DNA from: a virus | Taxonomy: Duplodnaviria; Caudoviricetes | Length of the DNA stretch: 45,281 nucleotides | Virus record (IMG/VR): IMGVR_UViG_3300017783_000051 | Coordinates: 1 to 45,281 of that record | Strand: one strand, 5' to 3' | Shown: positions 1 through 45,281 of the stretch, one piece after another | Layout: every line of letters starts with the position of its first letter | How positions within the stretch are numbered: the first letter of the stretch is position 1 | Notes under the pieces: model-generated | What the model was told of the DNA's origin: nothing | Database searches by the model: none | Seen by the model: only the letters and a program-made list of their open reading frames with translations | Translations under genes and position numbers: made by a program

Positions 1-80
1 ACGTTAACTTGCAATACAGGTTCACCCAATTGCCTCTTGCAATAAGTGATGAGATCAGCTCTTGAGTTTGGAGATGCCAT
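1..80 (-). CDS. gp13: Neck protein gp13, N-terminal fragment (runs off the window edge)
   Basis: Manual translation from the ATG at 80 gives MASPNSRADLITYCKRQLGEPVLQVN, matching the T4-like gp13 N-terminus (Y-x-x-R-x-LG-x-P-V-x-x-V-N). Position after the baseplate/fibre block fits T4-like synteny. Not in the ORF track. Confidence 0.88.
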   Translation of the reverse strand, partial: MASPNSRADLITYCKRQLGEPVLQVN

Positions 81-87
81 TACACAC

Positions 88-125
88 AAAAAATCCCTTC
101 ATACCTATTTAGGAAGAAGGGATTT
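88..125 (-). terminator. Rho-independent terminator-like hairpin upstream of gp13
   Basis: Perfect 10-bp inverted repeat AAATCCCTTC (91-100) / GAAGGGATTT (116-125), followed by a T-tract on the minus strand. Confidence 0.7.
106..112 (-). promoter_or_regulatory. Late promoter variant CTAAATA inside the hairpin loop, upstream of gp13
   Basis: Plus-strand TATTTAG at 106-112 reads CTAAATA on the minus strand, about 25 nt before the gp13 ATG. It resembles the T4 gp55-dependent late -10 box. Confidence 0.55.
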
Positions 126-127
126 AG

Positions 128-135
128 TATTTATT
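128..135 (-). promoter_or_regulatory. Possible late promoter AATAAATA overlapping the stop codon of the small upstream ORF
   Basis: Plus-strand TATTTATT at 128-135; one mismatch to TATAAATA. Confidence 0.4.
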
Positions 136-322
136 CTGCAGGAGTTTCTTCTGGTTCTTCTACTTCTGGTTTCTCTTCTAAGAGATTTAGAGTTTCTAAA
201 CCTCCTTCTAATTTAATCTTATACTCTTTTGCTTTAACAAGATTTGCTTCAAGTTCTCCAATTTGTTTAACTGTAGAAGCAATCTGCTCTTCAAAATTTT
301 TCTTAAGTTGTGTGGGATCCAT
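131..322 (-). CDS. Small coiled-coil hypothetical protein (about 63 aa) preceding gp13
   Basis: The ORF track starts at a TTG at 331; the in-frame ATG at 322 (MDPTQLKKNFEEQI...) is the more likely start. Heptad-like amphipathic pattern, acidic tail, and a late promoter upstream. Confidence 0.75.
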   Translation of the reverse strand: MDPTQLKKNFEEQIASTVKQIGELEANLVKAKEYKIKLEGGLETLNLLEEKPEVEEPEETPAE

Positions 323-349
323 TTTAATCAATTGGTAATGATGTATCAG

Positions 350-357
350 TATTTATA
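350..357 (-). promoter_or_regulatory. T4-type late promoter TATAAATA
   Basis: Exact consensus (plus-strand TATTTATA) in the intergenic gap immediately after the stop codon of the 359-aa gene. Confidence 0.8.
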
Positions 358-1437
358 TTAGTATAGGATGATCAATCTACCATTACCACCGTCAGGACTT
401 CCTTGATATCCAGTACCTACACCAGAGACATAGTATTCATTACCTGTTTGTGGTGGGTTGTGTGTGTTAGGAGCACCCTGAGAACCCGTTGTAGTAATAC
501 CAGAAAGAACTTTATATGTGGAGTTTCCTCCAGCATATCCTGATCCACCGCCACCACCAGAGTTGTCATCACCACCAGATTGACCACCGTAGTAACCACC
601 GCCACCACCTGGGTCATCATTACTACTAGGACCATCACCACCTCTTAGTGCTGAACCATTAGCATAGTTGCCAGATGAGTTAGATCCAGCATAACCAGAA
701 ACTTGGCGACCGCCCCAACCACCTTTGTTGTTACCAGATGGTTCAGAACCACCACGTCCACCTTCTGTACCACCACCAGCACCACCATATGCTCGGTCAG
801 TTGTTTGGTCGTTAGCACCACCACCGCCACCAGCGATAATTAGTGCTCTATCTATTGATCCACTACCAGGATTAGATCCAGAGAATACTGTAGCTCCACC
901 TTGGAAGATACCACTAAGTCCACCACCAGAACCAGAAACGTGACCACCACCACTATCAGCAGATCCTCTTCCACCACCACCGTACATAGCAGGCATTGGT
1001 GAACTTCCAGTTCCTCTTACACCACCCTGTCCTACAACAATAGTGAATGTGTCTCCATTCAAACTGTTGGCATCAAATCTTTCAATGGTTCCACTAGAAA
1101 AACCACCAGAACCAGCAGCAGCAGTTCCACCTTCGTCAGATCCACCACCTGCACCCCACATAACAACTTGGAGTTGGTTCACAGTTCCACCAGAACTAGG
1201 TACGTTAAATGTCTGATCAGATCCAGTATATGCAAACACAGCAACGTTGCTGAAATCTTGTGGGTTTGCATTCTGAATAGATACCCACTCAGTTCCAGTC
1301 CAAAGTTGCAACACTGATTCTTCAGTGTTAAAGATCAACGCTCCTTGTGTTGCTGACGCTGGTCTAGATGAGTTAGTAAAACTTGGGAAAACAACTTCGC
1401 TGCTAGCAACTAGCTTTCCTACATTTAATTGTGACAT
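358..1437 (-). CDS. Glycine-rich putative tail-fibre tip/adhesin protein (ALK/LTK-type glycine-rich domain-like)
   Basis: N-terminal module PSFTNSSRP...GALIFNTEE...WTGTEW is followed by WGAGGG / TIVVGQGG / LIIAGGGGG / GGGGGYYGG / GGGGGSGY motifs and a terminal GNGRLII. These are typical of polyglycine-II bundle domains. Confidence 0.75.
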   Translation of the reverse strand: MSQLNVGKLVASSEVVFPSFTNSSRPASATQGALIFNTEESVLQLWTGTEWVSIQNANPQDFSNVAVFAYTGSDQTFNVPSSGGTVNQLQVVMWGAGGGSDEGGTAAAGSGGFSSGTIERFDANSLNGDTFTIVVGQGGVRGTGSSPMPAMYGGGGRGSADSGGGHVSGSGGGLSGIFQGGATVFSGSNPGSGSIDRALIIAGGGGGANDQTTDRAYGGAGGGTEGGRGGSEPSGNNKGGWGGRQVSGYAGSNSSGNYANGSALRGGDGPSSNDDPGGGGGYYGGQSGGDDNSGGGGGSGYAGGNSTYKVLSGITTTGSQGAPNTHNPPQTGNEYYVSGVGTGYQGSPDGGNGRLIILY

Positions 1438-1467
1438 GTTCTCAAAAAACTTCTAGTGCTTTCATTA

Positions 1468-1475
1468 TATTTATA
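1468..1475 (-). promoter_or_regulatory. T4-type late promoter TATAAATA for the 359-aa glycine-rich gene
   Basis: Exact consensus overlapping the TAA of the upstream oxygenase, about 30 nt before the ATG at 1437. Confidence 0.75.
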
Positions 1476-2076
1476 CCCCTTTTAAGTATCCACAATCTTG
1501 TAGTTCTTTAAATGCCTCTCCTTCATAAACAACATAATGCATAAAGAGTTGATGGTGATAATCCTTAGGTCCTCCTGGCATCGGTTCTCTCCAATGCTTT
1601 ACCGCATTACCCAGATAGATTACAGCATCCCCATTTTCTAATTCAATTTCTGAGACACCTCCATTTTTTCTTTCAACAAAAAACTTCCATGGTTTTGAGA
1701 GAGTAGTTTTTAATTGTAAAGTAACACTAATCTCACATGGTTCCCAATCTTTATGTGGTGTTAATTCAGTACCAGCATAGTATATTCTATCAAAATAATA
1801 TGTTGGGTGTAATTGATGAGGTGGTAAAATAAATTTTTGAATTTGATTCCTCATTTGTAAATGAAAATTCTTTAAAGGAGGGAAGCATGTTCGGGAATAC
1901 GAACCAGGAACTTGCAACTCAGGAAACTCTCCATCAAAAGTTCCATCATACAACCACTCAAGATGTTTATCTTCATACATATCTTTTTCGGGAAGAATAC
2001 TGAGATATTCAGGGTCTCCTATAAAATTACGGATAACGCAATATCCGTTTTGCCAGAAAAAATCATTTAGTTTCAT
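1471..2076 (-). CDS. Putative 2OG-Fe(II) oxygenase (HKD..CEISVTL subfamily)
   Basis: RIYYAGTELTPHKDWEPCEISVTL ... GDAVIYLG...KHWRE gives an HxD...H triad in a double-stranded beta-helix pattern. ATGA overlap with the upstream gene. Confidence 0.8.
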   Translation of the reverse strand: MKLNDFFWQNGYCVIRNFIGDPEYLSILPEKDMYEDKHLEWLYDGTFDGEFPELQVPGSYSRTCFPPLKNFHLQMRNQIQKFILPPHQLHPTYYFDRIYYAGTELTPHKDWEPCEISVTLQLKTTLSKPWKFFVERKNGGVSEIELENGDAVIYLGNAVKHWREPMPGGPKDYHHQLFMHYVVYEGEAFKELQDCGYLKGV

Positions 2077-2684
2077 AGTTCTACTGCTAGTAATAGAGGA
2101 TCAGATTGAGAATTATTGTTACACCAAAAATAATCCATACCTTGTTCTGTAATTAAATCAAATGCTATAGTATATCTTTGTTCATCTATCAATTTATCTA
2201 CAGAATGAGGAAGACATGATGGGAATAATGTCATCCTTCCTTTTGAATTTTCTGTTGTAATCCATCCTAGATATGGGATGTCATAATCTGTAGTAGTATT
2301 ATTTTTCGTAAGACAGATGTTTCCACTAATATATGCGTTTTCGTGAATTGCATGATAGTGTCTTTTTAAAATCATTCCTGATTTTTGTGGGTATACCCAA
2401 CCCCTTATCCAAATTTTTTCTTTACTGCAATTAATTTTATTGCAAAAATTTTCATAAGAAGCTTTGATAATGTCTTTGAGATTCAAGATACATTTATCTT
2501 CCCATTGAAAAATGTTGTAATGTTCCCATTTATGATGTTGATATAAATTTTCATTCTTTTTAACAACCTCTAAAAGATCATCAACTAATTGAAGATTAAT
2601 AATATCAAACCACATGTCAACAGAAAATTTTGGAGCAAAGTAGTTGTTTGCAGGATTGGATCTCCATGTGCGCCATTCACCCAT
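2073..2684 (-). CDS. Putative 2OG-Fe(II) oxygenase, TIGR02466-like (HxH...H)
   Basis: Motifs W...KRHYH...YISGNICL...GRMTLFPSCLPHSV...RYTIAFD. Confidence 0.8.
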   Translation of the reverse strand: MGEWRTWRSNPANNYFAPKFSVDMWFDIINLQLVDDLLEVVKKNENLYQHHKWEHYNIFQWEDKCILNLKDIIKASYENFCNKINCSKEKIWIRGWVYPQKSGMILKRHYHAIHENAYISGNICLTKNNTTTDYDIPYLGWITTENSKGRMTLFPSCLPHSVDKLIDEQRYTIAFDLITEQGMDYFWCNNNSQSDPLLLAVEL

Positions 2685-3378
2685 TTATCCTGCCTCCATA
2701 TTCTACATTTAATGCAAGAACATCTTTCCTAAGATCTTCTGAGTATGGACACTCTACTTGACATATTCTGCAGATGGTATCCAAATTTTTAAATGCTTCA
2801 GGAACATCTACAAAATTTGCACACTTTTCCCAATCAACTAGATCAAAGTCCATCTTACAACCTACTGGACATTTGCTCTCACATGGAGCATCACATCCTT
2901 CACAGTTCTCATACCTTGGTTGTCCTTCTACAACAACAGCATCTTCAAACTCTGCATTGGTAAAGATGAGATCAATTTTGTAATTCATCCCGAACTTTTT
3001 ATGAAATGCTAGAGATGGTTTTGCCAGAGTTGCAGCTCCAGATCTAAGAGCAAACTGTTTTCGGTTGAGATTGTATCCATCATATCCAAAATTATATTCA
3101 TATCTTAAATTTAAGTATGTAATAATCTGTGGTAAGAAATTGTTTTTATAGTAGTAATCATATGCAACATCACTAAAGACATTCCATACGATTACAGATT
3201 TACATTTATCTGACAGATAATATTCTTTGTCTAGAGAATTTGGTTTTCCTTTGTTATAGTTATCTTGTGCTCTTTGACGTATCAAATCATCAGGAGGTGT
3301 AGTAACAGTAACATCAAACATAATTGGAGTATCTCTAGTCACCCAGTTGATAGCTTCAACAATTTGACTGGTGTTCAC
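2677..3378 (-). CDS. Epoxyqueuosine reductase QueG / reductive dehalogenase-like double [4Fe-4S] protein
   Basis: KSVIV, AYDYY and YDGYNLNRKQFALRSG..LAKPSL...FG...LIFTNAE are followed by CEGCDAPCESKCP and C...CRICQVECP, the same motif order as the QueG core. A GTG start at 3378 (GTGA overlap with the upstream stop) is preferred over the TTG at 3390. Confidence 0.7.
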   Translation of the reverse strand: MNTSQIVEAINWVTRDTPIMFDVTVTTPPDDLIRQRAQDNYNKGKPNSLDKEYYLSDKCKSVIVWNVFSDVAYDYYYKNNFLPQIITYLNLRYEYNFGYDGYNLNRKQFALRSGAATLAKPSLAFHKKFGMNYKIDLIFTNAEFEDAVVVEGQPRYENCEGCDAPCESKCPVGCKMDFDLVDWEKCANFVDVPEAFKNLDTICRICQVECPYSEDLRKDVLALNVEYGGRING

Positions 3379-4022
3379 AATTGTACCCAATGATCTTTCA
3401 TGTTGTCAAAAACATCTTCGTCATATACAGTTTGTGTAATGATATCAAATGCAATTGTTACACGAACATCATCACCTTCATAAGTATCAGTGTAATGCTC
3501 TAACCAATTAGGGAAAACATATACTTTTCCTTTCTTATTTTTAGTGTCAAATGTTTTTCTAGTATATGGATTTACATAGTAAGTATTAGTGTCGTAATCA
3601 TCTAGACAAATATGTCCACCAAGATACGTATACTTACTATTCCAATGCTGGTGTTGTTTGATTGCTTGTCCTTTTCTCAACACGTTCGCCCAACACTGCA
3701 CATAAATTTTATCTTCCCATAGATTAGGATCTAACGTGGTGATAAGATTGTCATGGGAGTTTCTGATAATGTCTTTGATATGATCTGCTTCATCCCAATC
3801 AAGTAAATTATAACTGTTTGATCTAGATGTCATACTAGATTCACCTAGACCAGTATTCCAGTCACTTTTATAATCATTAGCATTAATAATTTCTTCTTCT
3901 TTTGAGAGGATGGTATCTCTAATGTCTTCCACCTCTACCTCTCCCTCATACACATAAAACTTATATGTTGGAGCGAAAATAGTTTTCGGTTCTTCGTTTT
4001 CAAATTGAATTACTTGTCCCAT
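3375..4022 (-). CDS. Putative 2OG-Fe(II) oxygenase, TIGR02466-like (HxH...H)
   Basis: Motifs CWANVLRKGQAIKQHQH...YLGGHICL...VFPNWLEHYT...RVTIAFD; apparent paralog of 2073-2684. Confidence 0.82.
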   Translation of the reverse strand: MGQVIQFENEEPKTIFAPTYKFYVYEGEVEVEDIRDTILSKEEEIINANDYKSDWNTGLGESSMTSRSNSYNLLDWDEADHIKDIIRNSHDNLITTLDPNLWEDKIYVQCWANVLRKGQAIKQHQHWNSKYTYLGGHICLDDYDTNTYYVNPYTRKTFDTKNKKGKVYVFPNWLEHYTDTYEGDDVRVTIAFDIITQTVYDEDVFDNMKDHWVQL

Positions 4023-4024
4023 AA

Positions 4025-4633
4025 TTACATATACAAAAATTGACTCATAGAATACCTTCCCTGTCCAGGAAGATCTTTCATTACGACACTTGTCACTTCA
4101 TGATATAAAATTGAAGGAAAGATTACCGTAGAATTATTTAGACATGGGATTTTTATCGCTTTTTCAATAATTAAATCACCACCAGTAAAAGATTTTGGTT
4201 CTTTATAAAACCATGTGATAGCTGTGATAACACAGTCATCTGTGTGTGGTTTGTAATGATCTCCATCTACAAAATAATGAATCTTAGTTTCATCTCTATT
4301 TGATCTCCACACATACCTAAAAAATGGATGCTTAGACATTAAAGTATCCATTAGTTGGTTATCAAATAATTTTCTATTGATGTTTAATATATCTGATTGT
4401 TTAACATCATCATAAACAGCATTCAGATGAAGACCTTTTCCTACCTTGAGTGCTACGCCATCTTCATATGCTGTGCCTGGTCCTCCAGGTTCTTCTGCAT
4501 CTTTATATCTGTCAATACCATTCAGAAATTCAAGCTCATCCATTATCTTTTTTAACTCTTCTTGTGAGTAAAAGTTCTCAATGTGAACTACAGGTAGATC
4601 TGCTATTTTAGTAAAATTCAAATTTAACATCAC
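4025..4633 (-). CDS. 2OG-Fe(II) oxygenase, prolyl-4-hydroxylase-like
   Basis: Motifs IENFYS.EE, YKPHTD, FTGGDL, IFPSILYHEV and GRYS (HxD...H...RxS). Start is GTG 4633 or ATG 4630. Confidence 0.88.
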   Translation of the reverse strand: MMLNLNFTKIADLPVVHIENFYSQEELKKIMDELEFLNGIDRYKDAEEPGGPGTAYEDGVALKVGKGLHLNAVYDDVKQSDILNINRKLFDNQLMDTLMSKHPFFRYVWRSNRDETKIHYFVDGDHYKPHTDDCVITAITWFYKEPKSFTGGDLIIEKAIKIPCLNNSTVIFPSILYHEVTSVVMKDLPGQGRYSMSQFLYM

Positions 4634-4970
4634 TAATTTCTTTTATAGTTGCCCACCTGAATACAATAGCATCAGAGAAATACATTTGTTTTGGAATTAA
4701 ATCAAAACCCACTTCTTTATTTTCAACATCTAAAGCATACAGATGTAAATCTCCAGTGTCTAAACAAACTACAGATGTAAATTTTCCATCAGAAGATACT
4801 TTGTCATCTGATATTTTTTTGACGAATTCAATTTCTCCAACAACACCAAACTCTTCTAGCATTACAGATCTAATACCTTTTTCTAAGAGAAGAGTATCTG
4901 GAACATTTGCTATATCAATATACTCAGGAAACTTATAACTGTTCCTGATATTCAACAGTTGGTTTGCCAT
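4608..4970 (-). CDS. Hypothetical protein (possibly a degenerate oxygenase-fold protein)
   Basis: 120-aa ORF coupled to the upstream gene by a TAATG overlap at 4970; no metal-binding motif seen. Confidence 0.65.
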   Translation of the reverse strand: MANQLLNIRNSYKFPEYIDIANVPDTLLLEKGIRSVMLEEFGVVGEIEFVKKISDDKVSSDGKFTSVVCLDTGDLHLYALDVENKEVGFDLIPKQMYFSDAIVFRWATIKEISDVKFEFY

Positions 4971-5449
4971 TAAAAATAATTAAAGTTAATGTTAGCTCTA
5001 AATTGCTGATCAGTACATGAAGTGCTGTGATGCATTTGAGTTGCATCAAATTTCAACAAACGATTTTCAATAGATTCTACTTTCTCATCACCAATAACTG
5101 TATATCCATCATTGGTATTCAAGTATAAAATTGCTGCTTTATGTTCAAATTCAAAATCAGTATGATCATGATAATGATATAGAGTATCAGTTCTAGGATA
5201 TAAATTTGCTTTTACTCTTACAACTGCATCTGCTCCAAACATAAACAAAATAGGAACAATGCATTGATCCCATTTATTACTTCTTACTTGATGTTGAGCA
5301 TGTAATAAGTGAGTAAAGTATGGATATTTTTCCAATCCTTGACCAGAAGCATCCTTCTGTAAAAACCAAGGTATATTTTGTGAGGTGAGAATATTATCTC
5401 TGATGAGATTGAATAACTCAGGTGCTAAGTAATTGTCAATAATTTCCAT
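4970..5449 (-). CDS. Putative 2OG-Fe(II) oxygenase (short cyanophage subfamily)
   Basis: Motifs IIDNYL, RVKANL, HTD, AILYLNTNDGYT, ENRLLKFD...HHS and RANINFNYF. Confidence 0.82.
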   Translation of the reverse strand: MEIIDNYLAPELFNLIRDNILTSQNIPWFLQKDASGQGLEKYPYFTHLLHAQHQVRSNKWDQCIVPILFMFGADAVVRVKANLYPRTDTLYHYHDHTDFEFEHKAAILYLNTNDGYTVIGDEKVESIENRLLKFDATQMHHSTSCTDQQFRANINFNYF

Positions 5450-5450
5450 T

Positions 5451-5972
5451 TTAAATATCTAAAAAATCTTTGTTTAATGGCATAGTGGTATCAAGTCCAT
5501 ACCACATTGAAAGTGTGTATCTATCTCGTTTAATTACGTTTGATACACCATGACGGAATTCCATTCCATCAAAGTACACAGTTCTACCAGAAAGAGGTTG
5601 AACATCTACTCCTTCAATAACAGTATGTCCACCAATATAAGTGTCGTTTAAATATGTGATTGAAGCTCCAGTAGTAGTTTTTCTAGTTCTATCTTTGTGA
5701 AAGGTTTTACTAGCACCACATGGATACTTAACTATCTCCACATTTTGCAATATAGAAAATTTATCATCAGTCACCTTACTCTTTACTTCTTTTGCAAGAT
5801 CTAAAATATCATAGTAGGTTTCTGAAAGATTAGAAGAACCAATACCACCTTTGTCCATACTAAGAACTCTAGTTTCATCCCATGTATATGTTTTTAAAAT
5901 ATTGTCTTTAAAAAAATTAATTATTCTATCTACAAAATCATCACTAAGATGAATGTGTGAAATATGGATCAT
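5451..5972 (-). CDS. 2OG-Fe(II) oxygenase, prolyl-hydroxylase-like
   Basis: Motifs IVKY...FHKD, SITYLNDTYIGG, FRHGV and RYTLSMW. The ATG at 5972 (ATGA overlap) is preferred over the ORF-track start at 5996. Confidence 0.85.
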   Translation of the reverse strand: MIHISHIHLSDDFVDRIINFFKDNILKTYTWDETRVLSMDKGGIGSSNLSETYYDILDLAKEVKSKVTDDKFSILQNVEIVKYPCGASKTFHKDRTRKTTTGASITYLNDTYIGGHTVIEGVDVQPLSGRTVYFDGMEFRHGVSNVIKRDRYTLSMWYGLDTTMPLNKDFLDI

Positions 5973-6592
5973 CGAAATGGTGCTCCAATACTCCAACTGA
6001 CAAGAGAATATCTAGTTCCCTCTGTAACTTCACGAACTCTATGATAGACAAATGCAGGAAACACTACCAATGTTCCTTTGGTTGATAATTCTTCTGCAAC
6101 TTTTGTCTCCTTCCTATTGAAGTGAAACTCTAGTTCTCCACCCTTGAATTCACTAGGATCATTTAGTAACAAAGTAGTAGAAAGTTTTCTGTACTTTCCT
6201 CTCATGTTTTCATTAGTATCATCCTCTGGATAAACATAATGATGTTGATCTGGATGCCAATCATAAAACTGACCAACATCATATTTGGTAAACTGTAACA
6301 TCTCTGTCCAGTCCCAATCAAAATTCCATCCTGCCCGTGAGTTGGCAGAATCAATATATTTTTTAAGGATGTTATAAATCCAAGGTTCGTTTATCCAGGA
6401 GATGTGAGAATTTCTAGTTGCAAATAAATTTTCTTTATCTTTTTCTGAATAATCTTTGATACCTTCAGTTTGATTTCTGTTTACTTCTCCAAATTCAAAA
6501 TTCTCTTTCATACCCATCTTAATGATGCGGTCACATTGTTCTGGAGTAAAGGCATTTTGAAAATACCAATAGTTATAATTAAGATTCATCAA
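5969..6592 (-). CDS. 2OG-Fe(II) oxygenase, PKHD/prolyl-4-hydroxylase-like
   Basis: Motifs QFTKY..GQFYDWHPD, RKLS..LLLNDPSEFKGGELEF and VFPAFVYHRVREVTEGTRYSLVSW. Confidence 0.92.
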   Translation of the reverse strand: MMNLNYNYWYFQNAFTPEQCDRIIKMGMKENFEFGEVNRNQTEGIKDYSEKDKENLFATRNSHISWINEPWIYNILKKYIDSANSRAGWNFDWDWTEMLQFTKYDVGQFYDWHPDQHHYVYPEDDTNENMRGKYRKLSTTLLLNDPSEFKGGELEFHFNRKETKVAEELSTKGTLVVFPAFVYHRVREVTEGTRYSLVSWSIGAPFR

Positions 6593-7206
6593 GCTCCATT
6601 ATATTGAGTGTAGTCAAAGTTGGGTATCTTATAAGTATACCACCCCGTTGTAATATATTTAGTTTCAGTTTCAGAAGGCACACCACGGTGAACATGAGTC
6701 CAGTCAACAGGCCACATAATTGTTAGTCCTTTACGTGGTTGTATTTTTATCTGTTGATGAAACCATTCAGTTTCTCCTCCATCATGCACTGTGTTTAAGT
6801 AAGTCATAAACACCATATGTCTAGTTGAAACCATGTTAGATATAGTTGATCTTTCTGTGTGCCACCCAAAGAAACCTTCGCTTGGATTGTATTTTTGAAT
6901 ATTGAAATTAGTATTCAATCCCCAAGTATCTTGATTGGTGGAACACCATGGATATTTTTTGATGTACTCTTTACATACATCACTCAGTGCTGTGAGATAG
7001 TTTTGTATTCTTTCATCTTGGTTTCTTGGAATTACAGTAACGTCTGTTGATACTTTAAAATCTTTATTAATTCCAGAACCAACAGATCCAGGTTTTTGAT
7101 CTGAAGATTCTTCAAAGAAAGAAATTAATCCATCACAAATTTCTTCATCAATGTACCATCCAGAAATAAAATTTGGTGATTGTTGTGGAACAATAAATTC
7201 AATCAT
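6589..7206 (-). CDS. 2OG-Fe(II) oxygenase (HxE...H type)
   Basis: Motifs NIQKY...GWHTE, MTYLNTV.DGGETE, WPVDWTHVHRG and KYITTGW. Confidence 0.9.
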   Translation of the reverse strand: MIEFIVPQQSPNFISGWYIDEEICDGLISFFEESSDQKPGSVGSGINKDFKVSTDVTVIPRNQDERIQNYLTALSDVCKEYIKKYPWCSTNQDTWGLNTNFNIQKYNPSEGFFGWHTERSTISNMVSTRHMVFMTYLNTVHDGGETEWFHQQIKIQPRKGLTIMWPVDWTHVHRGVPSETETKYITTGWYTYKIPNFDYTQYNGA

Positions 7207-7769
7207 AGTGACATATTAAAGGAGATAGCAATTTTTTCTTCGCATACTTGTTTCTCTGTACCATGCATCATATCACTGGTAAACAATAAAAGCGAGCCTG
7301 GTATACATGAGTATTCACAATACTGATAGTTATTATCATTCCACTCTTCTGGATCAGGAAGCATGGTAGGAGAATTGAAAAATTTTATCTTCTCATCAGT
7401 AGAACATTTGATATAATAAACTCCAGATATCATAGACCCATTGTGATTATGTGGGAAAAGATAATCACCAGGATAACTAATGTTTGCCCAACAATTTTGA
7501 ATATGTAATGTATTAGTTTTTTTATATCCTAAAGCATTTAAATATTTTTTTGTGTGTATGATAAAATGCTCTGTTAACACACTATCTAAATCTGCAACTT
7601 GTAAAATATTCTTATGTGATTTGTGTGTAGAATCTACATTTTTTTGACCGTCACGAAAAGTTTCAACATTAGAAAAGGCATCCTTGATTAGTTGCTCATA
7701 GATGCCTAATTTGTTATTTAAAATGTTTGGTTGAAAGTAAATCGCTTTTGGAAACCATGATGTAATCAT
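7203..7769 (-). CDS. Putative 2OG-Fe(II) oxygenase, TIGR02466 family (HxH...H)
   Basis: Motifs WANISYPGDYLFPHNH..SMISGVYY, PGSLLLF.S.M.HG and KIAISFN. The ATG at 7769 (MITSWFP) is preferred over the GTG at 7796. Confidence 0.85.
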   Translation of the reverse strand: MITSWFPKAIYFQPNILNNKLGIYEQLIKDAFSNVETFRDGQKNVDSTHKSHKNILQVADLDSVLTEHFIIHTKKYLNALGYKKTNTLHIQNCWANISYPGDYLFPHNHNGSMISGVYYIKCSTDEKIKFFNSPTMLPDPEEWNDNNYQYCEYSCIPGSLLLFTSDMMHGTEKQVCEEKIAISFNMSL

Positions 7770-7774
7770 ATTGT

Positions 7775-8365
7775 TTAGTAATACTGCTTCACCCACATAT
7801 GTTGTTGATTATCATATGTGTAATTTACACGTTGTTCTTCAAATGCTAAAACTTTAATGTAAGTTTTTTTCTGTTCATCCCAAACCCAACCTTTTGGATT
7901 CATATTTGCATTTACAGTATACTCTGAAGTATCAGCGTATGGAAGAGGAGCTCCCTTGTTATCAGTAAGTTGTCTGGACTGATATGGACACTCCCAATGA
8001 CATGCAGCTTCGTCTAAGATAACATGAGTTGCATCATGTCTTGGTGGAATAAAAGCATCTCTTTCGTAATCATATTTACCACCAACAGCAGCATAGTTTT
8101 TTCTCAAACAACTTTTGCTACCAAAAAGAGGTTCAATATAATCTCCATTTACATCGGGTGGACGTTGAACTCTATGTTGTCCTTTTACAGCATTGTATGA
8201 TGTTTGCTTCCAATCCCATTGAGGTGCTCCACCAAATAACTCAGAAAGAAAATCAATTCCTTTCTGTTCTACTTCGTTGCCTTCATTGTTTTTAAGAACT
8301 TCATCGTCAATTACAACAACATCAACAACAGTTCCTGTTCTGTCTATTTTTGCGAAATGTGCCAT
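7775..8365 (-). CDS. Conserved marine-phage hypothetical protein (MAHFAK type), possible fibre assembly chaperone
   Basis: MAHFAKID...WKQTSYN...RKNYAAVG..YD..RDAFIPP...W.CP...W.WDE, a motif set I recognise from small phage genes following glycine-rich fibre genes. It starts 5 nt after the 350-aa gene. Confidence 0.7.
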   Translation of the reverse strand: MAHFAKIDRTGTVVDVVVIDDEVLKNNEGNEVEQKGIDFLSELFGGAPQWDWKQTSYNAVKGQHRVQRPPDVNGDYIEPLFGSKSCLRKNYAAVGGKYDYERDAFIPPRHDATHVILDEAACHWECPYQSRQLTDNKGAPLPYADTSEYTVNANMNPKGWVWDEQKKTYIKVLAFEEQRVNYTYDNQQHMWVKQYY

Positions 8366-8370
8366 TGTTT

Positions 8371-9423
8371 TTACTGGAATTTATACTTTACAATTACGAT
8401 ACCGCCGCCACCATTACCGCCTTTGGGTTCTGGATAGTTGCGAGGATCTTGGTCAGCAGCACCACCGCCACCTCCACCAAGACCACCTGTTCCTGGGTTT
8501 CCGTCAGCAGTAGGAGATAGAGCACCTACTCCACCACCACCAGATCCACCATTAGGGTTATGAGGACCACCAGGGTAGTTAGCGCCACCGCCTCCACCAC
8601 CATAAGTTTGTGCGGAACCAGAGATAGCAGATGTATATCCGTTACCACCTCTTGCGGGACCTGAATTGGGTCTGGTGTATCCAGCTTGACCTGCTTCACT
8701 AGCACCGCCACCACCACCAGAAGTACCATTCTGAGATGTAGCACCAGTTCCACCAGGGAAACCTTGACCTGATGTACCAGGACCACCAGGTCCCTCTCCA
8801 TCACCGTCAGTGCCGTTTCCGCCACCAGAACCACCTGATTGTCCAGGTTTATCCTGTTGACCGCCTCCACCGCCTCCAATAGCGGTTTGTGTTCCTAGTG
8901 AACTATTTCCACCAGGTGATCCTGCAGAGTTACCAGTTCCTCCAGTTCCTCCACCACCAACAGCGATAGAATAGGAACCAGCTGATACAGCGTAGTTATA
9001 TCCATCAGTTCTTAAGACACCACCAGCACCTCCGCCTCCCCCAGAACCAAAGTTGTTAAAGTCACCCGAACCAAATCCACCACCTCCACCGCCACCTGCG
9101 ACGATAAGATAGTCAACAGTGTTGCCAAATGGTTGAGTAGAATCACCCACTTCAGTTATAACAAAAGCAGATGCACTATTGAAAGTGTGAATACGAAAAT
9201 CTCCATCATTCTGAATTGCTCCTCCAGATGCTGTGATAAATCCACCACCTGCACCAACAGCAGATTTCCATTCTGCTCCATCATATACTTCAACACCACC
9301 CTCTTCAGAGTTGTAAATCATCATGCCAGGTGTGGCAGATAATCCATTTCTTTGAGAAGTAGTGTATGATGGTAATTGTAGGGTCCCAGTTATATTAAGG
9401 GTTCCAGCATTTAATGTAGACAT
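8371..9423 (-). CDS. Glycine-rich putative tail-fibre tip/adhesin protein
   Basis: N-terminal module LPSYTTSQR...PGMMIYNSEE..VEVYDGAEW is followed by ASGG...IHTF, YLIVAGGGGGG, GGGGGAGG, GQGFPGG, YGGGGGG and a terminal GGNGGGGIVIVKY (polyglycine-II-type domain). Confidence 0.78.
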   Translation of the reverse strand: MSTLNAGTLNITGTLQLPSYTTSQRNGLSATPGMMIYNSEEGGVEVYDGAEWKSAVGAGGGFITASGGAIQNDGDFRIHTFNSASAFVITEVGDSTQPFGNTVDYLIVAGGGGGGGFGSGDFNNFGSGGGGGAGGVLRTDGYNYAVSAGSYSIAVGGGGTGGTGNSAGSPGGNSSLGTQTAIGGGGGGQQDKPGQSGGSGGGNGTDGDGEGPGGPGTSGQGFPGGTGATSQNGTSGGGGGASEAGQAGYTRPNSGPARGGNGYTSAISGSAQTYGGGGGGANYPGGPHNPNGGSGGGGVGALSPTADGNPGTGGLGGGGGGAADQDPRNYPEPKGGNGGGGIVIVKYKFQ

Positions 9424-9429
9424 AGTTTT

Positions 9430-9627
9430 TTATTGTCTCTGTGTTTCTTGCCAAACAAGGTCGCCGTCTGAATTAGGGGCATATAGGTAAATTCTTTTTG
9501 CTGTTGGTTCCCAACAAATTGCTCCAGCTTCTGCTCTCGGCATTGAACCTTGAGAATGAAGCGGGAGATCTACGGAAACACTTGGATTAGCAGTGTTTAC
9601 TGTTAACTTAGCAGGAATAAACGCCAT
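9430..9627 (-). CDS. Small hypothetical virion protein consisting of one fibre connector-like module
   Basis: LP......P.AEAGAICWEPTAKRIYLY...W resembles the N-terminal module of the two glycine-rich proteins; first gene after a late promoter. Confidence 0.65.
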   Translation of the reverse strand: MAFIPAKLTVNTANPSVSVDLPLHSQGSMPRAEAGAICWEPTAKRIYLYAPNSDGDLVWQETQRQ

Positions 9628-9648
9628 AGTTGATATATCCTATATGGT

Positions 9649-9656
9649 TATTTATA
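9649..9656 (-). promoter_or_regulatory. T4-type late promoter TATAAATA heading the adhesin/oxygenase island
   Basis: Exact consensus overlapping the TAA of the 3034-aa gene, about 20 nt before the ATG at 9627. Confidence 0.78.
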
Positions 9657-12600
9657 GGATATTCCATACACCACCAGAACTGATGGTGACTGTCTTACCA
9701 CTTGCGATAGTAATAGGACCATATGAAGCAGCATTATCAGAACCACCAATAGTAATGTCTTCGGCAATACTATTTCTGTTTCTCTTAATAACACCATAGG
9801 AATCTAGATATTGTGCATCTTGATTAACACGAGTAATGCCTCTGATGTTTGCTTCACCATTAACATCTAATGTATAATCAGGATCTGCTTGGTTAATACC
9901 AACCTTAGATAATCTAAAGATGTCAGTTGCATTAGAAGCTTCAGTCCATCTAGAAGTAACAAACTCAGCGTTGTTTTGGAAAAGTTGACCGTTGAAGTTG
10001 ACATCACCTTGAACATTTAGTTTGTATTGTCTAACAGTTGTTCCGTCATCAGGATCTGTTCCAGAGTGAGCAGTAGTGTTAATTGCAACAGCATTAGTAT
10101 CTCCCTTAATCTGAATTGCAGGAGTTGTGTTCCAGTCGTTGTTGCCATCACTATCAGATGCTTGGATTGCAAATAGGTCATTACCTGTTGTTTGAGCACT
10201 TATTCTAAAGTTTCTATAGTTAAGAGCACCAAACATCGTAACGAATGTACCAGAGTTATCATTACCACTGTCTAGGAAAACACCTTCTCGGAATAGAACT
10301 TTCTTATCAGCTTCAATCGCATAATTTGTTCCACTATTCTCAATCTTAAGACCACCATCACCTTGGATAGTTAGTTTATTAGAAGAGTTGTTGCGGAAGA
10401 TGAAATCTCTATTATCTGCTCTGCCGTTGAAGATCCAGTGTGCGCCTTCACCAGGATGTGTACTGGATTGTGTTCCAGACGAGATAAACATCATCGCATG
10501 GTTAGCATTATCATAGTATGCGTCTCTGGAACCATCAAGCAGAAGTTGATGTCCAGTTGCATTAGCAGGACCACTTAATCTTAGAGCAGCAATTGCTCCA
10601 CCAAGAACGTCAAGACCAATACCAGCAGTTAGTGTTGTGCCAACGTTAATACCAACAGCATCGTTCGATACATCAACTAATAGAGTGTCTGTATCTACTG
10701 TAAAGTCATCTGTAACAGTTGCTTTACTGCTGAAGTTAGCATCACCAGAAACTGTTAAAGTAGATCCAGTACCAGTAATGTTCAACGATCCAGACATGCT
10801 ATCGCCTGCCTTAAGAACGTTTAAGGAAGCAGAACCAGTAATTGTTGCTGTGATTGTACCAGCAGCAAAGTCACCATTAGCATCTCTCTTAACAGCAGTG
10901 TCTGCAATGTTTGTAGATTGGAATTCAATGTTACCTGCATTCCAAACAACATTACCATTAATGTTGAAACCATCTGCATTTGCAACTAGGCAGTTCAGAG
11001 TACCAGAACCATCAGTCGCGTTACCACCAGTTGCAACTAAACCTACGTTATAGTTAGCTGCAGATACAGAGGAATTGAAGTACACACCAGGAGAAGATGC
11101 GATGCTATCTTTTCTACCCAATCTTAGGTTTGCAGTACCACCATCACTTTCTAACTTAGCAACTTGAACTGTATTACCATCTTCAATTGTGAAATCTTGG
11201 AATTCTTTTCTATTTCCAGCATCACCAATTGTTTTTGCGCCAACAAAATTACCAGTAGTTAACCTACCAATAATGATTGTAAAATCATTTGAATTGTCAG
11301 GATCATTATTGATAACAAAATTGTCAATAGCAATAGTACCAGTACCCTGACCGTTAGCGTCATACAAGTTGACACTAGATCCAGGAGTAAATGGTGTTGT
11401 GTTTAAGATTAAACCAGAAACATAAATTCTAAACTTAGGATCTCCATTAAATGCTTTAATTGTCAAGTCATCTTGAACTACCTTAGATGACATGAACTCG
11501 GGCAATCTATTATCAGATATAGTTCCGTAGTTTAAATTGAGAGCATTTTGATACCAAATACCTTGCTTGTTATCAAGTCTGTCAGCGTCTAATTCAGATC
11601 CAATACCATCATTTAATGATGACCATATCTTTGCCCAAGATCCGAAGTTTGTAACTCCAGTTCCAGATCCACGAAGATACATGTTATCATTATCTGTGAA
11701 TGCGAGTTGTCTGATACCACCAAATGATGCGTCAAAACTAGAACCACCTGCTCTGAATGTCAGAGTCATGTTTTTGGTTCCACCATCATTCAAACCATTT
11801 GCGCTATTGTTAACAGTGTTAGAAACAACGCCTCCTTGGAAGTTATCAGGAGATGGGTTAGAAGCTGGGTTATTAGTACCAGTAGACAATCTTAAGGTAT
11901 TACCAGAAGAACCAGAAACACTAATATTGTATGTTCCAGCAAGTCTGTCCTGTGGAATTGTTCCAGTAAATAGGTTGGTAGCGTTCGTATAGTATTCACC
12001 TTGCTGTCCATCAAGAAGGTCAGCATCAAGACCTGAATCTGCACCAACGTCCAATTCAACAGAACCATTTCCGTTTTGTCCAACAATGAACTGAGATTTC
12101 TTAAATCTCGCAACACCAATTGTTCCATACAAGTCAGAAGAAATTGTTAGATCAGATACTCTCTGAACGTCTAGAGAGACGTTTGCAAACTGTTTGTTAA
12201 CAGTGCTAATCTTAACAAGTAAAACAAGACCAGATCCACCACCAATTGCTGTAGGTGGAACTGTCATTGTGAAATCTGCATCATAACCAGAACCACCATC
12301 AGTGACAGTAATTTCTGTTATAGTACCTCCAGAAATGACGAGGTTCATCTTACCTTCGGTTCCAGTACCACCAATTATATCTTGATCAAAATACTGTCCG
12401 TTTGTAAATCCAGTACCACCGTTAGATATAATAGCATCCTCAACAAAGTTACCTCTGGTGAAGGTAGATTCAAAGATCACTGGCGATTCGCCACGTTCAA
12501 ATTCAATAACAGTACCAGCAGCAATTGTTGAAACAACTGGGTTGTTCAATTGAATTGTTGTTGAACCACCAGTAGTTAAAACACCTTGTATGTTTGTATT

Positions 12601-15600
12601 TGGTTGTATACCAGATACGTTATTCTTAACTTCATGTCCTACAAGAGCATCCGCTAGTGTAGCGAAAACCATTGAACTGGAACCACTATTGCATGTAGAA
12701 GTTAACTTAGCAAAGTATCTTTTCTCTGCACCTTTAACAGATTGAACTGCTAGTGCAAAGTTCTGGTCACCTCTTAGGAAGGTGAATGAGTTTGCAGAAC
12801 CACCAGATGCTAATCTGTCAGTTTCAATAGTACCAGATACAATCTGATTAGCAGCAATTTGGTTGGAAGATAGAGATACCCAGTTGAGGGAGTTAGAAGA
12901 TGATGTATTAACAACCCTAGTGATGTTGATATCAACTGCAGGAGTGTCACTACTTTCAATAAAATCATTGTCTTCTAGTTTGATTCTATTAACAATGTCT
13001 CCGTAGAGTCTGCTTTCAATTAATGAATTTGCTGTAGCAGCAACACCAGATCCTGCAGGAGCAGCAATGTCTACATTTGGTGGAATAGTGTATCCTTTAC
13101 CACCTTTAAATCCATTGAATACGATAAGATCAACTGCAACTACTTCACCGTTAGCAATAATAGCTGTTGCTTTTGCCTCAACAGATCCAGATTGGGGAGT
13201 ACCACCAGTAAGGGTTACAGTTGGAGGAGTTGCATATCCACTACCACCATTTGTAATATTGATTTGGAATACAACACCTTGTCTGTATTCAGTTGCTTGC
13301 AAGCGACCATTAGTAATGCTACCAGTAAAGATGTCACCAATAGTAAATTGAAGTGTTGTATCAATACCAAATGATAAGAATTGACTATCTAAATCATTGT
13401 TTAGAATGAATGATGTAGAAGTATCTTGCTCAATTGCGATATCGCCAGCAAGAGCTCCTTCTAGTGCCAATCTTTCTGTTGAATTAGCAACTGTAAATAC
13501 TTCAAATGGTCTCAACGCTGGAATCTGATCAACAGAAATCTTACCAGAATCAGTTAATTCTACGAGGTTTCTTGGAATAGCATTCGTGGAGAATGGTTTG
13601 TTGATATATGGTCCAAGGTTGTTGGTGATATAATCTTTGACTGCCTTTTGTGTGGGCAACTTGGAGTCGGTAGATTGAGCACCACCAAGTGTATTGGAAG
13701 CGTCAAATCCAGTAACAACAACGTCGCCACCTTTTAGTTTCAAGAATTCAACTTCAGAGATGGTAACAGTACCCGTGAAGGTAATAGCACCAGTTCTGTT
13801 TTCAATTCTTGCGAATGTACCAACTTTAAAGTCACCAAGTTCGTCAGTACCAGAAACGTATACACGTCCATACTGTTCAGAAACCTGTTCATGTGCCTCA
13901 ACTTTAGTTCCACCGTTCTCAGGAAGAGCTAAGTAGTTAGTTCCTGAACCTGCAAATTCCCAAGTGTGTGAGGAAGAGTTAACGATAGATGGTCTGTGTA
14001 ACTTGATTGTTTCTCCTTGGAGAGAACCAGGTGAAGTAACACTACCAGTAGAGATATTTGTTAGATCTAAAGTATCTCCAGTTCCGTTGTCAATAGTAAG
14101 TTGTGCTGAGAAAGGAGGACCAACTGTAACAGAACCAACAGCATCGACAAAGAATTCAATATCAGTATTTGTGTTTCTAAATCCATCAACTTTTACAACA
14201 TAATGCTCTAGTGGTTCTCTACCTAGTCCAGTAACTGTTAGAATTGTTCTACCAGTAGGTGTGGAAGAAACGTTACTGATTATACCTTGGTCAAAGGAGT
14301 AACACTCTTCTCTATATCCAATACCGCGAAGAGCATAGATACCAAAGTTTGTAGCAGAGTTAGTGATGGATGCATAACCACCAGATTCGGCAAGAACACC
14401 ATCAGAACAGAAGATAACAAAGACCGAAACTAACTGGGTGTAACCATCGTTAATGACCTTGTATCCCGTACCAGCAAAGGAGACAATCGTGAATGCCGCA
14501 GCAACCATCGACTTACCTTGGTTGGGGAACGATGCTGTTCCGTCCAACTCAAGACCAGGGAAGGGGCAATTAGGTTGCTTAACTTTAGAACCGTCAACTA
14601 GAGCACCACTACCACCCAAGAATGAAATTACAGAAGCGTTCTGTGTGTATGGTGAAGCTTCGATAATAGGATAGTCATCAAAATCAGCACGAACTGCCAT
14701 TCGTGTATCGCTCTGATCAGTGATGAAGTTATCTGGATATGTTAGAATATCATTTGGATCAAATAGTGTTCCAAATGTTTTAGTAGTAGATCCAGGTTCT
14801 GTACCGTTAACAACGTCTACAGAATACTCAAGGATACTATCAAGTAAACCAAACGATGTATCAATAGAAGCATCTACATTTGCACATGTAGCTCCTGCGC
14901 CATCGTCTACTAAAATACTCCAATCCTCAAATTTGGGAATTGGTGAAGACATTGCAACATAATCATTAATTAGTAAAGCACTACCACTTACAAATAAATG
15001 TGTGTCAGTGTTACTTCCTGCAGCACCTACATTAACTTCAATGCTGGTTATACCAGCAGAACTAGTAGAAGAAATAATTGCAAATGATTGACCTACATTA
15101 GAATCAAAAATCTTGGGAACAGCATCATCACCGCCACCACCATGAGAACAGTTGAATACTAATCCACCTAGTTGGAATGCAACTCTAGATGATGCATTCT
15201 GTCCAAATCCTGCAGGAATGCTAGAATCTGGCATCTGAATAATTAGTTGTCCACCTACAGGATCGTAAGTTGCATTGCTAACTGTACGATTAAAAACACC
15301 GCCACCTTGTGATCCACCTAGGGACCAATTCTTAGCTGCATGTTTACAGTATAGTTTTGCTCTATCATAAGCATAACGAACATATGGAATTTCAGATACT
15401 GGAACACCAGTAAGAGTGCCACCACTAAAGTAAGATTCAGCAGCATCAACAATACCATTGTTACCACCAAGAACTAAATCTTTTACAAGACCTTTTAATA
15501 CTAACTTAGTATCTCTAGTACACTTTCTCTCATTTACACTTGAATTATTAATTTCAGGGAAATTAACTTCAGTATCTTCATATGCTTGATCAGCAATCAA

Positions 15601-18600
15601 ATCTGCGTTTCTAGCAATCAGATATGCACCATCTAAGTATGTGCCACTCTGATTGTTTGTGATTACATCACCCCAAAGGAATGCTAGAGTATCAATTGCA
15701 GATTTTACATCAGCACAAGCAGGAGTTCCAGCAGTTGTTGTAATTACAGTATCATCAAAATATCTTGGTACGGATGAATATCTCGGAACGTAGATGGGAT
15801 TATTTGTAGTTCCATCATCTGTTCTCCAATTCCTCATTGCAAGAACACACAATCTACGTGCATATTCTACTGCACGAACGTTCTGTACAATTTCGTCCTC
15901 AATGAATGCAATTTTATCATTGACTATGTATTTTTTAGCTGCGTCAATAACATTGTGGTTAGACCCAAACTCAAGGTCTCTAACAATTGCATTAACAAAA
16001 TGAATAACATCTTGACGACATTGGTCATCACCATCAGTTCCCGTATTAGAACCAGATGTGGGTGAACTATAAGATGGATAAATTTTAGTTCCTGCAGAAC
16101 AAGAAATTTCAAGACCCGCAAGTTTTACAACGTCATCGTCTGCTAGAGAAGGAATAACTGTTCCTGTAGTTACAGTTGCAACACCAGTTACTGCATGATC
16201 GTATACAAAATCTGCAATATTATATGAAGTTCCACCAAATGTTACTGTACCAGTTGGATTTGTATTGTCATAAGCATTAGCATGGTCTAAAGTTCCAAGA
16301 AAAATCTTGAAATCATTTCCACTTATATCATATACACGGTAGTGATCTGTCTTAAACTCTTCATTGATTTGCCCTACAACTTCATCTGCAATAAACTCTC
16401 TGTTATTGCGTAGGAATACACATGCGTCTTGGAATCTTCTTTCTACAGGAGTAGATAATTTGAATGTGTTTGGTGAGTTTAGAAGTGATAGTGTAATAGC
16501 TTTGGAGAAAGATTTGGCAGTAGCAACTGTACCAGGGTCAAAGTTAGCGTCTGTAATTGCTGGTAACTTTTTAGGAATAACAAATCTTCTAGAACGTCCA
16601 TCAGCATCTTCTAGAACTTTATAAATTCTTTGCTTGCCGTTAAGAACAGATAAATCTGGAGATGATGTTGGTAAACCTTCAATTAAAATTTCTTGACCAT
16701 TTTTAAAATCATGGATATTACTTCTACCAACCAGTTCGTTTGTGTAGAATACAACACCACCTAGATCTTCCGAGTTACCAAACTGACCATTCTGGAAACC
16801 ACCAGTTGCAATGCTTGGATCTCCTTGTAATGAGAAGTCGAGTCTCTGAATGGGAACTGAAGATGTAATATCCTCATCATAGGATACAACCTCACCTTCA
16901 GCTCTAATTGATTTTAGAGTTGTAGTATCAAAACTATTGACAGTGACGTTTCCAGCAAAAATATCAATGGTTTCTGTTTGAGTCGAATCCCAACTAGGTG
17001 AGTTTAGAATTGGTACAACTTCTACATCCCAATATGTTGGTGAGTTATCATCATCAATAGATTTTACTTCATAGAAACCTTGTGAAAAACTACTGTCATC
17101 AGTATCATCAAGGAAAATGTATGTACCAGGTGGGATTAGTGTATCAGGATCTGTAGTAGTTCTGAATGTATTTTCACCAACTGTCTCTGTAATTGTTATT
17201 GCAAGAGATGCTCCTTGCGAACCAGTAACAAGATAGTTAAAACTTTCACCTTCTAGGAAAGAACCACTTGTTAGTTGTACATCAACATTACCAGTTAAGA
17301 AAGATCCAACACCAACTGTCTGATCAAAATCAACATTAATTAGTTTTGCTCTAGCACCAGTGTTAATACCAATTACTTCTAGTCCACCTGTTAATGCCGA
17401 TAGACCAGTATTCTCTTGGAAATTTACACGGAACTGATCAGGTCCAAAAATTTGATGACCGATTGGGAAGTTAACTCCAAAATCTCCATTGACTTCATTG
17501 TCAATGATGATTCTTTGCTTGTCATCGAAGACCATAGCAAAGTCCCAAGTCGCGACAGCATCACCAATAGAGTCAACTTGGTCACGATATGTCACACCAG
17601 TGACATAGTTTTTATCACCAAATTTGAAGATGTGCTTGCCAGGATTGGCAGGTCTGATAATTACTAGACGGAGGTTGTCACCAACAACTGATGCATCTGG
17701 TGGTAGAGAAATTGGGTTATCCTCTACATAATCACCACCAGAAACAATAAGGGTTTCCTTAACACCAACAGTTGCCCACGCGATCTGTGCTGCTCTCTTA
17801 ATTGTACGAACAGGGTTAACTGCAGAACGACCATCATTTAAATCAGAACCAATTTGTGCTGAAACGTAAACACGACCACCAACGTCATTCGTTGCTAGGT
17901 TAAGGACGTATTCTGTAGTTGCAATCTTATCAGATCTATCACCTAGGAGAGGCGTGATTGATCTTGGGAATACTCCAGCAATTCCAGTATCGTTATATCC
18001 AAATGCATTTGTATCATTGGCACGGAAACCAATATGCTTGAATTGTACTTCACCATTTAATACAATACCATCCTTATGGTCGGGTGCTTCTGGACCTGTT
18101 TGTCCAGCATTAATTGCCTGGTAAACATTAGCACCAAAATATCTGTATGAATCCTTCTGAACAATAACATTAGCACCCCATTCTGTGCCTGTATTGTTCA
18201 TAAATGTCTTCAGATTAGGAGCTCTGAAGTTCGTGTCAGGAGTAATAAAGTTTTCAATATCAAGGTTTAGAATTCTTGCCGTATCAGAAATGATAGACGT
18301 AGACGTTCTAATTGCACCATTGATATCAAGTTCAAAATCAACAGTATCAAGTACAGATTCAGCGGATGCACCACCACCATTACCACCAGTGATAGTTACA
18401 CCAGGCGCTGTCGTATAACCAGAACCAGGGTTGTTAATTGCAATATTAACAACTTGACCGTTAAAAATAAATGCAGACGCTAGAGCTTGGACACCACCAG
18501 CTGGCGGTGGATCAATTGCTACAGAAGGTTCTGTAGTATATCCAGTACCACCTGATAAAATTGTAATTGCGTTTACTCGTTCACCTGTTCTATTAATACC

Positions 18601-18756
18601 AACACGAGGCAGAGCAGTGTTAGCATCTAACTGTGCCCTGATAATTTCCTTCTCGGCAGAACCCGTGCCTGATCGGATAGTAATTTCATCGTCGCCAATA
18701 AGGCGTGGTTTAGAACCCCTTACAAATTCCTTGTCAGAATTGATATTAAAACTCAT
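9652..18756 (-). CDS. Giant tail fibre/tailspike-like virion protein (3034 aa)
   Basis: Contains GxGY..P.V beta-repeats, a beta-helix entry motif (VYVS...GSDLNDG.S...P.RTIKRA), helical C-x-R/Q-D...GGN repeats, LDADLLDG fibre repeats, VGIN...P...LDVNG repeats and the C-terminal GPITIASGKTVTISSGGVWNIL. Confidence 0.8.
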   Translation of the reverse strand: MSFNINSDKEFVRGSKPRLIGDDEITIRSGTGSAEKEIIRAQLDANTALPRVGINRTGERVNAITILSGGTGYTTEPSVAIDPPPAGGVQALASAFIFNGQVVNIAINNPGSGYTTAPGVTITGGNGGGASAESVLDTVDFELDINGAIRTSTSIISDTARILNLDIENFITPDTNFRAPNLKTFMNNTGTEWGANVIVQKDSYRYFGANVYQAINAGQTGPEAPDHKDGIVLNGEVQFKHIGFRANDTNAFGYNDTGIAGVFPRSITPLLGDRSDKIATTEYVLNLATNDVGGRVYVSAQIGSDLNDGRSAVNPVRTIKRAAQIAWATVGVKETLIVSGGDYVEDNPISLPPDASVVGDNLRLVIIRPANPGKHIFKFGDKNYVTGVTYRDQVDSIGDAVATWDFAMVFDDKQRIIIDNEVNGDFGVNFPIGHQIFGPDQFRVNFQENTGLSALTGGLEVIGINTGARAKLINVDFDQTVGVGSFLTGNVDVQLTSGSFLEGESFNYLVTGSQGASLAITITETVGENTFRTTTDPDTLIPPGTYIFLDDTDDSSFSQGFYEVKSIDDDNSPTYWDVEVVPILNSPSWDSTQTETIDIFAGNVTVNSFDTTTLKSIRAEGEVVSYDEDITSSVPIQRLDFSLQGDPSIATGGFQNGQFGNSEDLGGVVFYTNELVGRSNIHDFKNGQEILIEGLPTSSPDLSVLNGKQRIYKVLEDADGRSRRFVIPKKLPAITDANFDPGTVATAKSFSKAITLSLLNSPNTFKLSTPVERRFQDACVFLRNNREFIADEVVGQINEEFKTDHYRVYDISGNDFKIFLGTLDHANAYDNTNPTGTVTFGGTSYNIADFVYDHAVTGVATVTTGTVIPSLADDDVVKLAGLEISCSAGTKIYPSYSSPTSGSNTGTDGDDQCRQDVIHFVNAIVRDLEFGSNHNVIDAAKKYIVNDKIAFIEDEIVQNVRAVEYARRLCVLAMRNWRTDDGTTNNPIYVPRYSSVPRYFDDTVITTTAGTPACADVKSAIDTLAFLWGDVITNNQSGTYLDGAYLIARNADLIADQAYEDTEVNFPEINNSSVNERKCTRDTKLVLKGLVKDLVLGGNNGIVDAAESYFSGGTLTGVPVSEIPYVRYAYDRAKLYCKHAAKNWSLGGSQGGGVFNRTVSNATYDPVGGQLIIQMPDSSIPAGFGQNASSRVAFQLGGLVFNCSHGGGGDDAVPKIFDSNVGQSFAIISSTSSAGITSIEVNVGAAGSNTDTHLFVSGSALLINDYVAMSSPIPKFEDWSILVDDGAGATCANVDASIDTSFGLLDSILEYSVDVVNGTEPGSTTKTFGTLFDPNDILTYPDNFITDQSDTRMAVRADFDDYPIIEASPYTQNASVISFLGGSGALVDGSKVKQPNCPFPGLELDGTASFPNQGKSMVAAAFTIVSFAGTGYKVINDGYTQLVSVFVIFCSDGVLAESGGYASITNSATNFGIYALRGIGYREECYSFDQGIISNVSSTPTGRTILTVTGLGREPLEHYVVKVDGFRNTNTDIEFFVDAVGSVTVGPPFSAQLTIDNGTGDTLDLTNISTGSVTSPGSLQGETIKLHRPSIVNSSSHTWEFAGSGTNYLALPENGGTKVEAHEQVSEQYGRVYVSGTDELGDFKVGTFARIENRTGAITFTGTVTISEVEFLKLKGGDVVVTGFDASNTLGGAQSTDSKLPTQKAVKDYITNNLGPYINKPFSTNAIPRNLVELTDSGKISVDQIPALRPFEVFTVANSTERLALEGALAGDIAIEQDTSTSFILNNDLDSQFLSFGIDTTLQFTIGDIFTGSITNGRLQATEYRQGVVFQINITNGGSGYATPPTVTLTGGTPQSGSVEAKATAIIANGEVVAVDLIVFNGFKGGKGYTIPPNVDIAAPAGSGVAATANSLIESRLYGDIVNRIKLEDNDFIESSDTPAVDINITRVVNTSSSNSLNWVSLSSNQIAANQIVSGTIETDRLASGGSANSFTFLRGDQNFALAVQSVKGAEKRYFAKLTSTCNSGSSSMVFATLADALVGHEVKNNVSGIQPNTNIQGVLTTGGSTTIQLNNPVVSTIAAGTVIEFERGESPVIFESTFTRGNFVEDAIISNGGTGFTNGQYFDQDIIGGTGTEGKMNLVISGGTITEITVTDGGSGYDADFTMTVPPTAIGGGSGLVLLVKISTVNKQFANVSLDVQRVSDLTISSDLYGTIGVARFKKSQFIVGQNGNGSVELDVGADSGLDADLLDGQQGEYYTNATNLFTGTIPQDRLAGTYNISVSGSSGNTLRLSTGTNNPASNPSPDNFQGGVVSNTVNNSANGLNDGGTKNMTLTFRAGGSSFDASFGGIRQLAFTDNDNMYLRGSGTGVTNFGSWAKIWSSLNDGIGSELDADRLDNKQGIWYQNALNLNYGTISDNRLPEFMSSKVVQDDLTIKAFNGDPKFRIYVSGLILNTTPFTPGSSVNLYDANGQGTGTIAIDNFVINNDPDNSNDFTIIIGRLTTGNFVGAKTIGDAGNRKEFQDFTIEDGNTVQVAKLESDGGTANLRLGRKDSIASSPGVYFNSSVSAANYNVGLVATGGNATDGSGTLNCLVANADGFNINGNVVWNAGNIEFQSTNIADTAVKRDANGDFAAGTITATITGSASLNVLKAGDSMSGSLNITGTGSTLTVSGDANFSSKATVTDDFTVDTDTLLVDVSNDAVGINVGTTLTAGIGLDVLGGAIAALRLSGPANATGHQLLLDGSRDAYYDNANHAMMFISSGTQSSTHPGEGAHWIFNGRADNRDFIFRNNSSNKLTIQGDGGLKIENSGTNYAIEADKKVLFREGVFLDSGNDNSGTFVTMFGALNYRNFRISAQTTGNDLFAIQASDSDGNNDWNTTPAIQIKGDTNAVAINTTAHSGTDPDDGTTVRQYKLNVQGDVNFNGQLFQNNAEFVTSRWTEASNATDIFRLSKVGINQADPDYTLDVNGEANIRGITRVNQDAQYLDSYGVIKRNRNSIAEDITIGGSDNAASYGPITIASGKTVTISSGGVWNIL

Positions 18757-18793
18757 GGTGCCTGCTTCGCTAACGCCTAGTTATTCCTTTTTA

Positions 18794-18801
18794 TATTTAG
18801 C
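18794..18801 (-). promoter_or_regulatory. Late promoter variant GCTAAATA
   Basis: Plus-strand TATTTAGC in the intergenic gap before the 3034-aa gene. Confidence 0.6.
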
Positions 18802-18803
18802 AA

Positions 18804-19304
18804 TTACTGCCAATCAATAGATACAACTTGCGTAGATACTACCCATTTAATAATATTAGTTGTACCAGCTCTTGTAGTAGAATAACTAAAACGACCTGTT
18901 GCTCCTAAAGGTACAATATCCCATGTTTGTCCTGCGGGAATATCATCCTTAATTACCGTTGTCATACTAGAGAGAACAGAAACTAAACTTGCAGAATCTG
19001 AAAAAGCACAAGATTCAATCTTGGCAGCATAAACTACACCAGTTGGATTGACAGCAACAACATGTCCAGTGATGAAATTTAGAGTATTAGCTCCAATAAC
19101 AATCTGTGTCCCAACATTATCTAACTGTAGTACAGCAGTGTTAAGACCTCTAAGAATATAATTTGTTGTGCTACTATCTGTAAACTCAGAGTTTTTAATC
19201 TCCAAACTGTTTAAATCTTTTGCGTTCCTAAGTTCATCTACTACCGTGGTTTTATCAATAGAAAATCCACCAGTAGAATCAAACTTTTCTAATTCAGTTG
19301 CCAT
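18804..19304 (-). CDS. Hypothetical virion structural protein (166 aa)
   Basis: Beta-rich ORF tightly packed between two fibre-like genes, with a 1-nt gap to the upstream stop. Confidence 0.7.
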   Translation of the reverse strand: MATELEKFDSTGGFSIDKTTVVDELRNAKDLNSLEIKNSEFTDSSTTNYILRGLNTAVLQLDNVGTQIVIGANTLNFITGHVVAVNPTGVVYAAKIESCAFSDSASLVSVLSSMTTVIKDDIPAGQTWDIVPLGATGRFSYSTTRAGTTNIIKWVVSTQVVSIDWQ

Positions 19305-19305
19305 T

Positions 19306-22300
19306 TTACTTCTTAGTGATTTGGGAGGTTAGGGTGATGTTGACAGATTGTGTATTTCCAATTCCAGCACCAAGTTCAATATTAATGCGAACTTTATTAT
19401 CGCCAGTCACTTCAAAAGTTGGAATAACAAGTTGTTGACCAGTTCTTAGGTTGCCATACTCTGTATGAAAAACGTCTGTTCCATTATCTATAATACCAAA
19501 CTCAATGAATTCTTTTTCACCTGTTGTTGGATTATGTGCAGTAATTACTGTTTTTGATCCAACTTCAATAGATGGATCGTATACAATAATACCACCAGTA
19601 TTTGTTGTTCCTTTCAGTAAGGTTAAATCTTCTGTTCTGATTAGTAAGTCTTGAAGTTCAAACTCCTTCAACTCTCCATCAAAAATTTTAACTCCAGTAA
19701 ATGCTCCAGTTCCAAATGTAGTATTAAAGAATACATCTCCTTGATTATCAAGTCTCAATACTGGTTCAACATATAAACCAGAAGAAAGACCTAGATCAAA
19801 GTATTGTTTTGCGGAATGTAAGAATGTAGTTGTAGCAGAAGTATTATCTAATGTTGTAGATGCTGCATCAAATGTAATTAGAGATGCTGTTACCTCTAAT
19901 TCATCAGATGTCATTGATCTGATAGTATCTACAGTATAGAAATCAAGAGCAGTTGTAGTTAACTGAGCACTATTATTTCCATCGTTATAGAAATATAAAA
20001 TATTCTCATTAGAACCAGGTGCAGTTTCTGGAATGATGTAAGTATTCTGGTCAACGTCTTTGACGCCACCAAGAGAACCCCAGTTAGCTCCGTCATAACC
20101 TTCAAACTGACTAGAGGTAGTGCTGAATCTAATACCACCCTGAACTGCAGATCCTCTGTCTCCATCACCACCAACTGGAATTGTTAATGTAGTGCTACAA
20201 TTTACATCTAATCTTTTACCAGCATTAGGTTGTAAGACCAGATCACTAATATCTGTAGAGACCTTATTACCAAGAAATCTCAAATCACCACTAATAACAA
20301 GAGGTGTAGATCCTAGTGGAGAAATTCTAACTTCTTCAACTTCTTCAAATGTGATTGGAGCTACTGCAGAAGTAAACCACTCAAGTTGTGCAGTATTATT
20401 TACTACAGTTCCTGATGTATGTGTTGGTTCATTACCACTAGTAGAAGTAGTACCAGATCCACCAACAGGAACAACGTAAATGTTATTTCTCCACTTAACG
20501 TAATCTCCATCAGCAACAGGTGCATTAGCAATAAATTCTGTGTATGTTGGAGCAGTTGCGTTTACAGATCTAATTTTCTTTACATTTACATATTCATGCC
20601 AAGAGGGAGTGAATCTTTGTGTAACAACATTATCATTAACAAAATGTAATGTGTTGTCATTCGCACCTACAGTTAGTTCTGCTAGAATAAATGTATTACC
20701 ATCTAGGTCACGAACACCACCAAGAGAAGACCAAGAAGAAGAATTAGAACTATAACCTTCATATTGATTTGTATCACTGTTAAATCTAATAGATCCATCT
20801 GCTGCTAAACCAGTAGGTCTTTCTGCAGAAGTACCAACTGGAAGCACAAGTGCAGTGCTTGTGTTTACCTTCGCAAGTCTTCCAGCAAAAGGTGTTAAAT
20901 CTAAATCATAGTTGTTGAGAGATTCAATAGAAGCATCTTCAATTTTTAATGAATCGTTTGAATTGAATATAGTAGTTGTTTTTATCTCACCAGTAGTAAA
21001 GAAATTACCCGAAGTTCTAGCAACAGTAGCTACTGTGCCAAGTGTTACATCACCAGTTAGATTAATATTAGATCCTACGACAACATCTAAATCAGAAGAT
21101 GAATTAACTCGCGATAATGAAATTATATCACTTGTAATATTTGGAGCACTTAATAAAGTTGGTACATTAGCATTAGTAATAGTTGCTGCTGGAGATACGA
21201 GATCGTTACAATTAATTTTTCCAGTTTCAACATCAAACTTAACTACATCTGAAACTGTAATGTTTACAAGTTCTGCTTGGAATCCACTACCAAATACTCT
21301 TGGATTATTAGCATCAACTGTAATGACTGCTTCATCGCCATCTTCACCAGCCATTTCAGGATGATTGGCACAATAATAATACAGTGGGTTTGGTGTATTT
21401 TCTGTAATTTTAATTTCAATGGTTGTTGCACTTACGCTAACACCATCGTTATATTCTACTCCAGAAAAAGCAATACTAATTGCTCCAGTTGCAGTTGGAG
21501 CAGGTGATACACGAACTGTGGTAGCATTAACAATTTCTGTTACCAGAGTATCTTCTCCCAATTGACCAGGATCATTTCCTGTCTCCTCTACTTTCATTCC
21601 TACTTGAATACCAGTAGTGCTGGTCACATTAATAGTATCAGCTGCAGCAGTGACCGTAGTTGTAAAAGGACTAGTAATATTATGAATTCCATCAGGAAAT
21701 GCACTGAACTTCAATGAGTGACTGGTCATTGAAGCATCAAGATTAAACTTATATTTTTCTCCAACGTAGAAAGTAAAATCTGGATGTAAATTATAAGTAC
21801 CAGGAACGTTTTCTATGTAATACTTTCCACCAGGTGGTCTAGCAACTGCAATAGTATATGTTGTAGTAGTTCCAACTTCTCTAATATCATCTGCGTCAGA
21901 GAAAGATGCACCGTTTAATAAAACATAATCAATATTACCACCAGTAGATTTAACAAAAGCTACTTCAAAAGATACACTACCTTCTCCACCACCATCAATC
22001 TCCCAACTATCACCAACAGTAAACACAGAAGACGAAACAGTTCCTGTAAATGTTAATTTTTGAAGACCTTCAGATTTGATATTATATTCAATAGGGTTAA
22101 TTAGATCCGATGGATTTACAGTAAGTACATCACCAATTACATAACCAGTACCACCATCTATAATTGATAAAGTTTCTACTGCTCCAGTAGCACCAACAGT
22201 GTAAGTAAATGCTGTTGTTCCAACGCCCCAACTAGGAGTGAATGTTAAGTTTGCTTGGTAGAAAGAAGATACTGGTGCAGAAGCTAGTTCAATTTGAGTA

Positions 22301-23550
22301 GCATTTGGAACAGCAGTAATTGTAATATCATCAGCTGAAGTAGTATTTGATCCTGTAACAATCATTCCAGCAACTAAGTTTGCTGTACCACCAGGAATAG
22401 TAAGAATAGTTGGTGTAGCACTAGAGTATGTAATGTCTGCAGTACCAGATACACTAGCTGCTGTATCTACTTCAATTTCAGTGCCACTTGTAATACTAAC
22501 TACAAGAACAGTAGATCCAACTGGAAATTCTCCAACAGATCCACCTTGATCAACAGCAAGAATCATTCCAGGAATGACTGCATTGGTTGATGAAGGTAAT
22601 GTTACTGTCGTGCTTCCAGCAGTTAGGACAGAACCAGATGTGATATGTGTACCTGGGAGATCAACACCATTAGCAGTTTGTGTTACTGGTAGTGTTAAAA
22701 CATCACCTGTGGTATAATCTGGTCCCTTTGTAATGCCATCAAATGTAAATGCACCAGCATCTGCAGTAACTTCAATCTCAAATCCAGTACCACCACCACC
22801 GCCAAGCAGTCCATCTGCTACCGTTAAAATATCTCCTTCTTCGTACTGGTTATTACCATTGGAGGAAATTGAAACATTGGTAATAGATGTTCCTGTAACT
22901 TCAACAATTGCAGTAGCACTGGAACCATTACCAGATCCACTTACATTTGTTAATGCAACACCAGAATAGAATCCATCTGCATATCCAGTACCACCTTGAC
23001 TGACAAGAACTTCTAGTCCAGAAACAGTAAAATCTACCGCTGCGTCTGAACCAGTACCACCAACTAAAGAAACACCCGTGAACGAACCACTAAGATAACC
23101 AGCACCAGTTCCTGGTGTACCTCTAAAATAATCGATTTCAAATGTACCTACACCATTAGCACCAGATCCACCTAATAAAGGGACACCTACAAATGTTCCA
23201 AATTCATATCCAGAACCACGATTTATATCAATTCCACCACCAGTTGGAATAGATCTTCTTCTAACAATTTGATCTTTGTACAAGAGGAATTGAGTTTCCT
23301 CAATATCTAAAATATTTTTACCCCCTGAAACAAATCCAATAGTATTTGAAGTTGGTCTGTATAGACCCAAAGAAGGTTCATTATTAAATGCTAACGCTGG
23401 TAATGGTTTTGTACCATCACCTAATTTCAAAATACCAGTAGATAGATCACTACCACCTGCGGTAACATTAAAAATTGCTGACGCAATTTCATTAATTTTT
23501 ACTCTTTGAGATTCAAAGGTATCAGTTTTTGCGACGTTAATTGCTGGCAT
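19306..23550 (-). CDS. Large fibre-like virion structural protein (1414 aa) with a cupredoxin-like domain
   Basis: N-terminal NVAKTDTFESQRVKINEI motif typical of cyanophage fibre proteins, GxGY repeats, H...YYCANHPEM, and a duplicated LP.G....R....G.IRF......EGY...W.SLGGV.D.D.NT module. Confidence 0.78.
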   Translation of the reverse strand: MPAINVAKTDTFESQRVKINEIASAIFNVTAGGSDLSTGILKLGDGTKPLPALAFNNEPSLGLYRPTSNTIGFVSGGKNILDIEETQFLLYKDQIVRRRSIPTGGGIDINRGSGYEFGTFVGVPLLGGSGANGVGTFEIDYFRGTPGTGAGYLSGSFTGVSLVGGTGSDAAVDFTVSGLEVLVSQGGTGYADGFYSGVALTNVSGSGNGSSATAIVEVTGTSITNVSISSNGNNQYEEGDILTVADGLLGGGGGTGFEIEVTADAGAFTFDGITKGPDYTTGDVLTLPVTQTANGVDLPGTHITSGSVLTAGSTTVTLPSSTNAVIPGMILAVDQGGSVGEFPVGSTVLVVSITSGTEIEVDTAASVSGTADITYSSATPTILTIPGGTANLVAGMIVTGSNTTSADDITITAVPNATQIELASAPVSSFYQANLTFTPSWGVGTTAFTYTVGATGAVETLSIIDGGTGYVIGDVLTVNPSDLINPIEYNIKSEGLQKLTFTGTVSSSVFTVGDSWEIDGGGEGSVSFEVAFVKSTGGNIDYVLLNGASFSDADDIREVGTTTTYTIAVARPPGGKYYIENVPGTYNLHPDFTFYVGEKYKFNLDASMTSHSLKFSAFPDGIHNITSPFTTTVTAAADTINVTSTTGIQVGMKVEETGNDPGQLGEDTLVTEIVNATTVRVSPAPTATGAISIAFSGVEYNDGVSVSATTIEIKITENTPNPLYYYCANHPEMAGEDGDEAVITVDANNPRVFGSGFQAELVNITVSDVVKFDVETGKINCNDLVSPAATITNANVPTLLSAPNITSDIISLSRVNSSSDLDVVVGSNINLTGDVTLGTVATVARTSGNFFTTGEIKTTTIFNSNDSLKIEDASIESLNNYDLDLTPFAGRLAKVNTSTALVLPVGTSAERPTGLAADGSIRFNSDTNQYEGYSSNSSSWSSLGGVRDLDGNTFILAELTVGANDNTLHFVNDNVVTQRFTPSWHEYVNVKKIRSVNATAPTYTEFIANAPVADGDYVKWRNNIYVVPVGGSGTTSTSGNEPTHTSGTVVNNTAQLEWFTSAVAPITFEEVEEVRISPLGSTPLVISGDLRFLGNKVSTDISDLVLQPNAGKRLDVNCSTTLTIPVGGDGDRGSAVQGGIRFSTTSSQFEGYDGANWGSLGGVKDVDQNTYIIPETAPGSNENILYFYNDGNNSAQLTTTALDFYTVDTIRSMTSDELEVTASLITFDAASTTLDNTSATTTFLHSAKQYFDLGLSSGLYVEPVLRLDNQGDVFFNTTFGTGAFTGVKIFDGELKEFELQDLLIRTEDLTLLKGTTNTGGIIVYDPSIEVGSKTVITAHNPTTGEKEFIEFGIIDNGTDVFHTEYGNLRTGQQLVIPTFEVTGDNKVRINIELGAGIGNTQSVNITLTSQITKK

Positions 23551-23743
23551 TTTTTGCTAACTCTCGAAGTAGTGATTTGATTTCAGAGATTTCATTCTTC
23601 AACATATTTATGTCGTCCAACGCGGAACTCAACTGTTTTGACTTTCTCCTTGCAGATATTGCAGAATCGTTCAAATTGATGATGGCACCTGTGTTTTTGT
23701 CTCTTACGAGACCATCGTGCCCTTCTACTTTAATGTGGTCCAT
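23537..23743 (-). CDS. Small conserved hypothetical protein with C-terminal coiled coil
   Basis: KVEGHDGLVRDKNTGAIIN followed by a heptad repeat; same strand and packing as its neighbours. Confidence 0.75.
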   Translation of the reverse strand: MDHIKVEGHDGLVRDKNTGAIINLNDSAISARRKSKQLSSALDDINMLKNEISEIKSLLRELAKNASN

Positions 23744-23752
23744 ACGCGGAAA

Positions 23753-26700
23753 TTAGAATGCTGCTACTGCTCGGATGTCCTGAATCTTAGGAACGTATGC
23801 TGGATCTACTCCTTTCATTACAATTTTGATTGCGAATGAAGAATATTCAGGTAGATTTTCTACACTATATTCAAGATCTTGATATGCAGATTGCCTCTCT
23901 ACAATTCCAGAAATAGTATTTTCACTGGTTGCAATTTCAAATACATCGGGTTCTCCTTTTTCATTAAAGTAGATCCAATCGATGTCGTCAAAGTTTTCTT
24001 GACTGGATGCTCTCTTGTACTTGTAATACACTTCAACATTAGAAATGTCCTTAAGATTTGCCAAGAGGTGAACATTAATTGCAGTTGCTGGATTGGAAAT
24101 AGCAACTTCTTTAGTTACATATTTGGCAGCGGCAGATCCATTCTTAGATGTATCTTCAGCAACAAAATCTAAACCATTGGTGTAAGTTACTTTTCCAACC
24201 TCAAGATATGCATTCTCGATATCTGGTTGGTTTGGATACTTAACAAAATCTCCCACACGGAAGATATCTGGTAGTTGATCTGCTGTAACAGCGTTTCTAT
24301 TATAGAAAACATTATCAGTAATCTTATCAGTAAAGCTATTATTGATAGGATGAACATCAACCCTTAGAGTTAATTTCTGTGTTTTACTATTCCAGATAGT
24401 TGCCTTACCTGTAATAACATTGTCGTATGTATCCAACATAATATTTGGATTACGTGCTACAATTGTTGCAGCATCATCAATAGTTGTTAAAACTTGCGAA
24501 GGGGTGGAATCAACTACGACACTAGTTAAAGATAATTGATTTCCTAGAGTTACAGTTTCTCCTTTTTGGAAGAACTGTGATGTTTTGACTCTTACATAAA
24601 CAGTATCTCCATCAACTCTTGCAATAGTTCCAGTAGCTTTAGTAGTTACACCTTTGATAGTTTGATTATCTTGAATTTCAGTAGCATTTTGTCCTGCAAG
24701 TTTAAAAGCATAAACTGGATAGAACTCAATAATCTGATCTCTTCTACCAAATCTATCTTCTTGACCCATAGCATTTTCAATTCTATTACTTACCGTTTTA
24801 ACAGTAGCAGTAGAAAGATCAATCATTGGACTCAAATGAGATACATTGGATGATAGAGACATCTTATATCTTAAGGAATCTGACAAACTATTGAGTGTTT
24901 CATTAATGTCAGAAGCAATCATTTTCTGATTAGTAAAGAAATGCGGTTCATTCAAGAACGTTCTTTCGTAATCATCTTGTGAATATGAAACATAGTTAGT
25001 TGTGCTTGAATCTACTGGTACAACATTTGTAGTTTTGACTTCTGTTGATAAGGTAGTTCCTGTAAACGATAGATAAGAAACTTGTGGATATAGAGTTTCA
25101 AACTTTCTATTGAAAGTAGCATAAACATTATCGCCACCACCAACACCATTTCCAGCAGCTTGTCCAGCAGAGGAAACCGTATATACATCAACACCAGAGT
25201 TACTTACTTTGAATAATGTATTATTAAGGATACTGTCAGTAATACCTCCTGTCTCTCTAGCAGTTCTATAGAAAACATAGGACTTTCCAGTTGTCTCAAA
25301 ACCATTATCTCTATGCTGCACTTTCAAGATAGAGTTGTTATTTCTAAACAACTTAGATGTTGAATTTGTGTTTGCACTAGCATTTGTTTCAAATGGGTTA
25401 TTGTTTAACAACTCATAACCCAAACTAATATTCTTCAATAGAAGTTCTGCAGGTCTTGTAGTATTAAACTCAGCACGATACATAGTAAATTTAAGATCTT
25501 CAAAGATATCTTCAGTCCAACTTTCAGTATTCTGTGAACGATATACAGAACCTAGAGATGGTTGAGTTGTAATGACTGTGCTTGTAGCAATATCAGTTTC
25601 ACCAAGTTTAGAAGACCATAGTTCATAATCAATAGAATCTGTCTCAACTACTAAGGCATACTCTGTATCATTCTGTAAATATACAGGGTGATCGAAAGCA
25701 AAATGTGTTGGTGTAGTAGATTCCGTAGCATCGCCTGAATCGACCGCTACACCCATTCTAACCGCTGGTGTGTCTATCTCGATAAAGGTTTGAATTTCGC
25801 ACCCTCCAGCGCCATTTCCGACGCCTTTGATGACAACTGAAGGTGCCTCTGTATATCCAAAACCAGATAGTGAGATTTCAGCATTGTAAATTCTACCACC
25901 AGACACTTCAATACTTGCAGTAGCATTAGAACCACCAGGAAGTTGAGGACTTTCGATAGTTAAAATTGCACTGTCATAATTTAATCCAGTATTTGTAATT
26001 CTAATATCTGATAGTTTACCACTGTCTTTTGCAACAGCAAGAACAAAATCAGTACCATCAGTTGCATTAGCAAGAGTTACTGATGGAATAATTAGATCTT
26101 CATTTTGGTTGAAGGATCTGCCATTGTGGTTACTAAGAACTACAGTGTAAACTTGTTCATTAGTCAAACTATATCTACCAGATGCAGTAGCTACTAGTTC
26201 TACATTGTTCTTATCAAAGATTTTGAGAATAGGACCAGAAGCAGCAGAAGATGCACCAGTCACACTTTCTCCTTTGAGAACTGACATGTTTCCACTAGCA
26301 AAACACTTGAGGATTGTAGTTGGAGATAAAGTTTTCTCAGAACCAGGAATAATGTTCTTAGCAGGTTTTTCTGCATCGACATTAGTAATATATGTTTTAA
26401 TTGGTACGTTTGTACTCTTTTTGCTAAAGTACAGATCAACACCAGTAATGAAACAACCACCCTCTAGATTTTCAACCTTAAATGTTTGAGCTAGTGGATT
26501 AGGTCTTACTGGATTATCAGTATTACTCTCAATTAACTGTACACCTTCATTTGATTTGAAGATGGATGGTTTTGTAGATACAATGCTTGGTGGATTTTCT
26601 GGTAAGATACCAGTAGCATAATACTTAACTTCAGTGTAAGTATCTACTCCAAGTTTATCTTCATTAGTTGAACTAGAAGTAAATCTGAATGTTAATGTAC

Positions 26701-29700
26701 CTGATGTGAAATTTAACTCTTCAGCAGATGTATCGTATGGTATAGTATCAACATCTCCAGACCAAGTTGAATTTTCTAGTGGTGGTAAACCTGCAGGTAG
26801 AACAATTAGTCCACTTGCATTACCATATTCATCTGTAACAATAGATCCATTGAAAGCAGATAGAGAATTACCAGCAATACCAGTAAATCTCAAATCAGGA
26901 TTTACCCAACGAGAAATATCTCTTCCTTCAAGGAAGACATAAACTCTTGTATTTGGTTTCATTCTGCCAATATTAAACTTGACAGGAACACTTCTAGCAA
27001 AGAATGATAGAGACGTTCCTACGATACTATTTCCAACACTCTTTGTCTGTAGACCTTTACCAACTTCATTGTTTTGTGGACTAATGTTTGAAGAACTTCC
27101 TACAGATGCAGAAGATACAGTAGTATTTGCAGAACGACTATTTACTTCACCAAGAGAATTAATAGTTGTAAACGAACTAGATGCACCAACCCAGTTAATA
27201 ACAAAAGAGTTATGTAAACTAGATAAACTTTCTTTTACATCTGCCTTTGCTAAGAAAATATTGAACAGATCAGTGTTAGTATCTACAACTACAGGTTCAA
27301 CACTTTGATCATACCATTGATCAATTGAAGGTGAAAGTCCACTATCACCAACGTATTGAAGAACAACAAATGGATTTGGATTTACTTTAGAAGAAGCAAA
27401 ACTATTACCCAACAAAGAAAGATGCTTATATGGCAACGTAATCATGTTACCAGTTTTCTTATATCCAGAAACAGTTCTTTGATCTTCTCTGATATTTACT
27501 TCTGTTAAAGTAATAGAATCTTCTTTTGATTGTGGTCTTAGTACAGATTGTTGTGAATCAATAGCACACCTGTAATCTAGAGATCTGAGATTACCTACTT
27601 TATGTGCTTCAAAGTTATCAACAAAAAATCCAGATTTAAATCTATCAAGTCCAATCTCATCCTTAACTTGCATATTAAGAGCTTGCTGCTCTAGGATGCT
27701 AAGTGTGGTATAATACTCAAGACGTTCAATACGCTTCTCTAGTTTACCGATGTCACGCATTGTGTAACGACGGTTATCAACTGGATTAACCCTTACATCT
27801 TTACTGGTAGTAGTAAATGCGGGAACGTAAGCATAGAATAGAGGTACAGCATCCTCGATAGGATCTGGTTTGGATGGATTAAGAGAAGAGTTACCTTCCT
27901 TAACGATAAAGTTTCCTCTCTTATCTAAGAAGATACCATCAATACGATCTAGATACTGCTTCTGACTAAAGGAGAATGTAAACTCTAGATTTCTATCTGG
28001 AGCAGGAGTGCTAGTAATAACGGCACCAGCACCAGCAAAAGATCCTTCTGTGACTTCTAAAGATGATGTATCAAGGAAACCAGGAATAATTGCTTTACTA
28101 TCTACTTTTGGTCTAAAGTCAATAACATTCTTAAGTTCTGTAATACCTAGAACAGAAGAGTCAAAAGATGGAATTTCATCTTCAGGAATTCCTGCTTCAT
28201 GTAGATAACTATCAATAGTGCAGAAGTCACCCTGAGAATGCTCAAAGTAATCGAAAGCAATGACAAGTTGACCTGTAGTTGCTTCAAATCCAGGTTTTAA
28301 AACAATACGAGAAACATCATAGATTGTATCTCTCTGTCCACTATCAAACGAATATCTGCTGGTTACATCCGTTCCAGAAATTAGGTTTCCAGCAGTATCA
28401 ATTTGTGGTGGTTGAGATGAAGTTCCTTCGTAGACATACTTGAGTTTAAATGCATCAGAGTATGATAGAATTTCTACAACCTCTGTATCGTAATCAGTAC
28501 CTCTTAAGGGTACAACACGGTCACCAGCAGATGTAACTGTAATTCTCTTATTCCTAACTACAGTTTTTAATCTTGGTTTTGCATTAGATACTTCTAACGT
28601 TGCCGTCAACTTAAGTTTAGGGAACGTTCCATTAGTAGGAATAGTTCCAAAATATGTTGATGGTAACTGTAAACTAATACTACCAGAAGTAAGACCACTA
28701 GCTGTATCTGTAGAAGAACTAACTTCCACAACATCATCTGCAATATAAATGATATCACCCTTTATAATATCAGGTGCATCACCAGGATCCAGAACAGTAA
28801 TAATATAATTTTCTTCACTAAACAGTGCAAATCTTTGTGTGCCAAATGGTAACTGCGCTGCAAACGTAATAATACCACCACCACTAGATGCTGTAGTTAC
28901 AAAATCTCTACGGAAGAAATACTTGATCTTAGTATCATCGTTACCAGCAGAAATTCTAGAAACTTGCTTACTTCCAGTTGGATATAGTAGTGTGCCACTT
29001 GTAGAATTGGATACCTTGGGACGCAATCTTACAATACTTGCATTTGTTACTGCTCCTGGTAAAGCAGTATCTAGATAGATTCTTGACTTATACGCACCTT
29101 CTTGTTTTGTACCATATTGTACAATTGCACGAACTAAATTGTTATCATCATCAGAGAACTGAACTAAGTCACCCTGTTGGATAGCTTTGGATGCATCAGC
29201 ACTGAAACTTGTAGATTCTAAGAATACAGATCCTTTTGATCCAAAGAAGGTGTAATCTGTTACGGTTTTAATTTCAGAATACTTCTGACTATCAACTACA
29301 ACATCGGCAGTAAATTTATTTTCTTTGCCTGCACCAAAACTACAACCAATAGATTTTACATTCTGTGGAGTGTAAGTAGTTACTGTATCTCTAAACAAAA
29401 TTGGTACAATACTTGCACCAGCACTTGCTGGTCCAGCAGCATCTGGATTCTTTGCAGTAACTGCAGGTGGTTGTGCATACTCAATATTAACAGCAGATCT
29501 GCTAGCTACGGATGCTTTATAAAGTTTACCATCTGCAGTTTTCTCTATATTAATTTTAGAGGAATCATATTCAAGACCATTAATTAATAGAGATACACCA
29601 TCTGCATATCCTAGTCCTCTGTTTGCAACAATAAAATGAGAGATAGTATTTTCTCTAGCAATTCTTACAGTATTGCCATCTTCATCTCTAATTGTTTCTC

Positions 29701-31840
29701 CAGACAAGAATCTACCAGATAATGTTGTAATAAACAATAGGTTACTGGTAGTATAGACACCTGCAGGTGTTCCTTCTACAACGCCATATGCTCCGCTTTC
29801 AACACCAAAAACATATTTACCTGCATCATATCCAGCAGGAATACTTTCTAAAATAATTTTGGTGTAAAACTGTGGGTCAAAATAAGAGAATCCAAACGTT
29901 GCATTGTATGCAGAAGTTCCTGCAGCTAATCTTCCTCTAGAAAGAACAATGTCAGAATCAGAGTTAAAACCAGAACCTCTATTTTGTAGCACAAAATTAC
30001 TAGGTTTTGCTTTACCAATGACAGGAGTAATTGTTGGTGAATAGTCAACAATAAATCCAAATTCATCAGAATCTGTTGCAGCTTCTGCTTCTGATAAGAA
30101 AATTTTTCTTAGGTAGGCAGGATCTGATAGATCATACTCAAGTAACAATAGTTCTAGTTCATCTTTACGCCCAGATATAGTCAATTCCAAATACTGAACT
30201 GACGGAGAAGAGTTGACTAAAGGTTTTGGTGTTGTTGAGAATGCTAGTGTTTTGAAAGATCCAATGGATGTTGGAGATCCTAAATCACTTCTTGTCTTGA
30301 TATAATACAAAGTTCCAAATGTAGTTTGGAACGTTGCATCAGATACAGCACCAATAAGTTGAGTTGTACTTGTAATTTGTAGGGTGATAGTTTTAACACC
30401 ATCGGTAGGATCAAAAGAAACACCTCTCCTATCGACAGTTTGCTTATGATCTGAAGTTAATTCAGTATCATTTAAACCAATAGAACCATCATTGAAGGTA
30501 GAATATAAAAATACATCAGGATATGCAGTTAAGTCAGATCCTTCTTTATTCAAAGGAACACTACCATATACATTAGTAATACTGTAAGATGGCAGACCTC
30601 TAGTTTTTAGAGTTACATTATCAGAAGATAAACTTTCTCTTGCTTTATTAATTTCTAGATACTTAGTTTCTTTGGTAACGATTTCATATCCTTTGATATA
30701 TGCTTTACCAGGACCGATACTAGCAACCATTTTCCTGGATGCTTCATCAGCGGTTAGATTATTGTAAAGACCAAAGTCATCTGCACCATAGAAACCTCTG
30801 TTTCCATCTTTTTGTGCCCACTCCCTAACATCAACATCAAATGTATCTACAACATAATCACCTGATTCATCAAAGGTTCTACGTGCTAGAGTTTGCTCAA
30901 TAACACTAAAATCTGTAGAAGATACTTTACTCTTTACTTGTCCCTTTGAAATGGTTAGTAATTGAATAAAGTTTTTATCTGTAATTGCATTTAGAGCAAA
31001 CTCTTTCAAACTCAAAGAGATTTTAAGTCGATGTGCTCCAGGTGCAGTGTAGTTAGAAGAACCAATTGCATTATCATATAGAGATACATCTTCTTCTGGA
31101 GATACAATCTCTTCTTTAATAGTAAAACCAACCTTTGCAGATGGTTTGTCGTAATATTCTTCAATGACCAATAGTTCTTGGTCACAGCGAACAAAATAAC
31201 CATTAACAAAGTAAATACCTTCTTCTACCTTAACGGCAGAACCAAATCCCATTGCAGGACTTTCTAATGAAGTAGTTTCATCAGTGTCTGGATTTGTTAC
31301 TTGAATACTAGTGGGTAGAACACTACCGTCAGTACCAACAACTAGAAGTGGTGTGTTGACACCATCAACAACTTCTAATGTTTCACCTTGACGGAATGTA
31401 GGTTCTGTATTAGAACTACCACTGTTAATGTAATTTACATATAGTGTGTCTGAAGTAGATTCTGTTGCTAATTTTGTAGCAAGAATTGTAGCTTTAACTC
31501 CAGAAGTTAAACCAATCAACTGTTGTCCGATTAATTGGGAGATATCATATTTTTTATATACAATATCATTTCCTTCATTGACAGCAACTTCAGAAACAGA
31601 TGATAGTTTAACATAATCTAATTTTGTGTTAAGACCAACCTCACCAGGGATAACTAATTCCCCCTGCTTGAAAGCATACTTACCAAAACTTTCAACCTGA
31701 TTCTGGAGAATAGATTGAACCTGGGTTAATTCTCTACCTTGAATTGAGTAACCAGGACGGAATAGGATTTTATAAAAATTCTTACTCGCATCAAAGTCCT
31801 CGTAGTAAGGGCTTACATTAAGGTTTGTCTTCTGTGGCAT
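23753..31840 (-). CDS. VrlC-like / DUF4815-domain large virion structural protein (2695 aa)
   Basis: Motifs NLNVSPYYEDFD..KNFYKILFRPG..IQGRELTQVQSILQNQ, APGAHRLKI, LARRTFDESGDY, RRYTMRDIGKLEKRIERLEYYT, DRFKSGFFVDNF and PLAQTF; follows gp8 as in cyanomyophages. Confidence 0.85.
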   Translation of the reverse strand: MPQKTNLNVSPYYEDFDASKNFYKILFRPGYSIQGRELTQVQSILQNQVESFGKYAFKQGELVIPGEVGLNTKLDYVKLSSVSEVAVNEGNDIVYKKYDISQLIGQQLIGLTSGVKATILATKLATESTSDTLYVNYINSGSSNTEPTFRQGETLEVVDGVNTPLLVVGTDGSVLPTSIQVTNPDTDETTSLESPAMGFGSAVKVEEGIYFVNGYFVRCDQELLVIEEYYDKPSAKVGFTIKEEIVSPEEDVSLYDNAIGSSNYTAPGAHRLKISLSLKEFALNAITDKNFIQLLTISKGQVKSKVSSTDFSVIEQTLARRTFDESGDYVVDTFDVDVREWAQKDGNRGFYGADDFGLYNNLTADEASRKMVASIGPGKAYIKGYEIVTKETKYLEINKARESLSSDNVTLKTRGLPSYSITNVYGSVPLNKEGSDLTAYPDVFLYSTFNDGSIGLNDTELTSDHKQTVDRRGVSFDPTDGVKTITLQITSTTQLIGAVSDATFQTTFGTLYYIKTRSDLGSPTSIGSFKTLAFSTTPKPLVNSSPSVQYLELTISGRKDELELLLLEYDLSDPAYLRKIFLSEAEAATDSDEFGFIVDYSPTITPVIGKAKPSNFVLQNRGSGFNSDSDIVLSRGRLAAGTSAYNATFGFSYFDPQFYTKIILESIPAGYDAGKYVFGVESGAYGVVEGTPAGVYTTSNLLFITTLSGRFLSGETIRDEDGNTVRIARENTISHFIVANRGLGYADGVSLLINGLEYDSSKINIEKTADGKLYKASVASRSAVNIEYAQPPAVTAKNPDAAGPASAGASIVPILFRDTVTTYTPQNVKSIGCSFGAGKENKFTADVVVDSQKYSEIKTVTDYTFFGSKGSVFLESTSFSADASKAIQQGDLVQFSDDDNNLVRAIVQYGTKQEGAYKSRIYLDTALPGAVTNASIVRLRPKVSNSTSGTLLYPTGSKQVSRISAGNDDTKIKYFFRRDFVTTASSGGGIITFAAQLPFGTQRFALFSEENYIITVLDPGDAPDIIKGDIIYIADDVVEVSSSTDTASGLTSGSISLQLPSTYFGTIPTNGTFPKLKLTATLEVSNAKPRLKTVVRNKRITVTSAGDRVVPLRGTDYDTEVVEILSYSDAFKLKYVYEGTSSQPPQIDTAGNLISGTDVTSRYSFDSGQRDTIYDVSRIVLKPGFEATTGQLVIAFDYFEHSQGDFCTIDSYLHEAGIPEDEIPSFDSSVLGITELKNVIDFRPKVDSKAIIPGFLDTSSLEVTEGSFAGAGAVITSTPAPDRNLEFTFSFSQKQYLDRIDGIFLDKRGNFIVKEGNSSLNPSKPDPIEDAVPLFYAYVPAFTTTSKDVRVNPVDNRRYTMRDIGKLEKRIERLEYYTTLSILEQQALNMQVKDEIGLDRFKSGFFVDNFEAHKVGNLRSLDYRCAIDSQQSVLRPQSKEDSITLTEVNIREDQRTVSGYKKTGNMITLPYKHLSLLGNSFASSKVNPNPFVVLQYVGDSGLSPSIDQWYDQSVEPVVVDTNTDLFNIFLAKADVKESLSSLHNSFVINWVGASSSFTTINSLGEVNSRSANTTVSSASVGSSSNISPQNNEVGKGLQTKSVGNSIVGTSLSFFARSVPVKFNIGRMKPNTRVYVFLEGRDISRWVNPDLRFTGIAGNSLSAFNGSIVTDEYGNASGLIVLPAGLPPLENSTWSGDVDTIPYDTSAEELNFTSGTLTFRFTSSSTNEDKLGVDTYTEVKYYATGILPENPPSIVSTKPSIFKSNEGVQLIESNTDNPVRPNPLAQTFKVENLEGGCFITGVDLYFSKKSTNVPIKTYITNVDAEKPAKNIIPGSEKTLSPTTILKCFASGNMSVLKGESVTGASSAASGPILKIFDKNNVELVATASGRYSLTNEQVYTVVLSNHNGRSFNQNEDLIIPSVTLANATDGTDFVLAVAKDSGKLSDIRITNTGLNYDSAILTIESPQLPGGSNATASIEVSGGRIYNAEISLSGFGYTEAPSVVIKGVGNGAGGCEIQTFIEIDTPAVRMGVAVDSGDATESTTPTHFAFDHPVYLQNDTEYALVVETDSIDYELWSSKLGETDIATSTVITTQPSLGSVYRSQNTESWTEDIFEDLKFTMYRAEFNTTRPAELLLKNISLGYELLNNNPFETNASANTNSTSKLFRNNNSILKVQHRDNGFETTGKSYVFYRTARETGGITDSILNNTLFKVSNSGVDVYTVSSAGQAAGNGVGGGDNVYATFNRKFETLYPQVSYLSFTGTTLSTEVKTTNVVPVDSSTTNYVSYSQDDYERTFLNEPHFFTNQKMIASDINETLNSLSDSLRYKMSLSSNVSHLSPMIDLSTATVKTVSNRIENAMGQEDRFGRRDQIIEFYPVYAFKLAGQNATEIQDNQTIKGVTTKATGTIARVDGDTVYVRVKTSQFFQKGETVTLGNQLSLTSVVVDSTPSQVLTTIDDAATIVARNPNIMLDTYDNVITGKATIWNSKTQKLTLRVDVHPINNSFTDKITDNVFYNRNAVTADQLPDIFRVGDFVKYPNQPDIENAYLEVGKVTYTNGLDFVAEDTSKNGSAAAKYVTKEVAISNPATAINVHLLANLKDISNVEVYYKYKRASSQENFDDIDWIYFNEKGEPDVFEIATSENTISGIVERQSAYQDLEYSVENLPEYSSFAIKIVMKGVDPAYVPKIQDIRAVAAF

Positions 31841-31876
31841 CGTTTTCCGCCAAATACTAGCATTCTTTGTCCTTAG

Positions 31877-31884
31877 TATTTATA
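31877..31884 (-). promoter_or_regulatory. T4-type late promoter TATAAATA for the VrlC-like gene
   Basis: Exact consensus just downstream of the terminator T-tract and upstream of the ATG at 31840. Confidence 0.8.
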
Positions 31885-31889
31885 GAGAT

Positions 31890-31922
31890 AAAAAAAATCC
31901 CCTGAGGTTTCTCAAGGGATTT
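31890..31922 (-). terminator. Rho-independent terminator after gp8
   Basis: Minus strand reads AAATCCCTTGAG-AAAC-CTCAGGGGATTT, a 12-bp stem including one G-U pair, whose 3' arm runs into a T8 tract. Confidence 0.8.
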
Positions 31923-31940
31923 GAAGTTATTTATTTGTGA

Positions 31941-33770
31941 TCAGAACTCGATGACTAGTTTGATGTCTTCAATCTGGTCAGGCGCACGAGTGATTAGTCG
32001 TCTGTTCTCAACATAGATGACGCTACCAGAGTTATTTTCGATTTCTGGATTAGCAAGACCACTTGCGAAAGTGGCACCTAGTAGTGGAGATCCAGTAGTA
32101 GTGTAGGAAGTGTCAACGTTACCAGAAGCAGTTGAAGTTTCGCCACTGACAGCATTGGAACCATTAGATTCAAAAGGTCTTACAATACCCTGATCTGTGT
32201 GCTCGTCATTAGTTTGGATGTACTTAAGAACACCAGCAGTTGTAGAACCAGTGTCTAGTGTCCAGGAAACAACTGTACCATATGCAGTACCACCAGTTAC
32301 AGTTTGTTGAATTTTTTCATCAACAGAGTAATCTGCATTAGCACTATTAATCTTCAACGCTCTTAGACCAGAACGAGTATCATTAGTTGCAAATGTTGTT
32401 GTTCCAAAGTCATATGGATCAGCAATGATGCCAATACGACGGAAGTCGTTATCAACAGGGAAGTCACCCTGACCTTCAGAATAAGTAAGGCGGATGTTAG
32501 TCATAACACGCTTACCATTGAGTTCTACCTCATGGTCAGAACCATGACCACCTTCAGGAGGTAGTACAATTTCAATAGCACCAACAGCAGAAGCACCAGT
32601 TGTGACTGCAGTGCTTAGACCAGCTTCCTCAAAGAGATTGCCGTTAGTTAGAAGAACATTAGCATAAGTGTAACCTGAACCACTTAAACCTGTTGCAATC
32701 TGTGCAGATGTAATAGTACCAGAACCATTAGTTACCAATTCTACAACAGCACCTGTTCCATCACCTTTAACACTAGTGTATAGAGTTTGTGATGCGGGAA
32801 GACCAGAACCAGCGTTCTCGATCAAAGCAACATCACAAGAACCGTCAGTAGCAAGAGCTACAGTTGCTTGTCTAGAAGCATTAGAAGGAAGAACGATTGG
32901 CATGAAGTCCGAAGAAAGGAACTTCAGTACATCATCAGTTGGGATGGTGTACATATACTTCCAAATGTAACCAGCACCAGTTGTTTCAGTGTAGATACCA
33001 GTAGCAGAAGCATAGTTAGCACCACCTGTGCTTGGTTCTTCAGTTGCGTTCTGTCCAGTGCTGTTAGAAGGATCTTCACCGTTGTAAAGACACTTAAATA
33101 CTTCATACTGAGAGTTCATTACATAGAACTTAGCATCAGCGATACTATTTTGACCTGTTGCGGTTTGCTTACCAATTTGACCACCGCCACCTGGAGTAGC
33201 AGAGTAGTCAGGCTTCCACATGTCGAACTTAGGGTTAGCAACTTGATCCCAGTTGTAACGACGGATAACAGTACGTGCAAATGCGTCAGTAATACGCTTA
33301 GCAGCGATCAACTCGTCATATAGTGCTCTCTTTTCTCTCTGATTGTCAAGAGGAAGGGGTGGAACGTCTTCTGTAGCGTAACGATATACGCCAGATACTG
33401 CTTCGGCACCTGTGTCGGATCCGCCAGCACCACCAGTTCTACCCTTTAGAGAAGAATTAATAGGAGGGGCAGAGTTAACACCGTTGCTACCAAAAACGTC
33501 GGTCAGAAGAAGGGCACTATCATAAACTGCAGAAACGGTGGCGCGGAAAGCAGTGGAACCATATGTTCCAATATAAACTTCGTTGCCTACGGCAAACGCC
33601 GTGGAATTTTTAGAGTGAACTTCTAGGTACGCTTTCCAAGGTTGTGGGCGACCCACAAAGAAATACATTCGAGAGCGTTCCGCACTGGTATCGTTAGGAC
33701 CTTCAGTAAGGGATTCTAGAAATTGCTTCGCGTTAAAGATGCGAAACTTATCAGAGATAATAGCAGCCAT
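31941..33770 (-). CDS. gp8: Baseplate wedge subunit gp8
   Basis: Motifs MAAIISDKFRIFNAKQF, FYVMNSQYEVFKCLYN, GYIWKYMYTI, GGHG, GDFPVDNDFRRIGII and YVENR..ITRA.DQIEDIKLVIEF; synteny after gp7. Confidence 0.9.
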   Translation of the reverse strand: MAAIISDKFRIFNAKQFLESLTEGPNDTSAERSRMYFFVGRPQPWKAYLEVHSKNSTAFAVGNEVYIGTYGSTAFRATVSAVYDSALLLTDVFGSNGVNSAPPINSSLKGRTGGAGGSDTGAEAVSGVYRYATEDVPPLPLDNQREKRALYDELIAAKRITDAFARTVIRRYNWDQVANPKFDMWKPDYSATPGGGGQIGKQTATGQNSIADAKFYVMNSQYEVFKCLYNGEDPSNSTGQNATEEPSTGGANYASATGIYTETTGAGYIWKYMYTIPTDDVLKFLSSDFMPIVLPSNASRQATVALATDGSCDVALIENAGSGLPASQTLYTSVKGDGTGAVVELVTNGSGTITSAQIATGLSGSGYTYANVLLTNGNLFEEAGLSTAVTTGASAVGAIEIVLPPEGGHGSDHEVELNGKRVMTNIRLTYSEGQGDFPVDNDFRRIGIIADPYDFGTTTFATNDTRSGLRALKINSANADYSVDEKIQQTVTGGTAYGTVVSWTLDTGSTTAGVLKYIQTNDEHTDQGIVRPFESNGSNAVSGETSTASGNVDTSYTTTGSPLLGATFASGLANPEIENNSGSVIYVENRRLITRAPDQIEDIKLVIEF

Positions 33771-33806
33771 TTGTTTTCTGTTCCGACGTAGGGTTTGTGC
33801 CTGAGT

Positions 33807-33830
33807 TATTTATATTTATACTCTATTTAG
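33807..33830 (-). promoter_or_regulatory. Triple tandem late promoter boxes upstream of gp8
   Basis: TATAAATA at 33807-33814 and 33813-33820 (overlapping), plus CTAAATA at 33824-33830 overlapping the gp7 stop codon. Confidence 0.78.
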
Positions 33831-36800
33831 AAAATTGCAAACGGAACTAACTCATGACCGTTAGCAATTGAGTTTGTACCTCTAATCAAGGTACATCCAG
33901 TGAATGATGTAGATGTTTTGCCAGTATACTTAATAACAGTCCCACCAGTAGTAAACAAGTATCCATCATTAGGGAAATAATTTGTATCTTGAACAATGAT
34001 GTTTCCACCAATTGTCCCTGCGGAGGAACTAATAGCAACAGGATTCTGGATAGATGGCGGCATTATATTGAATTTATCACCAGCTAATGTATAACTGGAA
34101 TCCGCTCTCTCTGTAAAATCTTCAATGGTTAAAGATCCAAAGTAGATATTCATTTCTTGGATTGTCAATCCAGAAACATTAGATGCACCATCATCGAAGA
34201 TACCATCAAAATGACTGATAGTATGTCCTGCATTAGTTTTGGTGTAGTTTCCAATATATTCAACAACTGATCCAGAAAGCAAGTTAGTAACAAGAGTTTC
34301 TGTTGAATCTCTCCTTACAGCATAATAATTACCACCAACGTCAATAAGATCAACTTCAGAATCATGTCCTCCATTTGTATTACCAGCTCTAACAGGAAGA
34401 GGATCTGTTAAGAACACTTCTTCTTCGTAACCATCAACCACACCACCTGGAGGTGTAAACAGTAGAACTTCTAACTGATTTTTTTGTAATATAAATTCAG
34501 TTTGAACTGTTTGCAATTCATTCCGAACAATTGTTTGGTTATGAACTGTTTGAGTCGATATAACATCATTTAAAGGAGTTTCTATAGTAGTCGCAACTCT
34601 GGTTGTTACTTCAGATATAGAATCTACAAATAATTGTTGTTGTAGATCAACTTCAATATCCGTAGAAACAATTACCGTTTGCCTATCGATTACAATTTGG
34701 TAGTTAGATCTTTGCTCAGTTCTTCCAGTTACTGCACCACCACTTACAGTTACCAACTGAGATGCAGATTCAATCTGAGCAACACCAACAGGAGCAACAG
34801 ATACAAGTTCTGGAATCTGTCGTAAGAATGTTCCTGCGGTCCAATCCTTTTCAGTAGTTCCTCTTCTTGCTCTAATAATATTAATAAACCTATCAGAGAG
34901 CTTCCTGTTGTAAGATACAACCTCATCTCCAATCAATAGGAAACCAGTTCCATAGAATTTAGATGTATCAGGAATATAAGCGATATAATCACCAATATTA
35001 AAGTCAACATCAAGATATGCGGCATTCTCAAAGTAGTTGACATTAGACAACGCATCATTGGGAATTAGATTCTGAATGGTGGTTGTAATTGCTTTACTTA
35101 CTGTAGAGATAGAATTAACAGTAATAATATCTTGAATTTCTGCAGAAACAACAGATGCATTATGTTGAATAAGTAATGCATTCTCAATAGGTTGTGTTTC
35201 AATAAAGAAACCAAGTTCAACAACTCCAGGTTGATCAGAATCACCTGGCATATCAAATCCATCACCAACTATATTAGATGTTGGTAATCCAGTTTGTCCT
35301 GTTTGAATTACTGCTTCAATATCACGATCAACGTCTGCTGGACTTTGTAAATCTACAGAAGAGTAAGAGTTGACACCAGCTAATCTGTTGCCTAAAATAT
35401 CAATAGTAGAAATTGCTGTCATTCCAGAAGTTTCTACATATGGATTGATAGCAACATTGATAATTGATACACCAATTTCTCTTTCAGATAGAATATCAAA
35501 CTGCCTAGTTGTAATAACTTTAGGAGCAGTAGTATATCCATTACCACCATCAATCAGATCAACACTGATTACTTGACCCTTACTTACTAGAACATTTGCT
35601 CTAGCACCACCACCATTACCGTCTAAAGATTCAAACTTAAGAACAGGTGGTGTGTAATACTGATATGCAGTAGGTTGTGTAATAGGATCATAACTACGCT
35701 GGTTCCATGTTAATTCAGTAACAGATCCATTCTCAATAGTAGCAACTACGGATAGACCTTCACCTCTCGTGATTCCAGTGTATCTTTCAACTGATATTGT
35801 ACCAAAAATATCATCAGTAGTTTGCTCTCCATCTCTACCATCCTTACTGGTAGCTTCCTGAGGCAACTGTTTAATATTTCTAAATCCTTCTTCTCCGTCT
35901 ACACGAATTTTGTCACCACTGGACAAATATACAAAAGGTTGTTTGTATGTCTTTCTGAAGAAAGTTCCATACCAAAGAGCATTGTCATCTCTAAGAAGTT
36001 TTCTGTTATATTCGTCTTTCTTGAATACAATAGAAACATTGGAAATATCACTATCGGTAATTGTATAAGTTCTAGTATACTTACCTTTTACAGCAAATAC
36101 ATAGTCCAAACCGTCGATGGGAACAGGGTTTTGACACTTAAGATTGAATTGTGCAGTTCCACCTGATTGTCCTCCATTTGAAAGTTCACCAATTACATTA
36201 TATGTTCCATCAGATTTTATTTGCCACACATGAATAGCAGAACCAATAGCATCTCCCATCCAAGAATACTTAAAGTATTCATCGAGAATTGATTGGGAAC
36301 TATCAAATGTAAATTCTCCTTGTGCAAAATACGTGTCTGGAGAATAATCATAGATGTTTAATACTTGTCCAACATCTCTACCGTAAAGATATCTAATGTC
36401 AATCTTCATTTCCTTTTTGATAGGAACATTGAAAGTAATGTTAGGACCAGCTACTGAATAAGAATATCCTTTTCTCTGTAAAACTCCATCCAAGAATACG
36501 TATAGAGCATCTTCTGCTTCAATACTTTGTACCGTGTAATCTTCTACATCTAAAATTAAGAAAGGACCATTCCTAACATCATTGACTAGATTATAATCAA
36601 TAGTAAGTCGTTTGTAATTACCAACTCCAATACCAACTACTTTTTCAACTGCCGTTGGTTCGCCAATAGTTTTTGCACCAATGTCTTGATCCCAAATGGG
36701 AGCAACATCAAATTTAATTAAGTTTGGAATTACAGTTCTATCAATAAAATATGAATCCTCTAGAGGATAACCTTGGGTAAACTTGGGTCTTTGTAAAACA

Positions 36801-39800
36801 GCATTTAAAGTCAAGAATAGATTTTCATCATCTTCTGAATTTACAACAGAACCATCATCCCAATATAATTCAAATTCTTTAGTTTCACCATCAACATAAT
36901 CTGGAAGTGATCTTGTTACAGATTCTTCTCTAAGTACATCATCCAAATTAGTATATAAAGAATTAAGAGAAGCAATTACTGTGCTGCATTCCTGTTGTGG
37001 AAGCAGAGGATCCATCAAAATATTATAATTTGAATATGTTAGAGTAGGAGTCCAATTACCGCTTCTATTAGGATTTTGTTTTGTTGCCTCTACAAGTCCT
37101 TTTCCTTCAGTTAGAATAGTATTAACGATATCATGATATGTGTTTAGAGCACTCTCAACTTCTGCACAAACAGGACTTACTGAATCAACTAGAACATTTG
37201 GATCTGTAACAGCTCCTTGGTTCTTCATTGCAATAATCATTAGATCTTTTGCATATTCAAATGTAGCAACTGTTTCTGCTAATTGATAATCAATATAATA
37301 TAGTTTCTCTCCATATGGATATTGATTGTTTCTATAGTATAGTTGTGCAGCATTAACAACTTTTTCATTACCACCAAACTTGAGGTGATAAACATAAGCG
37401 TCTAAAATAAGACCAATATCTCTAGCACATTTTGTTTGTACATCGTATGTACCACTAGGAGCAAAACCACTAACAGTAACGATTGCATTTGGAACTAAGT
37501 CAAAATCACCTGGTTCAACTGTATTGATTTCAGTAACTCTACCTTCATCATCAAGTTCTGCTTTAGCAGTTGGTGTAAACTGATAAGGACCACCAACCCA
37601 GTTTAAATTAACTTGTACTGTCTCTGGATCATAACCATAACCACCATCAAGAACATTGAAGATGATTTCTTTTTTGACATCACAAGTTGCATCTAATTCT
37701 GTTGTTGGTGTCCAAGTAATACCGTCATCACCAGGAGTATTAATTCCACGAATGTAAGCAATTGGTGTTGAGAAATCAAAGTCGCCTTCTTCCGTAATCC
37801 AAATATTAGTAATCTTTCTACCGATAGTAATATCTAGAGTTGCCTGCACACCTCCAGCAAGTGTTGGAGGTCCAATATTAATTACACTATCACCTTCATC
37901 ATTAAAAAGTTCTTGCTCTATTTGTATATCATTGATTTCAATAAATCTCTGGAGAGGAATATATTCTCTATCATTTTCAATATCCCATAAATCAATAGAA
38001 GTAACTTCATTATTAACAATTACTGGAGTTCCTCTTAAACGACCTGCTAAGTCACCACTAAATGTAACTTCTGGTGGATTTGCAGGATCATAACCAGTAT
38101 TTGCACTCATGACCATCTGTCGGATCCATCCAACACTATCCAATTGAGCAGACATCTCATAACTAATTCCAGTTTGATTAGCTGGATTTACTACAGTATT
38201 TTCTGCTGGGAAACAATATAAAGTTGGTGCATGATTGAATACATAACCATCACTTTCTTTAATTTTTACAGCACCAATATCCAAACTATATTTTGTGTAT
38301 AAGTTTGCAACTGCGTTTTGTCTAGTGCTATTAGGATCTTCCCAGTTTAGAGTAGGATAATTGTTTTTTGCCCATGCTATGGAGTTACCAATAATATCTG
38401 CTCTATTAGCAGTAATTAAACTAGCACCATCATAGAAAGTACCATTATTAAGTCCACTCCACGAGAATGTTGCTTGATCAGTTCCACCAAAAGAACTAGC
38501 TGCTGTTACTGTAGAACCAGGAGGAATATCATAAGTATCGCCGCTAATAACTCGACCAGTATTCGTTGGTAGTGTTGTACCACCAGCTACAGCAGTTCCA
38601 GATAGATCTGTGATTCCAGCTGGCACACCACCACCGCCTGCAGAGTTTGCTAATGCACTACTACTTAAAGTAATTTCAGTTGCACTATCAATCGATACAA
38701 TTTTTGTTCCTGCTGGGTAAGATCTACCAGAACTAACAAACATGCCAATAGCAACATCCTCAGTGGATGTCAAGGTCATTTTATTTGTTCCTTGAATGTA
38801 GGTTACAGCAACATCAATATAATCCCAGTTACGAACAGCAAGTTTTGCTAATCTAGTTGAATATGAGAAGATAGAACTAGATGGAGTTTTATTGTTTTGG
38901 ATGTAAAGATAATCATCATCTTGATTGAAGATAGATGCATAATCAATAGTTTTGATGTTTCCACCAAATCTAATATCATGTTGATATGCATCTAAGATAG
39001 CTCTGATATTTCTTTCATAATCATCTTGCTTAGTTGCCCAATCTAAAGATGGATAAGTTTCTTTACCATAACCAATAGTTTCATTGATAATAAATTCGAC
39101 ATTCCTTTCAATTTGATTTGCGGAATCAATCCATGTGCCACTACGCTGGAAAATGTTTCTTAATTTTCTTAAGTGCTTAGTATTGTATTGATCATCCTTA
39201 AACTGGAATATCTTACCATAGAAAGTAACACCTTTATAATCAGAACCAAATTTAGATCCATCTCCTAATGGAGGATTGGCAAATGTAATCTGATCGCCAC
39301 TAATAGTATAAGCAACTTCAGGTTCTTGAATAACACCATCAAGAGTTACAATAACTCCTTTAGCTGATGCAGGTGTGAATGGTGTACCTAAATCACTAAG
39401 AATTTGGAATGTTTTAGTTCCTTGTAATTTACCATCAGTATCATAGTAACCATCAAATGCACTGCCAAGAGAAAATTCTAAAGCACGAACTTCATTAAAT
39501 AAGAACTCACTACGTGCTGCAGTACCAACTCCTCTACGAATTCTAGTATTCTCTACTTTTTGAATAGTTTGAGTAAGTATCTGCTTAGTGCTCTCAACTG
39601 TAATTCTATTTTTATCTGGATCCCAAAGTTGTACAACACTGAAATGTGATGCCTTTGGCATTTCTGCTGGCATTTCTGAGCTAGCAGTTCCTTCTACATC
39701 AACCTGACCAAATAACTTAAATCCTGCAGGGTGTGTAGTAGATTTAATTAAATCACGCCACTGTTCAATAGATGTTTTTGATTTAACAACATATGAATAA

Positions 39801-42800
39801 TCTTGGTAGAAGAAGCTATCAGTAATTTTTTGGTTTGATACACCAAGTTTACCTTTGTCTGAACTATAGAATCCCAAGTTATCATAGAAACTATTAATAT
39901 CTTCAGCAAAGGTAGTTACAAATACAGATTTAACTTTACCATATACATTAGATAGAATTGATTCAACATTAATACCCTTACGTATGATACCTGTAGTATT
40001 TTTAATTTTTAATAAATTTGAACCAAATCTCCACTCTGCTACTGTTCCTCGGAACACTACAACATTATTAATTTTTTGAACTACTTGTTCACCACTTTTA
40101 AAATTGCCATTAAAGTTTGTTAAAGCAAGAATATAATTTGAACTGAATGTGGATGCTACAGTTTTGTCTAAATGGAATGCTCCACCATTTGTAGTAATGT
40201 TTACACTACGAGGAACACCAATACTAGTGCTTTCAACATATGCATCAACTTCACCTTCAACAATAATAATCTCTGGTGCATAAGTATAACCTCTTCCTGG
40301 TTTCTTTACAGTAATAAATGAGATTTCTCCATTTCTTACGAGAACTTCAAAAATAGCATCAGATCCATCAGCATCAACAACAAATACTTTAGGATTTACA
40401 TAATTCTGTCCGTTGTTTGTAACTTCTACCCCTGTTATAACCTGAGAATCTACATCAAATAAAACTTTAGCAGTTGCTCTATATGGGGTGGTAGGATCAG
40501 CACCAACAATAACAGGAACTTTTTTGTAGTTCAGTCCTAAGTTGACAATACCTATCGAGTTAATCTTTCCGATAGCGAACTGACCAGTAGTAGTATAAGA
40601 AATGGTTCCAGAACCGTCCCAGAGAGGATCGCTAGGAACATCATAAACAAAACGAGTGGGCGTAACATAGTTTACTTCTTTAACACCTTGCAATGGATCA
40701 GTAACAATTCTGAAATATGCTCCATTAGAAGTAACTACATTTTTTCTATCAAAGTAATAGAAGTTAGTAAAATCAGTTCCCACTTTTGTCTGATAGTTGT
40801 TACCAGCAAGTCGTGAACCAAATCCAAACTTGACATCAGTAAATGCTCCTGGGTTACCAGGGAGAATTGTAGATTCTAATTTTTCATCAGTAATTAAGTT
40901 ATAGTTGTTACTTGGACTAATATCAAAATATGTTCCAGTTAAACTAGGATGTGATGTATCAAAGCTATACTTGTAGAACTCTTGTAAATCAATATTTGGA
41001 TTTGCAACAAAGTTAACGTTGTCTGTTGAGAATTCAAATTTGTATTCAATTTCTGTAGCAGAGTTAATCGATACTAATCTTTGAGGTGTGCTAGAATCAA
41101 AGAAACTAGAACTTAATACTAATTTGGTTGCATTGGATATTAATGTACCATAATCATAAACAATTTTAATTTTTTGTGTGTCGGGATCGTATGATTGGAT
41201 GTACCCAGAATTAGAACCATCAAAAATTTGATAGTTAGCAGCAAAATTATATCTTGGTTTGTAAATTGTTACTTCTTGCTCATCAAAATGATCTACATCT
41301 TCAGTACCCTCTTCACCTCTGGATACAATAAATTCATTTCCAACAATATTTTCAATTTTAATAACTTCTTCACCAATTTTGATTAGATCTCCAGTTGCAA
41401 ATCCTAAAGAACTATCTACAGTAATTTTAGTACCACCAGAAGGAATACCAACATGTCCAACATAGATGGTAAATCTTACTGTAGATACAGAAGCAGCAGA
41501 TCTTACTAGAGATTCATCATCAACACCAAGATAATCTCCTCTTTGATATCCAATACCAGTATTTTGTAATTGAATATCAGAAACTATACCAGCTGCAGAT
41601 ACAGTGAATGTAGCAGTAGCTTCAGTACCTGATCCACTAGTAAGGGGAACATTAGTATACGTTCCAGGAGTATAATCAGCTCCACCATTTAGAACTTCAA
41701 AACGACCAATACCAGTTGAGTCAATTTTAGTTTTACTCTTAGGTGGTACTAATGTTGCTTCTTGATATAATCTCTTTCTCAGATAATAATTTTTAGTTTT
41801 AATTGCATCATCAGGATTAATATCAATTGTTACTTTATCACCGATACCTAATCCATGTGGTGTTGATGTCTCAATCAATGCAACACTTTGATTAACTTCA
41901 AATGGATTCAACCCATCACTAAGTGAAGTGATACGAACTAATTGAGTTCCAGAAGTATTAAACAAGTTACTTGACTGGAGGAAGTAGTCATCATTAACAA
42001 TCCATGTTCCACTAAGGACCTTAATCTCTACTACATTTTGACTACTAGTTCCTTCTAGAACTTCACCAGTAGCAACAGGAGCATTGATACCATCAGTTAA
42101 ACTTAATACTGCTCCTTTTGTGTAAGAACTTCTCTGATCGAGAAGCATAGTGAAAGTTTTAATAGTTGCAGAGAAAGTTCCAGTTTCATCAAATGTACCA
42201 TTAACGTTTCTTAGTACAATTGTATTATCATTCTTTACTGTACCGACAATAGAACCAGAAGCACCAGATGATGGTTGATTCAGTGTGTCATTAGCAAATA
42301 GATATGCATTTTGAATAGTTGTTAATCTTACAACTTTATCTTCCTTGGATTCTAGATAGTTTACAGGTTGTCCAGTAACAGAAGATACAATTGCTTCTAC
42401 TTCAGATCCTTCTGTGCCTTTGTTATCAAATCTAATTTTAGAATTGATGGAGAAGTTAGGTGAAGTATCTTCTACATTAATTGCTTCTACATTTCCTTGT
42501 CTTACCTCTGCAACCTGTGCAATAACACCTTCACCATTTCTCTGCATTCCAGGTTGGTAGAATCTCTTCGAGTTCTTAGGAACTTCATTCTGACTGATAT
42601 TGGAATTGTAGTTGCTATCAACTGGTAGGGAGTAGAAATTTTCTCCTAGAATGTATGGGTATTGCGGTACTTGATTGCTATCAATAGTAAGGAAATAAGC
42701 ATAAGTTCCTTTCGGAAAGTCGGGGGTAACTGTAAATCTTCCATTGTTTTCGTCTAACGTGCCACTCTTATGAGTGTAGGTATAGTCATTAACAAATGTT

Positions 42801-45229
42801 CCAATTGGATATGTTCTTTGTGAAGGTCCCTCAGACCTTGCTCCATTAATAGAATAACCAGATGTCATTCTAATAATAGAAGATGATGCATCTAGAGGGT
42901 TCTCATGACCAAATGGACCGTAAATTGGATTGCCATCATAAGCGAATCCAATAATAGGAGAGTGAGTTTTTGTACTGGGTTCAGATCCTGCATTGTTGAT
43001 GTTGTCATTAAGAGCAACACGCAAAGCTTTAGGATTGGCAGCATAACCATAACCATATTCTAATATGTTATTATAATTTGCAAATACATAACCATTTTCT
43101 GTGTCTAAGACATTTTCAATTTTATTGTATCTGTTATAGTTCCACTCTTTAAGAAGTGGAATACCAGATGCACCACTACCAACTGGAACGACATCAACAA
43201 CAACAGTATCCTGATTATAGAAATTACCTTCTGCAATCATTTCAAATCCAGTGATCTTACCTTCAGTATCAACAACAGAAAGGTATTCAGCAAATCTACC
43301 ACGTCCTGCAGCGTCTCTAACAATGATTAAAGGAGCAGAGGAGTAGAATTCACCAGGATTGTTAATAACTAAACTAGTGACTTTACCGCCCGTTACAACT
43401 GCACTGACAGATGCATTACGTCCAGAAGTGATAGTAATATCAGGAGTTCTTGGGAACACATCATTTGTGTCTACAACAATTCTTTCAACAACCTGACCAG
43501 CAAGAATTGCTCTTGCTTTATTAGGAACTTGATCAACCAACACAAAAGGTGGTTTGGAATAACCAGTTCCTCTTAGGTCAATTCTAACTTCTTCTAATTT
43601 TCCATAGCGAATACTTTCTGGATCTTTGTATCCATAAAAAGGAACACCATTTAAAGCAATACCAACATCACGCTTTGGTGTTTTGTACTTCTCTGTAGTT
43701 CTAATTGCTTCTTTTCTGATAAGACGAAGAATTTTTTGATCTAATAATTCTTCATTAACAGTTGATCCATCTAAAATTTTATGTGATGGATAACTAGAAC
43801 TTGCAATATAGTAATACTGTTCATCTGCCAAAATAGCAGAAACGTTAGTAGATATCCCATCAAGAGAAGATTCTACTGTAGGTAGTGTAGGTACATCTGC
43901 ATTAGTACCAGAGTTTAATAACCACCTTGGAGTGTTTGTGCCAGTTTGCACAATCTTGGGATCAGATGTCTCAAATCCTGGATTGGAAACTTGAATAGTA
44001 TCCCCAATTGCAGCATATGGTTGTGCATCAGAAGGCAGTAAGTTGTATATAATACCAAATGTTAGAAGAGTAACATTAGTTCCCTTTAAAACTACTGGTT
44101 TGTATACAGGAGTATCTGCATCATGAGGTAAAGAAGTAGAAGCTTCTCTTTTCTTGATGATGAACTGGTCAACTGTCTTATCATCAAACTCAATGGTCTC
44201 ATCACCAATTAAAACTGATCCTGTGAGATCCCAACCAAGGGTTGAGAATACATCAATTCTATCCCCTGAGATCTCTGTCCCTGACAGGGGTTTGCGGAGT
44301 TTAGTTTTTGTAGATACACCAAATGCACCGTTAACAGTTTCAGTTGCTAGTACAATATTAAAAATTTGCTCACTATCTGATGTACCATCAGCAAATACAT
44401 TATCAACTACAGCATCAGCGTAACCATACTCTTCAGTTGGTTCTTGTACAATCTTTGTACCAATCAGATCTTTAGGATTGCCACTGACAATCTTACACTT
44501 AAGTGCATAGATGTTGACCCAATCACTATTAGATGATTTATATGTAAATTCTCTTGGGTTGTAGGTCTCTGGAATATCTCTACTTGTATTAGAGATAATA
44601 GAATTGAAAACAAACCTGATAGATGCGCCTGTTCCCTTGGTTTTGTAGAACTGCCTGATATTCTTAATCAGGGTTCTCTTGTCTACATCACCTTTTAAAT
44701 ACTTTTGTGGGAAAGATGAAAGATACTGTGACTCAAAACTCTTAATGAGAGCATAGAGAAATAAGTTACTTACATTGTGTACTACAGCACCAGAGTTGTG
44801 TGGTGCAGAATCAGTAGTAACAAATGTGGATTCCTCATACAAGTCACCTAGAGTTGTATTACCACTCACACCTCTAGAACACTCACTTAGGGTAGTGTCA
44901 GTTCTTGTAGAGTAAAAAATAATTTCGTCATCAATTCTAACGTAACCATTCTTCTCAGGGAATGAAGATGCATCCTGAAGAACGATAGTAGTATCAGAAT
45001 TTGTAATAGTAGCATCTAGAATAGTATTCTCTTTAAGCAGGTTTTGCTCATAGAGATTAATATCGTTATACTCTAGAAGATTATTGGCAATATCTAATGG
45101 TTGCCCAGAACTTTCTTGCGCCTCATAATACTTCTCTACAAATTTAGAGAAGAGAGGATATTCATCTACAATAAAGCTCGGAAGTTGCGACTCGATAAGA
45201 GTAGAAATTTTCTTGGTTCTGATAGCCAT
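33827..45229 (-). CDS. gp7: Giant baseplate wedge protein (gp7 position, 3800 aa)
   Basis: Motifs KISTLIESQLPSF...F..FVEKYY, LIKNIRQFYKTKGT..SIRFVF and ITDSFFYQDYSYVVKS...HPAGFKLFG; lies between gp6 and gp8; carries many inserted accessory domains. Confidence 0.8.
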   Translation of the reverse strand: MAIRTKKISTLIESQLPSFIVDEYPLFSKFVEKYYEAQESSGQPLDIANNLLEYNDINLYEQNLLKENTILDATITNSDTTIVLQDASSFPEKNGYVRIDDEIIFYSTRTDTTLSECSRGVSGNTTLGDLYEESTFVTTDSAPHNSGAVVHNVSNLFLYALIKSFESQYLSSFPQKYLKGDVDKRTLIKNIRQFYKTKGTGASIRFVFNSIISNTSRDIPETYNPREFTYKSSNSDWVNIYALKCKIVSGNPKDLIGTKIVQEPTEEYGYADAVVDNVFADGTSDSEQIFNIVLATETVNGAFGVSTKTKLRKPLSGTEISGDRIDVFSTLGWDLTGSVLIGDETIEFDDKTVDQFIIKKREASTSLPHDADTPVYKPVVLKGTNVTLLTFGIIYNLLPSDAQPYAAIGDTIQVSNPGFETSDPKIVQTGTNTPRWLLNSGTNADVPTLPTVESSLDGISTNVSAILADEQYYYIASSSYPSHKILDGSTVNEELLDQKILRLIRKEAIRTTEKYKTPKRDVGIALNGVPFYGYKDPESIRYGKLEEVRIDLRGTGYSKPPFVLVDQVPNKARAILAGQVVERIVVDTNDVFPRTPDITITSGRNASVSAVVTGGKVTSLVINNPGEFYSSAPLIIVRDAAGRGRFAEYLSVVDTEGKITGFEMIAEGNFYNQDTVVVDVVPVGSGASGIPLLKEWNYNRYNKIENVLDTENGYVFANYNNILEYGYGYAANPKALRVALNDNINNAGSEPSTKTHSPIIGFAYDGNPIYGPFGHENPLDASSSIIRMTSGYSINGARSEGPSQRTYPIGTFVNDYTYTHKSGTLDENNGRFTVTPDFPKGTYAYFLTIDSNQVPQYPYILGENFYSLPVDSNYNSNISQNEVPKNSKRFYQPGMQRNGEGVIAQVAEVRQGNVEAINVEDTSPNFSINSKIRFDNKGTEGSEVEAIVSSVTGQPVNYLESKEDKVVRLTTIQNAYLFANDTLNQPSSGASGSIVGTVKNDNTIVLRNVNGTFDETGTFSATIKTFTMLLDQRSSYTKGAVLSLTDGINAPVATGEVLEGTSSQNVVEIKVLSGTWIVNDDYFLQSSNLFNTSGTQLVRITSLSDGLNPFEVNQSVALIETSTPHGLGIGDKVTIDINPDDAIKTKNYYLRKRLYQEATLVPPKSKTKIDSTGIGRFEVLNGGADYTPGTYTNVPLTSGSGTEATATFTVSAAGIVSDIQLQNTGIGYQRGDYLGVDDESLVRSAASVSTVRFTIYVGHVGIPSGGTKITVDSSLGFATGDLIKIGEEVIKIENIVGNEFIVSRGEEGTEDVDHFDEQEVTIYKPRYNFAANYQIFDGSNSGYIQSYDPDTQKIKIVYDYGTLISNATKLVLSSSFFDSSTPQRLVSINSATEIEYKFEFSTDNVNFVANPNIDLQEFYKYSFDTSHPSLTGTYFDISPSNNYNLITDEKLESTILPGNPGAFTDVKFGFGSRLAGNNYQTKVGTDFTNFYYFDRKNVVTSNGAYFRIVTDPLQGVKEVNYVTPTRFVYDVPSDPLWDGSGTISYTTTGQFAIGKINSIGIVNLGLNYKKVPVIVGADPTTPYRATAKVLFDVDSQVITGVEVTNNGQNYVNPKVFVVDADGSDAIFEVLVRNGEISFITVKKPGRGYTYAPEIIIVEGEVDAYVESTSIGVPRSVNITTNGGAFHLDKTVASTFSSNYILALTNFNGNFKSGEQVVQKINNVVVFRGTVAEWRFGSNLLKIKNTTGIIRKGINVESILSNVYGKVKSVFVTTFAEDINSFYDNLGFYSSDKGKLGVSNQKITDSFFYQDYSYVVKSKTSIEQWRDLIKSTTHPAGFKLFGQVDVEGTASSEMPAEMPKASHFSVVQLWDPDKNRITVESTKQILTQTIQKVENTRIRRGVGTAARSEFLFNEVRALEFSLGSAFDGYYDTDGKLQGTKTFQILSDLGTPFTPASAKGVIVTLDGVIQEPEVAYTISGDQITFANPPLGDGSKFGSDYKGVTFYGKIFQFKDDQYNTKHLRKLRNIFQRSGTWIDSANQIERNVEFIINETIGYGKETYPSLDWATKQDDYERNIRAILDAYQHDIRFGGNIKTIDYASIFNQDDDYLYIQNNKTPSSSIFSYSTRLAKLAVRNWDYIDVAVTYIQGTNKMTLTSTEDVAIGMFVSSGRSYPAGTKIVSIDSATEITLSSSALANSAGGGGVPAGITDLSGTAVAGGTTLPTNTGRVISGDTYDIPPGSTVTAASSFGGTDQATFSWSGLNNGTFYDGASLITANRADIIGNSIAWAKNNYPTLNWEDPNSTRQNAVANLYTKYSLDIGAVKIKESDGYVFNHAPTLYCFPAENTVVNPANQTGISYEMSAQLDSVGWIRQMVMSANTGYDPANPPEVTFSGDLAGRLRGTPVIVNNEVTSIDLWDIENDREYIPLQRFIEINDIQIEQELFNDEGDSVINIGPPTLAGGVQATLDITIGRKITNIWITEEGDFDFSTPIAYIRGINTPGDDGITWTPTTELDATCDVKKEIIFNVLDGGYGYDPETVQVNLNWVGGPYQFTPTAKAELDDEGRVTEINTVEPGDFDLVPNAIVTVSGFAPSGTYDVQTKCARDIGLILDAYVYHLKFGGNEKVVNAAQLYYRNNQYPYGEKLYYIDYQLAETVATFEYAKDLMIIAMKNQGAVTDPNVLVDSVSPVCAEVESALNTYHDIVNTILTEGKGLVEATKQNPNRSGNWTPTLTYSNYNILMDPLLPQQECSTVIASLNSLYTNLDDVLREESVTRSLPDYVDGETKEFELYWDDGSVVNSEDDENLFLTLNAVLQRPKFTQGYPLEDSYFIDRTVIPNLIKFDVAPIWDQDIGAKTIGEPTAVEKVVGIGVGNYKRLTIDYNLVNDVRNGPFLILDVEDYTVQSIEAEDALYVFLDGVLQRKGYSYSVAGPNITFNVPIKKEMKIDIRYLYGRDVGQVLNIYDYSPDTYFAQGEFTFDSSQSILDEYFKYSWMGDAIGSAIHVWQIKSDGTYNVIGELSNGGQSGGTAQFNLKCQNPVPIDGLDYVFAVKGKYTRTYTITDSDISNVSIVFKKDEYNRKLLRDDNALWYGTFFRKTYKQPFVYLSSGDKIRVDGEEGFRNIKQLPQEATSKDGRDGEQTTDDIFGTISVERYTGITRGEGLSVVATIENGSVTELTWNQRSYDPITQPTAYQYYTPPVLKFESLDGNGGGARANVLVSKGQVISVDLIDGGNGYTTAPKVITTRQFDILSEREIGVSIINVAINPYVETSGMTAISTIDILGNRLAGVNSYSSVDLQSPADVDRDIEAVIQTGQTGLPTSNIVGDGFDMPGDSDQPGVVELGFFIETQPIENALLIQHNASVVSAEIQDIITVNSISTVSKAITTTIQNLIPNDALSNVNYFENAAYLDVDFNIGDYIAYIPDTSKFYGTGFLLIGDEVVSYNRKLSDRFINIIRARRGTTEKDWTAGTFLRQIPELVSVAPVGVAQIESASQLVTVSGGAVTGRTEQRSNYQIVIDRQTVIVSTDIEVDLQQQLFVDSISEVTTRVATTIETPLNDVISTQTVHNQTIVRNELQTVQTEFILQKNQLEVLLFTPPGGVVDGYEEEVFLTDPLPVRAGNTNGGHDSEVDLIDVGGNYYAVRRDSTETLVTNLLSGSVVEYIGNYTKTNAGHTISHFDGIFDDGASNVSGLTIQEMNIYFGSLTIEDFTERADSSYTLAGDKFNIMPPSIQNPVAISSSAGTIGGNIIVQDTNYFPNDGYLFTTGGTVIKYTGKTSTSFTGCTLIRGTNSIANGHELVPFAIF

Positions 45230-45234
45230 CTAAG

Positions 45235-45281
45235 TTACTCTTTGTATGCAATAAAGGATGAATTTGCTACATCAACATCAA
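45235..45281 (-). CDS. gp6: Baseplate wedge gp6, C-terminal fragment (runs off the window edge)
   Basis: Manual translation gives DVDVANSSFIAYKE-stop, ending 5 nt before the gp7 ATG. The call rests mainly on synteny and resemblance to cyanophage gp6 C-termini. Confidence 0.6.
   Translation of the reverse strand, partial: DVDVANSSFIAYKE

Follow-up and report, generated by a model that had tools for sequence, protein, structure and literature searches.

Few accessory genes of marine phages are as numerous as those for 2-oxoglutarate (2OG)-Fe(II) oxygenases, which have been filed as auxiliary metabolism, metabolite synthesis or DNA repair (the last proposed for those of cyanophages; PMC9146016, PMC3037559), with no substrate found in the literature that we searched. 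The 45,281-nt stretch of viral DNA analysed here (hereafter the window) carries nine such genes in one block with genes for glycine-rich (GR) proteins, and raises the question of what these enzymes act on. We read the block as the fibre-tip module of a T4-like Synechococcus phage and propose that some of the nine oxygenases hydroxylate the first glycine-rich protein, GR1, most plausibly at loop prolines; this reading is tentative, and nearly as likely to hold as to fail. The block suits a test of this reading: it is present in the cultured phages S-RSM4 and S-SM1, and the candidate substrate is a single 350-aa protein.

All genes of the block lie on the minus strand, from 9656 to 358 (Table 1). 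Their order is the one given in a preliminary description of this DNA: a late promoter word, a 65-aa gene, GR1, the MAHFAK gene, eleven tightly spaced genes (7796-1471, minus strand) and GR2. The eleven encode nine oxygenases, one Fe-S protein and one unknown. With the longest ORFs, neighbours among them either overlap or stand 1-2 nt apart, and MAHFAK and ox1 are 5 nt apart if ox1 starts at the ATG at 7769, in keeping with the overlaps or gaps of at most 5 nt first described. The promoter word that heads the block, TATAAATA, overlaps the stop codon of a 3034-aa gene; exact copies occur five times on the coding strand, each directly ahead of a gene, and not once on the opposite strand of the 45 kb. 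All 37 loci having the 65-aa gene, a count that includes some contigs fetched twice, show ATAAATA no more than 60 nt ahead of it. Judged from sequence, GR1, MAHFAK and the enzyme genes are likely to share one late transcript. The second and third promoter words of Table 1 had been overlooked earlier.

Table 1. Features of the oxygenase block and its downstream flank, in order of transcription
Feature	Position	Strand	Basis or remark
Promoter word TATAAATA, T4-type late	9656-9649	minus	heads block
65-aa protein	9627-9430	minus	no family match (Pfam, PHROGs)
GR1, 350 aa, 33% Gly	9423-8371	minus	PF21722 E 6e-20
MAHFAK, 196 aa	8365-7775	minus	Tfa/gp25-like N-terminal domain (weak)
ox1, HxH, TIGR02466 family	7796-7203 (likely ATG 7769)	minus	PF13759; TIGR02466 over cut-off
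ox2, HxE	7206-6589	minus	PF13640; phrog_61
ox3, HxD, PKHD-like	6592-5969	minus	PF13640; PRK05467 below cut-off
ox4, HxD	5996-5451	minus	phrog_2297, phrog_61; motif
ox5, HxD, family mislabelled 'DNA endonuclease V'	5449-4970	minus	phrog_274; motif
120-aa protein	4970-4608	minus	always in same slot
ox6, HxD, PKHD-like	4633-4025	minus	PF13640
ox7, HxH	4022-3375	minus	PF13759
QueG-like Fe-S protein, 237 aa	3390-2677	minus	eight invariant Cys, two predicted 4Fe-4S clusters
ox8, HxH	2684-2073	minus	PF13759
ox9, HxD, family mislabelled 'ferrochelatase'	2076-1471	minus	phrog_2954
Second TATAAATA late-type promoter word	1475-1468	minus	in front of GR2
GR2, 359 aa, 26% Gly, ALK/LTK-type glycine-rich domain	1437-358	minus	PF12810 E 2e-15
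Third TATAAATA late-type promoter word	357-350	minus	ahead of 66-aa gene
Conserved 66-aa gene	331-131	minus	before neck gene g13

Profile matches place all nine genes in the 2OG-Fe(II) oxygenase superfamily: Pfam names six of them as 2OG-Fe(II) oxygenases, and PHROGs match all nine, seven under oxygenase labels and ox5 and ox9 under misleading labels only. The profiles of these two also mark Syn9 genes (gp51 and gp53 for ox5, gp54 for ox9), and gp54 is treated as a 2OG oxygenase by Iyer et al. (2010; PMC2938197). Each enzyme has a metal triad completed by a distal His, canonical HxD/E in six and HxH..H, as in PF13759, in three. About ten positions past the distal His, the basic residue of 2OG binding (Arg/Lys, by eye) is present in eight of the nine and not evident in ox9. 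Clear similarity within the set is confined to ox7 and ox8 (35%), and the original count of nine oxygenases that are not simple copies (five HxD, one HxE, three HxH) is confirmed by motif and profiles. By their membership of PF13640, ox2, ox3 and ox6 are candidate prolyl or asparaginyl protein hydroxylases. The 120-aa protein has no match in Pfam, PHROGs or NCBIfam, and its Atlas matches are at 0.80 or less.

The Fe-S protein is QueG-like, as had been proposed: its family profile matches QueG (5d6s) at E 2e-6, against E 0.79 for PceA, and the match covers the cobalamin-binding and two-cluster region. A true QueG was considered and rejected, with TIGR00276 at 14.6 bits against a cut-off of 200 and no match to DUF1730 (PF08331), which true QueG-like matches carry. 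The protein has the cobalamin-domain sequence and the two 4Fe-4S Cys motifs of the QueG/reductive dehalogenase family, with eight invariant Cys, but is shorter than QueG (399-437 aa), and its family keeps D78-Y79 invariant whereas the next position, the His of the QueG DYH motif, varies. QueG acts on tRNA, and this His has a catalytic role in it.

What might these enzymes modify? By fold, GR1 is predicted to be a fibre tip of the Pam3 gp24 type. Its structure model (pLDDT 88) joins an Mtd-like N-terminal module (residues 15-57; Z 5.2 against Mtd) to the TNF-like sandwich and glycine-rich lattice of Pam3 gp24 and gp38-type adhesins, and aligns with 7ypx_A (Foldseek E 8.6e-6; Z 16.0, 2.4 Å over 187 residues), a predicted fold in keeping with the adhesin role first assigned to GR1. 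Ten loop prolines are kept in six or seven of seven orthologues, and GR1 is conserved as well as or better than most of the enzymes; we rank it first, as the most likely substrate candidate. The 65-aa gene heads the block in most orthologous loci, and its product is possibly a stand-alone trimerisation or attachment module, because on visual comparison it looks like the first 60 residues of GR1.

The MAHFAK protein is more likely to be a fibre-assembly chaperone than a scaffold. Its gene has the position of such a chaperone, directly after a fibre gene: in 56 of 60 sequence clusters the gene just before it is a GR gene. Its best VIA match, a weak one, is to 7ypx_a (Z 4.8, 1.9 Å over 58 residues). 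GR1 and MAHFAK, searched separately, thereby arrive at two chains of one PDB complex, that of the Pam3 fibre gp24 and its chaperone gp25 (PMC9608196). The match to Mu Tfa (5yvq_B) is likewise weak (Z 2.1), Foldseek returned none in the PDB, and those in BFVD are unnamed proteins only; about 13,000 stored stretches of viral DNA carry MAHFAK. The Pam3 chaperone covers the distal loops of its fibre (PMC9608196), and enzyme access to the fibre would therefore be limited until release. In the S-SM1 virion list (Table S8), 1429, 1430 (GR1, with only four suitable tryptic peptides) and 1431 (MAHFAK) are not listed and the upstream T4-GC1428 is; the GR ORFs 48-50 of S-SZBM1 (8-9 suitable peptides each) are absent from its shallow list of 30 virion proteins (Table 1 of that list). 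These absences are ambiguous, because peptides are few, the list is shallow and closed searches miss peptides that carry modifications.

The block is orthologous to loci of cultured S-RSM4 and, minus GR2, S-SM1. SRSM4_145-130 (FM207411) match it gene for gene, GR2 included (identities: GR1 90%, Fe-S protein 89%, GR2 91%, MAHFAK 68%), and SSM1_048-061 (GU071094) keep the same genes in the same order, without ox1 and GR2 and with two ox9 copies, after a fibre gene (T4-GC346) different from that preceding the window's block. In both phages the genes are deposited mostly as hypothetical or mislabelled (denV, ferrochelatase, leprecan). The combination of GR1, MAHFAK and 8-11 oxygenases recurs in three or more genomic settings (ahead of g13 in S-RSM4, behind the T4-GC346 fibre in S-SM1, and others); the roster changes, with extra ox5 or ox9 copies in other loci, and the order of 9-11 overlapping genes stays fixed down to about 35-65% protein identity. 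An array sandwiched between two adhesins, as first envisaged, is not the unit, because GR2 has its own promoter word and, of 38 loci, 6 have it behind the array and 32 keep the enzyme set but lack GR2 there; GR2 is an optional passenger.

The main alternative treats the oxygenases and the Fe-S protein as mobile accessories whose targets are host proteins or metabolites, or which simply drain 2OG. They would have accumulated at the end of the fibre operon because fibre-tip regions are recombination hot spots, in which incoming genes settle and move on with the fibre; we consider this somewhat unlikely. A 2OG/NtcA role has been put forward by Sullivan (2010), and genomic dispersal favours such mobility. 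Oxygenases are present in all 20 cultured genomes searched; on the side of the fibre reading, each of the four arrays of at least five in these genomes has a GR gene at 6 kb or less, and two of these arrays are this cassette. Ten other cyanophages (three genomes found via this cassette left out) have 90 oxygenases, of which 22 have a GR gene at 10 kb or less (p=0.007 against an expectation of 10.1) and 6 at 5 kb or less (p=0.43 against an expectation of 5.3); 68 lie beyond 10 kb, and clusters of three are found 31-103 kb from any GR match. Members of the QueG-like family, and HxH oxygenases too, stand singly among replication genes (gp43, gp44, gp46/47, uvsX; loci L183, L195-L196, L198, L199-L203), single copies of the same enzyme families are found among bilin-metabolism genes, and a PKHD-like oxygenase is widely found between uvsY and uvsW. 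Mobile enzymes account poorly, however, for a gene order kept across different genomic settings, or for the steep decay with distance seen also in small unrelated phages: in 51 loci that do not belong to this cassette's clade, the first 1 kb from MAHFAK holds 22.9 oxygenases per 100 kb, and the 213 kb lying more than 4 kb away hold none. The linkage of arrays to GR genes expected at the outset is borne out near MAHFAK, in Syn9 and within 10 kb, and not by any excess within 5 kb or by the 68 oxygenases elsewhere. No oxygenase lies within 1.5 kb in 33 of 58 MAHFAK clusters, and the GR-MAHFAK fibre type therefore does not need oxygenases.

A mere landing site also predicts no extra proline in the adjacent fibre. 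GR domains with at least two oxygenases within 4 kb average 4.1% Pro (n=15) against 2.0% in those with none (n=42; p=0.0006). Proline was one of 16 compositions compared, and with no more than two independent pairs in the tree the trend may reflect shared ancestry. The rise is seen although oxygenase-flanked loci have lower GC, does not extend to MAHFAK or other ORFs from those loci, and holds inside one low-GC branch (14 vs 8, p=0.010). Of the three residues of the Pro/Asn/Asp-rich target loops originally suggested, proline is enriched beside oxygenases, Asp only marginally so and Asn not.

An improbable alternative is that the eleven genes form a pathway for making or modifying a small molecule, or else a glycan or peptide that the fibre then carries or binds, in which the QueG-like protein would reduce an epoxide or halide intermediate. 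Secondary-metabolite synthesis was proposed for the Syn9 array (Iyer et al., 2010; PMC2938197), nine different oxygenases with a reductase-fold protein suit a multi-step route better than modification of a single protein, and halogenases hold a comparable place in Syn9 and S-SZBM1 and adjoin the Fe-S gene in locus L204. Yet the block has no gene that Pfam, PHROGs or NCBIfam mark as a synthetase, precursor peptide or transporter, and the roster differs among Syn9, S-SM1 and this phage, with single genes gained or lost. Repair or modification of phage DNA or RNA (AlkB/TET-like, with a QueG-like step on tRNA or a DNA base) is very improbable, for although the tRNA substrate of QueG, the dispersed copies among replication genes and the published DNA-repair proposals speak for it, none of the nine matches an AlkB or TET/JBP family (Pfam, NCBIfam), the setting is one of late promoter and fibre, and the Fe-S protein lacks DUF1730 and is far shorter than QueG.

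In the fibre-tip module that we favour, GR1, with its predicted Pam3 gp24 fold, would trimerise via the Mtd-like N-terminus, and MAHFAK would bind it during folding as gp25 binds gp24 and then be released. The PF13640-type enzymes ox2, ox3 and ox6, and perhaps others, would use O2, Fe(II) and 2OG to hydroxylate loop residues of GR1 or of neighbouring long fibres, and the added hydroxyls could change receptor binding or stability; more speculatively, the QueG-like protein may perform a reductive step on an oxidised product. That all nine enzymes act on GR1 is unlikely. Doubtful, too, is a dedicated tailoring line in which GR1 is multiply hydroxylated, the QueG-like protein adds a cobalamin/Fe-S reductive step, and swapped enzyme sets (halogenases in Syn9, the QueG-like protein here) alter host range while the fibre sequence is unchanged. 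Were it true, the orphan 2OG oxygenases of cyanophages and pelagiphages would gain a substrate and MAHFAK would mark a vast fibre-chaperone-enzyme module. Should fibre-linked arrays indeed act on the fibre, host range would depend on chemistry that cannot be read from the fibre sequence, many 'AMG' tallies would need correction, and new protein-modifying enzymes could be drawn from the arrays.

As a tandem of unrelated 2OG oxygenases in a cyanomyovirus, the block is a variant of an array type in print since 2010, the dioxygenase/tryptophan-halogenase array of Syn9 gp41-gp54 (Iyer et al., 2010; PMC2938197). Both have about ten tandem, mutually distant dioxygenases, including the families of ox1, ox2, ox5 and ox9, placed after GR genes and a small partner gene. 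The ten-dioxygenase Syn9 array, which was taken from the literature without regard to GR genes, lies behind three of them (gp36, gp38, gp39), where S-SM1 has its cassette; the available text of Iyer et al. (2010; PMC2938197) draws no link to fibres. Tryptophan halogenase, JmjC and dUTPase-fold genes, none of which Pfam or PHROGs detect in the block, are replaced here by the QueG-like protein and the 120-aa unknown. Pam3 gp24/gp25 (7YPX; PMC9608196, PMC9942802) has the TNF-like and lattice fold predicted for GR1 and a small downstream partner whose N-terminal domain is the best match of MAHFAK; it differs in the helical stalk of gp24, where GR1 is Mtd-like, and in the helical trimerisation domain of gp25, where the MAHFAK C-terminus is beta-rich. 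Bacterial operons that combine beta-hydroxylases and sulfotransferases with collagen-like or tail-collar proteins (Iyer et al., 2010) likewise carry predicted 2OG hydroxylation of a co-encoded glycine-rich or fibre-like protein. Their oxygenase families are other ones, and they have collagen triplets in place of a glycine lattice. Chlorovirus PBCV-1 and mimivirus, which differ from this phage in being eukaryotic viruses with one or two enzymes and collagen-like or Pro-rich repeats, use their own 2OG oxygenases to hydroxylate Pro/Lys of their own structural proteins.

The window, a complete viral contig of 45,281 bases, has Synechococcus phage S-RSM4 as its closest cultured match, and its T4-like structural genes lie on the minus strand, running from baseplate wedge genes through very long fiber-type genes to a block that extends up to the start of the gene that in S-RSM4 is the neck gene g13. 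The composition attributed to this block in the preliminary description was confirmed: a promoter word, a 65-aa gene, the glycine-rich gene GR1, the gene MAHFAK that follows it, eleven coupled genes (nine 2OG-Fe(II) oxygenases, ox1 to ox9, a QueG-like Fe-S protein and a 120-aa protein) and a second glycine-rich gene, GR2. The metal triads were likewise as described, with HxD in five oxygenases, HxE in one and HxH in three. Pfam supports six of the nine oxygenases and PHROG all nine, two of them under wrong labels; in PHROG and GenBank, some proteins that carry 2OG oxygenase motifs go under the names "DNA endonuclease V" (phrog_274, phrog_2297) or "ferrochelatase" (phrog_2954, phrog_3531), and these names enter AMG counts in publications.

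Coordinates of features in the window and in two compared viral loci
Locus	Feature	Coordinates	Strand	Remarks
Window	GR2	358-1437	-	359 aa
Window	Mislabeled oxygenase gene	1471-2076
Window	QueG-like Fe-S protein	2677-3390	-	237 aa
Window	120-aa gene	4608-4970
Window	Mislabeled oxygenase gene	4970-5449
Window	MAHFAK	7775-8365	-	196 aa
Window	TATAAAT ahead of MAHFAK	8385		Rejected as promoter
Window	GR1	8371-9423	-	350 aa
Window	Promoter word	9656-9649
Window	Baseplate wedge (gp7-like) protein	33827-45229		3800 aa; YHYH domain (PF14240)
L157 (Syn9)	gp39	19150-20328
L221 (Bellamy)	PF21722 region	36-56 kb

In S-RSM4 the cassette is matched gene for gene, and in S-SM1 it stands behind a different fiber gene, without ox1 and without GR2; the GR1 counterparts are SRSM4_144 and SSM1_049. 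GR1 is found wherever the upstream end of the cassette is visible; of 38 loci, just 6 have GR2 behind the array (some contigs counted twice), and in some cassette loci a 339-aa glycine-rich gene upstream of GR1 takes its place. The window has five copies of the promoter word TATAAATA on its coding strand, each ahead of a gene, and none on the opposite strand; since one copy is immediately ahead of GR2, this gene can have separate transcription. We therefore rejected GR2 as a member of the unit, and with it the claim that two glycine-rich genes flank one system: the constant core is the 65-aa gene, GR1, MAHFAK and the enzymes. The fastest-diverging member of the block is the 120-aa gene (32-52% in distant copies), which is never lost; its product has no family match and yielded Atlas leads only. 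TATAAAT is GR1 coding sequence (K-Y-K-F) missing in many orthologues, and a sigma-70 scan of the window returned 41 sites against 38.1 expected, with nothing interpretable.

The AlphaFold model of GR1 (29-row alignment, pLDDT 88) matches the Pam3 tail fiber gp24 (Foldseek E 8.6e-6; Z 16.0, 2.4 Å over 187 residues). It also resembles the Bxb1 tail tip (Z 15.2) and, less closely, ALK/LTK, and residues 15-57 match the N-terminal module of Mtd (Z 5.2); neither the GR1 nor the ox5 sequence has a match among PDB sequences. MAHFAK (model from 78 rows, pLDDT 87) has no match in Pfam, NCBIfam, PDB sequences or Foldseek PDB, and a VIA search of 48,161 chains ranks chain a of 7ypx, the entry that also contains the matched gp24, first (Z 4.8 over 58 residues, weak alone), with Mu Tfa lower down. 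This chain is gp25, the Pam3 chaperone, which according to the accessible text of the source papers binds gp24 3:3 via its first 55 residues and covers its distal loops, release afterwards being presumed (PMC9608196; PMC9942802). A glycine-rich gene is immediately upstream of MAHFAK in 56 of the 60 sequence clusters having enough context, and from this neighborhood and the fold matches we read GR1 and MAHFAK as a putative fiber and its chaperone. The MAHFAK family (L035-L156 among the compared loci) is very large, with an estimated ~13,000 IMG/VR stretches, and is a marker of glycine-rich fiber genes; tandem repeats of the pair at several loci (L073, L086, L137) resemble a bank of alternative tips.

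Our best reading, a tentative one, is that some of the cassette's enzymes hydroxylate the predicted GR1 fiber tip or neighboring fibers during late assembly. GR1 would be a virion adhesin by its predicted fold; GR1 of S-SM1 and the glycine-rich ORFs of S-SZBM1 are absent from the respective virion lists, so this status is based on fold and not on detection. In the S-SM1 list (Sullivan 2010, Table S8) the upstream gene T4-GC1428 is present and the 65-aa gene, GR1 and MAHFAK are absent; the absence of MAHFAK suits a released chaperone, and that of GR1 weighs little, as it offers just four usable tryptic peptides. The glycine-rich ORFs 48-50 of S-SZBM1 are absent from its shallow virion Table 1 (30 entries) despite 8-9 usable peptides each.

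The proposed targets of this hydroxylation, Pro, Asn and Asp in glycine-rich loops, fared unevenly. Among dereplicated glycine-rich domains upstream of MAHFAK (six one-oxygenase loci set aside), Pro, one of 16 compositions tested, makes up 4.1% with at least two oxygenases within 4 kb (n=15) versus 2.0% with none (n=42; p=0.0006), and Pro-Gly is 2.6-fold commoner in the former. No such rise is seen in MAHFAK or in the remaining ORFs of these loci, and the GC trend is opposite. The Pro trend also appears inside a low-GC branch picked by eye from the tree (14 vs 8, p=0.010); supported branches yield just two independent pairs, which gives no power. Asn is not enriched (p=0.57) and Asp is marginal (p=0.07). 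We regard the Pro rise as a lead, not proof.

That such arrays adjoin glycine-rich genes across phages was borne out in part. In MAHFAK loci, where oxygenases were called with nine profiles of our own, an oxygenase lies within 1.5 kb of MAHFAK in 25 of 58 clusters, and in the 51 loci outside the cassette's clade oxygenase density by rising distance is 22.9, 9.4, 7.1, 5.6, 0 and 0 per 100 kb. The Syn9 array follows the glycine-rich genes gp36, gp38 and gp39 and a 164-aa partner, S-SZBM1 and Bellamy have the same arrangement, and the four-gene array of S-SM2 follows a non-glycine-rich fiber, with a glycine-rich gene 5 kb upstream. Glycine-rich profiles, which overlooked at least one gene (in S-SM2), matched 13 of 20 cultured Kyanoviridae; in these 13, 39 of 116 oxygenases (phrog_61 and phrog_81 only, matches overlapping between searches removed by hand) lie within 10 kb of a match versus 13.7 expected (0 of 5000 rotations reached 39). 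Without S-RSM4, S-SM1 and Bellamy, the genomes located via the cassette, the counts are 22 of 90 within 10 kb (10.1 expected, p=0.007) and 6 of 90 within 5 kb (5.3 expected, p=0.43). Large arrays thus adjoin glycine-rich genes and most single oxygenases do not. As deposited, Syn9 gp39 has a repeated glycine-rich segment, with middle and end out of character, which suggests a duplication with a frameshift or an assembly error; the Bellamy region contains eleven PF21722 matches in ~20 kb, several of them in double-domain proteins, and, mid-way, four oxygenase-region genes.

That accessory enzymes simply accumulated at a hot spot is possible, if doubtful. Metagenomic cassette copies have gained or lost single oxygenases and have kept gene order down to ~35-65% identity. 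In distant loci, the 105 unlabeled genes scanned up to 1.5 kb downstream of MAHFAK share no tailoring theme: most are unknown, lysis or structural, and among them are five glycosyltransferases, a single FkbM methyltransferase and one more oxygenase.

A small-molecule pathway is unlikely. In the accessible portions of these papers, the Syn9 array was described and metabolite synthesis proposed for it (Iyer 2010, PMC2938197), 2OG/NtcA modulation was proposed for cyanophage oxygenases, with DNA repair also cited (Sullivan 2010), and pelagiphage oxygenase-"ferrochelatase" groups were classed as AMGs (Wittmers 2022). A second, separate proposal in Iyer 2010 was that beta-hydroxylases of bacteria act on collagen-like or tail-collar proteins encoded alongside them. 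Nucleic-acid chemistry is very improbable. The Fe-S family profile matches QueG (E 2e-6) and keeps eight Cys, so a QueG-like fold stands, but the protein is no QueG (14.6 vs a cut-off of 200; no DUF1730). Of the gene's 54 loci most are the present cassette; others place it among replication genes near lone oxygenases (L183, L195, L196, L198, L199-L203). There it is a lone insert in a T4-like replication module, in the gp47-gp46 or gp43-uvsX interval or behind gp44 or gp46, and single HxH oxygenases and bilin reductases lie nearby; these inserts represent a phage-borne QueG/RdhA-fold family. At L204 the Fe-S gene adjoins three oxygenases and a halogenase upstream of a collar-domain gene; among 24 of 150 distant matches scanned, its fusions were only with Kelch and SCP2, none with a fiber or oxygenase.

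Searches at the level of titles and abstract openings, covering few subscription papers, found no published proposal or test of fiber hydroxylation by phage oxygenase arrays, and the readable supplements of PMC11726456 held no match to the Syn9 genes. The literature searched gave no description of a variant with a QueG-like protein and a Pam3-type fiber-chaperone pair. Two cultured phages, S-RSM4 and S-SM1, carry the cassette, which makes the hydroxylation reading testable. The array type itself is already known; the present variant differs from the Syn9-type array in having a QueG-like protein in place of halogenases and, at its head, a predicted fiber-chaperone pair of the Pam3 type.
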